Source: a virus (taxonomy: Duplodnaviria; Caudoviricetes). From it: a DNA stretch of 56,760 nucleotides. Location: positions 1-56,760 of IMG/VR virus record IMGVR_UViG_3300022221_000010. The stretch is one strand, 5' to 3'. The position numbers and the translations under genes are program-made. Shown piece after piece: positions 1-56,760 of the stretch. The notes under the pieces were generated by a model. That model had not been told where the DNA came from. It saw nothing but the letters and a program-made list of their open reading frames with translations, and ran no database searches. Numbering within the stretch: the first letter of the stretch is position 1; the number at the start of each line of letters is the position of its first letter.

Positions 1-42
1 TGCCGGTAAACGTTGGGCTGTTAAAGTCCTTTAATTTAACCT

Positions 43-116
43 AGTTCCTTAGTTTAATGGCAAAACACCGTTGTTACATATCGGAGTCAGAGGCTCGATT
101 CCTCTAGGAACTACCA
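43..116 (+). tRNA. tRNA-Val(TAC)
   Basis: Acceptor AGTTCCT/AGGAACT, anticodon loop GTTACAT, T arm AGAGG-CTCGATT-CCTCT, encoded CCA; one mismatch in the anticodon stem. Confidence 0.8.
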
Positions 117-128
117 ATTTTATTATGG

Positions 129-494
129 ATGGGTATTTATATGTCTGTTAATGAAGATCAACCGATCAAACCTTCCGATGATTTATTGAAGCTATACAGT
201 ATATCTCCCATTCATTCAATTATATTTGATAAAGAAGCCACTCAATTTGAGGAAGAAGAAGCACCAGAAGGTTGCTATTATGAGGCTCGTATGAAATTCA
301 TCGGAGTGAAAGGTGAAATGGGTGGAACTGAGTCGATGTTCAATAATTGGCTTAAATTCCATCCATCGACTATCGGTTTATGGCAATTAAAAACGGAATT
401 AGAATGCAAATGTATTAAATGGGTTCGATATGTTGAAAAAAACAAAGCCGATTACAATACCTTTCTTAGACTTAAATCCAAATTTGGAGAATGA
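129..494 (+). CDS. hypothetical protein
   Basis: 121-aa ORF overlapping the next start (ATGA). Confidence 0.6.
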   Translation: MGIYMSVNEDQPIKPSDDLLKLYSISPIHSIIFDKEATQFEEEEAPEGCYYEARMKFIGVKGEMGGTESMFNNWLKFHPSTIGLWQLKTELECKCIKWVRYVEKNKADYNTFLRLKSKFGE

Positions 495-1078
495 TCATGA
501 AAAACATTTTATTTATTTTTTTGATGCTGATAACATTTAATGTTAGTGCTGAGGTTTCAACGACTGGTTTGACGGAAACGCAGATTGCCGAATTAGCATT
601 AAGTGCAGCTAAAATGAAGGAATCTATACCATCCACTATTACGAAAGATGGTGTGGTGGAAACTTTATCCGAATTTGGATCACTCGGAAAAGAAACTGGT
701 GAAGCAATCAAATATGCATTACTGGGTGTCGTTGATATCGCGGAAAAATTCTCAGATACAGATGTTGGTAAAATTACAATTGCATTGGTGATCTGGCGTA
801 TTGCTGGTGTGGACCTCGTGATGATTTTATTCATGTTTGGTATCATTGTTGTGGTTACAATCCTATTCAGGGTATTATGGAGACGACCTATCGAATCCAT
901 CGAATATAAGGATGATGTTATGTTGTGGGGTTTTCTAACACGACGAATCCCAGACAAGATTGTTTATGATACTTCTGAAGAGGCAATGAAAGAATATGAC
1001 AACCGACAGGCTGTAGCAATTCTTTTCGTAGTTGCTGGGGCAATTATATCGGTTATTATTCTCATTAATTTAGGTTAA
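491..1078 (+). CDS. membrane protein with N-terminal signal peptide
   Basis: Signal peptide ending VSA-E plus 2-3 hydrophobic segments. Confidence 0.75.
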   Translation: MIMKNILFIFLMLITFNVSAEVSTTGLTETQIAELALSAAKMKESIPSTITKDGVVETLSEFGSLGKETGEAIKYALLGVVDIAEKFSDTDVGKITIALVIWRIAGVDLVMILFMFGIIVVVTILFRVLWRRPIESIEYKDDVMLWGFLTRRIPDKIVYDTSEEAMKEYDNRQAVAILFVVAGAIISVIILINLG

Positions 1079-1083
1079 ATAAA

Positions 1084-1401
1084 ATGATTGGGTTATATAA
1101 ATTCCATTGGGATTGTGGTAGAATGGGAACTCTTGATGGGTTATTTTTTGCTAAGCCTATCGATGTTGAAAAAGCAATTGGTGAAATAATATATTTCGGT
1201 GAAGCTTTAGGTAAGCATTCGGATATTTACGGTTCACTTGAAACTGATGAAATTGAATTAGTCAGTGAAGATCAAAACCTCATTTCAATGTTGATGGCAG
1301 CACTTGAGATAGACCCAACAGAAGAATATTGTGATTGGACAATTTCAGGTCACAATCCTGTTGAATGTCACCTTGAACGATTATCGGATGAAGAAGAATG
1401 A
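1084..1401 (+). CDS. conserved phage hypothetical protein
   Basis: Acidic ORF with LYKFHWDCGRMG-L-GLF motif familiar from large phages. Confidence 0.7.
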   Translation: MIGLYKFHWDCGRMGTLDGLFFAKPIDVEKAIGEIIYFGEALGKHSDIYGSLETDEIELVSEDQNLISMLMAALEIDPTEEYCDWTISGHNPVECHLERLSDEEE

Positions 1402-1844
1402 AACGTAGAGATTTTTTAAAAATAACAGGTGGTGTCGCCGCTGGAACTTTAACTACATTTGGCTCTTCCGCTGAAACGGGAAGATCAAAGGTTCGGGAAT
1501 TTGTTGTTTCAAAGGATAGACATTCTCGTGCTGTTGTGGAAAATAACCACACCACTTCGAAACGGAATATTAATAAAACAAAACCGTTTGTTTTATTTGT
1601 CAAGATTGAAGAGAAGATATGGAAAGTTAAACCGAGTGGAGGTGGAATCTATGGTGGTCTACCATCTCCAATGATTTATCATGCTAATTGGGTGTATGAT
1701 TTTGAAAATGATGAATTTATTAAGGACCGCAATCTTCTTGGTGCTTCGGATATTAAGTATTTATCTTTTGGTGATGTACCTTGGATGCCGAAAGAAATAC
1801 GAAGTAAGTATACATTTAATTTTAAACCTAAATTGACCGCGTAG
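1398..1844 (+). CDS. protein with twin-arginine (Tat) signal peptide
   Basis: N-terminus MKRRDFLKITGGVAAG matches RRxFLK; stop codon lies inside tRNA-Cys. Confidence 0.65.
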   Translation: MKRRDFLKITGGVAAGTLTTFGSSAETGRSKVREFVVSKDRHSRAVVENNHTTSKRNINKTKPFVLFVKIEEKIWKVKPSGGGIYGGLPSPMIYHANWVYDFENDEFIKDRNLLGASDIKYLSFGDVPWMPKEIRSKYTFNFKPKLTA

Positions 1845-1908
1845 CAAAGTGGTAATGCGCCGGATTGCAAATCCGGTATCGTCGGTTCAAATCCGGTCGC
1901 GGTCTCCA
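1835..1908 (+). tRNA. tRNA-Cys(GCA)
   Basis: GACCGCG/CGCGGTC acceptor, CCGGA-TTGCAAA-TCCGG, U73, CCA. Confidence 0.95.
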
Positions 1909-1913
1909 TTATT

Positions 1914-2096
1914 ATGAATTTATCTGAAGCAGAATCTAATTTAAAAGAAAGTCAAGAATTAATGGCGTCTAAATATTGTCCATTGATGTCTGGCCGTTGT
2001 ATTGATCAATGTATCCATTATTATTCGGGTAAGTTGGTCGGTCCAATTGAAGATCAATATCGAATTATAAATTCCAAATGTAAACTCTGGAAATAA
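1914..2096 (+). CDS. small Cys-containing hypothetical protein
   Basis: 60-aa ORF between tRNA genes. Confidence 0.55.
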   Translation: MNLSEAESNLKESQELMASKYCPLMSGRCIDQCIHYYSGKLVGPIEDQYRIINSKCKLWK

Positions 2097-2108
2097 ATTC
2101 TTGAAACG

Positions 2109-2116
2109 TATAAATA
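2109..2116 (+). promoter_or_regulatory. T4-type late promoter
   Basis: TATAAATA upstream of the tRNA cluster at 2225-2547. Confidence 0.6.
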
Positions 2117-2224
2117 AATATGATATATTTTAAAAATGAAATATCAGCAAAAGAATTTGCTAAAATAAAATCGCATTATCGATTTATGACTATTAAAGGT
2201 CGATATGCAGTAAAAATAATTTAA

Positions 2225-2297
2225 CGCGGGTGGTCACAGTGACCAACCGAGGCTCATAACCTTGGATAGATCGGAGCGTTACCGATACCCGCTACCA
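2225..2297 (+). tRNA. tRNA-Met(CAT), initiator-like, atypical T loop
   Basis: C1:U72 mismatch, CGAGG-CTCATAA-CCTTG, T arm ATCGG-AGCGTTA-CCGAT, CCA. Confidence 0.75.
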
Positions 2298-2304
2298 AAT
2301 TTAT

Positions 2305-2381
2305 AGCGCATTAGCTCAGTTGGTTAGAGCACTCGGCTGATAACCGGGAGGTCAGTGATTCGAGTTCACTATGCGCTACCA
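2305..2381 (+). tRNA. tRNA-Ile(GAT)
   Basis: Canonical cloverleaf, loop CTGATAA, CCA. Confidence 0.95.
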
Positions 2382-2387
2382 AATTAT

Positions 2388-2470
2388 GCGCGACTGGTTA
2401 ATGCAAATTGGCACAGCTACTAGATTTAGAATCTAGACCTTTCTCGGTTCGAGTCCGAGGTTGCGTACCA
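2388..2470 (+). tRNA. tRNA-Leu(TAG), enlarged D region and short variable loop
   Basis: GCGCGAC/GTTGCGT, CTAGA-TTTAGAA-TCTAG, CTCGG-TTCGAGT-CCGAG, CCA. Confidence 0.8.
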
Positions 2471-2476
2471 AATTAT

Positions 2477-2547
2477 GTTGGAGTAGATCAGGGTATCAAG
2501 TCGGATTGTGACTCCGGCTCTGGGGTTCGAATCCCCGCTTCACCCCA
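2477..2547 (+). tRNA. tRNA-His(GTG), compact
   Basis: TCGGA-TTGTGAC-TCCGG anticodon arm, GGGG-TTCGAAT-CCCC, C73, CCA; small D arm. Confidence 0.75.
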
Positions 2548-2567
2548 ATTTGTGGGATATTTATATT

Positions 2568-2816
2568 ATGAAATTATTTCAAATTTATCAATCTAAACAT
2601 GATCAATGCTTCGCGAAAAGTGAATGGGATTGGATCACCGCATTTATTGTGAATGCCGAAGATGAGGATGAAGCTCGTTTGTTGTGTTCCGAACATCCTA
2701 TTGCAATTGATAAAATGAAAAATCCTGATTGCTATCTTAATACTGAATATTTCGCATGTCATGAACTAGACACAAATTCCTCATCCGTATTGTATTGTGA
2801 TGAGGATTCGATGTGA
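2568..2816 (+). CDS. hypothetical protein
   Basis: ATG after the tRNA-His 3' end (MKLFQIY...); overlaps the next start. Confidence 0.65.
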   Translation: MKLFQIYQSKHDQCFAKSEWDWITAFIVNAEDEDEARLLCSEHPIAIDKMKNPDCYLNTEYFACHELDTNSSSVLYCDEDSM

Positions 2817-3277
2817 AATACTATGCTGGTATTGGATCACGAATCACACCACAACCAATTCTTGATGAATTTAAACTAATTGCTGCGCAACTGGAAGAAA
2901 GAGGTTTTACCCTTCGTTCCGGTGGTGCTAATGGCGCAGATAAAGCATTTGAATACAGCACGAAGATCAAAGAGATATTCACACATTATAAATGTACTGA
3001 TGCCGCACTTGAGCACGCTTCTAAATTTCATCCAAATTGGAATGCTTGTTCATATATTGCGCAAAAATTGCATGGTAGAAATAGTATGATTATCTTAGGT
3101 GAAAATCTGGATAGTCCTGTGGATTTTGTTATCTGTTGGACAATGAATGGTTTAGAAAGGGGTGGTACTGGTCAAGCATTGCGGATCGCCAAATCATTGA
3201 ACATCGAAGTTTTAAATCGAGGATCAATGAGTCATACGGAATTGACAAATCGAATAGGTTTAATCAATTTAGTATAA
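2813..3277 (+). CDS. SLOG/DprA-like Rossmann-fold protein
   Basis: YAGIGSR, LRSGGANGAD, VICWT and GGTGQA motifs. Confidence 0.8.
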   Translation: MKYYAGIGSRITPQPILDEFKLIAAQLEERGFTLRSGGANGADKAFEYSTKIKEIFTHYKCTDAALEHASKFHPNWNACSYIAQKLHGRNSMIILGENLDSPVDFVICWTMNGLERGGTGQALRIAKSLNIEVLNRGSMSHTELTNRIGLINLV

Positions 3278-3289
3278 AAGAGGCAAGGT

Positions 3290-3787
3290 ATGTTTGAAAG
3301 TATATTAGTTTTTAGTACATTAGTTTTATCCTCGTGGTGGTTTTTCATAGCCGCATTTTTCATTATTTTATTTCTTGTTCACCTAGAGCGTGATTTTTTC
3401 AGCTTAGTGATGATCGGTCTTTTCATTATATCGACTAAAATATTATTCGGTTTAACAACTGAAACAGTATTATGGTCAGTATTCCTGTATATTCCTTTTG
3501 GTGTCGGGTGGGCATTGTTTAGATGGGATCGATTCTGTGCGGATATGATAACTAAAATTCAGGGAATTGAAAAGGTCAGAAAGCTTACTAAGGATGAGAT
3601 AATTGAGCGACTATCACCAACTGAGAACAAAAGTAAAATTGTTTACTGGATAACCATATGGCCATTTAGTTTACTTGAACATTTTCTAACCGATTTTATT
3701 GATATGATATTCGATTCTTTTAAAGGCGTATTTACTCGTATATCAAAAAAACACATTGCGGATATGAATAAAGACTATTGGTTATGA
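3290..3787 (+). CDS. integral membrane protein
   Basis: Several hydrophobic segments, GAGG RBS. Confidence 0.75.
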   Translation: MFESILVFSTLVLSSWWFFIAAFFIILFLVHLERDFFSLVMIGLFIISTKILFGLTTETVLWSVFLYIPFGVGWALFRWDRFCADMITKIQGIEKVRKLTKDEIIERLSPTENKSKIVYWITIWPFSLLEHFLTDFIDMIFDSFKGVFTRISKKHIADMNKDYWL

Positions 3788-3801
3788 TAGTTGGGTATTG
3801 C

Positions 3802-3830
3802 TTGACGTTTCATAGCTAAACCGATATAAT
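3802..3830 (+). promoter_or_regulatory. sigma70-like early promoter
   Basis: TTGACG-N17-TATAAT. Confidence 0.75.
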
Positions 3831-3862
3831 CCTCTTTCAACTATGGAAGAGGATTTTTTGTT

Positions 3863-4099
3863 ATGACTACATTGACATGTGATTTTAAAGAGTTTAAGAA
3901 ATCAGCACACAGCTATTTAGCGAAGTTATCAAATGCAAATGACGAAGAAGCTGATAATGGATTTAAATGTTTGACCTTGCTTTATATTGGTTTGAAACCT
4001 GAATCTGATATTGAAGTTGGTTTAGCCGCTCGACTATTGGAAACTGCTGGTGAAAAGCTCACGAGACATTCTGCTGGCTTACCGCTCTGGGATGCATAA
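3863..4099 (+). CDS. hypothetical protein
   Basis: GAGG RBS, downstream of promoter. Confidence 0.7.
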   Translation: MTTLTCDFKEFKKSAHSYLAKLSNANDEEADNGFKCLTLLYIGLKPESDIEVGLAARLLETAGEKLTRHSAGLPLWDA

Positions 4100-4134
4100 T
4101 TATTGATTATTATAAAAAGATAAATACATAATTG

Positions 4135-4142
4135 TATAAATA
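4135..4142 (+). promoter_or_regulatory. T4-type late promoter
   Basis: TATAAATA upstream of tRNA-Gly. Confidence 0.6.
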
Positions 4143-4171
4143 AATAAATTACTGTATAATTATTATTTTAC

Positions 4172-4253
4172 GCGGGTGAGTCAACAAGGTGTTGAATCTG
4201 CCTTCCAAGCAGACGCGAAAGCATGGCGAGTTCGATTCTCGTCACCCGCTCCA
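4172..4253 (+). tRNA. tRNA-Gly(TCC) with extended variable arm
   Basis: GCGGGTG/CACCCGC, U73, TCTGC-CTTCCAA-GCAGA, variable region with GC-GAAA-GC, CCA. Confidence 0.85.
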
Positions 4254-4273
4254 AATAAATAATATGGTGATTT

Positions 4274-4531
4274 ATGAAAAAGACTTTTTTAGTAATTTCT
4301 TTGCTGGTTGTGTCGTTTACTGCACAAGCTGGAATATTTAGTGCACTGCGTGATTCCTCACGAGAGCAAATTCCAACTCAGGTCTTGAGTCTGGAAGCGG
4401 ATGGTAAAAACTTTCGTATGTATATTTATCCAGCACCATACAATTCGGATTATATTTGTGTGATGATTGCAGGAACGCAGAAAGGTGGTAATTCGTGCTA
4501 CCCTCGCAAAGATAAAGAATTGTTACAATAG
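4274..4531 (+). CDS. small exported protein
   Basis: Sec signal peptide ending AQA, two Cys. Confidence 0.7.
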   Translation: MKKTFLVISLLVVSFTAQAGIFSALRDSSREQIPTQVLSLEADGKNFRMYIYPAPYNSDYICVMIAGTQKGGNSCYPRKDKELLQ

Positions 4532-4538
4532 TTTCAAT

Positions 4539-4615
4539 CGGTCAGTATTCTAGTCTGGCAAGTTACCTCGTTTGGGGCGAGGACATCGGGAGTTCGAATC
4601 TCCCCTGACCGACCA
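4539..4615 (+). tRNA. tRNA-Pro(TGG)
   Basis: CGGTCAG/CTGACCG, CCTCG-TTTGGGG-CGAGG, CCA. Confidence 0.9.
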
Positions 4616-4621
4616 ATTTAT

Positions 4622-4698
4622 AGTCCTATAGCCAAGCGGTCCAAGGCATCAGGTTTTGAACCTGACATTCGAAGGTTCGAATCCTTCTGGGACTTCCA
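4622..4698 (+). tRNA. tRNA-Gln(TTG)
   Basis: AGTCCTA/TGGGACT, TCAGG-TTTTGAA-CCTGA, CCA. Confidence 0.9.
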
Positions 4699-4701
4699 TT
4701 C

Positions 4702-4728
4702 AAAAGCCAGCTTCGTGCTGGCTTTTTT
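4702..4728 (+). terminator. rho-independent terminator
   Basis: AAAAGCCAGC-TTCGT-GCTGGCTTTTTT. Confidence 0.85.
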
Positions 4729-4740
4729 CGTTATTAAAGC

Positions 4741-4769
4741 TTGCAATAATATATTTAATCTGATATATT
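4741..4769 (+). promoter_or_regulatory. sigma70-like early promoter
   Basis: TTGCAA-N17-TATATT. Confidence 0.6.
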
Positions 4770-4799
4770 CTCTATATAAATTAATTGGAGAAGATTATA

Positions 4800-5123
4800 A
4801 TGAACACAGAAAGAAGAGGTATTGGGGCATACGTTTACCGAAGCGGTTTAGGTGATTGCACTAATGGTGGAATTTCCGGAAAGGCTGATCGAGTTATTGC
4901 AACAGGTGACATGATCGAACGTGGAAATGTCCTTCCATCCGAATCCGATGATCCTCATTTCATTATTGTTGAAGAATATCCAACAGGTAAACCAATGCTT
5001 CGTGCATATCCAATCGATCTGTATAAATCGGATAAATGGGTGATGTTTGGTGGTAATTTTCTTTACAGTAGTGATAGTCGGTTTCCTGATATCCCAGTCA
5101 AGATTTTTGATCGAGTGGAATAA
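4800..5123 (+). CDS. hypothetical protein
   Basis: GGAG RBS; DCTNGGIS and MFGGNFLYSSDSRF motifs typical of a phage family. Confidence 0.75.
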   Translation: MNTERRGIGAYVYRSGLGDCTNGGISGKADRVIATGDMIERGNVLPSESDDPHFIIVEEYPTGKPMLRAYPIDLYKSDKWVMFGGNFLYSSDSRFPDIPVKIFDRVE

Positions 5124-5126
5124 ATT

Positions 5127-5300
5127 ATGAAAACTATGGTAGCCGTACCAAAAAGTATGCTGGATGAATTAGAGCATTCTCGTGTCAAACTATATGAACT
5201 GTTTCCAGATATTACTAATGATGAAGTAATTCGTTTGACTAATATTACAGCTATTATGTGGAAACTCGCCAATACAAATTGGAAGGAGATAGAATCATGA
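5127..5300 (+). CDS. small hypothetical protein (57 aa, below ORF-track cutoff)
   Basis: MKTMVAVPK...WKEIES* fills the gap and overlaps the next ATG. Confidence 0.55.
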   Translation: MKTMVAVPKSMLDELEHSRVKLYELFPDITNDEVIRLTNITAIMWKLANTNWKEIES

Positions 5301-5551
5301 GTTTAAAATTACTGGCCAGTGAAGTTGCGGATTTAACGAATCGTAATCATCACACAGATTCATTAATCTTGATTTCTAAGTATCTATTTAAAGATGAAAT
5401 CACGGAAGAGTTAGAGCGTATACGGTCTGAGTCTGATACTTGCATCTCTCCAGATAATTACAACCGACGATATGAGTTGTATTCTGAATTAATGAAAATC
5501 GGTAAAAAGAAGTTTGGATGTGGTTTTGACATAATATATAATTCCCTATAG
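5297..5551 (+). CDS. hypothetical protein
   Basis: AGGAG RBS before MSLKLL. Confidence 0.65.
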   Translation: MSLKLLASEVADLTNRNHHTDSLILISKYLFKDEITEELERIRSESDTCISPDNYNRRYELYSELMKIGKKKFGCGFDIIYNSL

Positions 5552-5612
5552 GGATTGACATTTATTGTCATTTGCGTATAATCCACAAAATCCAAAAAAT
5601 AGGAAATTAATT

Positions 5613-6389
5613 ATGTCCCAAACTTCTACAGCATCACCAAATGTTGGATTTGATTCAATTTTGAATTCTAACCAACAAACCATGCACAACATCGAATCGT
5701 ATCGTAATAAAAAAATTACGAATACACCGAGAAATTTATTATTCGGTGGTGTGGTTATTGGCACATCATTGTTATTCATAATGTTCGCCGCGCAAATCAT
5801 CACTGGCATGTTCGCAATTATTCTAACGGGTGTGACTGGCATTTCTGCATTCTATTTAACCCGACTGCTGAAAAACATGGACCCATACATTCGCCAGAAA
5901 TTCAAAAATGAAGCATTGAAGAAAATGATGAATGAGGCAAAAGACAATGCCATTTATCAACTTGACAATCAGGTCATTAAAAATTCTGAACGTCTGAAAC
6001 AAGCACGCGAAGCTCGAAATAAAATGGGTGCTTTAGTTCAACAACTCAAATCAAGTATTAATCCGGAAAATAAAGGAAAGCCGATTTATGAACGGAAACT
6101 TGAAATGTTGAAAAAGGTTGAAACGGCATATGAAGTGATGGGTGCTAATTTGGAAGCAGGTGCCGAAGCAAATAAAAAATTCAAGGTCAAGGTGAATGAA
6201 TATCGTGACATGAATCGTTTTGCTGATATTGCTGGTGAAGCTATGGCTCTGCTCGGTGCGTCCGGTCACAAAGAACTGGAAGAAATGCTTTCACTGGAAT
6301 CGTTCAACGAAATTGATTCCAATTTTAACAGTGCGATTATTTCAATTGAAAATAGCGCACGTGACATGCAACTTGATCAGGAAATGTAA
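5613..6389 (+). CDS. membrane-anchored coiled-coil protein (PspA-like architecture)
   Basis: Two TM helices followed by a long helical/coiled-coil region; AGGA RBS. Confidence 0.7.
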   Translation: MSQTSTASPNVGFDSILNSNQQTMHNIESYRNKKITNTPRNLLFGGVVIGTSLLFIMFAAQIITGMFAIILTGVTGISAFYLTRLLKNMDPYIRQKFKNEALKKMMNEAKDNAIYQLDNQVIKNSERLKQAREARNKMGALVQQLKSSINPENKGKPIYERKLEMLKKVETAYEVMGANLEAGAEANKKFKVKVNEYRDMNRFADIAGEAMALLGASGHKELEEMLSLESFNEIDSNFNSAIISIENSARDMQLDQEM

Positions 6390-6392
6390 ACA

Positions 6393-6542
6393 ATGTCTGA
6401 ATCTAAATCAACGAAAGTTATGCGAATTATTTCTTATATGCTTTTTGCACTCGCTATCGGTGCTGGAGTGATAGGGATTATGTCTGGTGATAGTGACTCT
6501 GCTAAAAAGTCACCTTCATCTTCTTCAAAACCAATGTTTTAA
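6393..6542 (+). CDS. small single-TM protein (49 aa)
   Basis: MSESKSTKVMRIISYMLFALAIGAGVIGIMSG...KPMF*, read by eye between two operon genes. Confidence 0.65.
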   Translation: MSESKSTKVMRIISYMLFALAIGAGVIGIMSGDSDSAKKSPSSSSKPMF

Positions 6543-6554
6543 ACGAGGTATATT

Positions 6555-7496
6555 ATGAAAAAACTTTTACTATTCATTGCGGTTACCATTTTTAGTTCGA
6601 TGGCGATTGCAGCAAAACCAATTAAATTTGGTACGGGTGGTCCAACTGGAAATTATTTTTCTATGGCCAATGACATTGATCATTATTGCTCAGATCAATT
6701 AGTTGATCGCTCTCTGGAAATTCTTAACACGAAAGGATCAATTGATAATTTACGTGGTATGGGATCAAAGAAATATAGTATCGGATGGGTTCAGGAAGAT
6801 GTGTTACATTATTACGCACGTCAAGACCCAACTAAGGTCAATAAGAATCGATTGAAAATTATTGCCGGTGGTCATGCTGAAACTGTTCATATGTTGATTC
6901 CTAAAGACTACAATCCAACTCCAGCTAGTAGTGGATGGATGGATAAAGTCGGTGGCATGTTTTCATCGAAAGAACAATTACCGCTTGATCTGAATTTATT
7001 GAAAGGTCAAACGATTGGTTCTTATGGTGGTAGTCTGGTGAGTGCTAAAGCTTTGTCTATGTTTATGGAATTGGATTTGACTATTGTCGAAATTCCCGAA
7101 GAACGTCGCGGTAAAGCTGGTGATGTGCCGATTCTTTTAGTTGGTGGTCAACCATATGCGCCGGTTGAACAGTATCTTGCAACTAACAATTATGTTTTGG
7201 TCTCAATTGACGCACGCACATTATCAACTAAAGCACCATTTTATATGGAATCGACTGCGAATTACGAAGTTAATGGTGAAATCGTTTCAATCCCGACTAT
7301 TGGTGTTCGTGCTTTGATGATTGGTAAATCGTTTCGTAAAGAGTCGAAAAACGCTAACATGATTGCATTGGCTGGTTGTATTGATAGTAATCTGGAAGAT
7401 TTAGCAGATGACTCAGATACAAATCCAAACTGGGCATCGGTAGTCGAGTTGGATGAAGCTGGTCAAACTAACTGGTCTTATTTCCCCTTGAAATAA
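6555..7496 (+). CDS. TAXI-family (TRAP-associated) solute-binding protein
   Basis: Signal peptide, GTGGPTGNYF, TKGSIDNL and VQEDV motifs. Confidence 0.75.
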   Translation: MKKLLLFIAVTIFSSMAIAAKPIKFGTGGPTGNYFSMANDIDHYCSDQLVDRSLEILNTKGSIDNLRGMGSKKYSIGWVQEDVLHYYARQDPTKVNKNRLKIIAGGHAETVHMLIPKDYNPTPASSGWMDKVGGMFSSKEQLPLDLNLLKGQTIGSYGGSLVSAKALSMFMELDLTIVEIPEERRGKAGDVPILLVGGQPYAPVEQYLATNNYVLVSIDARTLSTKAPFYMESTANYEVNGEIVSIPTIGVRALMIGKSFRKESKNANMIALAGCIDSNLEDLADDSDTNPNWASVVELDEAGQTNWSYFPLK

Positions 7497-7520
7497 AATC
7501 TAGTTGAATAAGTAGTAATT

Positions 7521-7557
7521 AAAGGCAATATATTTAATCGATATATTGCCTTTTTTA
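7521..7557 (+). terminator. rho-independent terminator
   Basis: AAAGGCAATATAT...ATATATTGCCTTTTTT. Confidence 0.8.
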
Positions 7558-7603
7558 TTGGATGATGTAAAATAAATAAAATATCAAAAGAAATGGGCTA
7601 GAT

Positions 7604-7807
7604 ATGAAAAACGGTGAATTATACGTTAAATTAAGTAAGGTGATTAAATCTTGCGAAACCTTCGATCAATTAACTACGGCAATTCATTACGCGCAATTAA
7701 TTCAAAAAAGATTGCGTATAACAGATGATTGGGTTGGTAAAATAAAAATATCGAAAGCCGTGGAAAAAGATATAACCGAACATATGAACTTTCTTAGACG
7801 AAATTAG
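7604..7807 (+). CDS. hypothetical protein
   Basis: 67-aa ORF. Confidence 0.6.
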   Translation: MKNGELYVKLSKVIKSCETFDQLTTAIHYAQLIQKRLRITDDWVGKIKISKAVEKDITEHMNFLRRN

Positions 7808-7962
7808 TGGAGAATGATAATGAGTATGAATGAGGCTACCACACTTTCAGGTTTATCATGGGCTGCAATATTTATCGTTTGTATGTTGCTATTGATACCA
7901 GTTAAAGATACCGAATGTGGTTCGGATTTAGAAACAGATTTAACAACAATTAAGAGGTAGGT

Positions 7963-8169
7963 ATGTTTGATTTAATCGATGATGTAATAGATGAATTAGA
8001 TGAATTAGTCGATGATACTCTGGATGCCGGTCAATCTTTATTGAACGGTGAAATAATGTCAGAAAGTAAAGTGATTAAATTATTTGAAACGGGTATGACT
8101 ATATACGCGATTTCTGATATGACTGGTATTTCTGTGGAATTGATACGAAAAATTGTGACTGAAGATTAG
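7963..8169 (+). CDS. small acidic protein with C-terminal HTH-like motif
   Basis: GMTIYAISDMTGISVELIRKIV resembles a helix-turn-helix. Confidence 0.6.
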   Translation: MFDLIDDVIDELDELVDDTLDAGQSLLNGEIMSESKVIKLFETGMTIYAISDMTGISVELIRKIVTED

Positions 8170-8640
8170 TCACAATTTATTCAGATCGGATATTTTCATA
8201 TTGTAACTATCACAATGAAATGTAAAATTATTGCTAGTGTCTTTATCTCCCTTTTTATGAAAAACACTTTCCGTAAAATATTGATTTTTTATTTTAAATC
8301 CTAAAATCCATCCGACACTTAAATCTTTTAATATCCTAACGAATATATAAGCATCACATTTTTGGGATGTGTTATATCCAGCAATACTGCATTCATAATA
8401 AGATTTTGGTTGACTGGTACATTGTTTAGTTTTAACATCAACGTGAAATCCTCCCATGGTTAAATCATAATCATAAGTATTGGTACTTTCTCCGTTGTAT
8501 TTATCTCGAACAATAATTTCTCCAAGGAATCCGATTACATTACCTTTACCTTTGGTTATGCTATTATTTAAAACTCCCATTTCACTTGCCATCAATCTAG
8601 CTTCTTGACGTTGTTTTTCGGTTATCATAATCTTTTTCAT
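8170..8640 (-). CDS. putative PD-(D/E)xK nuclease-like protein
   Basis: G-LGE, YDYDL and VDVKTK motifs; lone minus-strand gene in this region. Confidence 0.6.
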   Translation of the reverse strand: MKKIMITEKQRQEARLMASEMGVLNNSITKGKGNVIGFLGEIIVRDKYNGESTNTYDYDLTMGGFHVDVKTKQCTSQPKSYYECSIAGYNTSQKCDAYIFVRILKDLSVGWILGFKIKNQYFTESVFHKKGDKDTSNNFTFHCDSYNMKISDLNKL

Positions 8641-8752
8641 ATTGAAATATTCCTAAGAAATATTTAATATTTATGTGACCAATATAATTGTTTTTTTATT
8701 TAAGATATGCTATATTGTATATATTAAATAATACTCCTAAATATGAGGAACT

Positions 8753-9214
8753 ATGAAAGCTTCAGTTAAAAGAAATCCTAATAAATTATTAGGCAAGGCC
8801 ATTAAAATTGCCGCTGAAGCTTTCGAAAATAAAACTGATCTGGGTGGAGTACCCTATATCATGCATTGTATTTTCGTCATGCGTGAAATGCCGAAAGATG
8901 ATATTGAATTAAATATTATCGCAGTGTTACACGATTTGATTGAAGATACCGATTGGGAAATTTCTGATCTAGCTGCATATGGGTACTCTGACCGAGTGTT
9001 AGACGCGTTAATTTTATTGACGCACGATGATGAATCCTATGATGATTACATTAAAAATATTGCAACCAATCCAGATGCCACGAAAGTTAAAATGGCCGAT
9101 CTTAGACATAATTCCGACATTCACAGAATGAAGGGATTGAGGGAAAAGGATTTTGCAAGGTTGGAAAAGTATCATAGATCATATGATTATCTGAGAAGTA
9201 AGCTTAATGCATAG
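8753..9214 (+). CDS. HD-domain small alarmone ((p)ppGpp) hydrolase-like protein
   Basis: PYIMH, AVLHDLIEDT and VKMADLRHN motifs of the SpoT/Mesh1 HD family. Confidence 0.85.
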   Translation: MKASVKRNPNKLLGKAIKIAAEAFENKTDLGGVPYIMHCIFVMREMPKDDIELNIIAVLHDLIEDTDWEISDLAAYGYSDRVLDALILLTHDDESYDDYIKNIATNPDATKVKMADLRHNSDIHRMKGLREKDFARLEKYHRSYDYLRSKLNA

Positions 9215-9329
9215 GGTGGTTCGTGATCAGTGGAAAGAAGTTTATAATGATTTGATTATGAATGCTTATGCTGAATATCTTATTTTTAAGCAAGAACGAT
9301 TATTATACATATATAGTAAAACAAAATGA

Positions 9330-9337
9330 TATAAATA
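9330..9337 (+). promoter_or_regulatory. T4-type late promoter
   Basis: TATAAATA just upstream of tRNA-Leu. Confidence 0.6.
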
Positions 9338-9344
9338 TATAAAC

Positions 9345-9428
9345 GGGACTGTGGTGGAAAGGTATACGCACCAGACTTAAAATCTGGCGACTTCGGTCAT
9401 GTGGGTTCGAGTCCCACCAGTCCCACCA
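9345..9428 (+). tRNA. tRNA-Leu(TAA)
   Basis: Canonical class II cloverleaf, loop CTTAAAA, variable arm GAC-TTCG-GTC, CCA. Confidence 0.95.
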
Positions 9429-9435
9429 AATTAAT

Positions 9436-9516
9436 ACCCTCGTAATCCCCAGCGCTACGAACGTTGAGTAAGATAACTGGATGAAAATGCAGGTTCGAAT
9501 CCTGTCGAGGGTGCCA
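9436..9516 (+). tRNA. tRNA-Arg(ACG)-like RNA lacking a conventional D arm
   Basis: ACCCTCG/CGAGGGT-G-CCA, CAGCG-CTACGAA-CGTTG only 7 nt after the acceptor stem, 22-nt extra region, GCAGG-TTCGAAT-CCTGT. Confidence 0.7.
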
Positions 9517-9524
9517 ATTTTAAT

Positions 9525-9806
9525 ATGAAAATCACTATTATAATAATATTAATTATGTTATCATTCACTGCAAATGGTGAGGATATTCATAAAGGTGTTT
9601 CCGGATATTTTCTCATATTTGATGGAAATCAATGGTATGGGATTAAGAAGTTAAATCCAAATGATGTTTTTCCTAATTACAAAATTGTATTAAAAATTCC
9701 TGTTATATATGATACGTCAAGGCAGGAATATTTACAGGATAAATTGGATATTGAAGATCGTGAAATACCCAATCATATTCAAGTAAATAATGATTATTTA
9801 AATTAG
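9525..9806 (+). CDS. small exported protein
   Basis: Signal peptide MKITIIIILIMLSFTANG; stop overlaps the tRNA start by 1 nt. Confidence 0.65.
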   Translation: MKITIIIILIMLSFTANGEDIHKGVSGYFLIFDGNQWYGIKKLNPNDVFPNYKIVLKIPVIYDTSRQEYLQDKLDIEDREIPNHIQVNNDYLN

Positions 9807-9882
9807 GGTCAGTAGCTTAGCGGTCTAAAGCAGCGCGCTCATAACGCGTTGATCGATGGTTCGAATCCATCCTGACCCACCA
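9806..9882 (+). tRNA. tRNA with CAT anticodon (elongator Met or Ile2)
   Basis: GGGTCAG/CTGACCC, GCGCG-CTCATAA-CGCGT, CCA. Confidence 0.9.
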
Positions 9883-9937
9883 TCTAAAATAAATATCGTG
9901 ACATCTCCAATAAAATTGCAATTTAAATAAAAAGTAT

Positions 9938-9965
9938 TTGACATTAATATTTAAATATGCATAAT
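9938..9965 (+). promoter_or_regulatory. sigma70-like promoter for the ncRNA array
   Basis: TTGACA-N16-CATAAT ending 8 nt before unit 1. Confidence 0.65.
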
Positions 9966-9972
9966 ACCAATC

Positions 9973-10117
9973 ACGCACCGGCTATAGAAAAACATCCTTC
10001 TATTTGATACCGGAGCCGCAAACGGGGGTTCGAATCCTTCCCTCTCGATACTAACGAGGGGTAGTTTAATGGTAGAACAGCGGCATTACTAAACAGTTTT
10101 TCAACTTTCCAGTGCGT
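9973..10117 (+). ncRNA. structured RNA unit 1 with circularly permuted tRNA-like domain (Y RNA/YrlA-like topology)
   Basis: Outer stem ACGCACCGG/CCAGTGCGT, inner stem GAAAAAC/GTTTTTC, then GCCGC/GCGGC closing T arm, capped acceptor hairpin and D arm; followed by poly-T. Confidence 0.85.
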
Positions 10118-10132
10118 TTTATTTTTTTTTTG

Positions 10133-10205
10133 AATAGAGGCTATAATCAAGCATCCTTCTAACTAATACTTTGAATGTGCTCTAGCTTGATAACTTTCCT
10201 CTTTT
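10133..10205 (+). ncRNA. structured RNA unit 2 of tandem array
   Basis: AGAGG-CTATA-ATCAAGC-ATCCTTC...GCTTGAT-AACTTT-CCTCT then poly-T. Confidence 0.8.
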
Positions 10206-10215
10206 TTATTTGTAT

Positions 10216-10302
10216 TACTGGCCATAAATAGTCATCCTTCATCGATGCTGCGAAGCATCAGCCATTTAAGCTGACTAAAAAGAGACTATTAACTCTCCAG
10301 TA
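10216..10302 (+). ncRNA. structured RNA unit 3 of tandem array
   Basis: TACTGG-CCATA-AATAGTC-ATCCTTC, two small hairpins, GACTATT-AACTCT-CCAGTA then poly-T. Confidence 0.8.
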
Positions 10303-10312
10303 TTTTTTACGG

Positions 10313-12364
10313 ATGTATATTATGAATAATTACGAAATCGCGATTCAATATCAAAATTCCATTCTGATCGAAAATTCTTCTGATTTTCTCAAGGATCAGA
10401 ATACATTATTAGTGGCGTCATTTAATGCGGAATTAATGAATCTCGGATATGTTCTATCTGAAGATGCGTTTACGTATTTATCCGGTATGCCGAAATCAAA
10501 CATTCTCGATACCATTAATAATACTATTTCTTATTTGAAAAAAGGTCTGGGTGCGGATGTCGTTCATAAACCTATGTATCAGGGTTTCCCTAAAGAGGTA
10601 ATGGACAAATCATATCTGGAATTGTACATGAATGCTATCGTCCATTATTGGACGCGTGGTCATTGGATGCCAGCATCTGAGAATTTACCTCGTGAGTATT
10701 CATTCGAAGAGGTTGAATTTAGACAATTGCGGTTTATGTTTCCAAGTGAATTGTTTGGAATTTTGGGTACTTTACTAGCATCAAATGATTCTTTGACCTC
10801 ACATGCGCGTGAAGCGATTGAATTTATGATACGTGATAACGATGTTATGTCGGGTGCCATATATAATCTACATATTCCCTTTAAAGAAAATATCGCAATC
10901 GTTGGTGCCTATGCGATCAATCAGAATAAGAGCATTTTTCCTTTTGTGAAAACTGCAACTGATATCTTGCGTGTTTTAGCACATTATTCGGGTGGTGATG
11001 CTTCACTGTCTGAGAATACCAAATTTAAATCTTTGCCACGTCCAGCTCGAAAGGATGTTGTTAAATGTCTTGAACGATTTATTAATGATGATGATATCGC
11101 ACGTTATTCAAATGTGTGGATTCGTGTATTCCATATGTTACACATTGGTGAATATAAATTTGCTGTCAAGAGTAATAAGATAGCGAAGAAAATTCGTGGT
11201 AATAAAAAATTGATCACGATTCGTTCAGAGTATGAAAAATTAGTTTCGGATGGTCAATTATCTGAAGCGTTAAAGCTGTTGTCCAAAAGACCGGGGGAAT
11301 CTATTCGTGAAATCGGTAGACTCGAACGTTTGGGATTAACAATTGATCTGGATTTTTTCCGTGAAATATTGCAAGGTGTTTCCACCAAAGTAATTTTACA
11401 GTTTATGGGATACTTGCGAATGCGCTCATCTGATCGTGATTCGAGAATTGTACTTCCCAAAGGATCGGTTGGGAAATCAATTAAGATATCCGGATTGGGT
11501 GCAATGGAATCTTGGATGACTCTACATGATAAATGTATGATAGAAATTCAATCCCGTTCCAATGTGGAAAATAAATTAAAACCAGTATGGATCGATGACC
11601 GTTTAAAAAGATGTCCAATACCATCCGGTATGCGAAGTGCATCTGAGTCGTTGAAGAATCTAACGCGTGGTACTCGTGTTCCTTTTGGTGATAAAGAGGT
11701 TTTACGCTTCTTTATATATTGGGTTGGTCAGGATATCGATCTAAGTGTACAATTTTTTAATGCTGATATGTTACTAGTTGGTCAGAATTCATATACCGCA
11801 ATGAGAAATAGTTATTCATGCCATTCGGGTGATATCACTCGCGCACCGAATGGTGCATCTGAATTTATCGATGTTCGTATCGATGATGCAATACTTCAAG
11901 GTGTTCGATATGTGTTATCGACTGTGTATGTATTCAGTGGTCCTACATTCAAAGAACATAAAGAAGCATTTTTCGGATGGATGACTAGGAATGGTATGGG
12001 TGAAGGTGGTGATATATATCAACCAAAAACTGTTGATCAAAAGATTGATCTTCGTGCGGAATCCAAAGTTGCTGTTCCTGCATTATTTGATTTAAAAACT
12101 CGTGAGATGGTTTGGATTGATTTGAATGCGCAAGTCGTTGGTGAATACAATAATGTGGAATCTACGAGAGTCGAGACTAGTGATCTTTTAAAATCATTTG
12201 TCGATCTATCCGAAACTAAATTATCGTTATACGGCTTGTTTGCGATGAATCATCCGAATCAGGTTGAGGATAAAGAAGATGCTGAATTCACCTTTGGATT
12301 AGATCAATCATGCGATATCACTCCATATGATGTCGAATTAATTCAATCTGAATATTTTAAATAA
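10313..12364 (+). CDS. large helical protein with C-terminal TerD-like domain
   Basis: C-terminal QDIDLS...HSGDITRAPNGASEFIDV is TerD-like; N-terminal PMYQGFPKEV, TATDILR and KRPGE motifs; start may be 10322. Confidence 0.75.
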   Translation: MYIMNNYEIAIQYQNSILIENSSDFLKDQNTLLVASFNAELMNLGYVLSEDAFTYLSGMPKSNILDTINNTISYLKKGLGADVVHKPMYQGFPKEVMDKSYLELYMNAIVHYWTRGHWMPASENLPREYSFEEVEFRQLRFMFPSELFGILGTLLASNDSLTSHAREAIEFMIRDNDVMSGAIYNLHIPFKENIAIVGAYAINQNKSIFPFVKTATDILRVLAHYSGGDASLSENTKFKSLPRPARKDVVKCLERFINDDDIARYSNVWIRVFHMLHIGEYKFAVKSNKIAKKIRGNKKLITIRSEYEKLVSDGQLSEALKLLSKRPGESIREIGRLERLGLTIDLDFFREILQGVSTKVILQFMGYLRMRSSDRDSRIVLPKGSVGKSIKISGLGAMESWMTLHDKCMIEIQSRSNVENKLKPVWIDDRLKRCPIPSGMRSASESLKNLTRGTRVPFGDKEVLRFFIYWVGQDIDLSVQFFNADMLLVGQNSYTAMRNSYSCHSGDITRAPNGASEFIDVRIDDAILQGVRYVLSTVYVFSGPTFKEHKEAFFGWMTRNGMGEGGDIYQPKTVDQKIDLRAESKVAVPALFDLKTREMVWIDLNAQVVGEYNNVESTRVETSDLLKSFVDLSETKLSLYGLFAMNHPNQVEDKEDAEFTFGLDQSCDITPYDVELIQSEYFK

Positions 12365-12380
12365 CCAATAGAGAGATAAT

Positions 12381-12626
12381 ATGCCTTTAATGAGAGCAAA
12401 AATGCGGGTAATTGCCATTCAACCATACGCGGATGGATCGGAACACCTGACTTTAGAAGCGGTTTGTAAAAATGAACCTTATGATGAAAATGGATCGGAC
12501 GAAGATAATACGTTTGCGAAATTTACACCATCTGCTAATTTAACGATGTTAGTTAATAATCCTAATTTAAAGGAAGTTATTAATGTTGACGATACTTTTT
12601 ACGTAGATTTCACAAGGGTTGATTGA
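12381..12626 (+). CDS. hypothetical protein
   Basis: RAKMRV...EDNTFAKFTPSA...FYVDFT, a familiar small phage protein pattern. Confidence 0.7.
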   Translation: MPLMRAKMRVIAIQPYADGSEHLTLEAVCKNEPYDENGSDEDNTFAKFTPSANLTMLVNNPNLKEVINVDDTFYVDFTRVD

Positions 12627-12645
12627 CACTGTAGAAATTATCGTG

Positions 12646-12653
12646 TATAAATA
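12646..12653 (+). promoter_or_regulatory. T4-type late promoter
   Basis: TATAAATA upstream of the NAD salvage genes, followed by hairpin AGTGGGAGG/CTTCCCACT. Confidence 0.55.
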
Positions 12654-12702
12654 ATAGTGGGAGGAATAAACTTCCCACTTCATTTTTAAGAGGATTTCTT
12701 AA

Positions 12703-13716
12703 ATGAACAAAAAATTCGACACTGCTGTTGTCATAGGCAGATTCCAAATACCACATAGTGGTCACCGCAAAGTATTCGACGAAGCTGCCAAATTAGCAGA
12801 TCGAATAGTTGTTATAATTGGTTCGGTTGGACAACCATCAACTCCAAAAAATCCTTTCTCATTCGAAGAAAGAAAGTCGATGCTTAGATCATTGCTCCCC
12901 GATATTCCATGCGATATTTTACCTGTTCGCGATCAAACCTATAATATCCAGAACTGGATTGTTGACGTAAACAACAAAGTTAATTCAACTGATCCGAAAG
13001 GCTGGACTGATTATCCACCAAAAAGAATTTTAGTCGGTCACCACAAAGATGAAAGTTCATTTTATCTGGATATGTTTCCACGGTGGAAATTTCATGAAGT
13101 TGAATCTGAAATGGAAATTCATGCAACTGATATCAGACAGGCTTTATTTGAAGGTAAATCATTTGATGATTTTGAATTTCTGAATAGTCACGTGAAATTT
13201 TATCTTCAAGGTTGGACTCTTTCAGATGATTTTCGAAGACTACAAGAAGAATATCAGTGGTTAAAGGAATATAAAGAAAAGTGGGGTTCAGGACCATTTG
13301 TTACCGCTGATGCAGTCGTTATTCAGAGTGGTCACATATTATTAGTTCAGCGTGGTGATAGACCAGCTATTGGCCAGTGGGCATTGCCGGGAGGATTCGT
13401 AAATCCTAAAGAAACAGTACGGCAAGCTGCATTGCGTGAATTGAAAGAAGAAACACGTATAAAGGTTCAACCAATCATTTTGGATCGAAATATTAAACGC
13501 TCCAAAGTTTTCGATGCGCCTAATCGATCACAGCGTGGACGTATTTTCACACATGCATTTTTGATTGAATTGGACGCAACAACATTGCCTCGGATACAAG
13601 CCAATGATGACGCCAAGGATGCAAGGTGGTTTCCATTAAATGAAGTTTTCTCGATGGGTGAAGTAATGTTTGAAGATCACCTTGATATCATTCTTAACAT
13701 GACTGGGGGTATGTGA
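12703..13716 (+). CDS. nadM: bifunctional NMN adenylyltransferase / ADP-ribose pyrophosphatase (NadM-Nudix, NatV-like)
   Basis: GRFQIPHSGH motif, KNPFSFEER, Nudix box GGFVNPKETVRQAALRELKEET. Confidence 0.95.
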   Translation: MNKKFDTAVVIGRFQIPHSGHRKVFDEAAKLADRIVVIIGSVGQPSTPKNPFSFEERKSMLRSLLPDIPCDILPVRDQTYNIQNWIVDVNNKVNSTDPKGWTDYPPKRILVGHHKDESSFYLDMFPRWKFHEVESEMEIHATDIRQALFEGKSFDDFEFLNSHVKFYLQGWTLSDDFRRLQEEYQWLKEYKEKWGSGPFVTADAVVIQSGHILLVQRGDRPAIGQWALPGGFVNPKETVRQAALRELKEETRIKVQPIILDRNIKRSKVFDAPNRSQRGRIFTHAFLIELDATTLPRIQANDDAKDARWFPLNEVFSMGEVMFEDHLDIILNMTGGM

Positions 13717-13717
13717 G

Positions 13718-14074
13718 ATGGATAGAAATTATACACATTATACTGAAGTTAGTTATAGTGGTCGAAGATTACTTGAGCAACATCTTTTAAGCGAAAAGGG
13801 AATCTGGGAAGTTCGAGGTGAAGACCCCAATTGCGATATGGGTGGACCACACCATCAACCATTTCTTGGAATTTTTGAAGGTACTCTTGAAGACATTATT
13901 CATTATGCGGTGCAGATGGATGGTTTCTGGCAATGGGGTGGTGGTGGTAGTATCAAAAAAATGGAAATTGTTCCGCTTAAAGACGTGGAACGATTGGAAC
14001 AGGAAAAATTGAAAAAATCAGCATTGTCAAAATTAACTAAAGCTGAAAAAACAGCATTAGGTATAACCGAATAA
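13718..14074 (+). CDS. hypothetical protein
   Basis: ORF between the NAD genes, ends ALSKLTKAEKTALG. Confidence 0.7.
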   Translation: MDRNYTHYTEVSYSGRRLLEQHLLSEKGIWEVRGEDPNCDMGGPHHQPFLGIFEGTLEDIIHYAVQMDGFWQWGGGGSIKKMEIVPLKDVERLEQEKLKKSALSKLTKAEKTALGITE

Positions 14075-14115
14075 TAATTTCATTATTCGTAACATTAAAA
14101 TAGAGGATTTCTATT

Positions 14116-15474
14116 ATGAAAAATATCATACTCAATACAGACTCGTATAAGCTCTCTCACTGGCCACAGTATCCCAAGGGTACTACTGGTGTCTTTTCTT
14201 ACGCCGAAGCGCGTGGTGGCGCATATGATGAGACTGTGGTGTTCAATATCCAGCCTTATATCAAAGAACTGGCCAAAGGTGTGACCATGGCGGATATCGA
14301 TGAAGCTGAAAAGATTGTACTGGCTCACGGTGAACCATTCAATCGCGAAGGTTGGGAATACATTGTTAATGAACTAGGTGGTAAACTTCCTGTTCGAATC
14401 AAAGCGGTGCCGGAAGGTAATGTAGTTCCGATTAGTAATGCTTTGGTTACTATCGAGAACACTGACCCCAATTGTTATTGGCTAACTTCATATCTCGAAA
14501 CCGGATTGCTGCGTGCCATATGGTATGGATCGACCGTTGCCACAATTAGTTGGAATATTAAACAACTGATTATGAAATATTTGAATGAAACCGGAACACC
14601 GGAAGATATCTATTTCAAATTGCACGATTTTGGTGCTCGTGGTGTATCATCATTCGAATCATCTGAAATTGGTGGTGCTGCACATCTGGTGAATTTCATG
14701 GGTACTGATACTGTGTCTGCATTACAATTCATCATGCGGAATTACAATACCGATGAAGTTGCTGGCTTTTCGATTCCAGCATCCGAACACTCGACTATGA
14801 TGTATGGTGGCCGCGAAAACGAAACCAAAGCCTATCGAAATATGCTCGAAGTGTATGGACCAAATGGAATATTTGCTTGCGTATCAGATTCATATGACAT
14901 ATATAATGCCGTTGAAAATATCTGGGGTGGAGAACTTCGACAAGAAGTGATCGATTCTGGTGCGACTGTTGTTATCCGTCCTGACTCTGGTGATCCTGTT
15001 GCCGTAAATCGAAGATTGCTGGATATTCTCGATGATAAATTTGGATCAGATGTTAATGATAAAGGATTTAAGGTTTTAAAACACGTTCGTCTGATTCAAG
15101 GTGATGGTATTAATTATAGCACTATCGATGCGATTCTATCCATGGCAGTCAGTAAGGGATTCTCTGCTGACAATTTCGCATTTGGAATGGGTGGTGCATT
15201 ACTGCAAGGGATGGATCGTGATACTCAACAGTGGGCGATGAAATGTTCCGCGATGGAAATCGATGGTGAGTGGATTAATGTATCGAAAGACCCTGTTACC
15301 GATCAAGGTAAAAAATCGAAGCCGGGTCGATTAGCTCTCGTGAAGAAAAATGATACATATTTTACTGTAAATGAATCAACTGATCTTTCGAATATTCTCG
15401 AAACTGTGTTTGAAAATGGTGAAGTGGTTAAGGAATATACATTTGCCGAAGTGCGTGCTAATAGCGAAAAATAA
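14116..15474 (+). CDS. nadV: nicotinamide phosphoribosyltransferase
   Basis: TDSYKLSH, LHDFGARG, SIPASEHS, VSDSYD, IRPDSGDP, IQGDG. Confidence 0.97.
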   Translation: MKNIILNTDSYKLSHWPQYPKGTTGVFSYAEARGGAYDETVVFNIQPYIKELAKGVTMADIDEAEKIVLAHGEPFNREGWEYIVNELGGKLPVRIKAVPEGNVVPISNALVTIENTDPNCYWLTSYLETGLLRAIWYGSTVATISWNIKQLIMKYLNETGTPEDIYFKLHDFGARGVSSFESSEIGGAAHLVNFMGTDTVSALQFIMRNYNTDEVAGFSIPASEHSTMMYGGRENETKAYRNMLEVYGPNGIFACVSDSYDIYNAVENIWGGELRQEVIDSGATVVIRPDSGDPVAVNRRLLDILDDKFGSDVNDKGFKVLKHVRLIQGDGINYSTIDAILSMAVSKGFSADNFAFGMGGALLQGMDRDTQQWAMKCSAMEIDGEWINVSKDPVTDQGKKSKPGRLALVKKNDTYFTVNESTDLSNILETVFENGEVVKEYTFAEVRANSEK

Positions 15475-15500
15475 ACTTAACAATTTTTGACTATTAAATT

Positions 15501-15528
15501 AAAGGGAGATATTATTATCTCCCTTTTT
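15501..15528 (+). terminator. rho-independent terminator
   Basis: AAAGGGAGAT-ATTATT-ATCTCCCTTTTT. Confidence 0.85.
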
Positions 15529-15542
15529 ATTGGGCAATAATT

Positions 15543-15851
15543 ATGACAAATGAAAATAATGTACGTCATCCAGACGGATCGTTTTTAACCGAACAAGAAA
15601 TTCACGATTATATATTGCAACAATTAAGTGATGATGATAAAGCTCACATACGTGAAATGAATTTTGACGAATTGATTATGTTACATCATACAACTGGTAG
15701 ATCAATTCGAAATGATTTTGGATTGTGGGATAAAGATAATCGGTTAGTTGAACACGATCATGCCGATCATCACTATTTTCCTGACCAGATATCACAAAGA
15801 ATTATCGAAAATGTCTGGAAATCCGTCTGTAAAGAACAAATGAGTGATTGA
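15543..15851 (+). CDS. hypothetical protein (DUF6794-like)
   Basis: LHHTTGRSIRNDFGLW and PDQIS motifs. Confidence 0.65.
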   Translation: MTNENNVRHPDGSFLTEQEIHDYILQQLSDDDKAHIREMNFDELIMLHHTTGRSIRNDFGLWDKDNRLVEHDHADHHYFPDQISQRIIENVWKSVCKEQMSD

Positions 15852-15876
15852 CATGATATATTGATTCTGATATAAT
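15848..15876 (+). promoter_or_regulatory. sigma70-like early promoter
   Basis: TTGACA-N17-TATAAT, perfect consensus. Confidence 0.85.
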
Positions 15877-15899
15877 GCACCTATAGATAGAGGACTGTT

Positions 15900-16232
15900 A
15901 TGAAAACTAAAAAACTATATAAAGGTGCATATTCTTTCAAGAATAGTTATAAGATTGAAGGAATCATCTCACTATCCGAACCTGATAATAAATGGGAGGT
16001 GTGTGATCCTTCCGGTACTCCAATCTCTGGAGTTGACAGGTTCAAACAAAAGCGTGATGCCGTTGAATATGCGGCAAATCTGAAAGCACCATCATCATCT
16101 GCATTTAGATGTACTCGATGCAAGACTGTTAATCCGGTTGATCCCGATGATAAAAATGAAGACGGTGACATACTTCTTAACTGTATCAAGTGTGATCTGG
16201 AAGTTGTCGCTGTTCCAATTTTCAGGAAATGA
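15900..16232 (+). CDS. hypothetical protein with C-terminal Zn ribbon
   Basis: CxxC...CxxC, GAGG RBS. Confidence 0.7.
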   Translation: MKTKKLYKGAYSFKNSYKIEGIISLSEPDNKWEVCDPSGTPISGVDRFKQKRDAVEYAANLKAPSSSAFRCTRCKTVNPVDPDDKNEDGDILLNCIKCDLEVVAVPIFRK

Positions 16233-16233
16233 T

Positions 16234-16428
16234 ATGAAACTCAGTAATATGATTAAGAAGACGGAAACTTTGTTCGATGCACACAATGGTGAAATTGTTT
16301 GTGTCACTAGGGTCGATGACGAAAAAAATATGATCTACGGAAAATATTGCACTGGACCTTACACAAAGAGTGATATGGAATTTCGATTTTGTCCGAATAA
16401 CGATCTTTCATTTTCTCCTAAAAATTAA
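16234..16428 (+). CDS. hypothetical protein
   Basis: ATG 2 nt after the previous stop. Confidence 0.55.
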   Translation: MKLSNMIKKTETLFDAHNGEIVCVTRVDDEKNMIYGKYCTGPYTKSDMEFRFCPNNDLSFSPKN

Positions 16429-16458
16429 TTAAAGCCGCAATGGATGGGATATAATATT

Positions 16459-16680
16459 ATGAGTTCAAAAGATTTATTAGTTCATTTTGCTGTAATTGCG
16501 CATATTGAGAAATCCAGTCGATTGTTAATTGAGTTGGGTTTGATCGAAGGACCATTCACGAAATACGTTAAAAAATATATTAAAGCTAATCCAGAACTTA
16601 ATGAGTATCTTGCTAGTGAAGAAGCTTTATCTGATTTAACAACAACTAAGGAGAAACCCAAATGGAAGCCGCGCTGGTAG
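16459..16680 (+). CDS. hypothetical protein
   Basis: ORF overlapping the next gene. Confidence 0.55.
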   Translation: MSSKDLLVHFAVIAHIEKSSRLLIELGLIEGPFTKYVKKYIKANPELNEYLASEEALSDLTTTKEKPKWKPRW

Positions 16681-17384
16681 AATTGAAAAAAGATATTCGT
16701 GATTACGCCGATAAAGATAGTGAATGCGGGTGGATGGAATTATCTTACGATTTGTGTACACTGAAATTTCCTAAGCGTGCTTTGCTGTGGTATGTGTTTG
16801 GCAAGTCGCCAGCAATTACACCATTGCTTCCACCATATCGACCGTTTTCGATGTCAGGTATCAAAATGTATAATGATAATCCATTCCACACTGATGTGAT
16901 GCTGGGTGCTGGTCTGGATTATTCGAGTGCCTATCGGGAGTTTGATTCATTCGAAGCATCTGCACTATTTGAAGCAGAGCAGAAAATAAAGGATGAATAT
17001 CACGATTTAATTTCTTTTGATTTTGTTATTCTGTCAAACAAATTTCGAAGTAGTGATTTCAATGCTATGGTTTATGAATATGATCCACCATTAAAGAATG
17101 GAGTTTGGTCAAATAGTCATATTAGTTCTTTTGAACGAAAGAAATCAAGGAATATATCCTGTGTAGTGATTCCACATGCTGGAGTTGAATTTGAATTAGC
17201 AACAAAGAATGCAGATGTAATTATTACTGAACGTGGTGGAAAATTATCACATTTAGCAACTGTCACTAGGGAGAAGGGTGAAAAATTATTAATTCGTGTG
17301 GATGATGCAGTTAAAAAATTTCCTGTATTCACACGATTAAACATTGATACGGATAATATGAAAATAAGAATTATGCACGATTGA
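16662..17384 (+). CDS. protein with C-terminal PEP-utilising mobile (phospho-His swivel) domain
   Basis: ADVIITERGGKLSHLATVTRE matches the GG-x-SH-AIVARE signature. Confidence 0.75.
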   Translation: MEAALVELKKDIRDYADKDSECGWMELSYDLCTLKFPKRALLWYVFGKSPAITPLLPPYRPFSMSGIKMYNDNPFHTDVMLGAGLDYSSAYREFDSFEASALFEAEQKIKDEYHDLISFDFVILSNKFRSSDFNAMVYEYDPPLKNGVWSNSHISSFERKKSRNISCVVIPHAGVEFELATKNADVIITERGGKLSHLATVTREKGEKLLIRVDDAVKKFPVFTRLNIDTDNMKIRIMHD

Positions 17385-17389
17385 CCGTT

Positions 17390-17397
17390 TATAAATA
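17390..17397 (+). promoter_or_regulatory. T4-type late promoter
   Basis: TATAAATA upstream of tmRNA. Confidence 0.6.
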
Positions 17398-17416
17398 GTA
17401 ATGTAAAATAGTTTTA

Positions 17417-17786
17417 TCATTGTATGAAGCGGATGATAGGTTGATAGACGCGGGTTCGAATCCCGCCATCTCCACCAGAAACGTTTGACTCATGTCAAAT
17501 GATCGAAAGATGCACTTATGCACGAGTGCTGCCTAGCCTTTCTAGATGGCGAAAAATGTACAGTAAATGTGCATCAGGGTACAGGGTTCGAATGTTTCTG
17601 ATGGGGATGACTTGGAATCGATGTCGATGCGAAAATATGTGGACAATGTATGTAGATTCATATAAAAAATCAAAAAAACAATAAATGCAAATGATGCACT
17701 TTATGACGGAGATTTCGCACTAGCTGCGTAATTGAAATCTGGGGGTTTGAGACTTCGGTCTGGTGTTCCTTATTACCCAAACACCA
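17417..17786 (+). ncRNA. ssrA: circularly permuted (two-piece) tmRNA
   Basis: Acceptor piece ...GCGGG-TTCGAAT-CCCGC-CATCTCC-A-CCA ends at 17477; GGGGATG starts at 17603 (G3:U70 pair); tag ANDALYDGDFALAA* at 17687-17731 after ATAAAT; outer limits approximate. Confidence 0.9.
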
Positions 17787-17820
17787 TCTAATAATTATTA
17801 ATAATATAGGTGTGGGCTAA

Positions 17821-18063
17821 ATGACAAAGAAGTTTAATCAGCAAGAATTAGAATTTTTAACTGAAAGTACAACCTTATCACTTCACAATCTAAGTAATAC
17901 CTTTAAATTAATGTATGATGAAGATTCACCTGAATCTTATAAAAAAATTCTTTATGGCATAACACTCATGTTGGATGATAAGAATTTTTGTCAAAATATG
18001 ATAGATGTAGCTGAAAGAAGCCAAACTTACTCAGAGGAAATTATTTCGCCGGTAAGACATTAA
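17821..18063 (+). CDS. hypothetical protein
   Basis: 80-aa ORF coupled to the next gene. Confidence 0.6.
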   Translation: MTKKFNQQELEFLTESTTLSLHNLSNTFKLMYDEDSPESYKKILYGITLMLDDKNFCQNMIDVAERSQTYSEEIISPVRH

Positions 18064-18806
18064 TGGATATTTCATTAATGAGTGACATTCATCATGAATT
18101 TTTTATTTATGATGAAAAAATATTCCCCGAACAAGATGGTGAGGTGTTAATTCTTGCCGGGGATATCATGTCTCTAAATACCGACATAAGGATATTGTGG
18201 TTCGAAAAATACATAGAGATTGCACTTCAAAAATTTAAACACGTTATTATGGTCGCCGGTAATCATGAATTTTATGGTGCGGATTTTTTAACGGTTATAT
18301 CCATTTTGAATCAAATGGATAAACGATATAATAATTTTCATTTCCTGAATCACAAGAGTATAAAAATTGGTGGTGTGAATTTCATCGGTGCAACTCTATG
18401 GTCATCTCCATCCTATGCAAGTTTTGCGAGTATCAATGATGGAAATTACATCAGACTGGGAAATCTACCATTTAATTATAATTTTCTTTGTGAATTAAAT
18501 TCCAGATCAAAAGATTTTATTCGTGAAGAATTAGAAAATAAAAAATCGGAAAAAAATGTAGTCGTTACACATTTTGGCCCTGACCCTTATTTATGTCCAG
18601 ACGAATATAAATCATGTTCCAACAATGATTATTATTTTTCTTCTGGATTTCAATATCATTTTCATCATGCAAATCTCTGGTTATTTGGCCACACACATGC
18701 GTCAATTGATACTAAAATTAACGGTTGTCGCTTTGTTACCAATCCGCGTGGTTACGCTCACGAATTAAATAAAAATTATTCTTCGAATAAAATAATAATA
18801 ATTTGA
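18063..18806 (+). CDS. calcineurin-like metallophosphoesterase
   Basis: SDIH, LAGDI, GNHE, VTH and GHTH motifs. Confidence 0.92.
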   Translation: MDISLMSDIHHEFFIYDEKIFPEQDGEVLILAGDIMSLNTDIRILWFEKYIEIALQKFKHVIMVAGNHEFYGADFLTVISILNQMDKRYNNFHFLNHKSIKIGGVNFIGATLWSSPSYASFASINDGNYIRLGNLPFNYNFLCELNSRSKDFIREELENKKSEKNVVVTHFGPDPYLCPDEYKSCSNNDYYFSSGFQYHFHHANLWLFGHTHASIDTKINGCRFVTNPRGYAHELNKNYSSNKIIII

Positions 18807-18866
18807 TTTTTTATTATTTTTGTATAACAATGCCTCAAATTTAAATTAAGAGGCAATACAAAAATA

Positions 18867-19163
18867 ATGAGTAGAAAGATTTCAATGAAAGGCAAAGGCC
18901 ATTACGCAATTTATAAAAATGAAAATCTTTGCAGTAAAAATAAAAAGAATAAATTAATTCGTCACCTAAATAAAAATCCATCGGATGATGTAGCACACGA
19001 AGCTTTGTCGAAAGGCAATTTCCAATGTCGTAAAGCACCCTTCAATAATGTTTGGTCCAAAACGAATAAACGTTTAGCCAAATATTTCAAAGAAGTTGGT
19101 TTGCGCGGTAACTCGGTTTTAAATATTCATCCGTTAGAATGGGCCGAACAACTATATAAATAA
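18867..19163 (+). CDS. basic hypothetical protein
   Basis: Lys-rich 98-aa ORF. Confidence 0.6.
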   Translation: MSRKISMKGKGHYAIYKNENLCSKNKKNKLIRHLNKNPSDDVAHEALSKGNFQCRKAPFNNVWSKTNKRLAKYFKEVGLRGNSVLNIHPLEWAEQLYK

Positions 19164-19177
19164 GTAGGTAATAATAA

Positions 19178-19387
19178 ATGTATATTAAAAAAGTAAGACT
19201 TCTTTCGGAAAATTTCGGTGTCGTTATTAATGGTTTCACAGCGGCACTATCTCTGGAAAACGAAGAAACTGTGGTGATGCCATGTGGCGCAAGAATTTCA
19301 TTTGATGAAATTGAATCGATGCCTAGAACTAGTCCTTTGGGAAAAGTATTTTCTAAATTAGCAATAATACAGCGTGGTGCACTTTAA
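19178..19387 (+). CDS. hypothetical protein
   Basis: Follows TATAAATA at 19155-19162; coupled to uvsX. Confidence 0.6.
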   Translation: MYIKKVRLLSENFGVVINGFTAALSLENEETVVMPCGARISFDEIESMPRTSPLGKVFSKLAIIQRGAL

Positions 19388-20454
19388 TGAGTTTAATCGA
19401 ATCTTTAATGAAATCTACTAATAATGATTTCGCTAATTTAGTTATTGATGGCGTGGTTGGTGATAATGCCGGTTTTATAGATACTGGATCGTATGCATTA
19501 AATGCATTATTGTCTGGTTCAATTTATGGTGGTATTCCCTCAAATAAAATATCGGCCATTGCTGGTGAATCTGGTGTGGGAAAAACTTACTACGCATTGC
19601 AAATTGTTAAATCCTTTCTTGACAAAGACCCTAATAATGTCGTTATTTATTTTGAGTCGGAATCTGCGATAGATTCTGAAGTAGTAAAATCTCGTGGTAT
19701 TGATCCTGAACGCATGGCTATTATATCGGTTGCAACTGTTCAGGAATATCGACATCAGGCGGTGAAGGTCATTGAACAATATGAAGCTGATACGACCGAG
19801 AAAGAGCGCGAAGAACCTCATCTTTTAATTATTCTGGATTCACTTGGCAACTTGTCCACAACGAAAGAAGTTGAAGATATGTCAAGCGGTGCGGAAAAAT
19901 TAGATATGACTCGATCTAAATTAATTCGTGGTGCCTTCCGAGTTTTGACATTGAAATGTGGCAAGCTGAATGTTCCGATGTTGTTAACTAATCATGTCTA
20001 TGAAACTCAATCAATGTACAGCCAAACGGTGATGGGTGGTGGTGCTGGTTTAACCTATGCTGCATCTTCGGTTGTATTTCTGAAGAAGGCTAAAGAAAAA
20101 GATGGTACAGATGTTATTGGTGCACTGATTACCGCATTACTTCAAAAAGGTCGATTGACGATTGAACAGAAAAAAGTTCAAACCCGATTATTTTATGAAA
20201 CTGGTCTAGACAAATATTTTGGTCTGGTTGATATAGCGATTGAAGCTGGTATCTTTGAAAAGATATCAACAAAAATTAAATTACCGGATGGTACAACAAA
20301 ATTCCGAAAACATATCGAAAATAAACCGGCTAATTATTTCACTGATGAAATATTAGATCAAATAGATGCGAATTGTAAAAAAATATTTTGCTATGGTTCT
20401 GATCTGTCGGGAAGCGCTATGGTTGAAGAAGACATGGTTGAAGACGATGGCTAG
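19387..20454 (+). CDS. uvsX: RecA-like recombinase UvsX
   Basis: IDTGSYALN, AGESGVGKT Walker A, LDSLGNL, DMTR. Confidence 0.95.
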   Translation: MSLIESLMKSTNNDFANLVIDGVVGDNAGFIDTGSYALNALLSGSIYGGIPSNKISAIAGESGVGKTYYALQIVKSFLDKDPNNVVIYFESESAIDSEVVKSRGIDPERMAIISVATVQEYRHQAVKVIEQYEADTTEKEREEPHLLIILDSLGNLSTTKEVEDMSSGAEKLDMTRSKLIRGAFRVLTLKCGKLNVPMLLTNHVYETQSMYSQTVMGGGAGLTYAASSVVFLKKAKEKDGTDVIGALITALLQKGRLTIEQKKVQTRLFYETGLDKYFGLVDIAIEAGIFEKISTKIKLPDGTTKFRKHIENKPANYFTDEILDQIDANCKKIFCYGSDLSGSAMVEEDMVEDDG

Positions 20455-20695
20455 AATGGATGGATTTGAATATGAATTTATGATCGATAAAAATGATTTA
20501 ATTCATATTCTCATCTCAAATACCACACGAATAATTATTCACAAAATTGACTTTGAAGAAAATAAAGATAAAATTCTAAAAGTCGATTTTGATGTAATTG
20601 GTGATGTGGCTAATCCGGATTATATTATCCAGAATTTTATGGATAAAATCGACGACAACTTAACAGTACAGGATTTTGAAAATGCAGCAAAATGA
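20447..20695 (+). CDS. hypothetical protein (gp40 position)
   Basis: Lies between uvsX and gene 41, where T4 has gene 40; no motif recognised. Confidence 0.55.
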   Translation: MARMDGFEYEFMIDKNDLIHILISNTTRIIIHKIDFEENKDKILKVDFDVIGDVANPDYIIQNFMDKIDDNLTVQDFENAAK

Positions 20696-21119
20696 ATTAA
20701 AAATAATATCTCAAATATCGGAATCAATATTTATTGTTGAACACAATGGATCATCTTTATCTATTGATGTTTCCAATCACAAAAATTCTAAGAACATCAG
20801 TGGTGTGGTTCTCAAGCGCCCCGAACTTGAAGAGATTACGGGTGCGGTCAAAGAAAAAATAAAAGCTATGATTGTTGAACGAGAATCGATTATAGAACAA
20901 GAAAAAAAGGATATGAATAATTTTTTAAATGAAAAAATTGATGATATCTGTTCGGTCTTGGAACAACATTCGGTTTCGGATAATCTGAGTATAATCGCAA
21001 ATGAATATGTCGTACAATTATCACTTTATTTATACGACCGAGAGCGACCGGAACGTCTCCAACAATTGCAAAACATGATTTCTAAAGCAATTTCGGAGCG
21101 GTTTGACATTGGAGACTGA
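20682..21119 (+). CDS. hypothetical protein
   Basis: Helical ORF overlapping both neighbours. Confidence 0.6.
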   Translation: MQQNELKIISQISESIFIVEHNGSSLSIDVSNHKNSKNISGVVLKRPELEEITGAVKEKIKAMIVERESIIEQEKKDMNNFLNEKIDDICSVLEQHSVSDNLSIIANEYVVQLSLYLYDRERPERLQQLQNMISKAISERFDIGD

Positions 21120-22491
21120 TGAATTAATCGTACACAATTTAATCAATGATGAATCATATACCCGTAAAGTAATACCATTTTTATTATCTGAATATTTCTT
21201 AGATAAAAAGATTCGAATAATATTTGAATTAATCAATGAATTTTTTATTGAGTATAATACTAAACCATCATATGCATCATTGAGGATTGATACCGAGTCA
21301 TACGAGGGTATGGATCAAGATACTTATGAATCCATACTAAAATTTTTATCACTGTCTGAAGGGACTAATGAATCGGTTGATTTTAATTGGTTAGTTGATA
21401 CAACAGAAGAATTTTGTCAGGAAAGAGCGCTTTCAATTGCTTTATTTACTGCAATTGAAATATCGGAAGATGATAACGAAAAATCGTCATTAACGAAAAC
21501 TGCTATTCCGGAAATTCTACAAAAAGCATTATCGGTTAGTTTTGATACTAATATTGGTCATGACTTTATCGAAAACGCGATTGAACGATATAATTTCATT
21601 CATGATGATGTTGAGCACATTCCGTTTGATATCGACATATTAAATAAAATTACAAAGAATGGTGTTACGCGAAAAACATTAAATGTTTTAATGGCTGCAA
21701 CGGGTGGATTTAAATCTGGTACGTTATGTCATTTTGCCGCACAATATTTTTTAGCTGGTTTGAATGTCGTGTATATTACCATGGAGATGTCCGAGGAAAA
21801 AATTGGTGAACGTATCGATTGTAATTTATTGGATGTTACGTTCGATTCGATGGCTGAAATGTCTCGCGTGGTTTATGAGAAAAAGATCGAACGTATAAAG
21901 GAAAGGAGTCCCGGTAAGCTGATCATTAAAGAATATCCAACATCATCGGCACATGCTGGCCATTTCAGATTCTTACTTCGCGAATTGCGAACAAAAAAGA
22001 ATTTTGTTCCGGATATTGTCATAGTTGATTATTTGAATATTTGTGCATCGTCACGAATAAAGAGTTCAGAGAATTCTTATAATTACGTGAAATCCATAGC
22101 AGAAGAACTTCGCGGCCTTGCTGTTGAATTTAACGTGCCTCTGTGGACTGCTACGCAAACCAATCGCGATGGTTGGGATAAGTCTGATTTATCGTTATCC
22201 AATACGTCTGAATCGGCTGGACTACCGGCAACTGCTGATTTATTTTTGGGTGTTATTGGTGGTGAAGATATGGATATGGCTGGCCAATTAGCATTTAAAC
22301 AATTAAAGAATCGTTATAATGATGTGAATTATTACAGAAAATTCACGGTTGGTTGTAATAAAGCTAAAATGAAGTTGTTTGATTTGGATATAGAACAAAA
22401 TCCTCAACCACCTCCACCCGGTGCAAATCAAGCGGATATATCCAATATGAGAAAATCAAAAACCGAGAAGTTTTCATCGTTCAAAGTATAG
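21103..22491 (+). CDS. 41: replicative DNA helicase gp41
   Basis: RKVIPFL, Walker A variant AATGGFKS, TMEMSEE, IKEYPT, IVDYLNIC, TATQTNR, KNRY. Confidence 0.95.
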   Translation: MTLETDELIVHNLINDESYTRKVIPFLLSEYFLDKKIRIIFELINEFFIEYNTKPSYASLRIDTESYEGMDQDTYESILKFLSLSEGTNESVDFNWLVDTTEEFCQERALSIALFTAIEISEDDNEKSSLTKTAIPEILQKALSVSFDTNIGHDFIENAIERYNFIHDDVEHIPFDIDILNKITKNGVTRKTLNVLMAATGGFKSGTLCHFAAQYFLAGLNVVYITMEMSEEKIGERIDCNLLDVTFDSMAEMSRVVYEKKIERIKERSPGKLIIKEYPTSSAHAGHFRFLLRELRTKKNFVPDIVIVDYLNICASSRIKSSENSYNYVKSIAEELRGLAVEFNVPLWTATQTNRDGWDKSDLSLSNTSESAGLPATADLFLGVIGGEDMDMAGQLAFKQLKNRYNDVNYYRKFTVGCNKAKMKLFDLDIEQNPQPPPPGANQADISNMRKSKTEKFSSFKV

Positions 22492-22496
22492 ATGCG

Positions 22497-22504
22497 TATA
22501 AATA
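22497..22504 (+). promoter_or_regulatory. T4-type late promoter
   Basis: TATAAATA upstream of the putative internal-protein cluster. Confidence 0.7.
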
Positions 22505-22527
22505 TTATTTAAAGAATAATATTTTTT

Positions 22528-22755
22528 ATGAAGACATTTAAAGAACTTCTCGCCGCGCTACCTGAAGACCTTACGCACGATCCGCAATTCAAAGCTGTGG
22601 ATCGTGCGCTTTCTATGGACACTAATAAGCAGCTTCAGACTGAGTGGTCGAAAGGTAATCTAGATAAAATTATCAATTTATTGAATTCGCGTTTAGATAG
22701 TAAACGTGATGTCAAGTTAGCATTCGACTATATGAGGAACCATGTCAGTAACTAA
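22528..22755 (+). CDS. putative internal head protein
   Basis: N-terminus MKTFKEL resembles the T4 IP capsid-targeting sequence. Confidence 0.65.
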   Translation: MKTFKELLAALPEDLTHDPQFKAVDRALSMDTNKQLQTEWSKGNLDKIINLLNSRLDSKRDVKLAFDYMRNHVSN

Positions 22756-23848
22756 TGCAGAATTACGCAAGTTAGAAACTTTATTAGATCAATTATTTGA
22801 CAAAATTGGTGTCGATATCGTATTCACTAGACATTTTATGGATCGGGTGAATGATGTTCGAAATAGTAGGGAAATTGAAATTGAAGAATTGCGTGATATA
22901 TTTCTCAAAGCCTATCGAAAATATAGCACATATTTTCCGAAAATGCGTCCTGATATCGAAGCGGTTTTAACTGATCTTCAGAGTCAATTAAATATTCCGT
23001 TTGTCATGAAATGGGATAAGCGAAATAGTGAATTTGATTTAGTCTCAAAAACCGTTATGCGCAAGAAAAACTTCAAGACCAGTAATCGAAAACTTCAAGT
23101 CGAAGCACCTGTAATTTATCGCGCACTGTTGACGGCTATTGGTAAAAAGATCGACAAAAAAACTTGGGATGCCGCTACTGAATTTTACAAAAAACAACTA
23201 AAATTAGGTAAAGCAAAAGACCTTTCCATTTCACGTACTGCCAGAACTTTTGGTATAGATTTGAAACCATTCTCACGATACATTAATAATTTAGAATTGA
23301 ATGAAAGTGGGGTTGTAATTATATCTGATTCATTATATAATGAACACAAAGAAACTATTGATGAATATGCATCTGATAATGGAGTTAGTGTTATTATGGT
23401 TAATGAATCTATATCAACTGATGAAGAATTGATGCTTGAAATAGAGCGCGAATTCAAGAAAAAGTTCCCGTTTGGATTTTTCTCCATCACTAAACGTAAT
23501 ATGTTTGGATCACCTGTAATTGGTATCAGTTTAGGTTTGATTGGTGATGTGAACGAGTTAACAAGCAAGATTCGGGACAATGATCCCATGTTTCACTCTT
23601 TCTTAATCGATTTGAAGGCTGAAAACAAATACGAATCAAGAAATAATCGTGGAAGTCTTTCAGTTAATCCGAAAGAACGCCACCTTGCTATGAGTTCTGT
23701 CAAAACCAGTATGCGAAAGACTTCTGGAGATGCTAACAAGATATTGAAAGCTTATATCACTTTCTTTGCGAAATTGAAAAAGATTGTCAAAGAAAATGAA
23801 TCAGACATTTATAGTCGCGACAAATACTCGGATAAATATTTCAAATGA
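22742..23848 (+). CDS. multidomain putative virion protein
   Basis: FTRHFMDRVND...KTVMRKK N-terminal domain; internal LNES/VNES possible gp21 sites. Confidence 0.7.
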   Translation: MSVTNAELRKLETLLDQLFDKIGVDIVFTRHFMDRVNDVRNSREIEIEELRDIFLKAYRKYSTYFPKMRPDIEAVLTDLQSQLNIPFVMKWDKRNSEFDLVSKTVMRKKNFKTSNRKLQVEAPVIYRALLTAIGKKIDKKTWDAATEFYKKQLKLGKAKDLSISRTARTFGIDLKPFSRYINNLELNESGVVIISDSLYNEHKETIDEYASDNGVSVIMVNESISTDEELMLEIEREFKKKFPFGFFSITKRNMFGSPVIGISLGLIGDVNELTSKIRDNDPMFHSFLIDLKAENKYESRNNRGSLSVNPKERHLAMSSVKTSMRKTSGDANKILKAYITFFAKLKKIVKENESDIYSRDKYSDKYFK

Positions 23849-24279
23849 AAACATACAACGAATTTATTAGTGAGGGAAATGCTGAGTTAATCCGAAATGC
23901 CAAAATTGGCAGTAACGTGATATACAGCGAACCGAACCGAAGAGTGACCCCAATTAACCATCCAAGTGTGAAAAATCATGAAGTGATCGGTTGGTTTTCC
24001 AATAAGAGCAATCCAGCTTTCGGATGGGTCATACATAAATTAGATTCGCATGATATTTCGTGGTTGCGATCTAAAAGTATAAATCCGAAAGGAATTTATC
24101 GGGTTGCTTCTGAACATGGATCAAGGGTTAACACCAGTTTGATTAAATTGAACTTTAAAACAGGTACATACGCATTTCTTGACAACAAATATCTAGAAGA
24201 TACTGATGAAATCAGGTTTGATAAAATGGTGAAAGCGAAGAAAATTGTACTTGATGTATACGCAGAGACCTTAGTATGA
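23845..24279 (+). CDS. putative internal head protein
   Basis: MKTYNEFISE capsid-targeting-like N-terminus. Confidence 0.7.
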   Translation: MKTYNEFISEGNAELIRNAKIGSNVIYSEPNRRVTPINHPSVKNHEVIGWFSNKSNPAFGWVIHKLDSHDISWLRSKSINPKGIYRVASEHGSRVNTSLIKLNFKTGTYAFLDNKYLEDTDEIRFDKMVKAKKIVLDVYAETLV

Positions 24280-24761
24280 TTGAAATTTGTTATTTTGATT
24301 TAGATGGTGTATTGGCTGATTTTGAGCGTGGTGTATTTCAGGCTACTGGTAAACACATTCCGACGAATATGGGTCCGGATGGATTTGAAGAATCAGGATT
24401 GAAATCAGAAGTATTCGAAAATGATAAATTTTTTATTGATTTGCCGTTGATGATTGGTGCGAAAGAAATGTCGAATGAGGCGAAAAATTTATTTCCCTCA
24501 ATCCAAATATTGTCTGCCTATGGATCGATCAATACGAAATCAGTTCAGTCTCAAAAACATAAATGGGTAAAACGGTGGTTTGGAAATCTTCCGGTTACTC
24601 TGGTGCCGAATTCAAAGGCTAAAGGTAAATTTGGTAAACCGACTACTTTGTTAATCGATGATAGAACCAAAGCCACAAATGCATTTAAATCGAATGGTGG
24701 TAACATCATTCTACATACGGATTATAGAAAAACAATTAAGGAAATGGGAAAATTCACGTGA
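24276..24761 (+). CDS. HAD-family 5'(3')-deoxyribonucleotidase-like protein
   Basis: FDLDGVLADF and LLIDDR motifs. Confidence 0.85.
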   Translation: MIEICYFDLDGVLADFERGVFQATGKHIPTNMGPDGFEESGLKSEVFENDKFFIDLPLMIGAKEMSNEAKNLFPSIQILSAYGSINTKSVQSQKHKWVKRWFGNLPVTLVPNSKAKGKFGKPTTLLIDDRTKATNAFKSNGGNIILHTDYRKTIKEMGKFT

Positions 24762-25699
24762 AACAATATAACGAATTTTTGAATGAAGACCTTCTAACCG
24801 AAAAATTGATCAATATCAATCAAGGGAAAAAATACGGTCAAGTAGTATTTCTTGCCGGTGGTGCAGGATCGGGTAAAGGTTTCGCCTCGAAAAATTTCCT
24901 CAATATCGCGGATTTTAAAGTACGTGATGTTGATGCATGGAAACTAACGTTTCTTAAATTGGCCAATTTAACGTCAAAGCATCCGGAATTGAAGGGGTTA
25001 TCATTGAAAGACCCCAAAAATGTTGCATTTGTGCATGAGTATGTTCGAAAATTTAAGATTAAAGATAAAACTCTTGATTTAATGCTTCAGAACATGAGAA
25101 ATCCGAATACTTTACCGAATATAATGTTCGATGTCACGCTAAAGGATATGAGTGACATCAGTAAGGTATTACCTTCTCTAATTACGGCTGGATATAAGGC
25201 TGAAAATATTCATGTCGTGTGGGTACTAACAGATTATTCCATCGCTGTTAAACAAAATCGTGAACGCGAACGTGTCGTGCCTGATGATATTTTATTAGAT
25301 ACCCATATTGGTGCAGCTAATACCATGTGGGATATTTTAGGTGGTAAAGCGCCTAAAGCTGTCAATGGTGGTATATATGTTATTTTGAATAATCAGAAGC
25401 ATACGATCCTGTTCAAAGAAACGGATGGTAAAGATTATCGTCATGCTAAAGATAAATCAGATAATAATATTCGGAAAAATGTTGAGGCGCAGGGATTTGA
25501 TTTATTGAATAAATTAAAGGTCCGTCCTAAGCGCGAAAAACCGGGTAAAGATCGTGTTATTATTAAAGACTTCAAATATCTCACATTTAAATATCCTAAA
25601 AAACCACCTTTATCGGATGCGAAAATAAAACTTCAATTATTTACGTGGGTTACGAATAATGTACCATTTACTGATAAGGTTAAAGCCTTTAAAGAATAG
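24758..25699 (+). CDS. P-loop kinase-like protein with capsid-targeting-like N-terminus
   Basis: MKQYNEFLNE; VVFLAGGAGSGKG Walker A; NRERER lid-like motif. Confidence 0.8.
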   Translation: MKQYNEFLNEDLLTEKLININQGKKYGQVVFLAGGAGSGKGFASKNFLNIADFKVRDVDAWKLTFLKLANLTSKHPELKGLSLKDPKNVAFVHEYVRKFKIKDKTLDLMLQNMRNPNTLPNIMFDVTLKDMSDISKVLPSLITAGYKAENIHVVWVLTDYSIAVKQNRERERVVPDDILLDTHIGAANTMWDILGGKAPKAVNGGIYVILNNQKHTILFKETDGKDYRHAKDKSDNNIRKNVEAQGFDLLNKLKVRPKREKPGKDRVIIKDFKYLTFKYPKKPPLSDAKIKLQLFTWVTNNVPFTDKVKAFKE

Positions 25700-25706
25700 A
25701 TTTATA

Positions 25707-25735
25707 TTGACATCACTATGAATTGTTGCTATGAT
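25707..25735 (+). promoter_or_regulatory. sigma70-like promoter
   Basis: TTGACA-N17-TATGAT. Confidence 0.7.
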
Positions 25736-25755
25736 TCTGTTGAGGTGAAAAACTA

Positions 25756-25956
25756 ATGAAGAAGTTTAAAGTAACACATTATGAGCTGTATGTGCCTGAT
25801 ACTACTGTAAAGGTATATTCCGAAAAGGAATTGTACGAAAGATATAGTAGTGTTGACGTTTTTGAAATGTTCGGTGTTGATGATCTGGAAGTGGGTAGAG
25901 CTTCAAATTTCAGTTATGATCATTACATTGATTTGTGTGTTGAAAGAATCGAATGA
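25756..25956 (+). CDS. hypothetical protein
   Basis: GAGGTG RBS. Confidence 0.65.
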   Translation: MKKFKVTHYELYVPDTTVKVYSEKELYERYSSVDVFEMFGVDDLEVGRASNFSYDHYIDLCVERIE

Positions 25957-26546
25957 AAAAATATCGTGAAATTTTAAGTGAATCGGGATTAAGTCGTCTC
26001 TATAATCAATCGAAACAATTTGATTATGGGACGATAACCGCATTCCGTAGTGCACGCGATTGTAACACTGGCGTGCCATATACGAAAGCTGAGAACAAGG
26101 CACGCAATCGCCAGTTACTCAATAAGCTACTGGCCAAAGGTTATAGTGTAACCAAAATCAAAGGTTCATACATTGAGAACTATGGTTCATCAGATGAACG
26201 CGAAGTTGGTGAAAATTCCTTCATAGTTTTCGATATTAAAAAAACTGGGAAATTGAAGAAAGACCTTTTAGCATTGGGTGAAGAATTTGAACAAGATTCG
26301 ATTATTTATTCGGATGCCAGCGGTAAAGCCGCATTAATCGGAACAAATAAATGTCCTAATGGATATCCCGGTTATCATAAATCGGTGTCTCAGGGTGTGG
26401 GTATATTCGGTAAAACGGGTGAATTTATGAGTCGTGTGAAAGGTAGACCATTCGTATTTTCCGAATCATTGGAATATACTAATTATTCCGTTTTACGATA
26501 TCCAACTGAAATTAGAAGTGCGATTGAGTTATCTAAGATAATTTGA
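25953..26546 (+). CDS. putative internal head protein
   Basis: MKKYREILSE; GTITAFR, GSYIE and FEQDSI motifs. Confidence 0.7.
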   Translation: MKKYREILSESGLSRLYNQSKQFDYGTITAFRSARDCNTGVPYTKAENKARNRQLLNKLLAKGYSVTKIKGSYIENYGSSDEREVGENSFIVFDIKKTGKLKKDLLALGEEFEQDSIIYSDASGKAALIGTNKCPNGYPGYHKSVSQGVGIFGKTGEFMSRVKGRPFVFSESLEYTNYSVLRYPTEIRSAIELSKII

Positions 26547-26598
26547 TTTATTGGTCCATATAACATACCATCTGTTTTTTTAAAAAATGGTATGTAAT

Positions 26599-27129
26599 AT
26601 GGATTTAAATGATTTAGCAGAACAAATACACGCTTGGAACTGTCATATTGGTTGGTGGGATGATCCAGATCAATGTTTATTAACGAAAATACAATTGATA
26701 TCAACGGAAATTTCAGAAGCGACCGAAGGTGAACGCAAGAACTTAATGGATGACAAGATACCTACTCGAAAGATGGGTGAAGTCGAACTAGCAGATGCAC
26801 TTATTCGAACATTGGATTTGGGTGCGCGGTTGGACATGTTATTACCGGAGAGGGATGATGATATCGGTGGTTTCTGTTCACCTGAGAATAATATATATGT
26901 GCAACATTTTGGTATTGGTGTCCACATCACAAGATTTGGTATCGACTATTATGACGACGATCCGTTTTTACCGGAAACATATAGTGATCTAGTTCAATCA
27001 ATTATTTGTGTTGCGAAAAATCAAGGATACGATATCATTGGTGCTGCTCTTGAAAAGATGGAATATAATAAGATTCGATCTGATCATAAACGCGAAAATC
27101 GCGAAAAGGAAAACGGTAAAAAGGTTTAA
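26599..27129 (+). CDS. MazG-like NTP pyrophosphohydrolase
   Basis: TEISEATEGERK, EVELADALIR and EKMEYN motifs. Confidence 0.8.
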   Translation: MDLNDLAEQIHAWNCHIGWWDDPDQCLLTKIQLISTEISEATEGERKNLMDDKIPTRKMGEVELADALIRTLDLGARLDMLLPERDDDIGGFCSPENNIYVQHFGIGVHITRFGIDYYDDDPFLPETYSDLVQSIICVAKNQGYDIIGAALEKMEYNKIRSDHKRENREKENGKKV

Positions 27130-27591
27130 ATGAATTTAACCCCATTTAGGACATATATCAATGAACGCCAACAGGGAACATATGTTGGTGTTCATTATTC
27201 TCAACGTACTGAGGCATTGCTTCAAGAGTACATGACTTCTATTGGCTATCCGATTAACTTCCGGATACATACGACTGTTGCTTATAGTCGCACTCCCTTA
27301 ACAAATAATTATCAGGCTCTGGGTTATATTGCCGGTGGTGTGGCGATACCTAAAAAACTCGATATTTTAAGTGGTGCACTGGTTTTGATGATCGAATCTT
27401 CATATCTGGTTAAACGACATCACCAATTGAGGAATGAGCATGACGCCGCGTGGGATTATGACTCATACATTCCACATATCACACTGGCTTATGATTTTGA
27501 AGGTGATATTGATAATATTTCCATGGACGCATTTAAGACCATCGATTTTTCCATAATGGAAGAGTATTCTGAAGTATTGAATGATAATTAA
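27130..27591 (+). CDS. acb1: 2H phosphoesterase, Acb1/gp57B-like anti-CBASS nuclease
   Basis: GTYVG, two HxT motifs (IHTTVAYSR, YIPHITLAY), DYDSY as in T4 gp57B. Confidence 0.8.
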   Translation: MNLTPFRTYINERQQGTYVGVHYSQRTEALLQEYMTSIGYPINFRIHTTVAYSRTPLTNNYQALGYIAGGVAIPKKLDILSGALVLMIESSYLVKRHHQLRNEHDAAWDYDSYIPHITLAYDFEGDIDNISMDAFKTIDFSIMEEYSEVLNDN

Positions 27592-27643
27592 TACTTGACT
27601 CTATATCCAATTTGATATAATCTGTCTGTACATCAATTGAGAA

Positions 27644-27856
27644 ATGCAAATGAATGTACGTGATGAAAAGTGGTCGAAATATAGCGATGATGAATTAAAT
27701 TTCTTCTTATCATGCGCAAACGAAGAATTATTGATATTCAATCCTGATACTTTGTTGTGGGAATTTGAAAAACTTCCATCGGATCATTTCTCGCATGATG
27801 AACGAATGATCAAGAATGAATTGTCCATTCGTGCCGACCGTAAATTACTTAAATAG
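27644..27856 (+). CDS. hypothetical protein
   Basis: Downstream of a TTGACT..TATAAT promoter-like site. Confidence 0.55.
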   Translation: MQMNVRDEKWSKYSDDELNFFLSCANEELLIFNPDTLLWEFEKLPSDHFSHDERMIKNELSIRADRKLLK

Positions 27857-27868
27857 AGGATTTCTATT

Positions 27869-28180
27869 ATGTCAGAAGGTGTCTTAAAATTTGAACGTGT
27901 CGATTTAATGGAAGGCTACGAATCGAACCTCTATGTATATGAAGTTCGTGGTGATTTTATGTATGACATTGAAGTGATTCGTATTTGTAGATCATCCCGT
28001 TCTTCTAGTAAATGGGAAATCAAAGTTCGCGATAAATTCAGTAAATTCACATTGGTTAATTGGTCAGATAATTTTCCATCGCTTAAAGAAGCAAAGATGA
28101 AAGCAAATGCATCTCTCAATCCGAAATACAGATTTAAGCGCGATCTGGATGAGGCATTAGCCGCTTATAAAATGACTTAA
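27869..28180 (+). CDS. hypothetical protein
   Basis: GAGG RBS, 103 aa. Confidence 0.7.
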   Translation: MSEGVLKFERVDLMEGYESNLYVYEVRGDFMYDIEVIRICRSSRSSSKWEIKVRDKFSKFTLVNWSDNFPSLKEAKMKANASLNPKYRFKRDLDEALAAYKMT

Positions 28181-28482
28181 AAGTATCCTGTTACGTTAGT
28201 CGAAGATCGATTGACGTTCAAATATGAATTACCATGGCGAAGTAACACAGAATTCTCTTTCTTGTTCTGAGCAAAAAACGTTTTAATCCCGTTCGATAGT
28301 TCGGGATTTTTGTTTAAGTAAGTCTTCCAATGCTGACCTTTCGAACGAGCGTGGTAACATCCATCAAATGTTTTTTGATCACAATCAAAATATGATTTAC
28401 CAAATGCTTTCCCTTTCGGTCCCATAGTTGTTGGGACTGGTGCATTTGCGGTTGTCATTTCTTCATTCATTATTTTTCCCAT
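28177..28482 (-). CDS. hypothetical late protein
   Basis: Last gene of a minus-strand late cluster. Confidence 0.65.
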   Translation of the reverse strand: MGKIMNEEMTTANAPVPTTMGPKGKAFGKSYFDCDQKTFDGCYHARSKGQHWKTYLNKNPELSNGIKTFFAQNKKENSVLLRHGNSYLNVNRSSTNVTGYF

Positions 28483-29044
28483 AATGTTTAATATTTTCTA
28501 CTGTAAAAAATTCATCCAAACCTGTGATATGGTTCTTAGCCGAATAAATCTCCATACCCATGATGTTCCCAATCGGTGCTTTCTGTTCTCGAACGATTAG
28601 CATGGTGTTATCATCCAAGATATATTTATTTGGTGCTAAAAGGGTTGTCACGTTCTCCATTACATTTGGATATTCAATTTCAAGATTGTTTTTTTCAAGG
28701 CATTCAATCAAATATTGAAGACACAATTTAACATCACTTTCACCTAAATTATATTCTTCTTTGATTAGCCAAAGACCTGCTGCATATGAAGCCAGTTTAG
28801 TTTTACCGCCGGGTATTTTCCCCATTAGACGTTTCATATTTCGAACCACAATATGGAACATTGTCATATTCTTTTTTTCTTCGTCGGTCTTAGCATTCTT
28901 TAATTTTTTGCCATCGCCATCGATTAACCCCAGCTTGAATGCTTCCCATTCTGCAAATGGTTTAGTCATAAGTTGTAGGAATTTAATAGCGATAAAGGCA
29001 TTCAATGCCGAACCTTCAAATATTAAATTGTCTTGAAATCTCAT
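28463..29044 (-). CDS. conserved T4-like phage protein
   Basis: KPFAEWEAFKLGLIDGDG and LASYAAGLWLIKE motifs seen in T4-like phages near primase. Confidence 0.75.
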   Translation of the reverse strand: MRFQDNLIFEGSALNAFIAIKFLQLMTKPFAEWEAFKLGLIDGDGKKLKNAKTDEEKKNMTMFHIVVRNMKRLMGKIPGGKTKLASYAAGLWLIKEEYNLGESDVKLCLQYLIECLEKNNLEIEYPNVMENVTTLLAPNKYILDDNTMLIVREQKAPIGNIMGMEIYSAKNHITGLDEFFTVENIKHYGKNNE

Positions 29045-29367
29045 TATTTAACTAACCAGATATATCCCATTCCACTTTTGGAAACTTTGATGAATTGACC
29101 TTTTTTACTGTATATCGGTTTATCCTTATCCATACCGACCTTTTTCCATTTATTGACAATATCATCTACTATAGATGAAAAATCAAGTTCTCCATCACGA
29201 TCTTCCAAATCATGCAAATCCTTTCCGAAGTCTTGTTTGAACATTTTGGAAATTATTTTATATGATGGATGTTTTAATTGATCAGTCTCGGAAGGTTCAT
29301 AATTCCATCTTCCTGCATGACCGTCCACTAATTTAACTTCATTGATAAATTCAATGTACGATTTCAT
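29044..29367 (-). CDS. putative internal head protein
   Basis: MKSYIEFINE; minus-strand TATAAATA at 29399-29406. Confidence 0.7.
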   Translation of the reverse strand: MKSYIEFINEVKLVDGHAGRWNYEPSETDQLKHPSYKIISKMFKQDFGKDLHDLEDRDGELDFSSIVDDIVNKWKKVGMDKDKPIYSKKGQFIKVSKSGMGYIWLVK

Positions 29368-29401
29368 TGCACGATTACCTTATTTTTCGTTGTATCTATA
29401 T

Positions 29402-29779
29402 TTATAAATTGTGAAGTGCCGTGATTAGAGCGCCATCAGTTTTAATATTCTCTAAAGCCACTTCTGGTATGTGCTCTGGGAGTAGTTCTAAATATATTAA
29501 CACGGTTTTCAATGGTGAGTATACTTCTACATTGCAATAAAAAAATAACATTCTTGTGGTCGCGGTTGGACCAAACACATTATTCAGTATAATAATATGA
29601 TTTAATAACAATCTTTCTTTTATTTCGCCGGTCGATATATATTTTTTTAACAGTTTTTTGACATACACCAAAATTTTGATATCTTTGTTAAGTTCAGATA
29701 CACCAACTGGATCATTACTCTCGTAACATTTACTTGCGTAGAGTAGAAAATTGTTTTCGTTTAATTTAGAAAATAGCAT
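29402..29779 (-). CDS. conserved T4-like phage protein
   Basis: ERLLLNHIIILNNVFG motif; minus-strand TATAAATA at 29807-29814. Confidence 0.75.
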   Translation of the reverse strand: MLFSKLNENNFLLYASKCYESNDPVGVSELNKDIKILVYVKKLLKKYISTGEIKERLLLNHIIILNNVFGPTATTRMLFFYCNVEVYSPLKTVLIYLELLPEHIPEVALENIKTDGALITALHNL

Positions 29780-29838
29780 ATAAATAATTTTTTAATAGTT
29801 ATTTGATATTTATATTCAATAAATAATAGGAATATTCA

Positions 29839-30027
29839 ATGAGTTTGGTAGTAAAAAAGATCGTCGCGCAAATTGATAATGACAATAAAATAAAAACTAG
29901 TTTGTTATTAAAATGTGCTAGTTGTAAATCTGAAGTAATATCGGATAATGAATATTATGCTGAATGCAAAAAATGTGGTATGTTGCATATCCATATACCG
30001 AAAAAATTTAAATCAATTATTGAATGA
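29839..30027 (+). CDS. small Zn-ribbon protein
   Basis: CxxC...CxxC, overlaps the primase start. Confidence 0.6.
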   Translation: MSLVVKKIVAQIDNDNKIKTSLLLKCASCKSEVISDNEYYAECKKCGMLHIHIPKKFKSIIE

Positions 30028-31049
30028 GTATCTTCTTAGATAAAAAATATATAGCTGTTTTATCTTTCCATCTGGACAAATTCAGAAAGGTTGATAGTGA
30101 TCGATTTAATTTTCGGTGTCCGGTCTGTGGTGATAGTAAAAAGAGTTCAAGACTGGCGAGGGGTTGGATTTATCCTCATGATGAAAAACCCGAAATGTGG
30201 TTTAAATGCTGGAATTGTTCTATCTCCATGTCATTAAAATATTTTCTCAAATCTTATTTTAAAGATATCTACAAATCATATCTGGTTGAACAATTTGGTG
30301 ATAGGAATAAGCATAAAGAAATTGATGATTATGATTACACACCTGCAAGGAAAATGATTTTCACTGAAACATCTGTTGTCGATCAATTGGAAAAAATATC
30401 AGATTTAGATGAGAATCATAAAGCGGTCCAGTTATTAATCAAAAGAAAAATTCCGAAAAAGTTTTATTCATATTTTTATTACGCGAAGAATTTTAAATCG
30501 TGGGTGAATAGTTGGAATAAAGAGAAATTCGAAAATATTAAACATGATCATGATCGATTAGTTATAGCATATCGTGATAAGGATAAAAAATTAATTGCCA
30601 TTCAAGGTAGATCATTTAGCGATCAGGTATCGCCAAAATATTTAACTTTGAAGGTGGATGAAAGTGTAGATTATATTTTTGGATTAGATCGGGTTGATCC
30701 TTCTAAAAATGTGCAGATAGTGGAAGGTCCAATTGATTCCATGTTTCTACCTAATGCAATAGCTGTCGGATCGGCTGGCTTAAATAATCCCGGTTTTGAT
30801 GATGTGACATATATCTGGGATAATGAGCCGAGAAATGCGCAAATTATCAAACAAACAATAAACAAAATAATAAAAAATACCAATGAAAAATTTTGTATCT
30901 GGCAAAATACAAATAAATTGAAATTTAAAGATATAAATGATCTAGCCGAACACGAAAATTTGTCTCTGGAACAAATTCATGATTTAATAAATATCAATAC
31001 CTTTTCTGGTCTGAAAGCACTACATATAATTAACAATTGGAAAAAATAA
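30024..31049 (+). CDS. 61: DNA primase gp61
   Basis: FRCPVCGDS Zn finger, CWNC, VEGPIDSMF, WDNEPRN, KDIND. Confidence 0.95.
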   Translation: MSIFLDKKYIAVLSFHLDKFRKVDSDRFNFRCPVCGDSKKSSRLARGWIYPHDEKPEMWFKCWNCSISMSLKYFLKSYFKDIYKSYLVEQFGDRNKHKEIDDYDYTPARKMIFTETSVVDQLEKISDLDENHKAVQLLIKRKIPKKFYSYFYYAKNFKSWVNSWNKEKFENIKHDHDRLVIAYRDKDKKLIAIQGRSFSDQVSPKYLTLKVDESVDYIFGLDRVDPSKNVQIVEGPIDSMFLPNAIAVGSAGLNNPGFDDVTYIWDNEPRNAQIIKQTINKIIKNTNEKFCIWQNTNKLKFKDINDLAEHENLSLEQIHDLININTFSGLKALHIINNWKK

Positions 31050-32129
31050 ATGACAATTCTTGATACTAAGTTTTTAAATGATGACATTGGTAGCCGTAAA
31101 ATATTCTTTGGTGAATATTCTGGATTTCAACGATATGATGTTTACAAATATCGATTTGCTAAACAAATAGAATCAAGAATGAGAAATGCCTTCTGGAATC
31201 CAGAAGAAATAAGTTTAGTAACAGACAGAATTAAATATCCTGATCTACCGAAGCATATTCAAGAAATACTCACACAGAATTTATTGTTCCAAACGTTAAT
31301 GGACTCTGCACAATCTCGTGGGTTGGATACTGTTTTGTGTTCAATAACTACTAGCCCAGAATGGGAAGCTGTATTCCGCACTCAGGGATATTTCGAACAA
31401 ATTCATTCCCTATCATATTCTCACATCGTTAGGGAGATGTATCCGGATGCAACTGCTGTGTTTGATAAGATTGGTGACTATCCAGAAATACAACAGCGGA
31501 TTGATGAAGAAATCGAATCCTATGCGAATTGTTACGAGATTTCAAACCATATGGATACTAACATATCAAAGAAAATGATATTAGAATTATTAGTTCGAAT
31601 TTTTGCATTAGAAGGTATCAAATTTTATGTTAGTTTTTTGGTGACATATATGATCAATGATGCATATAAAAATTCAATCCAAGGGTTCACTCGCATTATT
31701 AAATTAATTAATTTTGATGAAGATATGCATGTTTCTGTTTTCGGTGGCCTACTAAATATTCTTGCAAAAAATGAGGATGAAGGATTTTCGGAAATAATGA
31801 AAAGTGATTGGTATCACAACATGGTCAAAAATATTTTCGATGATGTTGTTAAGAGTGAGATTGAATGGGGAAAATATTTAATGTCATTTGGTCATATCCC
31901 CGGTTTGACTTCTGGTGTATTAGAAGAATTTGTAAATTATTATGCAAATGATAGAATGAATAAATTAAATATTCTTTCTAATAAATTAAATCCGTCTGAT
32001 ACGGTGACGTGGTTTGAGACGTATAAAAATATTGACCTAGATAATGTTGCTGGACAAGAAAGTGAAGGTCTCGCATACAATGTTGGAATTATAAAAAACG
32101 ATGTACCTGAAGGCAAATTCGAAGTATGA
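31050..32129 (+). CDS. nrdB: ribonucleotide reductase class I beta subunit
   Basis: FWNPEE, EQIHSLSY, LEGIKFYVSF, DEDMH. Confidence 0.95.
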   Translation: MTILDTKFLNDDIGSRKIFFGEYSGFQRYDVYKYRFAKQIESRMRNAFWNPEEISLVTDRIKYPDLPKHIQEILTQNLLFQTLMDSAQSRGLDTVLCSITTSPEWEAVFRTQGYFEQIHSLSYSHIVREMYPDATAVFDKIGDYPEIQQRIDEEIESYANCYEISNHMDTNISKKMILELLVRIFALEGIKFYVSFLVTYMINDAYKNSIQGFTRIIKLINFDEDMHVSVFGGLLNILAKNEDEGFSEIMKSDWYHNMVKNIFDDVVKSEIEWGKYLMSFGHIPGLTSGVLEEFVNYYANDRMNKLNILSNKLNPSDTVTWFETYKNIDLDNVAGQESEGLAYNVGIIKNDVPEGKFEV

Positions 32130-34468
32130 AAAGAAATAAAATAACGCTAGACAATTTACAGACACAAATTAAAAAGGATAACGAAGTTGATTTAACACAG
32201 GAAGAATCAATCGCAGCATCCAATATCATCATCATTAAGCGCGATGGTAGAGAAGAACCATACAACATACGTAAAATGAAAAAAGTCGTTATGTGGGCGT
32301 GTGACGGTAACAAGTATTTTGCCGATGATTTATTTGCGTCAACTGAAATTAAGTTATATAACAAAATCAAAATCACGGATGTCTATGAAGAATTAATTCG
32401 CACTGCTGCATCAAAAATTTCTCTGATGTATCCACAATGGGAACACCATGCAGCTAGATTGTATTTGTTGCAGCTTTATAAAGAGGCATGGCATATTGAT
32501 AATGGTGATTATCCACCATTGACTGATGTGGTGTCAAAGGCTATTCAACATAATATATATTCTCGTGAGGTTTACGATTCTTATTCGAGTGAAGAATTAA
32601 ACGAACTTGATGGTAATATTGATCCTACTCGCGATCTGAAATTCACATATAAAGGTTTGGTGACATTCAATGACAAATATTGTTTGAACTACAGCAAAAC
32701 CAAAAAATTAGAATTACCTCAACATGTCTATTTGCGTGTCGCGATGTTTATTCATTGGAAGGAAAAATTAAATCGTATTGAAAAGATAATTGAAACATAT
32801 AACTATCTTTCGACGCACGCATACACGAACGGTACGCCTATTACACTGAATTCCGGTACAGGCAATGCACAGCTATCATCTTGCGTTTTAAACGCCATGG
32901 ATGACGATACAGTGAGTATTTTGGACACTAATAAGAACCTTGGAATATATAGTAAGTTTAAGGGTGGTACTGCACTCGATATCACTCGTTTGCGTGCGAA
33001 GGGTTCTTATATTACAGGAAATCAAGGTAACAGTTCTGGACCAGTTCCATTTTTAAAAATTGTTGAATCAACAATGAAAGCATTCAATCAGGGTGGTAAA
33101 AGACCGGGATCATGTTGCATATATTATCAATGGTGGCATATCGATTTTCATGATTTGATTGTTCTTAAATCGAATGGTGGTACAGAAGAATCCCGCGCAC
33201 GTGGATTAAAGTATGCCGTTAAAATAAATCAAATATTGATTGATCGATGGTTGCAAGATGAAGATGTTACGTTGTTTGATCCCAAGGATGTGCCAGATTT
33301 ATTTTCAGTAACGGGTGAAGCATTCGAAGAAAAATATCGCGAATACGAATCCAAATCATGGATAAGAAAAAAGAAAATTCCAGCACGAGATTTATTCTTT
33401 CAGATCATGAAAGAGCGCACCGAAACTGGGAATATATATTTGTTTCATGAAGAAAATGTAAATTCCCATAACATGACAAATCGTTATATCAACAGTTCCA
33501 ATTTATGTACCGAAATATTGGAACCGTCATTACCCTCTATGGTGATCGATGAAGAATTAATTGTTCGCGAATCTGGTGAACGACAAGTTCGTAAAAAATA
33601 TGTTGCTGGTGAAATCGCATTATGTAATTTATCTTCAATCAATCTAATGCATTATTACTATCTATCAGATCATGAGAAAGATGCTCTGATATATAACGTA
33701 GTTTCTGTGATGGATAATACAATTGATGTCGCTAATTATCCAGTGAAAGAGGGTATGAATTCAAATCAACTTTATCGTTATTTGGGAATTGGGGTCAGTA
33801 ACTTCACTAATTTATTAGCATCTGAAAAAATTGTGATCGATACACAAGAAGCATTGGAATTCACGCATGAATTATTTGATGATCTAAGTTATAGAATTTA
33901 TAGTACATCAAATATATTAGCCATGGAGCGTGGTGCGTTTGCAAAATTCAGTGAGACTCGATGGGCCGAAGGAATAACACCAGTTCATTTGGCTAATAAA
34001 TCAGCACTAGCATTAACTGAATATAAACCCGATATGGCCAAATGGGATGCACTCGGTGAACGAATTAAGCGCCATGGTATGCGCAATGCTTTATCTATGG
34101 CCATTGCACCAACTGCGACAAGCGGAAAGGCAATTAATGCAACTGAATCGATATTACCTGTCGTCAATTATTTGTACAAAGATGAGGGTACTAGAAATGT
34201 TGTATCACTGGTCCCGAATTTTCGTCAAAACAATATGTACTATAAAAAAGCATTTGATTGTGATCAATATAAATTAATAGAATTAGCTGGAATTAGACAA
34301 ATATATCTTGATCAGGCACAATCTATAGATACTTATTTCGAGAGACCAGATTCGTATAATGAATTGATGAAATTGCATATTTACGCATTTAATATTGGGG
34401 TCAAAACATTATATTATTTAAAACAATTAAAATCTTCCGATGTGGAAGAGTGTGAAAGTTGCACATAA
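32126..34468 (+). CDS. nrdA: ribonucleotide reductase class I alpha subunit
   Basis: ATP cone, LSSC, SNLCTEI, IAPTATS, KTLYY, C-terminal CESC. Confidence 0.97.
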   Translation: MKRNKITLDNLQTQIKKDNEVDLTQEESIAASNIIIIKRDGREEPYNIRKMKKVVMWACDGNKYFADDLFASTEIKLYNKIKITDVYEELIRTAASKISLMYPQWEHHAARLYLLQLYKEAWHIDNGDYPPLTDVVSKAIQHNIYSREVYDSYSSEELNELDGNIDPTRDLKFTYKGLVTFNDKYCLNYSKTKKLELPQHVYLRVAMFIHWKEKLNRIEKIIETYNYLSTHAYTNGTPITLNSGTGNAQLSSCVLNAMDDDTVSILDTNKNLGIYSKFKGGTALDITRLRAKGSYITGNQGNSSGPVPFLKIVESTMKAFNQGGKRPGSCCIYYQWWHIDFHDLIVLKSNGGTEESRARGLKYAVKINQILIDRWLQDEDVTLFDPKDVPDLFSVTGEAFEEKYREYESKSWIRKKKIPARDLFFQIMKERTETGNIYLFHEENVNSHNMTNRYINSSNLCTEILEPSLPSMVIDEELIVRESGERQVRKKYVAGEIALCNLSSINLMHYYYLSDHEKDALIYNVVSVMDNTIDVANYPVKEGMNSNQLYRYLGIGVSNFTNLLASEKIVIDTQEALEFTHELFDDLSYRIYSTSNILAMERGAFAKFSETRWAEGITPVHLANKSALALTEYKPDMAKWDALGERIKRHGMRNALSMAIAPTATSGKAINATESILPVVNYLYKDEGTRNVVSLVPNFRQNNMYYKKAFDCDQYKLIELAGIRQIYLDQAQSIDTYFERPDSYNELMKLHIYAFNIGVKTLYYLKQLKSSDVEECESCT

Positions 34469-34491
34469 AAGAAAAACGAGCATAAAAAAAT

Positions 34492-36018
34492 ATGAGTAGA
34501 AAAAAAAGACCTATGCATTGCGGTAAAAAAATGCAGCTTAATGGAAAAGACGAAAGGGGAAATCAAAGATTTAAATGTTCAGTCTGTAAAACTAAATCAA
34601 AAAAAGCATTATTGAAAGAATCTGAACCTGATATTTCAACAGAATATCTACAGTCATTGAAAGAAGAAAAATCTGTAAAATATGTAATTACCGCTGCACA
34701 AAATAATACCAAAATACACAAGGGATTTGTTGACAATCTAAAAAAATATTGCGCACATCACGATGCTAAATTGATAGTTGTTCCGATTCATTACAAAAAT
34801 ATTTCACTATTCACAGCTTCAGATGAATATAAAAAATGGTGGGATCGTGATATTGAAAATTACTTAGTGGATAATAAATTATCATTGGGTGGGAATGTAA
34901 TGATTCGACCTGAAAAAATTAGTGCGACCGCTGTCAATCCTTTATCTGGATTGGAAGGTATTGGTGCAAGTAGTTGGACAATTTATGGCCACACACAACA
35001 GGCAATGAATCCGGTTGCTACGCCGGGTGGTAAAAAGCCTAAACGAATGTACACAACTGGCGCATGTACTATTAAAAATTATAGTCGAACTAAAGATGGT
35101 GCGAAGGCTGAATTCAATCATGTCATTGGTGCATTGGTTGTTGAAGTTTATAAGGGTCATGCATTCATACGTCAATTGAATGCGCATAGTAATGGAAATT
35201 TCTATGATCTGGATACTCATTATACAACTGAAAAAATCATTCCCAATCAACCAATCGTTGCATTAACGACTGGTGATGAGCATGTTAAATTTATGGCTCC
35301 GAATGTTAAGGTTGCGACATATACGGGTGATGAATCTATTGTTAAAACATTGAAGCCAAAATTCATAGTCAGACATGATGTGTTAGATGGATATGCGGGA
35401 TCACATCACCATTGGAACAATGATCTAATTCAATTTAAGAAATTCCATCAAGGTAATAATGATTATCGAAGAGAGTTGGATGAAGTGGTGCGACATATCA
35501 ATGATACTACTCCAAAAGGTTCGACAAATCTTATTGTACCGAGTAATCATAATGATCATTTAAACCGCTGGTTGCGCGAGGTTGACCCTAAAAAAGACCC
35601 AACTAATGCATTGATTGCTTACGAACTTTTATATGAACAATATAAAAATGTTCTGAGTGACAAAACAACCGATCCTTTGGAAATTTATATATCTAAATAT
35701 CTGAAATGTGCATATAAATTTCTTGATCGAAATACACCATTTTTATTGAACGGTATTGATTATTCACAGCATGGTGATGTCGGTACTAATGGTAGTCGTG
35801 GTAGTGCGCGTGCATTATCTAAGACCACCTACAAAATGGTTATCGGCCACACTCATAGTGCTCGAATTGAGAAGGGTGTATATCAAGTAGGTAAATCTAC
35901 TGCGCGTCTCGAATATGAACGCGGTCTGGGTGATCATACGAATACCCATTGCATTCAATATGCTAACGGTAAACGTTCGTTGATCGACATTTATGGTAAT
36001 GATTGGAAAGCGAAATGA
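34492..36018 (+). CDS. T5 A1-like metallophosphoesterase/nuclease with N-terminal Zn ribbon
   Basis: YVITAAQNNT, TTGACT, GDEH, HDVLDG, SNHNDH, HGD and GHTHS motifs. Confidence 0.7.
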   Translation: MSRKKRPMHCGKKMQLNGKDERGNQRFKCSVCKTKSKKALLKESEPDISTEYLQSLKEEKSVKYVITAAQNNTKIHKGFVDNLKKYCAHHDAKLIVVPIHYKNISLFTASDEYKKWWDRDIENYLVDNKLSLGGNVMIRPEKISATAVNPLSGLEGIGASSWTIYGHTQQAMNPVATPGGKKPKRMYTTGACTIKNYSRTKDGAKAEFNHVIGALVVEVYKGHAFIRQLNAHSNGNFYDLDTHYTTEKIIPNQPIVALTTGDEHVKFMAPNVKVATYTGDESIVKTLKPKFIVRHDVLDGYAGSHHHWNNDLIQFKKFHQGNNDYRRELDEVVRHINDTTPKGSTNLIVPSNHNDHLNRWLREVDPKKDPTNALIAYELLYEQYKNVLSDKTTDPLEIYISKYLKCAYKFLDRNTPFLLNGIDYSQHGDVGTNGSRGSARALSKTTYKMVIGHTHSARIEKGVYQVGKSTARLEYERGLGDHTNTHCIQYANGKRSLIDIYGNDWKAK

Positions 36019-36218
36019 CAATATATGCATATAACGAATACGATGAGACAGGTGGTCATATCGTTGAAATTTCGGATACTCAGATTATAAAGGATTATTT
36101 TCCTGCATGGTCTCATAAAATGCGAGAGTGTGGGAAGGAGAATGAAATATCACATGAAAATTGTATCGAAGATTTTTGTGTAATTAATTGGGCGTGGGAA
36201 GAATCCGACGATGAGTGA
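36015..36218 (+). CDS. hypothetical protein
   Basis: ATGA-coupled; CIEDFCVINWAW. Confidence 0.65.
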   Translation: MTIYAYNEYDETGGHIVEISDTQIIKDYFPAWSHKMRECGKENEISHENCIEDFCVINWAWEESDDE

Positions 36219-36822
36219 ACCAACAAAAAACATAATTTCCACAATCAATTATAATCAGGAAGACATTATTTTAGATATAATAAATCTTCACATTCCGAGT
36301 AAAACCATTGATATTGATCCAACTTTTTCGAAAGGGAATTTTTATAAATCTGGAAAAATTCCCTCTCCAACGTTGAAATTCGATTTATTTCCTCAAACAA
36401 ATGAAACGATAGCATCAGATGCAGCTAATTTACCTATTGGTGGAGAAAGTGTTAATTCTATTATGTTTGATCCACCATTTATAGTTGGACATACACAAAA
36501 AACTACTGGAATAATTGCCACAAGATTTAATTCTTTTCGTTATATTCAAGATTTATGGGAATGGTATGATAGATGCTTAATAGAATTTTATCGTATTCTT
36601 AAAAAGAATGGTGTATTAATATTCAAATGTCAAGATACTGTTAGTTCTGGTAAACAATGGTTGAGTCACGTTCATATTATTAACGAAGCTGAAAAACTTG
36701 GATTTTATTCTAAAGATATCTTCATACTTTTAGCAAAAAATAGAATAATTGGTCATAACCATCGGAATCAAAAGCATGGAAGAAAATTTCATTCATATTT
36801 TTTAGTTTTTGAAAAACACTAA
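36211..36822 (+). CDS. DNA methyltransferase (amino-MTase type)
   Basis: DPTFSKG SAM-binding region, MFDPPF catalytic motif, RILKKNG. Confidence 0.85.
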   Translation: MSEPTKNIISTINYNQEDIILDIINLHIPSKTIDIDPTFSKGNFYKSGKIPSPTLKFDLFPQTNETIASDAANLPIGGESVNSIMFDPPFIVGHTQKTTGIIATRFNSFRYIQDLWEWYDRCLIEFYRILKKNGVLIFKCQDTVSSGKQWLSHVHIINEAEKLGFYSKDIFILLAKNRIIGHNHRNQKHGRKFHSYFLVFEKH

Positions 36823-36839
36823 TATAGAGAATTAACATT

Positions 36840-36986
36840 ATGACAAATAGAATAAGAGTAGCCTGTAACGAATGTATATCTGAATTTATAATCGATTCTG
36901 AAATGGACGCTAAATATCACATAACCCATTGTGTATTTTGCGGATCAGAAGAAATCGAACATGAAGAATTGGATTTATCAGAATGA
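36840..36986 (+). CDS. small Zn-ribbon protein (48 aa)
   Basis: MTNRIRVACNEC...HCVFCGSE..., read by eye. Confidence 0.6.
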   Translation: MTNRIRVACNECISEFIIDSEMDAKYHITHCVFCGSEEIEHEELDLSE

Positions 36987-37410
36987 AGAAATAAATGAAA
37001 TAGATATTGAAAAATATTATGGATTCGTTTATTGCATCACTAATAATATTACTGGTAAAATGTACATCGGTAAAAAGATTCTAAAATTTAAGAAAAAATT
37101 ACCTCCATTAAAAGGTAAAAAACGCAAGAGAATTAAATATGTTGAAAGTGATTGGAAAAAATATTACGGATCAAGTGAATCGCTTAAAAACGATTTGGAA
37201 GAATTCGGTGAAGGAAATTTCACAAGAGAAATCATTTCACTTCATATTTCTAAAACTTCATGGACTTATGGAGAAGTGGCGGAACAATTCAAACGTGATG
37301 TATTATATGCTCTCTTACCGAGTGGCGATAGGGCATTTTATAATGATAATATTTCTGGTCGTTTTTATCCTCATAGGGATATTTTAAATGAGAGAACAAC
37401 TACAGATTGA
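36961..37410 (+). CDS. GIY-YIG endonuclease (EndoII/DenA-like)
   Basis: GFVYCITN...MYIGKK, ESDWKKYYGSS, FYNDNI. Confidence 0.85.
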   Translation: MKNWIYQNEEINEIDIEKYYGFVYCITNNITGKMYIGKKILKFKKKLPPLKGKKRKRIKYVESDWKKYYGSSESLKNDLEEFGEGNFTREIISLHISKTSWTYGEVAEQFKRDVLYALLPSGDRAFYNDNISGRFYPHRDILNERTTTD

Positions 37411-37825
37411 TTGTGCTTCAATAATGAAATCTGCTATCGCGTTGAACGATCAGTGGAAATCATTTGTATGTAAAGAAGAAGAACAACTGACAAGAATGTC
37501 ACCGCTGGCCTTTATGATGTCATACGCTGTTGTACGTATGAATTTTGGTAGAAAATTTGGATATACAAAATTCATTGGTGACAATGCTACTGAAAATGAT
37601 TTAATTATTATTCCCAAAAATAAACATCGAAATTTATATCCAATGAATATTTTAACGATCACACTTCAAAATGTGTTACGGAATGAATTGTATTTTGCTA
37701 AACCATTTGATCGTATTTGGATAGATAATATTCCTGATTTATATGGTAGTCGGTTGGAAGACATCGTTAGGCCATTTAACCGCACTCGATTTTATTACGA
37801 ACAAAGCTTTATTATTTTTAATTAG
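37388..37825 (+). CDS. hypothetical protein
   Basis: 145-aa ORF overlapping the previous gene. Confidence 0.6.
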   Translation: MREQLQIDCASIMKSAIALNDQWKSFVCKEEEQLTRMSPLAFMMSYAVVRMNFGRKFGYTKFIGDNATENDLIIIPKNKHRNLYPMNILTITLQNVLRNELYFAKPFDRIWIDNIPDLYGSRLEDIVRPFNRTRFYYEQSFIIFN

Positions 37826-37887
37826 TATTGACATTATATTAATAAAATAGTTAAATGTTGCATGTTTAACTATTTTATTCTCAAAAT

Positions 37888-38334
37888 ATGATCAGTCATA
37901 ATTCCTTCCTGAATATTGCTCAAGAAATTGCTGAAACTTCCAATTGTGTATCGTTAAAGGTTGGATGTGTTATTGTTAAAGACCAAAGAATTATTTCGAC
38001 TGGTTACAATGGCACACCAGCGGGATATATTAATTGTGGTGATCTATTTTCAGAACGATGTGATGCACACCGACTCTGGTCAATCAATCACGAAATTCAT
38101 GCTGAGATGAATGCAATCATCTTCGCAGCAAAATGTGGCATTCCCATCGACGCTGCTGATTTATATACAACGATATCTCCCTGCAATAATTGTTTGAAAC
38201 ACATGAAGCAATCCGGTATTAAAAATGTTTTTTACCGTGACAAATATTATCGAATGAGTGACGAAGAACACGACAAAAATAAATTCTTCTGTGATGATCT
38301 GGGACTAGGATATTTTCATATAAAAAATGCTTGA
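37888..38334 (+). CDS. cd: dCMP deaminase
   Basis: STGYNG, HAEMNAI, SPCNNC. Confidence 0.93.
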   Translation: MISHNSFLNIAQEIAETSNCVSLKVGCVIVKDQRIISTGYNGTPAGYINCGDLFSERCDAHRLWSINHEIHAEMNAIIFAAKCGIPIDAADLYTTISPCNNCLKHMKQSGIKNVFYRDKYYRMSDEEHDKNKFFCDDLGLGYFHIKNA

Positions 38335-38358
38335 CTCTTATATGAATTTGAATATAAT
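38331..38358 (+). promoter_or_regulatory. sigma70-like early promoter
   Basis: TTGACT-N16-TATAAT. Confidence 0.7.
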
Positions 38359-38393
38359 GTATGTATGTTCAATGAAAAGGAGACAATATAATT

Positions 38394-38717
38394 ATGGCAA
38401 TGTCAGATAAACAATGTGCAGAGCTTTACGAAAAGGCGTATGCCGCTGGTATGGAAGCTGGTGCTGCTGCATATGATGAAGTGAATTGGTGGCCTTGTGG
38501 CTTTGGTTGGGTCGATGTGAAACCAGCCAATTGCAAATTTGCCGTTTGGATGCGTAACAAAGGTTATGCCAAAAAATCGGGTTATAAGCCGGGTGCATAT
38601 ATCTGGGTTGGTGAATTTAATCAGTCCATGGATGCGAAATACGCCTTTGCAGTCGCCTTCGCTGGTGTTCTGAAAGAAGCTGGAGTTAAGGCGGAAGCTG
38701 GTAGCCGAATGGATTAA
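38394..38717 (+). CDS. conserved phage hypothetical protein
   Basis: AAGGAG RBS; CGFGWV...QSMDAKYA...SRMD. Confidence 0.8.
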   Translation: MAMSDKQCAELYEKAYAAGMEAGAAAYDEVNWWPCGFGWVDVKPANCKFAVWMRNKGYAKKSGYKPGAYIWVGEFNQSMDAKYAFAVAFAGVLKEAGVKAEAGSRMD

Positions 38718-38774
38718 CATTGAAAATCGTGGCATCGACATTGGTGTCACGATTTCTTGACTTGGGAAAGAGAC

Positions 38775-38939
38775 ATGAAAAACAGTAAATTTCAATCTAC
38801 CGATTATCTTTTAACTGAAGAGACTCGCTTGATTAAATTGATCGATGATTTATCCAAATACAAACACGTAATGCGAAGCCAGCGAAGCAAAGCTATTAAC
38901 ACCTTAGCTGTGGTTCAAAGCGAGTTAAACAGAAGGTAG
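38775..38939 (+). CDS. hypothetical protein
   Basis: Small ORF in the early cluster. Confidence 0.5.
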   Translation: MKNSKFQSTDYLLTEETRLIKLIDDLSKYKHVMRSQRSKAINTLAVVQSELNRR

Positions 38940-38945
38940 AATATT

Positions 38946-39245
38946 ATGAGCAATTCCTTTCCCCTGAACGATCTTCATTATGCCCAAGAATTTTTTAAAC
39001 TTCAAAAGGCGTATAATGAATTAGTTGAAAAAAACACTGATCTTGAATCTGTGGTCGAACAATTTCTTGATTCTTATGCTGATATAAAAAGTTGTTCTAA
39101 TCATGGATGTGTTATTGCAAATCGAATTGGTATGATGGGAACTAATGGTTCATGTAATTGTCACCGACAACCGCGAATTCAGATATTGCTTCAACGTTTG
39201 TCTGATGTGAAAATCACAGCACAAAAATTAATGGGTAAGGAATGA
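38946..39245 (+). CDS. hypothetical protein with Cys motif
   Basis: SCSNHGC...MGTNGSCNC. Confidence 0.65.
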   Translation: MSNSFPLNDLHYAQEFFKLQKAYNELVEKNTDLESVVEQFLDSYADIKSCSNHGCVIANRIGMMGTNGSCNCHRQPRIQILLQRLSDVKITAQKLMGKE

Positions 39246-39736
39246 TGGGAGTGATGGATAAAGAATATTTACGACGATTGGAATTGGCTGTTCATGAATT
39301 GTGGTCGAAGCCGAATGAAAACCCAATGTCAGCAACTGGAGCTTTCAATCAAATAAAGACTCTAATGGCAAAATCAGAATGCAATTTCTGTGAAGGTCAG
39401 GTTGTGGTGAATGAATCTTCAAATTCATATGCACCATATTTCAAAGAAACTGTTACTGATGTGGAATCTTTGAAAAACTGGCGTATTCAAAACCAAACCG
39501 AAGTAGGTCCAGAATGGATTGAAAAACAATTATATGAAACTTTGGATAAAGCATATAAGTCTGAGTTTGAATTGAGAGCGCAATACGAAACCAGTTATAG
39601 TGAATTAATGTCGGAGTTTTCAAGACTGCGTGATGCGGTGATTAGAGCACAAGCAAATGCATATGATCACTATGGTAGAAAATGGCTTAGGGAAGCAATT
39701 GATGTCATTCCCGAATATCTGAAAAAGGTGCGTTGA
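39242..39736 (+). CDS. hypothetical protein
   Basis: Coupled ORF. Confidence 0.65.
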   Translation: MMGVMDKEYLRRLELAVHELWSKPNENPMSATGAFNQIKTLMAKSECNFCEGQVVVNESSNSYAPYFKETVTDVESLKNWRIQNQTEVGPEWIEKQLYETLDKAYKSEFELRAQYETSYSELMSEFSRLRDAVIRAQANAYDHYGRKWLREAIDVIPEYLKKVR

Positions 39737-39993
39737 TGGCTACAATTTCATCCAAATTAGAAATCGAATTAACGGTTAATTTAACCCTGTCTGAAATTGA
39801 AGCTAGAGCATTACAGGCAATGACAGTATATGGTGTGGATTCTTTCCTCAAAGGGTATTACAAACAATTGGGTAAGCATCACATCAAACCTTATGAAGAA
39901 GGTTTTCGAATACTATTTCCTTCGATCAATAAACAACTTTCATCTCATTTCGATAAGGTGGATAAGGCTAGAGCACTATGCAATGAAAAATAA
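39733..39993 (+). CDS. hypothetical protein
   Basis: Coupled ORF. Confidence 0.65.
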   Translation: MMATISSKLEIELTVNLTLSEIEARALQAMTVYGVDSFLKGYYKQLGKHHIKPYEEGFRILFPSINKQLSSHFDKVDKARALCNEK

Positions 39994-40195
39994 AATGATT
40001 GTCGGAAATAATTATAACTGGATTGGTCAATCCGAAAGACTTATTTTCCTTGGACGTAATTTTAGTGGTAATGGTTACTGGAATCAGTTTGCACTTGTCG
40101 AATCTCCAGATATTGTTTGGTGTGAAGTGGTTGACAGTGATCTGCATATGATTGAGGAAACCAAACCAGATGTCATAGGTGCGATTGATGAGTAG
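39983..40195 (+). CDS. hypothetical protein
   Basis: YNWIGQSERL...WNQF...VWCEV. Confidence 0.65.
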   Translation: MKNKMIVGNNYNWIGQSERLIFLGRNFSGNGYWNQFALVESPDIVWCEVVDSDLHMIEETKPDVIGAIDE

Positions 40196-40502
40196 ATTTT
40201 TTGTTTATGATCCTAATTGCGGTTATGAAGAATTTGATAACGTAGAAGATCGCGACAAAGCCGCACATGAATATATACAAAACTATCTTGATGATGGCTG
40301 GAATGAGGAAGTTGCCGGTGTGGTCGCTGGTGTGGTTACTCATAATACTGTGCAAGTAAACAGGCAGGAGCGACCGCATAAACTGGATGAGGATGACTGT
40401 GATGAGGATGGACAATATTGGGGTGATTTTGACTATATTTGTGACTATGAATTGCACGCTATAGAGGCGAATGATGAAATACCAAACTCAGACATGGAGT
40501 AA
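40188..40502 (+). CDS. acidic hypothetical protein
   Basis: FFVYDP...YLDDGWNEEV...CDY. Confidence 0.7.
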   Translation: MSRFFVYDPNCGYEEFDNVEDRDKAAHEYIQNYLDDGWNEEVAGVVAGVVTHNTVQVNRQERPHKLDEDDCDEDGQYWGDFDYICDYELHAIEANDEIPNSDME

Positions 40503-40636
40503 AGATAGATGGCTGAGATTGCGTATTTGGGTATGTAATAAATATGGACACAGAAAAGAAACAAACCAATATAGTAATACTAGCGAAAGCTGTTCACGCT
40601 GTGGAGAGAAGATAAAACAACACACTATAAAGGTGA

Positions 40637-40927
40637 ATGATGGATAAGTATATAAGTGGCACGATTGGTGAAATAAATCCCGAATACGTTGCTCAACTTG
40701 AAGAGTGTAATTCGAATTTACAGGCTGAGATTGTTCACATAATTGAACGAAAGAATGTACGTATAAATGAACTTGAAAAGTTGCAAGCTGTGATAGAAAT
40801 TTTTGCATCGGCTAATGCTTGGAATAACTTTGGAGATTGTCGAGCTTATGGTGGTACTGGAGTTGGTTTGTCTCCAGCGGAATTGGATAAATTAGCTGAG
40901 AAACATGTGAGAGAAAAATGGATATAA
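40637..40927 (+). CDS. hypothetical protein
   Basis: Coupled ORF. Confidence 0.55.
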   Translation: MMDKYISGTIGEINPEYVAQLEECNSNLQAEIVHIIERKNVRINELEKLQAVIEIFASANAWNNFGDCRAYGGTGVGLSPAELDKLAEKHVREKWI

Positions 40928-41244
40928 ATGAGCATCTAGCGAATAATGTGATGGGAATGTATATAGACCCAAAACAACCTTATCCGTATGACAATTGGTG
41001 GTTTTCTAACGATGGTCTTCAATACTGCCATGTGGATGACTGGAACCCTCGCGAGAACATAGAGCAAGCGTATATGTGCGCTCTCCTATTAAGTAAAACG
41101 ATGACAATTAACATGGTTTTAGATGGTCTGGAGCCATATGTAGTTATACCCGAAAAGCGAATTTGGGAAGAAAGTGATTCGTTAACAAATTCGCTATCAT
41201 TAGCAATGGCCAAAGCAACAGGTTATTTAGAACCAGAGGAATAA
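40918..41244 (+). CDS. hypothetical protein
   Basis: INEHLANNVMG...WNPRENIEQA. Confidence 0.65.
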   Translation: MDINEHLANNVMGMYIDPKQPYPYDNWWFSNDGLQYCHVDDWNPRENIEQAYMCALLLSKTMTINMVLDGLEPYVVIPEKRIWEESDSLTNSLSLAMAKATGYLEPEE

Positions 41245-41247
41245 TTA

Positions 41248-41577
41248 ATGCCAAGTTACACGAAAGAAGAAGCCGAAAAACGTGGCAAGGAACTTTGTAA
41301 ACTCATGGGAGCAAATTGGAAGCCGAAAATTTGGGAAAATTTGGGTTGGCATTTTACCGCCAAGTTGGAAATGGATAACGGATATATCGAGATTTATACG
41401 AGGCGCAAATGTTCGAAAAAATATTGGGTTGATTCTAGAATGCCGGGTCAATCATATCTATCAGTCGATGACCCGAAAGAAGGTGTGAAAGAGTTATTAA
41501 GGAGAGCTGAAGCTGATATTGCTGAGTATACAAGGATTGTGGATGTTTTGAAGAAAATGAATAATACTGAGGATTAA
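41248..41577 (+). CDS. hypothetical protein
   Basis: WKPKIWENLGWH; GAGG RBS. Confidence 0.7.
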   Translation: MPSYTKEEAEKRGKELCKLMGANWKPKIWENLGWHFTAKLEMDNGYIEIYTRRKCSKKYWVDSRMPGQSYLSVDDPKEGVKELLRRAEADIAEYTRIVDVLKKMNNTED

Positions 41578-41580
41578 TTA

Positions 41581-41841
41581 ATGGCGAGTTTTAATATTGA
41601 TTTAGAAGATGGTGACGATCCAATTCATTTTTCATTAAATGGAAAGGATAGTTCGAGATTGATTGATTTTATGTCTCGGAATTACGAAAATGAGATGCGA
41701 ATGAAAAAATTACAAAACGTGATTAATCAGTTAGCATCTAAAAAAGATATTGGTGGAAGAATTGGTGGAACATGGTCGAATGCCGAAGAATTGGAAGTTC
41801 GTATCGCATTGGCACAACAATATGAGAATGGAAAGGGTTAA
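41581..41841 (+). CDS. hypothetical protein
   Basis: GAGG RBS. Confidence 0.6.
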   Translation: MASFNIDLEDGDDPIHFSLNGKDSSRLIDFMSRNYENEMRMKKLQNVINQLASKKDIGGRIGGTWSNAEELEVRIALAQQYENGKG

Positions 41842-41843
41842 TT

Positions 41844-42038
41844 ATGAATTTTGGTTGCTGGCATCGATTTGGTAGATGGCAAACGCCATTTAATTCGTCT
41901 GAAGCTAAGGAGAAGGGAAAATTTGGAGATTACAGTTTAGATTCAGTCGTTATGCAAGAAAGGGAATGCGAAAAGTGTCATATTGTTATTAGTAGAGTAG
42001 TTCGTTCGGGAAAAGTTAGGGAAGAAAGTGATGGCTGA
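41844..42038 (+). CDS. hypothetical protein with Cys/His motif
   Basis: GCWHRFGRW...QERECEKC. Confidence 0.6.
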   Translation: MNFGCWHRFGRWQTPFNSSEAKEKGKFGDYSLDSVVMQERECEKCHIVISRVVRSGKVREESDG

Positions 42039-42423
42039 GAATTGGAAAGAAATTCATAAATGTTCTGGGTATAGATCGTTGAAGGCGGAATATATTCGAA
42101 ATGTTCAGAATGCCGAAGCAAGGCGTAGAAGAGGTCATCGCCCTATGCGTGATAAAGCCGAATATCTAAAACATTTTAATTGGATAATTGGTCGAGCTAA
42201 ACATTATGCTCATGAAACTGGATTGCCGATCACATGGATTTTGAATTTATGGGAAAGTAAGCGTAAATATTGTTGGTTGAATTTTTATCAGAATAATTGT
42301 CAACCTAAATTTCATTCGAAATCGATTAAACGTAGACGCACCAATTTAATTAATGTACAATCAAAAAAATCTCGATGGAGTATGTCGAGAAAGCAAAGAA
42401 TGAAAGAGTTAAGAAATCTGTGA
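42028..42423 (+). CDS. basic hypothetical protein
   Basis: WIIGRAKHYA...WLNFYQNNCQPK. Confidence 0.7.
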   Translation: MMAENWKEIHKCSGYRSLKAEYIRNVQNAEARRRRGHRPMRDKAEYLKHFNWIIGRAKHYAHETGLPITWILNLWESKRKYCWLNFYQNNCQPKFHSKSIKRRRTNLINVQSKKSRWSMSRKQRMKELRNL

Positions 42424-42648
42424 GTTGATCACTCGAAGGGAAAATGAAAATTAAAGTATAGAGTCAAGTCTAGAAATTATTTTTAAAGTACCAGATTAGA
42501 GCCGGAGATATTATTAAACTTGAATAATATAATATTATGGCACTTTGTGAAGATTCCATAAAATGTCATTCCTGAAGTCCTTTGGAGCTAACGTGATAAC
42601 AGTTTGATCAACAGGGATGGAATGACGCAATTTAATTTAAAATAATGC

Positions 42649-42676
42649 TTGTAATTTATATGTAAATAGATATAAT
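42649..42676 (+). promoter_or_regulatory. sigma70-like early promoter
   Basis: TTGTAA-N16-TATAAT. Confidence 0.6.
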
Positions 42677-42707
42677 GGTTGTATAGTTAATTGAGTGAGA
42701 GAAAATC

Positions 42708-43274
42708 ATGAGACGAACAATGACCAGAGAATTTTACACTCCCTCCACGTATGATGAAAAGATCGAGCGTGAAGATTTGAACGTTGTCATCTACATCACT
42801 GGTGAAAAATCCGCGATGGGTTTTGGTGGCAAACGATCAGCACCCGATTTTAATTATCGATTCCATTCAACCGAAAGACGTGATCTGCACATTGCAGAAT
42901 ACATCGCAAGTGCTGAACGAAATGCTGCCTATAAAGCTGAACGAAAGGCTGCGAAAAAAGCATTTACCCATGACGTGAAAGTCGGAAGTATTTTTTATGA
43001 TTCGTGGGGATATGAACAGACTAATGTTGATTTTTACGAAGTTGTGAAGATGGTTGGTAAAAAGTCAGTTCTGATTAAATCAATCGGCAAGTCAAGAGAT
43101 GGTGGTGGTTCATATACTGAAGTTGTTGCGGTGCCGGGTAGTTATTCTAACGACGATGAAGGTATGGTCAAAAGAATCGGTGAAGGTAATTACATCAGAA
43201 TGAATTCTTTCAGTTCCGCGAGTCTTTGGGATGGAAAGCCAAAATATGAAACTGGTGCTGGATACGGTCACTAA
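42708..43274 (+). CDS. conserved phage hypothetical protein
   Basis: VGSIFYDSWGYEQTNVDFYEV motif. Confidence 0.8.
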   Translation: MRRTMTREFYTPSTYDEKIEREDLNVVIYITGEKSAMGFGGKRSAPDFNYRFHSTERRDLHIAEYIASAERNAAYKAERKAAKKAFTHDVKVGSIFYDSWGYEQTNVDFYEVVKMVGKKSVLIKSIGKSRDGGGSYTEVVAVPGSYSNDDEGMVKRIGEGNYIRMNSFSSASLWDGKPKYETGAGYGH

Positions 43275-43427
43275 AATGAAAACAGTTCCTGATTATGACG
43301 AATATGCCGTGACATTTAAAAATGGTGTCACGGTTACCATAATCAGGAAATGTTTGGATATCTATTTAAACAGCATAGATGAATCAGTAGATTTCTATGT
43401 TAAAACGATGACGGCGATTGATTACTA

Positions 43428-43640
43428 ATGAAAGACGATAAACCCAGATTTAAAGATGCGCGTTTGGAAGCTGCATATAGACGTTCATTGAAAAGACCTC
43501 CAACAAAGCGTAATAAGCTATTCATTTTTTTCGATAGAGGTCGCGAGGGGTATCCATTGTGGTACACAGCGGAACGTAATTCGATTGGTCATGCAGCGTG
43601 GGCGGCTGGTGTCGATTCACGAAAGAAATCCAAAAAATGA
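43428..43640 (+). CDS. basic hypothetical protein
   Basis: Coupled ORF. Confidence 0.55.
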   Translation: MKDDKPRFKDARLEAAYRRSLKRPPTKRNKLFIFFDRGREGYPLWYTAERNSIGHAAWAAGVDSRKKSKK

Positions 43641-44119
43641 ATATATTCCTAGATATTGATGGAGTTATCTGCACTATGCGTGCTTGTATTGCGTCTGGAC
43701 AACGTGGTTGTTGGATGTCTGCTTTTGATCAGACTAGTATGCAATTTTTAAATCGAATCTGCATTGAATTTCCAGAAACAAAAATAATTATATCTTCCAC
43801 ATGGCGTCATGGGAAAAATCGCGAATATTTTTATGTGTTATTTGCATCCGCCGGTTACGGTCAATTAGCAAACGCCATCCATAAAGATTGGAAAACTGAT
43901 GATATTGTCATCTCTAAAAATCAATTCAGGGGATATGAAATTGAAAAATGGTTACTGGATCATGACGCAATAGATGATCCATATATTATTTTAGATGATG
44001 ATTCAGATATGTTGGATTATCAAAAGGATAAATTCGTGCGTACAGATTGTCACGAAGGTATAACATCCAAAAATATGAGACGTATCTTCGAATTATACGG
44101 GGATGTAACGAAAGCATAA
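43637..44119 (+). CDS. HAD-superfamily protein (HAD_SAK_2-like)
   Basis: IFLDIDGV, IISSTWR, RGYEIEKWL, YIILDD. Confidence 0.85.
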   Translation: MNIFLDIDGVICTMRACIASGQRGCWMSAFDQTSMQFLNRICIEFPETKIIISSTWRHGKNREYFYVLFASAGYGQLANAIHKDWKTDDIVISKNQFRGYEIEKWLLDHDAIDDPYIILDDDSDMLDYQKDKFVRTDCHEGITSKNMRRIFELYGDVTKA

Positions 44120-44151
44120 ATATTAATGTTATTAACAACATTGATATTATT

Positions 44152-44547
44152 ATGTACCATCTCAGTAACCGTTCTATATCCCGTTTAGAGGGTGTTCATC
44201 CTGATCTAGTCAAAGTTACCATGCGTGCAATTCAATTGTCTCCTTACGATTTTGGAGTCTCTGAAGGTGTACGGAATATAGAAACTCAGAAACAATATGT
44301 GGCGGATGGTAAATCAACCACAATGGACAGTTTACACCTACCTCAAGATGACGATTTTAGCCATGCAGTTGATATTTACACATTAGTGAATGGTTCAACT
44401 ACATGGGAGCATAAATACTTCAGGAAAGTAATTCAAGCATTCTTTACGGCTGCAATTGAATTAGGTGTTCAAATCGAAGTGGGTGCATTGTGGCGAGATT
44501 TTTTAGATTCACCACATATCCAATTAGGCAGTATTTACAGAAAATAA
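44152..44547 (+). CDS. endolysin, M15-family L-Ala-D-Glu peptidase
   Basis: LEGVHPDL, EGVR...Q, SLH, HAVD, DSPHIQL. Confidence 0.9.
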   Translation: MYHLSNRSISRLEGVHPDLVKVTMRAIQLSPYDFGVSEGVRNIETQKQYVADGKSTTMDSLHLPQDDDFSHAVDIYTLVNGSTTWEHKYFRKVIQAFFTAAIELGVQIEVGALWRDFLDSPHIQLGSIYRK

Positions 44548-44563
44548 TTTTAAAGGAAAAATC

Positions 44564-44812
44564 ATGGCAAAGAAAAATAAAGCAAAAAATAAAGAAGAAG
44601 TTGTTGAAAATACGGCTGAAGTATTAGGCGAAGTAGTTGAAGAAACTCGTGCGGTCGAAGAACATGCAGAAGAATTTGCATCTGTTGAAGTAATAAGTGA
44701 AAATACTGATTCGGAATATTCGCGAAAAGAAATTCGTGCAGCAATGCGCAAATATTCATGCGGTCCGAGAAGTGCGGCTTTACGCTTGGATAAACAAAAA
44801 ACGAAGGTTTAA
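44564..44812 (+). CDS. hypothetical protein
   Basis: AAGGA RBS, Glu-rich. Confidence 0.6.
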   Translation: MAKKNKAKNKEEVVENTAEVLGEVVEETRAVEEHAEEFASVEVISENTDSEYSRKEIRAAMRKYSCGPRSAALRLDKQKTKV

Positions 44813-44817
44813 TTTTT

Positions 44818-45087
44818 ATGGTCAAATATAAATTATTGGGTAGTTGTGTTTTATGTGAATTAGTATTTCAAAATTCATCTGATATTATACACATCGAACA
44901 ATCTCTAGAAGATGTTGACAAATTTGGTGTGGTTGTTGGTATCGGTCCTGATGTTGAGGAAATTAAAATTGGTGATAGTGTGTTAATTCCACCTAGTAAA
45001 ACAGGTCGAGAATTAATTGCCGAAGGTGAAAAAAGACTTGCGATTTTTGAAGAACACACCGCAATGTTAATTAAAGAAAATATTTGA
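44818..45087 (+). CDS. GroES-like co-chaperonin (gp31 analogue)
   Basis: GVVVGIGPDVEEIKIGDSVL. Confidence 0.75.
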   Translation: MVKYKLLGSCVLCELVFQNSSDIIHIEQSLEDVDKFGVVVGIGPDVEEIKIGDSVLIPPSKTGRELIAEGEKRLAIFEEHTAMLIKENI

Positions 45088-45113
45088 CACATTTATATTT
45101 GATCTGATATACT
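45084..45113 (+). promoter_or_regulatory. sigma70-like promoter
   Basis: TTGACA-N18-TATACT. Confidence 0.6.
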
Positions 45114-45388
45114 GTATCCGTTACTTAATGAAACGGAGATATAAAAGTGAAAAATGTTGTTTTAGTATTACTCAAAGATGGTTTTGTCGCGCTCAGAAAA
45201 TCCTTCACTGATGAAGAATCGATGATGAAATATGTCGAGAATTCAAAAGATAACAGGCTTTCCAGTGATGATTATGTCATGGAGTTGGAATATGCTAACT
45301 CACTATAAAAACGAATTATTAGTTTTTACCGTTTTCGTATTGTACTTTTTCGAAGCGTGGTTGACCACTAACGGATATTAATGTTCTT

Positions 45389-45465
45389 ATCCCTGTAGCT
45401 CAATTGGATAGAGCAGTGGATTTCTAATCCATTGGTTGAAGGTTCGAATCCTTTCAGGGGTGCCA
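45389..45465 (+). tRNA. tRNA-Arg(TCT)
   Basis: ATCCCTG/CAGGGGT, GTGGA-TTTCTAA-TCCAT, CCA. Confidence 0.95.
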
Positions 45466-45530
45466 GATAATTTGACGCATAATAATTTAAAAGTTATTAT
45501 GCGTTTTTTTATATCTGGAATAATATTAAA

Positions 45531-46373
45531 ATGATTATTATTGATTATAGCCAAATAGCTATGGCTAATTTTCATGCGGAACTGGAAGGTAAATTCGAAC
45601 CGGATTTATTTAAACACATGTTGTTAAATTCGATTAGAGGATACAAGAAAAAATTTCATAATGAATATGGGTCAACAATGGTAATTGCAGTTGATTCCCG
45701 CACATCGTGGAGAAAGGGTATTTTTCCACATTACAAAATTCGAAGACATGCAGCGAAAGATAAGGATGATGAAGTTGATTTCGAAAAGTTGTATGCAATT
45801 ATGAATGAAGTCCAAAAGGCTTTATCGGAACATTTTCCTTATTCCGTAATCGAAGTTGATGGTGCCGAAGGTGATGACATCATTGGAACTATTATCCAAA
45901 ATACCAAAGAAAAATCTATTGTCATTTCCACAGATAAAGATTTTAAGCAATTAGGAATCTATCCCAATTTCACACAATTTTCACCGACAAAAAAAGAATA
46001 TCTGAAGGCTAGTGATCCAGCGTTATTTTTAAAAGAACAAATTATACGCGGGGATTCTGGTGATGATATACCTAATGTTCTCTCAGTTGAAAACTCATTT
46101 GCGGATAAAATCCGTCAAAAATCCGTTTATCAGAAAAAACTTGATGAATGGTTATATCAGGAACCTTCAGAATTTCTGACTGAAGAGCAACTAAATAGGT
46201 ATGCGTTAAACACAAAATTAATTGATCTGAGGTGTATTCCAGATCACATATCCAAAGCCATTATGGATCAATTTAATGTTGGACCAAACCCAAATGCAAA
46301 CCCTAGGGCTATCATGGATTATTTTATAAATAATCGAATGAAAATCTTACTTGACTACATTGAGGAATTTTAA
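45531..46373 (+). CDS. rnh: T4-like RNase H (5'-3' exonuclease)
   Basis: IIIDYSQI, SWRKGIFPHYK, EGDDIIG, STDKDFKQL, GDSGDDIPN. Confidence 0.93.
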   Translation: MIIIDYSQIAMANFHAELEGKFEPDLFKHMLLNSIRGYKKKFHNEYGSTMVIAVDSRTSWRKGIFPHYKIRRHAAKDKDDEVDFEKLYAIMNEVQKALSEHFPYSVIEVDGAEGDDIIGTIIQNTKEKSIVISTDKDFKQLGIYPNFTQFSPTKKEYLKASDPALFLKEQIIRGDSGDDIPNVLSVENSFADKIRQKSVYQKKLDEWLYQEPSEFLTEEQLNRYALNTKLIDLRCIPDHISKAIMDQFNVGPNPNANPRAIMDYFINNRMKILLDYIEEF

Positions 46374-47716
46374 TGTCATATAATTTCAACCGAAAAACAC
46401 GAGCATATGAAGTTGTTGATCTTTTACGTGAAACACCTTCGACCAATAAAAAAATTGAAATACTGGAAGAGGCAATAATTCGCGTACCACATTTCAAATC
46501 GATTCTTGAATACATGTACAATCCATTCAAGCAATATTATATTCGTGAACTTCCAGAAATGGATGAAAACAATCGTTTTAATCTGGAAAATTATTGGAAC
46601 AAATTCTTTCAACTATTGAATGTTCTTAATAATCGAAGTGTAACAGGTCACGAGGCACTTCGAATGGTTGATCAATATTTTGATTTTCTACCGGGTCGCG
46701 AAAAGGAAGTCGGTAAACTTATTTTCGGACGTTCGTTATCGGCTGGCGTTTCGGCTAAATCGATCAACAAAGCACATCCAGATTTAATTCCGGAATTTAC
46801 TGTTGCTAAGGCTAGATCGTTCACGAAAAAGAACATGGAAAGTATTAAATATCCCGCAATTATTCAGGAAAAGGTGGATGGTGCGCGATGTCTGGCATTT
46901 GTTGATAAAGAATCTGTCATACTCCGTAGTGGAAATGGAAATGTATTAACGACATATGGTGATTTGGAAAATCAGATTCTGGAGCTAAGAAAATCATTTA
47001 CTGGTGATTTTGTGTTAGATGGTGAGCTAATCGCACTGAATAAAAAGGGTGATGGATATCTGAAACGAAGAGCATCTAATGGCCTGTTCACAAAATCAAT
47101 TAAGGGAACAGTCTCAGAAGAAGAATTTGATAAATTCATTTTTGTTATATGGGATGTTATACCTCAAGATAAATATCTAGAGAGAAAATTCAATGTTCCG
47201 TATGCGAAACGTTTGGATATGTTGAATGTTGTGAAAGGATTCCCGAAACTACGTGTAGCAGAAACTCGTATTGTCGATTCTGAATATCAAGCACAACAAT
47301 TTTATCTAGAGATGATTGAACGTGGTTATGAAGGTGCTGTGATTAAAAATCAAGACAGTATCTGGGAACCCAAAAGGTTAAAAACTCACATCAAAATGAA
47401 AGTTGAGAAGGATTGTGATCTGCGTATTTCTGAAATTGTTGAAGGTGTCGGTAAATACGAGGGAAAGTTGGGCGCTTTCATGTGCAAATCAGAAGATGGA
47501 AAATTACTTGTGCGCGTTGGAAGCGGTTTTTCAGATGAACAGCGTGATTTATATTTTACGAGCAATTTAAAGGATAAAATTGTTACGGTGAATTTCAATG
47601 AAGTAATTGAAACTGAAGGTAAAAGAACGTCTAAAAGTCTTTACTTACCTATCTTTGTTGAAATTCGAGATGATAAAGATAAAGCTGATACACTAGAAAC
47701 CATAGAGGAAATGTAA
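46373..47716 (+). CDS. 30: ATP-dependent DNA ligase gp30
   Basis: EKVDGAR, LDGEL, EGAVIK, VGSGFSD, LYLPIF. Confidence 0.95.
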   Translation: MSYNFNRKTRAYEVVDLLRETPSTNKKIEILEEAIIRVPHFKSILEYMYNPFKQYYIRELPEMDENNRFNLENYWNKFFQLLNVLNNRSVTGHEALRMVDQYFDFLPGREKEVGKLIFGRSLSAGVSAKSINKAHPDLIPEFTVAKARSFTKKNMESIKYPAIIQEKVDGARCLAFVDKESVILRSGNGNVLTTYGDLENQILELRKSFTGDFVLDGELIALNKKGDGYLKRRASNGLFTKSIKGTVSEEEFDKFIFVIWDVIPQDKYLERKFNVPYAKRLDMLNVVKGFPKLRVAETRIVDSEYQAQQFYLEMIERGYEGAVIKNQDSIWEPKRLKTHIKMKVEKDCDLRISEIVEGVGKYEGKLGAFMCKSEDGKLLVRVGSGFSDEQRDLYFTSNLKDKIVTVNFNEVIETEGKRTSKSLYLPIFVEIRDDKDKADTLETIEEM

Positions 47717-47717
47717 C

Positions 47718-47939
47718 ATGGCATCACCAACATATTCAAACGATGGAAAGGTCGATCTTAGTTCAGGATTTGAAAGCCTTCCACAACTACTCGATCCTGC
47801 TGGGGAATTAGTCACTATTCCAATGTCCGAATATATCTCATTAAAAGAAGATAGAGATTTCCTGAATCGTCTTCAGGCGGCTGGTGTTGATAATTGGGAA
47901 GGTTACGACATGGCATGTGAAGAATTAGATATGGATTAA
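47718..47939 (+). CDS. hypothetical protein
   Basis: LQAAGVDNWEGYD motif. Confidence 0.7.
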   Translation: MASPTYSNDGKVDLSSGFESLPQLLDPAGELVTIPMSEYISLKEDRDFLNRLQAAGVDNWEGYDMACEELDMD

Positions 47940-47985
47940 TATAATTAAATGTGTATAATATTGCCCATTATTATGAGGTTAATTT

Positions 47986-48456
47986 ATGATTAATTCGTTT
48001 GATGGGCAATACCATTTCCTGAGTAATTTTTTTCCCGCACCTATCGAATATGAGGGTGTTGTTTGGCCAACTTCCGAGCATTTATATCAGGCAGCTAAAA
48101 CCTTAAATGTAGATGAGATTACCGATATTCTCTCTAATCCGAAACCGGGTGTCGCAAAACGTAAGGGTCAATGTGTCACAAAACGGGATACATGGGAAAC
48201 TGACAAATTTTTATTAATGGTTCGAATTGTTGGTTTAAAATTCGCTCAAAATGAAAATCTGTCAAAATTATTAATCGAAACTGGCGATGAATGGCTGGTT
48301 GAGGGTAATACATGGCACGACAATTTGTGGGGTGACTGTTATTGTGAAAAATGTAAATCCAAAATTGGTAAGAATTTATTAGGCACAATATTAATGAATA
48401 CTCGGTTACTCGCGAAAGGTGGATTAATAGAAACCGAATTCGATATTTGGTATTGA
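47986..48456 (+). CDS. NADAR (YbiA) family hydrolase
   Basis: FLSNF, SEHLYQAAK, KFAQN, LVEGNTWHDNLWG, GKNLLG. Confidence 0.92.
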   Translation: MINSFDGQYHFLSNFFPAPIEYEGVVWPTSEHLYQAAKTLNVDEITDILSNPKPGVAKRKGQCVTKRDTWETDKFLLMVRIVGLKFAQNENLSKLLIETGDEWLVEGNTWHDNLWGDCYCEKCKSKIGKNLLGTILMNTRLLAKGGLIETEFDIWY

Positions 48457-48480
48457 CAATTATAATCATATCAGTATAAT
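48453..48480 (+). promoter_or_regulatory. sigma70-like early promoter
   Basis: TTGACA-N16-TATAAT. Confidence 0.75.
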
Positions 48481-48507
48481 CATAATATAAAACATGGAGT
48501 TTATATT

Positions 48508-48708
48508 ATGAATACTGAATATTTAGAAAGAGCATATGACACAATGACATCTATACAGGCATCGAAAGTCAAAGATTTGGTTAATGACAACGGATGGGAA
48601 TTTTTAAATGTCGATTATGGTGGAATAGTGCGTCTTTCAAAAGAATCTGAAAGAGCTACTGTCAATCGAGCAGGATATGCCACCATGCGTAGAACGTCTC
48701 TTTCATAG
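48508..48708 (+). CDS. hypothetical protein
   Basis: GGAG RBS after promoter. Confidence 0.6.
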   Translation: MNTEYLERAYDTMTSIQASKVKDLVNDNGWEFLNVDYGGIVRLSKESERATVNRAGYATMRRTSLS

Positions 48709-48710
48709 TC

Positions 48711-48941
48711 ATGGATCATGAAATGGTGCAGCATATGCACAAATATCACGATGTCATGGATGACCATTCCTTTAATCGATGTATTGAATATATTCTAATA
48801 GGTCTCCAAAATGATGTGGACATCTATTGGAAATTTCTGGATAAATTCGGTGAATACGAGGCACATATATTAGAAGATATCAAAGCTTCTCTTGATGCTC
48901 TCAATTTAGCCAATAAACGAATTAAAAATAAAACGAATTAA
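48711..48941 (+). CDS. hypothetical protein
   Basis: Coupled ORF. Confidence 0.6.
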   Translation: MDHEMVQHMHKYHDVMDDHSFNRCIEYILIGLQNDVDIYWKFLDKFGEYEAHILEDIKASLDALNLANKRIKNKTN

Positions 48942-48944
48942 TAC

Positions 48945-48972
48945 TTGCAATTTATATCTAAATCAATATAAT
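48945..48972 (+). promoter_or_regulatory. sigma70-like early promoter
   Basis: TTGCAA-N16-TATAAT. Confidence 0.7.
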
Positions 48973-49002
48973 GATTATATAGATTAAAAAGAGGCATTAA
49001 TT

Positions 49003-49773
49003 ATGTTCAACGAAAGATTTTACATTTCATCCGGTAGACTGAATAAGCTCTACACATTGCGTCATGCCTTCAAAGAGACTATGTATTCTCGCAACGGTTC
49101 GTATGTAGTTGATCGTGATCATCATGTTGCATCCTTGTCGAACGATTGGGAAACTGCTGTTAGTAAAGCGACTGCAATGGTTGGTCCTGATGCTAAATTT
49201 TATGTTGGTGAGAAATTTGAATTGGGTGTGATTACGCACCGATCACCTGAAGATGTACTGGCCGAAAGGGTATCAGAAGCCAAATTCTTCAATATTACAG
49301 CCTTCGAACGCAATCGTGATCGATGGATTAAAAGTCCATGGAAATTCGACGGCAAAACAATTCCTGAATTTGCTAAAACTGATCCTGAGAAATTGTTGTG
49401 GTTTGTTGAGAACAAAGATTCTCTATCACATCACGCGAAACGATTTGCGGAATTCGCTGAATTCTACTTAGAAACCAATGAACTTGTCATGCCGGATAAA
49501 GAAGAATGTCCTAACGGCACGCGTGCGACCATTGAAGGTACAATCGTGAATGTTAACACTAAAGAAAATGATTTTGGTGTTCGTTATGTCATGACAGTCA
49601 AGGATGATCGAGGTTTTAATGTTTGGGGAACTATTCCACGTTCTTTGGACGGTTCACTTGATGAGATGAAAGGTAAGCGAGTGAAATTTGATGCTGCTTT
49701 GACTCGATCTGATACGGATGATTATTTCGGTTTCTTTAAGCGTCCAACAAAAGCATCATACCTTGATGGATGA
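49003..49773 (+). CDS. hypothetical protein with C-terminal OB-fold-like domain
   Basis: RATIEGTIV...GFNVWGT...VKFDA...FGFFKRP beta-rich C-terminus. Confidence 0.7.
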   Translation: MFNERFYISSGRLNKLYTLRHAFKETMYSRNGSYVVDRDHHVASLSNDWETAVSKATAMVGPDAKFYVGEKFELGVITHRSPEDVLAERVSEAKFFNITAFERNRDRWIKSPWKFDGKTIPEFAKTDPEKLLWFVENKDSLSHHAKRFAEFAEFYLETNELVMPDKEECPNGTRATIEGTIVNVNTKENDFGVRYVMTVKDDRGFNVWGTIPRSLDGSLDEMKGKRVKFDAALTRSDTDDYFGFFKRPTKASYLDG

Positions 49774-49942
49774 TTCAACCTTTAACACATTACGCGCAGC
49801 GGTCAACCTCGCTAAAGAATATCAGGTTCAAAAAGTTGATGATCTTCGCGTAATGTTGATCAGTCGGGAATATGAAAGAGATTCAATCGACGCCGCTCTT
49901 TTATATTGGTCGAAGCATATTAATAAACATGGCGTAAATTAA
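49766..49942 (+). CDS. hypothetical protein
   Basis: Overlapping ATG (MDDSTF...). Confidence 0.55.
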   Translation: MDDSTFNTLRAAVNLAKEYQVQKVDDLRVMLISREYERDSIDAALLYWSKHINKHGVN

Positions 49943-50044
49943 AATTCTCTGATTATTTGATAAATAATTATTCACAATAATTTGTGTATAATTTAAACAC
50001 TAGATATAATGTTTATTCAAATCAATTTTTAGAGAAATAATTAA

Positions 50045-50395
50045 ATGTCAGAACAAGAATTCGTAGTACGCCACTTTAAATTTAAAAGTGGTGAAGAAAT
50101 AATCGCATGTGTTCATAATGTAACAGATGACGGTAATGGTAATATCTACAATATAATCGAACCTGTAACCATTTATATGAATCCACAAGATCACCAGCAA
50201 TTATCATTTGTTGTGTGGTGTATGTTTGCGAACGAACGCGTATTTAATATCAATTCAGCGGATTTATTATTTAAACCATCTGAAGTAGATGAAGGTATCG
50301 TGGGTGAATATCACAAGCGATTCTTTCAAGATCAGGAAGCATCGAACGATTCAAATATAATAATTCCAAATAATAATATTATATTGACCCAATAA
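50045..50395 (+). CDS. conserved T4-like small beta-barrel (Sm-like) protein
   Basis: FKFKSGEEIIA motif. Confidence 0.7.
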   Translation: MSEQEFVVRHFKFKSGEEIIACVHNVTDDGNGNIYNIIEPVTIYMNPQDHQQLSFVVWCMFANERVFNINSADLLFKPSEVDEGIVGEYHKRFFQDQEASNDSNIIIPNNNIILTQ

Positions 50396-50471
50396 TTTGC
50401 ATTTTAATTTTAATGCAAATATAATCCCATCCACTCAAAAGAGTATTTTTTAAATATATAGGAAATTAAAT

Positions 50472-50648
50472 ATGTCAAAACAAAATAAATATAGCGCGAT
50501 GTCTGTTCGCTCCGGTATCATTAATTATATGGGTACTCGGAAAACTCCCCCAACAATCGATCAGATTGTCGCGAAAACTGGTTACAATCGAAAGTCAGTT
50601 GTTAATCGTTATGCAGAAATTCGTCGTGAAATGGGAATTGTTCTCTAA
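50472..50648 (+). CDS. small HTH-like protein (58 aa)
   Basis: PTIDQIVAKTGYNRKSVVNRYAEI; AGGA RBS; coupled to dsbA. Confidence 0.6.
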   Translation: MSKQNKYSAMSVRSGIINYMGTRKTPPTIDQIVAKTGYNRKSVVNRYAEIRREMGIVL

Positions 50649-50923
50649 TGACGAATTCAATCATTATTCCTTCCGATCCCGAAAGCCGTAGAAAGCTGAA
50701 AGGGTATGTCAAAGAAATTGAAGTGGAATTGTGTCGAATGGATGCTGCACGTCAAAGCATCAAAGACATACTTGAGACTGTTAAAATGGAATCCGAAATT
50801 CCACCAAAATATGTCAAAAAGTGTGCAAATGTTTTTCACAAGCAAAATTTTGAGGCTCAGAGAACCGAGTCTGAAGATTTCGCAACATTGTTTGAAACAT
50901 TGTTTCAGGAGAGTGAGGGGTAA
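50648..50923 (+). CDS. dsbA: dsDNA-binding protein DsbA
   Basis: Length, sequence pattern and synteny dsbA-33-59-32. Confidence 0.75.
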   Translation: MTNSIIIPSDPESRRKLKGYVKEIEVELCRMDAARQSIKDILETVKMESEIPPKYVKKCANVFHKQNFEAQRTESEDFATLFETLFQESEG

Positions 50924-50938
50924 TCCCTCGCTCTTATT

Positions 50939-51157
50939 ATGATGGCTGTTGACGGTATAACATTCTCGAACACTGTAGTGAAATTTATGGATGAGGATCG
51001 CGACAGTTGGATTTCTGGAATTATAAAAACTGCTGACCATTTCGGTATTGAACTGAAAGATGTTCGCGAACTTTTATCAACCGATGTAATGGAAAAACTG
51101 GAACAGGAAAGCATTACATCAAATTTAATTAAGGTGGAATCTAAATTGCCAATATGA
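50939..51157 (+). CDS. 33: late transcription coactivator gp33
   Basis: FSNTV...EKLEQESITSNLIK...KLPI; synteny. Confidence 0.75.
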   Translation: MMAVDGITFSNTVVKFMDEDRDSWISGIIKTADHFGIELKDVRELLSTDVMEKLEQESITSNLIKVESKLPI

Positions 51158-51744
51158 CCGGAGAAGAAACATACCAGAATTATTGTGCATTAAAGGCACA
51201 TTTTAATTCAGAAAGTTTTAATTTTCTCAAATATGGCAAAACCAAATATTATAACTGGGATAGAAGAAGAGATAAACCATTTTTCGAATTTATCGCAAAC
51301 AAATTACCATCTTCTGAAATAGTTCCTTTTTTTGTTGCTAACTTTATTCGCAACAATGATATTTGGATTGGAGAAATATCATATAGAGAAGGTTATGATG
51401 TTTATCTGAAGTGGAAAGGTCGGGTAGAATCTTTATCCTACACATTCACCGAGGATATGAAAAATATTAAAGAATTTTTATCAGACAGGAATTTGAAATT
51501 TATTTCTTTGTTTGATATAAATAACAATCATCCGATCATATTTCGATTTTTACTGAGTGATATGATTACGATTGAAACATTTGTTATTATGAATAGTATT
51601 CAAAATTATTTTAATCTGTTTACTAAAAAATTATACGATGATTTACTATGGGAAAAATGGTGCATGATTTGCACCAAATACGATTATTTTCTTAAATATG
51701 ACATGAATAAATTTAAGGAAATACTGAAAAATCAGTTCGTATAA
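51154..51744 (+). CDS. 59: helicase loader gp59
   Basis: YCALKAHF, RRDKPFF, FFVANF, ITIETF. Confidence 0.9.
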   Translation: MTGEETYQNYCALKAHFNSESFNFLKYGKTKYYNWDRRRDKPFFEFIANKLPSSEIVPFFVANFIRNNDIWIGEISYREGYDVYLKWKGRVESLSYTFTEDMKNIKEFLSDRNLKFISLFDINNNHPIIFRFLLSDMITIETFVIMNSIQNYFNLFTKKLYDDLLWEKWCMICTKYDYFLKYDMNKFKEILKNQFV

Positions 51745-51747
51745 ATA
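51740..51747 (+). promoter_or_regulatory. T4-type late promoter of gene 32
   Basis: TATAAATA. Confidence 0.65.
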
Positions 51748-51797
51748 CTACTACATGCAGGTCATGTAAACGTTTAAAAATATTTTGGAGGCTAATA

Positions 51798-52724
51798 ATG
51801 CCAAGTTTTAAAGATTTAAAAAAGAACAGAATGGGTAGAACCCAACTCGCAGATCGTCTAGAAAAGGATGATAAAGGTAAATACCAACAAGACGAAAGAA
51901 TCTATTATCCGGTCCGTGATAAAGATGGCAATGCAAAAGTCGTCATTCGTTTTCTTCCCGAAAAGGAAACTGATCTTCCCCGCGTCAAAACATACAACCA
52001 TGGATTTAAGGGTCAGGGTGGCTGGTTAGTCACTGAATGTCCAACTACCATCGGTAAACCGTGTCCAGTATGTGAAATCAATTCTAAACTGGTTGACGAA
52101 CATGGTGGCAAATTCGATTCATGTCCAGAAGACGTAATCAAAACCGTTCGTAATCGAAAGCGTAAATTATCTTTCTATTCGAATATTATGGTTATTAAAG
52201 ATTCTGCCAATCCTGAAAAGGAAGGTAAAGTTTTCTTAATGAAGTATGGTACAAAAATTAATGCTAAAATCAAGAATGCATTACAGCCAGACTTCGACGA
52301 TGAAACACCGATCAATGTTTTTGATATGTGGGAAGGTGCGGATTTTACATGGATCATTAAAAAGGAAGATGGTCAGACTGATTACAGTCAATCCTATTTT
52401 GATAAGGAGCCTAGTGCTATTTCTGATGATGATACTGTCATGGAAAAAATCTACAATGACATGTATGATCTTAATGAATTTATTGCCGATGAAAGATTCC
52501 AATCCTACGACGATATTAAACAACGTCTAGATAAGGTTCTCGGTGTAGAAAGTTCATTACCAGCATCTAATGAAAACAGTGCGCGTGCTAGTGATGTGTC
52601 AAAATCCGTTGATCAGTCAGATGGTTCAGCGGTGGAATTACCTACAGGCACACTGGTCGATTCGACTGATGATAAAGACAGCTTGTCATTTTTCGAAGGT
52701 CTTGCCGATGACGATGACGATTAG
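51798..52724 (+). CDS. 32: single-stranded DNA-binding protein gp32
   Basis: VIRFLP, HGF, CPTTIGKPCPVC, RKRKL, acidic C-terminus. Confidence 0.95.
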   Translation: MPSFKDLKKNRMGRTQLADRLEKDDKGKYQQDERIYYPVRDKDGNAKVVIRFLPEKETDLPRVKTYNHGFKGQGGWLVTECPTTIGKPCPVCEINSKLVDEHGGKFDSCPEDVIKTVRNRKRKLSFYSNIMVIKDSANPEKEGKVFLMKYGTKINAKIKNALQPDFDDETPINVFDMWEGADFTWIIKKEDGQTDYSQSYFDKEPSAISDDDTVMEKIYNDMYDLNEFIADERFQSYDDIKQRLDKVLGVESSLPASNENSARASDVSKSVDQSDGSAVELPTGTLVDSTDDKDSLSFFEGLADDDDD

Positions 52725-52744
52725 TCAATAAGTTAAGTAACAAA

Positions 52745-52780
52745 CCAACTCCATCATTACTGAGTTTTTGATGGAGTTGG
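52745..52780. terminator. hairpin at convergent gene ends
   Basis: CCAACTCCATCA/TGATGGAGTTGG inverted repeat. Confidence 0.55.
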
Positions 52781-54505
52781 ACCCCTAGTATATATTCCAG
52801 ACGAATTAAAAGTTTTACTATTATCAACATTCATATTAGCATTAGACATAGATTGAATTGAAGCTGGTTCGGATGAAGGTTTATTCATCAATAATCGATT
52901 AAATGCTGATTCCTGTTTTAGTTTTTCAACAGTCGCAGATTTATCCGGAACCATCAGTTTGTAATCTCCCATCACATCCGTTTTAAATGATTTAATATCT
53001 GGGATTTCAATTCCCATCATTTTTAGGAAAGTCTTAGCTCCACTACCAATAGTATCAAAAAATCCAAAGAACATTTGTTTGATGCTGTTAACCTTATCAT
53101 CGAATTCACGTTTAGCACTATCAAAAGCCGATGTGATCCATCCGTCAATTTCAGAAACAATTTTGCTAAATACACCAACAACATCATCAATCATACCTTT
53201 TATTATGACTGGTATTTTGTTTATTGCATCAACGGTTTCTTCTTTAATATTAAATCCGGTGATTTTTGTGATCGATTCATTCATAGATGACAACCAATCG
53301 GTTAAACCCATCATGTCAGAAAATGATGCTGCTGCATTTTTAATCACATCAAAAATTTTACCGAATCCTTCAATGAAAGTTTTCGCCCCATCAGATATTT
53401 TATGTTCGAATTCAGAAAAACCAATTTGACCAGTTAACAATTTAAACAATGTTGATAAAGTTCTAAATGGAGTCATTAATACATCTAATAAACCATTCAT
53501 TAAAGGTGCGACCTTATCACCAACAGTTTTAGCATCGAGCATACCAAAGGAAATAAATTCGAGCACACCACCTAGGAAATGACTTATCGCATTACCCATA
53601 TTGCCAGATTTAGCATATTCCTTCAATGCATCATCAATACCACCAAACAGTGAACCGATCAATGCGGTTATTACACCACCTTTCAATAAACCTTTAAATA
53701 ATTTAACAGGTAATGAAGATGCCGCCGCTCTAGCTCCACCCTTTAATGCTTCACCACCCGCTGAAGCCATAGCCAAATCAGCACCCGTAATTCCACCACC
53801 ATCTTTTTTCATCAGATCGTGAATTAATTCTAGCCACATAACCGATTCTTCAACATGATCAACTAATGCATCAGATGAATCTTGTTGTTTTGCGGCTGCA
53901 ACTAAATTTTCTCGACGTGTCTCCATGTCTTCTTTTTCGGATTTTTCTGGACGGTCTAATTTCTTTTCGATTTCTTCGCGCACGCCTTGTGCAAAATCTG
54001 CTAATTGTGATTTTTCGGCTGATCGATTTTCTAATCCTTCTTTTAACTTACCAATTCCACCCGCTGTTACTGCTGCCAAAAGTGGAGAATCTGCAACCAC
54101 ACCGACAATAACACCAGTGATCGAGTCGATGTGTTTCGTTAATTTTTCAGTTAAACCTTTAGTGAAGGTATTATTTTGGCTGATACCCTTTTTAGTTTCC
54201 GCAACTAAAGCTGTCATTTCTGCACGTTCTTTGTCATCCTCAATGGCTGACAGAGATTTCTCAAGGATTCTTAATTGCTTTTTGCGATAGACTAATTCAG
54301 ATTTGGTCGATGAAGATACGCCTCTATTCAGCGTTATTAATTCATCGCGAATTTTCATGGATGTCTCATCAGATGAATCATTTCGATTCTTTTCGATTTC
54401 AGCTAATCGATTCTTCTCATCTTGCTCCAAACGTTTACGATAAGATCGCTCAGACGCACCTACGCGCTCTGCTGCTTGTCTTATTCCATCATCGTTATTG
54501 GCCAT
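52757..54505 (-). CDS. tail length tape measure / gp29-like baseplate hub protein
   Basis: Long helical Ala/Gly-rich protein with amphipathic repeats downstream of gp26/gp51. Confidence 0.75.
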   Translation of the reverse strand: MANNDDGIRQAAERVGASERSYRKRLEQDEKNRLAEIEKNRNDSSDETSMKIRDELITLNRGVSSSTKSELVYRKKQLRILEKSLSAIEDDKERAEMTALVAETKKGISQNNTFTKGLTEKLTKHIDSITGVIVGVVADSPLLAAVTAGGIGKLKEGLENRSAEKSQLADFAQGVREEIEKKLDRPEKSEKEDMETRRENLVAAAKQQDSSDALVDHVEESVMWLELIHDLMKKDGGGITGADLAMASAGGEALKGGARAAASSLPVKLFKGLLKGGVITALIGSLFGGIDDALKEYAKSGNMGNAISHFLGGVLEFISFGMLDAKTVGDKVAPLMNGLLDVLMTPFRTLSTLFKLLTGQIGFSEFEHKISDGAKTFIEGFGKIFDVIKNAAASFSDMMGLTDWLSSMNESITKITGFNIKEETVDAINKIPVIIKGMIDDVVGVFSKIVSEIDGWITSAFDSAKREFDDKVNSIKQMFFGFFDTIGSGAKTFLKMMGIEIPDIKSFKTDVMGDYKLMVPDKSATVEKLKQESAFNRLLMNKPSSEPASIQSMSNANMNVDNSKTFNSSGIYTRGPTPSKTQ

Positions 54506-54680
54506 TGGCTTTTTCCCTTTCGTCCTGTAGACGTTTAATAAGTAGGCTTACGTATATATCCCGCTCCCACGGAACCATATTTTCAATTTCTGTTAAAGTG
54601 TATGTGTGGTCATTGACTAGCTGAGAATTCAATTGAAAATAAGATTGAAGATTTTCTTCGGCTAGTCCAATGCTAAAAAA
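54495..54680 (-). CDS. gp51-like ORF without an upstream ATG, probably reached by -1 frameshift from gp26
   Basis: Open frame FFSIGLAEENLQSYFQLNSQL...EIENMVPWERDIYVSLL...; MxPWER-IY motif of T4-like gp51. Confidence 0.75.
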   Translation of the reverse strand, partial: FFSIGLAEENLQSYFQLNSQLVNDHTYTLTEIENMVPWERDIYVSLLIKRLQDEREKANGQ

Positions 54681-55366
54681 GATTTCAAGCCACTCAGTTT
54701 AACAGTTGATTCATCCTTACAAGCTGGACATTTGATCTTTTTATTCCATACCAAACTAGGCATCTTTTTGAAAAAATTATCAATTTCTTTAAATTTATCT
54801 TCAGAGATGGATTCCATGAATTCATCTAAAGCTTCTTCACTACTATCTTCCGATTTAAATACTTCATCTTCAGTGAAAATACAATCGATAGAATCTCGAA
54901 TCATTTTGAATTGATCATTAACTGTCATATCTTCGGACAACGATTCGACGGTCCTGAATGATGGATAGTTTAAAATGATTCCGATGTCACCTTCTATCAT
55001 AATTTTATTCTCAGGCATTTTGCCAGATATTTTGACATCATCCAGATTAATATTCATTTCAGAAGTTGCATCACATTTAGGACACTTTCGAACAAGATCG
55101 ACGGTTTCACCTTTGGATTTTTTTCTTAATTCAAGGAATAACCACTCAACGTCAACCACAGGTAAATCATTCACATTCAACAATCCAAACGTACAGTTTT
55201 CAATAACGTTTTTAATGGCCTGAATCATATCTTCAGTTGATCCAGATTCGATAGCCAGTAGGAATATCTTTTCTTCTTTCACAAGAAATGGTCGATACTC
55301 TATTTTCTCATTAGAAGATGGTAGAGTTGTTTTATATTTCGTTACTGATAATGTCGGTAATGTCAT
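54662..55366 (-). CDS. 26: baseplate hub assembly protein gp26
   Basis: LPSS...YRPFLVKEEK, DVEWLFL-LR-KSKGE, two CxxC. Confidence 0.9.
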   Translation of the reverse strand: MTLPTLSVTKYKTTLPSSNEKIEYRPFLVKEEKIFLLAIESGSTEDMIQAIKNVIENCTFGLLNVNDLPVVDVEWLFLELRKKSKGETVDLVRKCPKCDATSEMNINLDDVKISGKMPENKIMIEGDIGIILNYPSFRTVESLSEDMTVNDQFKMIRDSIDCIFTEDEVFKSEDSSEEALDEFMESISEDKFKEIDNFFKKMPSLVWNKKIKCPACKDESTVKLSGLKSFLALD

Positions 55367-55375
55367 TTGAAATCC

Positions 55376-56131
55376 TTAATTAATTCTTGATTGTGATGTA
55401 CCTTCCTTGTTGATTGACGATGCTCCGGCAATTAATTTGCGGGTAATTAAATCATCATATTGGGTATTTCCATGTATGCCCAACGAATTCTTAACGAATC
55501 CAAAAAGTTCACTAGGTAGGCTCTCAAATGCCGTAGACAAATTGAATAATCCTTCTCTAGACTCAAAGTATTTATACGTCAAAGAAACATTGAATGTTGA
55601 TATAGTATCCGATGATTCATATGCCATTCCAATTTCACTGATTGATATAGGATAAGCTTCTTTCAATGTCACGATTCGAGTTTTTTTACCTACCATATCT
55701 ACTTGAGCAATTTCGATATCGGTTGTGAAACGAGAATAATATTCCATATATTTTGATTTAATAATTTGAGGTGGTATACCATCTTGAATATCATCTGAAT
55801 TTCTCGAATCAATTTGTTTTTCTGTAATATTGTTCATCCATGTATTAAATACTTCCCATTCGCGCATTTCGGCATCTAAATAAAATGACATGGTAACAGG
55901 TTGATAAATTCGATCATATGGAACTTTAACTAAAGGACCAGTGATACGATCATCAATCGTTCCAATATTACGCGCTGGCCAAGTAACCGAATTACAATTA
56001 AGCGCTACCTTTCTAGGGTCTTTTAATTTATCCCAATCCACAATTTTAATTGGAAGAGAAACAGCATATCTATTTGGTCGCGCATAATCGTTAACCGCTG
56101 CTTTAAAATTGTAAATAGTATTGATCGACAT
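55376..56131 (-). CDS. tail tube initiator gp54-like (tail-tube fold)
   Basis: ARPNRY, PYDRIY, EAYPISI and FNVSLTY motifs; minus-strand TATAAATA at 56161-56168. Confidence 0.75.
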   Translation of the reverse strand: MSINTIYNFKAAVNDYARPNRYAVSLPIKIVDWDKLKDPRKVALNCNSVTWPARNIGTIDDRITGPLVKVPYDRIYQPVTMSFYLDAEMREWEVFNTWMNNITEKQIDSRNSDDIQDGIPPQIIKSKYMEYYSRFTTDIEIAQVDMVGKKTRIVTLKEAYPISISEIGMAYESSDTISTFNVSLTYKYFESREGLFNLSTAFESLPSELFGFVKNSLGIHGNTQYDDLITRKLIAGASSINKEGTSQSRIN

Positions 56132-56511
56132 TTATTTTTAATGTATTATTAGAATATTAATATTTATAACTAATCAAAAGTATATGCCAAAAAATGAAAA
56201 ACAAATGAATAATAAAGATCAAGAAATTAGACTTCTGGACGCACCTGAATATGTTGGATTTTGGAGGCTTAGTGATATTAACTTTCAAACTAAGGTTAGA
56301 CCAAATCGATTTCATCAATTTTTTTGTAAACTGATACTAGGAATTGAATGGTATGACCGCTAGAAAAATCGCAGAAGCCGAATTAATGAAAGAACGTTTT
56401 CGAGAAGAAGTGGAACTTGAGAAAGCAAAGCTGCGCCGGAAAAGGAAATACATCTTTCCATGGCGTATTCGTGTTAAAATTATCAACTTAAACGATGAAG
56501 GTAATAAATAA

Positions 56512-56703
56512 ATGACTAGTAATGTAACATCAATCGAGAAATCGGCAAAGGATATTGCAGCGGAAGAACTTCGCGCTGAATCCATGAAAGAAAATGTCAG
56601 GAAATTGAAAGACAAAATGCGAACTATCGAGAGCACTAAAAGGATTCTTCGCAATCTTGAGCGTGAACTGGAAGCGCTTGAAGAAGAAATGGATTTATTA
56701 TAA
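56512..56703 (+). CDS. small coiled-coil hypothetical protein
   Basis: Heptad-rich 63-aa ORF. Confidence 0.55.
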   Translation: MTSNVTSIEKSAKDIAAEELRAESMKENVRKLKDKMRTIESTKRILRNLERELEALEEEMDLL

Positions 56704-56760
56704 GTGGCAATTGCCAGTGATAGAAGAATGACGGTCTTCGATCCGAGGATCGTCATTCAT

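Follow-up and report, generated by a model that had tools for sequence, protein, structure and literature searches.

The DNA analysed here (the window) is 56,760 nucleotides long and takes in the whole of its source record, an IMG/VR fragment of 56,760 bases that is ~30% complete by estimate. The window is rich in tRNA genes, with 11 tRNAs and one permuted tmRNA called by ARAGORN, and NAD-salvage genes are also present. Between a tRNA-Met gene and an open reading frame (ORF) for a 680-aa protein, three paralogous RNA units are arranged in tandem on the plus strand (Table 1), lying directly upstream of the ORF and ending 12-21 nt before it. A tRNA-like module is located at 10015-10084, at a distance of 133 nt from the upstream tRNA-Met gene and of 230 nt from the downstream ORF. 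It is not a free-standing gene: the first of the three units, which are referred to below as handle RNAs, carries it as an insert.

Table 1. Coordinates of features at the locus, numbered from the first letter of the window. P1 and P2 are the outer and inner helices of a unit, and R1 is the covariance model of the handle.
Feature	Position	Strand	Details
Sigma-70-like promoter	9938-9965	+	TTGACA-16-CATAAT; 11/12 consensus positions; start would be ~9972, at the foot of unit 1 P1
Unit 1	9975-10115	+	MFE fold; R1 match 9977-10113, 36.7 bits, E=6.7e-7 in 508 kb
Unit 1 P1	9975-9981 with 10109-10115	+	
Unit 1 internal loop	9982-9986 (5'); 10103-10108 (3')	+	CUAUA (5'); AACUUU (3')
Unit 1 P2	9987-9993 with 10096-10102	+	GAAAAAC with GUUUUUC
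Unit 1 single strand	9994-10002	+	AUCCUUCUA
AC-like stem, 3' strand	10015-10019	+	GCCGC
Variable loop	10020-10023	+	AAAC
T arm	10024-10028 / 10029-10035 / 10036-10040	+	GGGGG / TTCGAAT / CCTTC; two G-U pairs
Acceptor hairpin	10041-10047 / 10048-10054 / 10055-10061	+	CCTCTCG / loop ATACTAA / CGAGGGG; 7 bp
U8 A9	10062-10063	+	TA
D arm	10064-10067 / 10068-10074 / 10075-10078	+	GTTT / AATGGTA / GAAC; with G18 G19
A26	10079	+	A
AC-like stem, 5' strand	10080-10084	+	GCGGC
T-rich run	10117-10131	+	3' of unit 1 P1; possible 3' end, from sequence only
Unit 2	10136-10202	+	R1 54.9 bits, E=4.1e-12; short unstructured insert, then T run
Unit 2 P1	10136-10140 with 10198-10202	+	AGAGG/CCTCT
Unit 2 P2	10146-10152 with 10185-10191	+	
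Unit 3	10217-10301	+	R1 43.2 bits, E=8.9e-9; two small hairpins in insert, then T run
Unit 3 P1	10217-10221 with 10297-10301	+	ACTGG/CCAGT
Unit 3 P2	10227-10233 with 10284-10290	+	
680-aa protein P0001	10322-12364	+	ORF open from 10313; presumed partner of the handle RNAs
Permuted tmRNA (RF04321)	17418-17731		only RF04321 match in the window; 7 kb downstream of the module

The order of elements in the module was read directly from the plus strand and consists of the 3' strand of an anticodon-like (AC-like) stem, a variable loop, a T arm, a closed acceptor hairpin, U8-A9, a D arm, A26, and the 5' strand of the AC-like stem. The elbow of a tRNA is built by G18 G19, T54 T55 C56, A58, and the G53-C61 pair. 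All of these nucleotides are present in the module, along with U8, A14, and the T loop TTCGAAT. A structural parser for permuted cloverleaves scored 21 of 21 pairs at 10015-10084, and this was its sole match on either strand of the window. When the whole window was shuffled 200 times with dinucleotide composition preserved and both strands were scanned, a score of 21 was never obtained, a score of 20 was reached by 5 matches, and a score of 19 by 46. The unconstrained minimum free energy (MFE) fold of 9975-10132 is the permuted cloverleaf; its energy is ordinary (z = -1.23, with 19 of 200 shuffles equal or better), and the case for the module therefore stands on pattern and conservation and not on thermodynamics. 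A canonical tRNA was ruled out, since none was called at 10015-10084 by ARAGORN or by the Rfam tRNA model, a loop joins the two strands of the acceptor stem, and the AC-like stem opens toward the scaffold. An origin from one of the 11 tRNAs in the window was also rejected, as none of them resembles both halves of the module and the likeness is limited to generic loops.

The three units follow one plan: P1, an internal loop, a covarying 7-bp P2, the single strand AUCCUUC(UA), the insert, P2', AAYUYUCC, and P1'. Across units 1 to 3 the P2 helix is wholly compensatory (GAAAAAC/GTTTTTC, ATCAAGC/GCTTGAT, and AATAGTC/GACTATT). In unit 1, the AC-like stem of the module opens into linkers that join P2; no anticodon loop is encoded, and the acceptor loop ATACTAA contains no CCA. 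An earlier note on this DNA had given the same order and coordinates for 10015-10084, which proved exact on direct reading, and had stated that the anticodon loop is replaced by the scaffold and that there is no CCA end, with which the sequence agrees. Its placement of the module inside a longer RNA, unit 1, was supported, and a partner protein, as the note assumed, is likely. We infer transcription of the handle units and the ends of their RNAs. Among the three units, a promoter-like site was found at unit 1 only; the region contains 3 such sites, which is not above the number in shuffles (mean 3.9), and the promoter is called by its position only. A terminator scan of the region called nothing, the T-rich run at 10117-10131 included.

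A blastn search of 9880-10330 against a phage collection gave no match. Published phages that encode a homologue of the 680-aa protein have an unannotated gap beside the gene, and a consensus of the handle was obtained from these gaps and from viral loci: NNNGGCUA-N2-[7 nt]-C-AUCCUUCUA-insert-G-[7 nt']-AAUUUCC-NNN, in tandem units. Conserved in it are a P1 ending in GG:CC, an internal loop with unequal sides (CUAWN / AAYUUU), a P2 of 7 bp with an invariant closing C-G pair, and the single-stranded AUCCUUCUA. A rigid unit detector missed most loci, and covariance models were used instead. Model R1 was built from 29 short units (seed alignment A3), which include units 2 and 3 of the window and not unit 1. 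Because pairing was a requirement of the script that selected these seeds, statistics on them are partly circular; alignments fitted with covariance models, namely those of the embedded modules and of the bacterial units described below, lean toward the structure of the model.

The search with R1 covered the window and 88 phage or viral loci (89 sources, 508 kb). At E<=1 it returned 286 matches, of which 285 were on the strand of the gene. With the threshold at E<=1e-3 there were 269 units, all on the strand of the gene, in 76 of the 89 sources (75 of the 88 loci and the window), with 1-8 units per source, 210 distinct sequences, and a median length of 76.5 nt. In four of the 13 negative sources (L004, L005, L007, and L086), diverged units can be recognised by eye. 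Within the window, R1 recovered exactly the three units, on the same strand as the 680-aa gene and inside the ~2 kb distance from it by which the family is defined, and one further match on the minus strand (E=0.84). Handle units are also present on the downstream side of the gene, and arrays comprise as many as 8 of them. Among 80 loci from bacterial genomes, 73 contained units at E<=1e-3 (131 units, 129 of them on the plus strand, which is that of the gene). The 126 distinct units from these loci, none of which is a seed, were paired in 96.2% of alignment cells and had double changes at 10 of 12 pairs; double-change cells numbered 570 vs 172 in shuffles, and slid controls were 42-50% paired.

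Whole genomes were searched for handles away from the gene. In five complete jumbo-phage records (2.25 Mb), 9 of 10 R1 matches were within ~700 nt of the gene, and the remaining one is an orphan in record G002. Three bacterial genomes of 6-7 Mb were searched; for two of them the single genome-wide match was the locus of the gene, and for the third there was no match among the 150 of 6831 candidates that were scored. No match was obtained at 7 canonical TROVE loci at E<=10, and no Rfam family matched the handle units at E<=1. The handle RNAs co-locate near-exclusively and strand-specifically with one protein family in phages and bacteria. They form a widespread and apparently undescribed RNA family, whose arrays accompany an uncharacterised protein both in large phages and in bacteria.

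The tRNA-like module also recurs in this family. Applied to the 89 sources at a score of at least 19, the parser found 41 permuted cloverleaves, 40 of which had no overlap with an ARAGORN tRNA and were distributed over 29 loci and the window. The CCUUC motif was present within 60 nt upstream in all 40 of these, and the 3' motif in 39; the single match that overlapped a tRNA was without the 5' motif. A second covariance model, R2, was built from five relatives with the window left out, and scored the window module at 40.2 bits (E=3.6e-12). R2 also scores the junctions of tandem tRNA genes (e.g. L049, L022, and L073), and these were set apart by their ARAGORN overlap. In the bacterial-genome loci, 18 of 19 R2 matches at E<=1e-6 were situated behind the GGCUA...CCUUC motif. 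A full tRNA-like insert is found in 17 of the 210 distinct R1 units, a count to be read with the under-detection of long inserts by R1. Several conserved hairpins also recur as inserts across phages, as does a T-arm hairpin on its own.

Pairing in the modules was assessed on an alignment fitted to the model (A10), because a MAFFT alignment of whole tRNA-bearing units (A4) put the acceptor, D, and AC helices out of register (51-71% paired). A10 was made at a threshold of 1e-11 after L049, L073, L022, and duplicate loci had been dropped, and draws on 27 of the 89 sources. Its 40 embedded modules (39 distinct) were 96.5% paired, with compensatory changes in all four helices; double changes affected 18 of 21 pairs, and double-change cells numbered 240 vs 63 in shuffles. 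Slid controls of this alignment were only 37-52% paired, which shows that the signal is specific. Judged by its pattern and by its conservation in relatives, the stretch 10015-10084 is a genuine, selected tRNA mimic, whose T arm, D arm, and closed acceptor stem should be able to form an L-shape.

The 680-aa protein was modelled with AF2 (pLDDT 86.6, pTM 0.84). The predicted structure consists of a helical N-terminal region of ~440 aa, a TerD-fold beta-sandwich at ~445-605, and short C-terminal helices. In Foldseek searches the beta-sandwich matched TerD (3ibz, E=9.6e-6; 2kxt, E=3.3e-5). TerD folds are known as Ca2+-binding stress proteins and are not known as RNA binders. The N-terminal domain folded alone had no PDB match below E=0.03, its matches being generic ARM, PPR, and HEAT solenoids. 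In the ESM Atlas the same N-terminal fold (TM 0.83-0.89) was found in Actinomycetota proteins of ~720-730 aa and in 994-aa Prok-RING_4 proteins. No recognised RNA-binding domain was identified in the 680-aa protein, no Pfam family matched it or any of 35 homologues at E<=1, and PADLOC assigned no family. It belongs to phrog_33734 (E=5.6e-70), for which no function is assigned.

A further family match was to NCBIfam NF041916, the MXAN_6230/SCO0854 family of RING domain-containing proteins (E=1.2e-96, 324.7 bits). This score is under the equivalog cut-off of 600 bits, and the best stretch covers profile positions 381-730 of 842. By sequence comparison, the 680-aa protein is homologous to the NF041916 family and is not the RING-bearing equivalog. 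Relatives were counted in three collections: 170 at E<=0.001 among 8000 candidates scored, 90 in viral contigs by an alignment-based scan, and 342 in bacterial and archaeal genomes taken one per species. A scan of the viral contigs with the single 680-aa sequence as query returned no relative. The 81-aa ORF at 12381-12626, downstream of the 680-aa gene, was considered as a conserved partner and rejected, as tblastn found no relative of it in 176 loci.

YrlA RNAs provide the closest published comparison. They are bound by Ro60, carry tRNA-type modifications, and are substrates of RNase P and of the CCA-adding enzyme, and their 5' motif GNCGAAN0-1G is described as a putative Rsr contact (Chen et al. 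2014, PMC4201824). The likeness extends to several features: a permuted tRNA-like domain whose 'anticodon' stem runs into the terminal stem formed by the 5' and 3' ends of the RNA, at least two paralogous RNAs per locus of which only some have the tRNA-like domain (YrlA/YrlB), a position beside a large protein gene on the same strand, and a frequent occurrence in phages near tRNA or RNA-repair genes. The elements differ in that the partner of YrlA is a TROVE/vWA protein, whereas the neighbour here combines an unrelated helical domain with a TerD fold. The handle here reads GGCUA...AUCCUUCUA...AAUUUCC without GNCGAA, its arrays reach 8 units, and a conserved 9-nt single strand and linkers stand between P2 and the tRNA-like domain.

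The earlier note had assigned the module the topology of YrlA-type Y RNAs and had proposed scoring it against YrlA covariance models. The topology held, since the Rfam YrlA model (RF02553) aligns the T arm, the closed acceptor stem, and the D arm in order, but membership in the family did not: the module scored 20.5 bits (E=0.073 on 451 nt) against a gathering cut-off of 69 bits, no TROVE/Ro60 gene is its neighbour, and GNCGAA is absent, with no CGAA in 9972-10014 and the only CGAA of unit 1 located in the T loop. The element is thus YrlA in topology, and its placement as a member of the YrlA family is not supported.

It is nevertheless conceivable that the system is a very divergent member of the Ro60/YrlA group, in which the RNA would be a YrlA orthologue and the neighbouring protein a descendant of Ro60 with an unrecognisable TROVE ring and vWA domain; we regard this as unlikely. 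The permuted order of YrlA and the weak alignment to RF02553, which is full-length, agree with it, and sub-threshold partial YrlA matches were found beside homologues of the 680-aa protein in Ruegeria phage RpAliso (L004, 42.3 and 34.7 bits), Rhodobacter phage RcXuper (L005, 40.7 bits), and Rhodococcus phage Weasels2 (L007, 26.4 bits). A YrlA match beside a genuine TROVE gene (L174) is also under the cut-off at 33.5 bits, so a low score alone does not exclude membership. The geometries are alike as well: the Rfam consensus has a 6-bp outer stem, a 5-nt/8-nt internal loop with AAAACUUG, and a 7-bp inner stem, and the corresponding elements here measure 5-6 bp, 5/6 nt (AACUUU included), and 7 bp. 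Taken with the score of L174, the similar handle geometries suggest that an ancient common RNA origin with YrlA is possible.

The protein evidence for a Ro60 descendant is that human Ro60 (9nen) came 19th in the fold search with the full-length protein (E=0.045, probability 0.63, rmsd 17). Against it, Pfam TROVE matched neither the 680-aa protein nor any of the 35 homologues at E<=1, and hhalign of the 35-homologue profile against 7 genuine TROVE proteins gave a probability of 0.08%. The generic solenoids matched by the N-terminal domain do not include Ro60, and the C-terminal domain has a TerD fold and not a vWA domain. Beyond the absence of GNCGAA and of R1 matches at the 7 TROVE loci, the remainder of 5 phage records and of 5 bacterial genomes encoding the protein yielded no TROVE gene, and PF05731 had no match in the window record, which is ~30% of a genome. 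The 680-aa protein is not detectably Ro60 and represents a large uncharacterised family.

A further alternative is that RNase P and a 3' processing enzyme cut the acceptor loop and that CCA is added, giving a two-piece, possibly aminoacylated tRNA-like RNA comparable to the products of permuted tmRNA and tRNA genes; this is judged quite improbable. The permuted tmRNA of the window resembles the module in that the T arm and the 3' strand of the acceptor precede the 5' strand of the acceptor in the gene. The module differs from it in lacking a tag reading frame, CCA, and G3-U70, and in keeping a full D arm and an AC-like stem. Permuted tmRNAs (RF04321) join a tRNA-like domain to a tag-peptide frame and pseudoknots, a combination that the module does not have. 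A G-U pair at 3:70 is the alanine identity pair of tmRNA, whereas the 3:70 pair of the module is A-U. The two elements are also separated by the models, as R2 gave only 20.7 bits on the tRNA-like part of the window tmRNA and the beta_tmRNA model gave 7.2 bits on the module, for the T arm and acceptor part only. In the red alga Cyanidioschyzon merolae, permuted tRNA genes place the 3' half first and link the acceptor ends through a loop, and their products mature into normal tRNAs with an anticodon loop. In the module that loop is replaced by the conserved scaffold, and decoding is therefore impossible.

Processing of this kind would be in keeping with the acceptor loops of 6 of the 40 embedded modules, which start with ACCA (discriminator and CCA), and with the surroundings of the modules, which typically lie among tRNA and tmRNA genes, as in the window, and which, in 4 of 7 annotated phage loci, have genes annotated as nucleotidyltransferase or tRNA nucleotidyltransferase no more than 2.5 kb away. 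RNase P cleavage and CCA addition were also possible in vitro for the YrlA of M. smegmatis (PMC4201824). On the other side, the window loop differs from the ACCA loops and is without CCA, and neither the length (3-17 nt) nor the sequence of the acceptor loop is conserved among modules. As only 17 of the 210 distinct R1 units contain the tRNA-like insert, its processing cannot be the general function of the family.

That the module is a decaying tRNA remnant, a tandem-tRNA junction, or a cis-acting leader of the downstream gene, with no separate RNA function, is highly improbable, for although tandem tRNA junctions do score with the permuted model and the module lies close to both tRNA-Met and the ORF, it has no overlap with an ARAGORN tRNA, all four helices are kept by compensatory change, the modules are always embedded in the handle, and a leader does not explain units downstream of the gene or arrays of up to 8.

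The reading we prefer, and hold to be rather probable, is that of a Y-RNA-like adaptor or decoy ribonucleoprotein (RNP), in which a handle RNA with a tRNA-mimic insert is carried by a protein other than Ro60. From the gene neighbourhood alone, we infer that the 680-aa protein binds the handle RNA, which it would do as Ro60 binds the stem of a Y RNA. The inserts would then act as interchangeable cargo or adaptor modules on a common handle, and the tRNA-like insert may bring proteins that recognise the elbow or the acceptor to the 680-aa protein. Candidates for such recruitment are tRNA processing, modification, or repair enzymes, exonucleases, and host nucleases that target tRNAs. Alternatively, the tRNA-like insert could soak up readers of the elbow or acceptor, while itself being neither charged nor cut in an anticodon loop.

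As the locus encodes three RNAs with one handle and different inserts, an adaptor (tether) is favoured over a pure decoy. The Ro60-Y RNA-PNPase complex 'RYPER', in which the Y RNA serves as a tether (PMC4201824), offers an analogy by which the adaptor role would be placed first and the decoy role second. Deinococcus Yrn1 and the metazoan Y RNAs are similar in joining a conserved stem for protein binding to a variable module for effectors, through which one protein is adapted to other partners, and differ in that another protein family is present here. The location of the modules among tRNA and tmRNA genes and near nucleotidyltransferase genes supports a role in tRNA or RNA metabolism.

A broader proposal, for which we consider the chances to be about even, is that these elements represent an unrecognised class of RNP in large phages and many bacteria. 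In such a class, a protein composed of a helical domain and a TerD fold would be served by up to 8 RNAs of a 'handle + plug-in' design, with the permuted tRNA mimic, the lone T arm, and the hairpins as plug-ins. It would have arisen independently of Ro60 and Y RNA or have captured their RNA design, and could function as a programmable adaptor, recruiting to the protein enzymes that bind tRNA or host nucleases that target it.

Literature searches outside subscription journals and supplements found no description of the handle RNA or of the function of the protein; the supplementary tables of PMC10690425, a catalogue of structured viral RNAs, may include these units. In the pertinent passages of a survey of jumbo phages (PMC7824862), only ROT/TROVE proteins appear with a tRNA-like partner, and TerD appears as part of Ter systems. 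Three abundant RNAs have been reported upstream of an Rsr-like gene in Listeria phage CKA15 (PMC12282133). A link to these RNAs was looked for with tblastn of the homologue from Lactobacillus phage LpeD, which found no Listeria phage.

The permuted tRNA-like design itself was already known, and the novelty lies in the new scaffold and the new protein that accompany a tRNA mimic of the Y-RNA kind. Until now, Ro60 was the one protein to which Y RNAs with tRNA-like domains had been tied, and the same design recurs here with a different, uncharacterised family whose hundreds of members are spread over jumbo and other large phages and cultured bacteria, among them Priestia, Brevibacillus, and Paenibacillus. 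Should the handle be bound by the protein, a new class of RNP would be defined, and a first functional lead would be available for the TerD-fold family and its RING-bearing bacterial relatives (NF041916). Binding would also explain the conserved non-coding gaps beside the gene in Xoo-sp13, XacN1, RpAliso, RcXuper, WXIN, and Weasels2, and would provide a tractable system for the purpose of uncharged tRNA mimics, as adaptors in RNA processing and decay or as decoys against tRNA-targeting defence. The covariance models of the handle (R1) and the module (R2) could be used to seed an Rfam family.

Besides the tRNA mimic, the circularly permuted tRNA-like insert of unit 1, the handle RNAs (small scaffold RNAs with paired P1/P2 ends and a variable insert) were found to carry the same insert classes in different phages, namely in the arrays of L040, L052, L054, L055, L071, and L085 (about 3600-4700). 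This recurrence across phages suggests that the tRNA mimic is accompanied by further cargo modules that are orthologous between phages.

Insert classes of the handle RNAs and other genes of the window
Feature	Window position	Detail
Insert class, lone T-arm hairpin		…GAUAGGUUCAACUCCUAUUG…
Insert class		CGCCRAUAGGCACUUGAUUUGGGAUUAAGA type
Insert class		…AACAAACUUUUAAUUUG… type
tRNA genes (11)	43-9882 and 45389-45465	Val, Cys, Ile, Leu (two), His, Gly, Pro, Gln, Met, Arg
Cytidylyltransferase-like and NUDIX fusion (NAD salvage pair)	12703-13716	
Nicotinamide phosphoribosyltransferase (NAD salvage pair)	14116-15474	Pfam NAPRTase, E=3.3e-59
tmRNA gene, circularly permuted (two-piece)	17418-17731 (ARAGORN, 17385-17822)	Rfam tmRNA_permuted, 106.2 bits

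The handle-RNA array of the window begins 90 nt downstream of the tRNA-Met gene. The tag peptide of the permuted tmRNA is ANDALYDGDFALAA, and tmRNA genes also lie close to the protein/RNA module in L001, L004, L005, L040, and L054. The NAD salvage pair is typical of large T4-like phages. A single handle-RNA match (34.9 bits) was located at G002:C1:303481-303548 in a 463-kb phage, 144 kb from the protein gene, and this unit may be an orphan or may adjoin another copy of that gene which escaped detection.

For Listeria phage CKA15, a published account (PMC12282133) describes a gene with Rsr as its top HHpred match and, in the 2 kb upstream, three unexplained RNAs of very high abundance, a layout reminiscent of the handle-RNA array and P0001, the presumed partner protein. 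A tblastn search with the homologue from Lactobacillus phage LpeD found no sequence link between the handle-RNA/protein module and the Listeria phage.

Homologues of P0001 together with handle RNAs are also carried by chromosomes of cultured bacteria (L089-L168), possibly within prophages in some cases, examples being Priestia megaterium (L126 and L140), Brevibacillus (L129-L149), and Aliikangiella (L093). Of the 131 handle units at bacterial loci, all but two share the strand of the gene; the two exceptions (L114, 1783-1843, and L115, 1787-1845) are placed immediately upstream of it in divergent orientation. An extra prokaryotic RING domain (Prok-RING_4) is present in bacterial relatives of the protein (NCBIfam NF041916; ESM Atlas). 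Directly downstream of the Priestia megaterium homologue, a stretch at L126 4274-4376 gave a weak, sub-threshold Rfam match to Listeria rli23 (36.7 bits versus a cut-off of 45).
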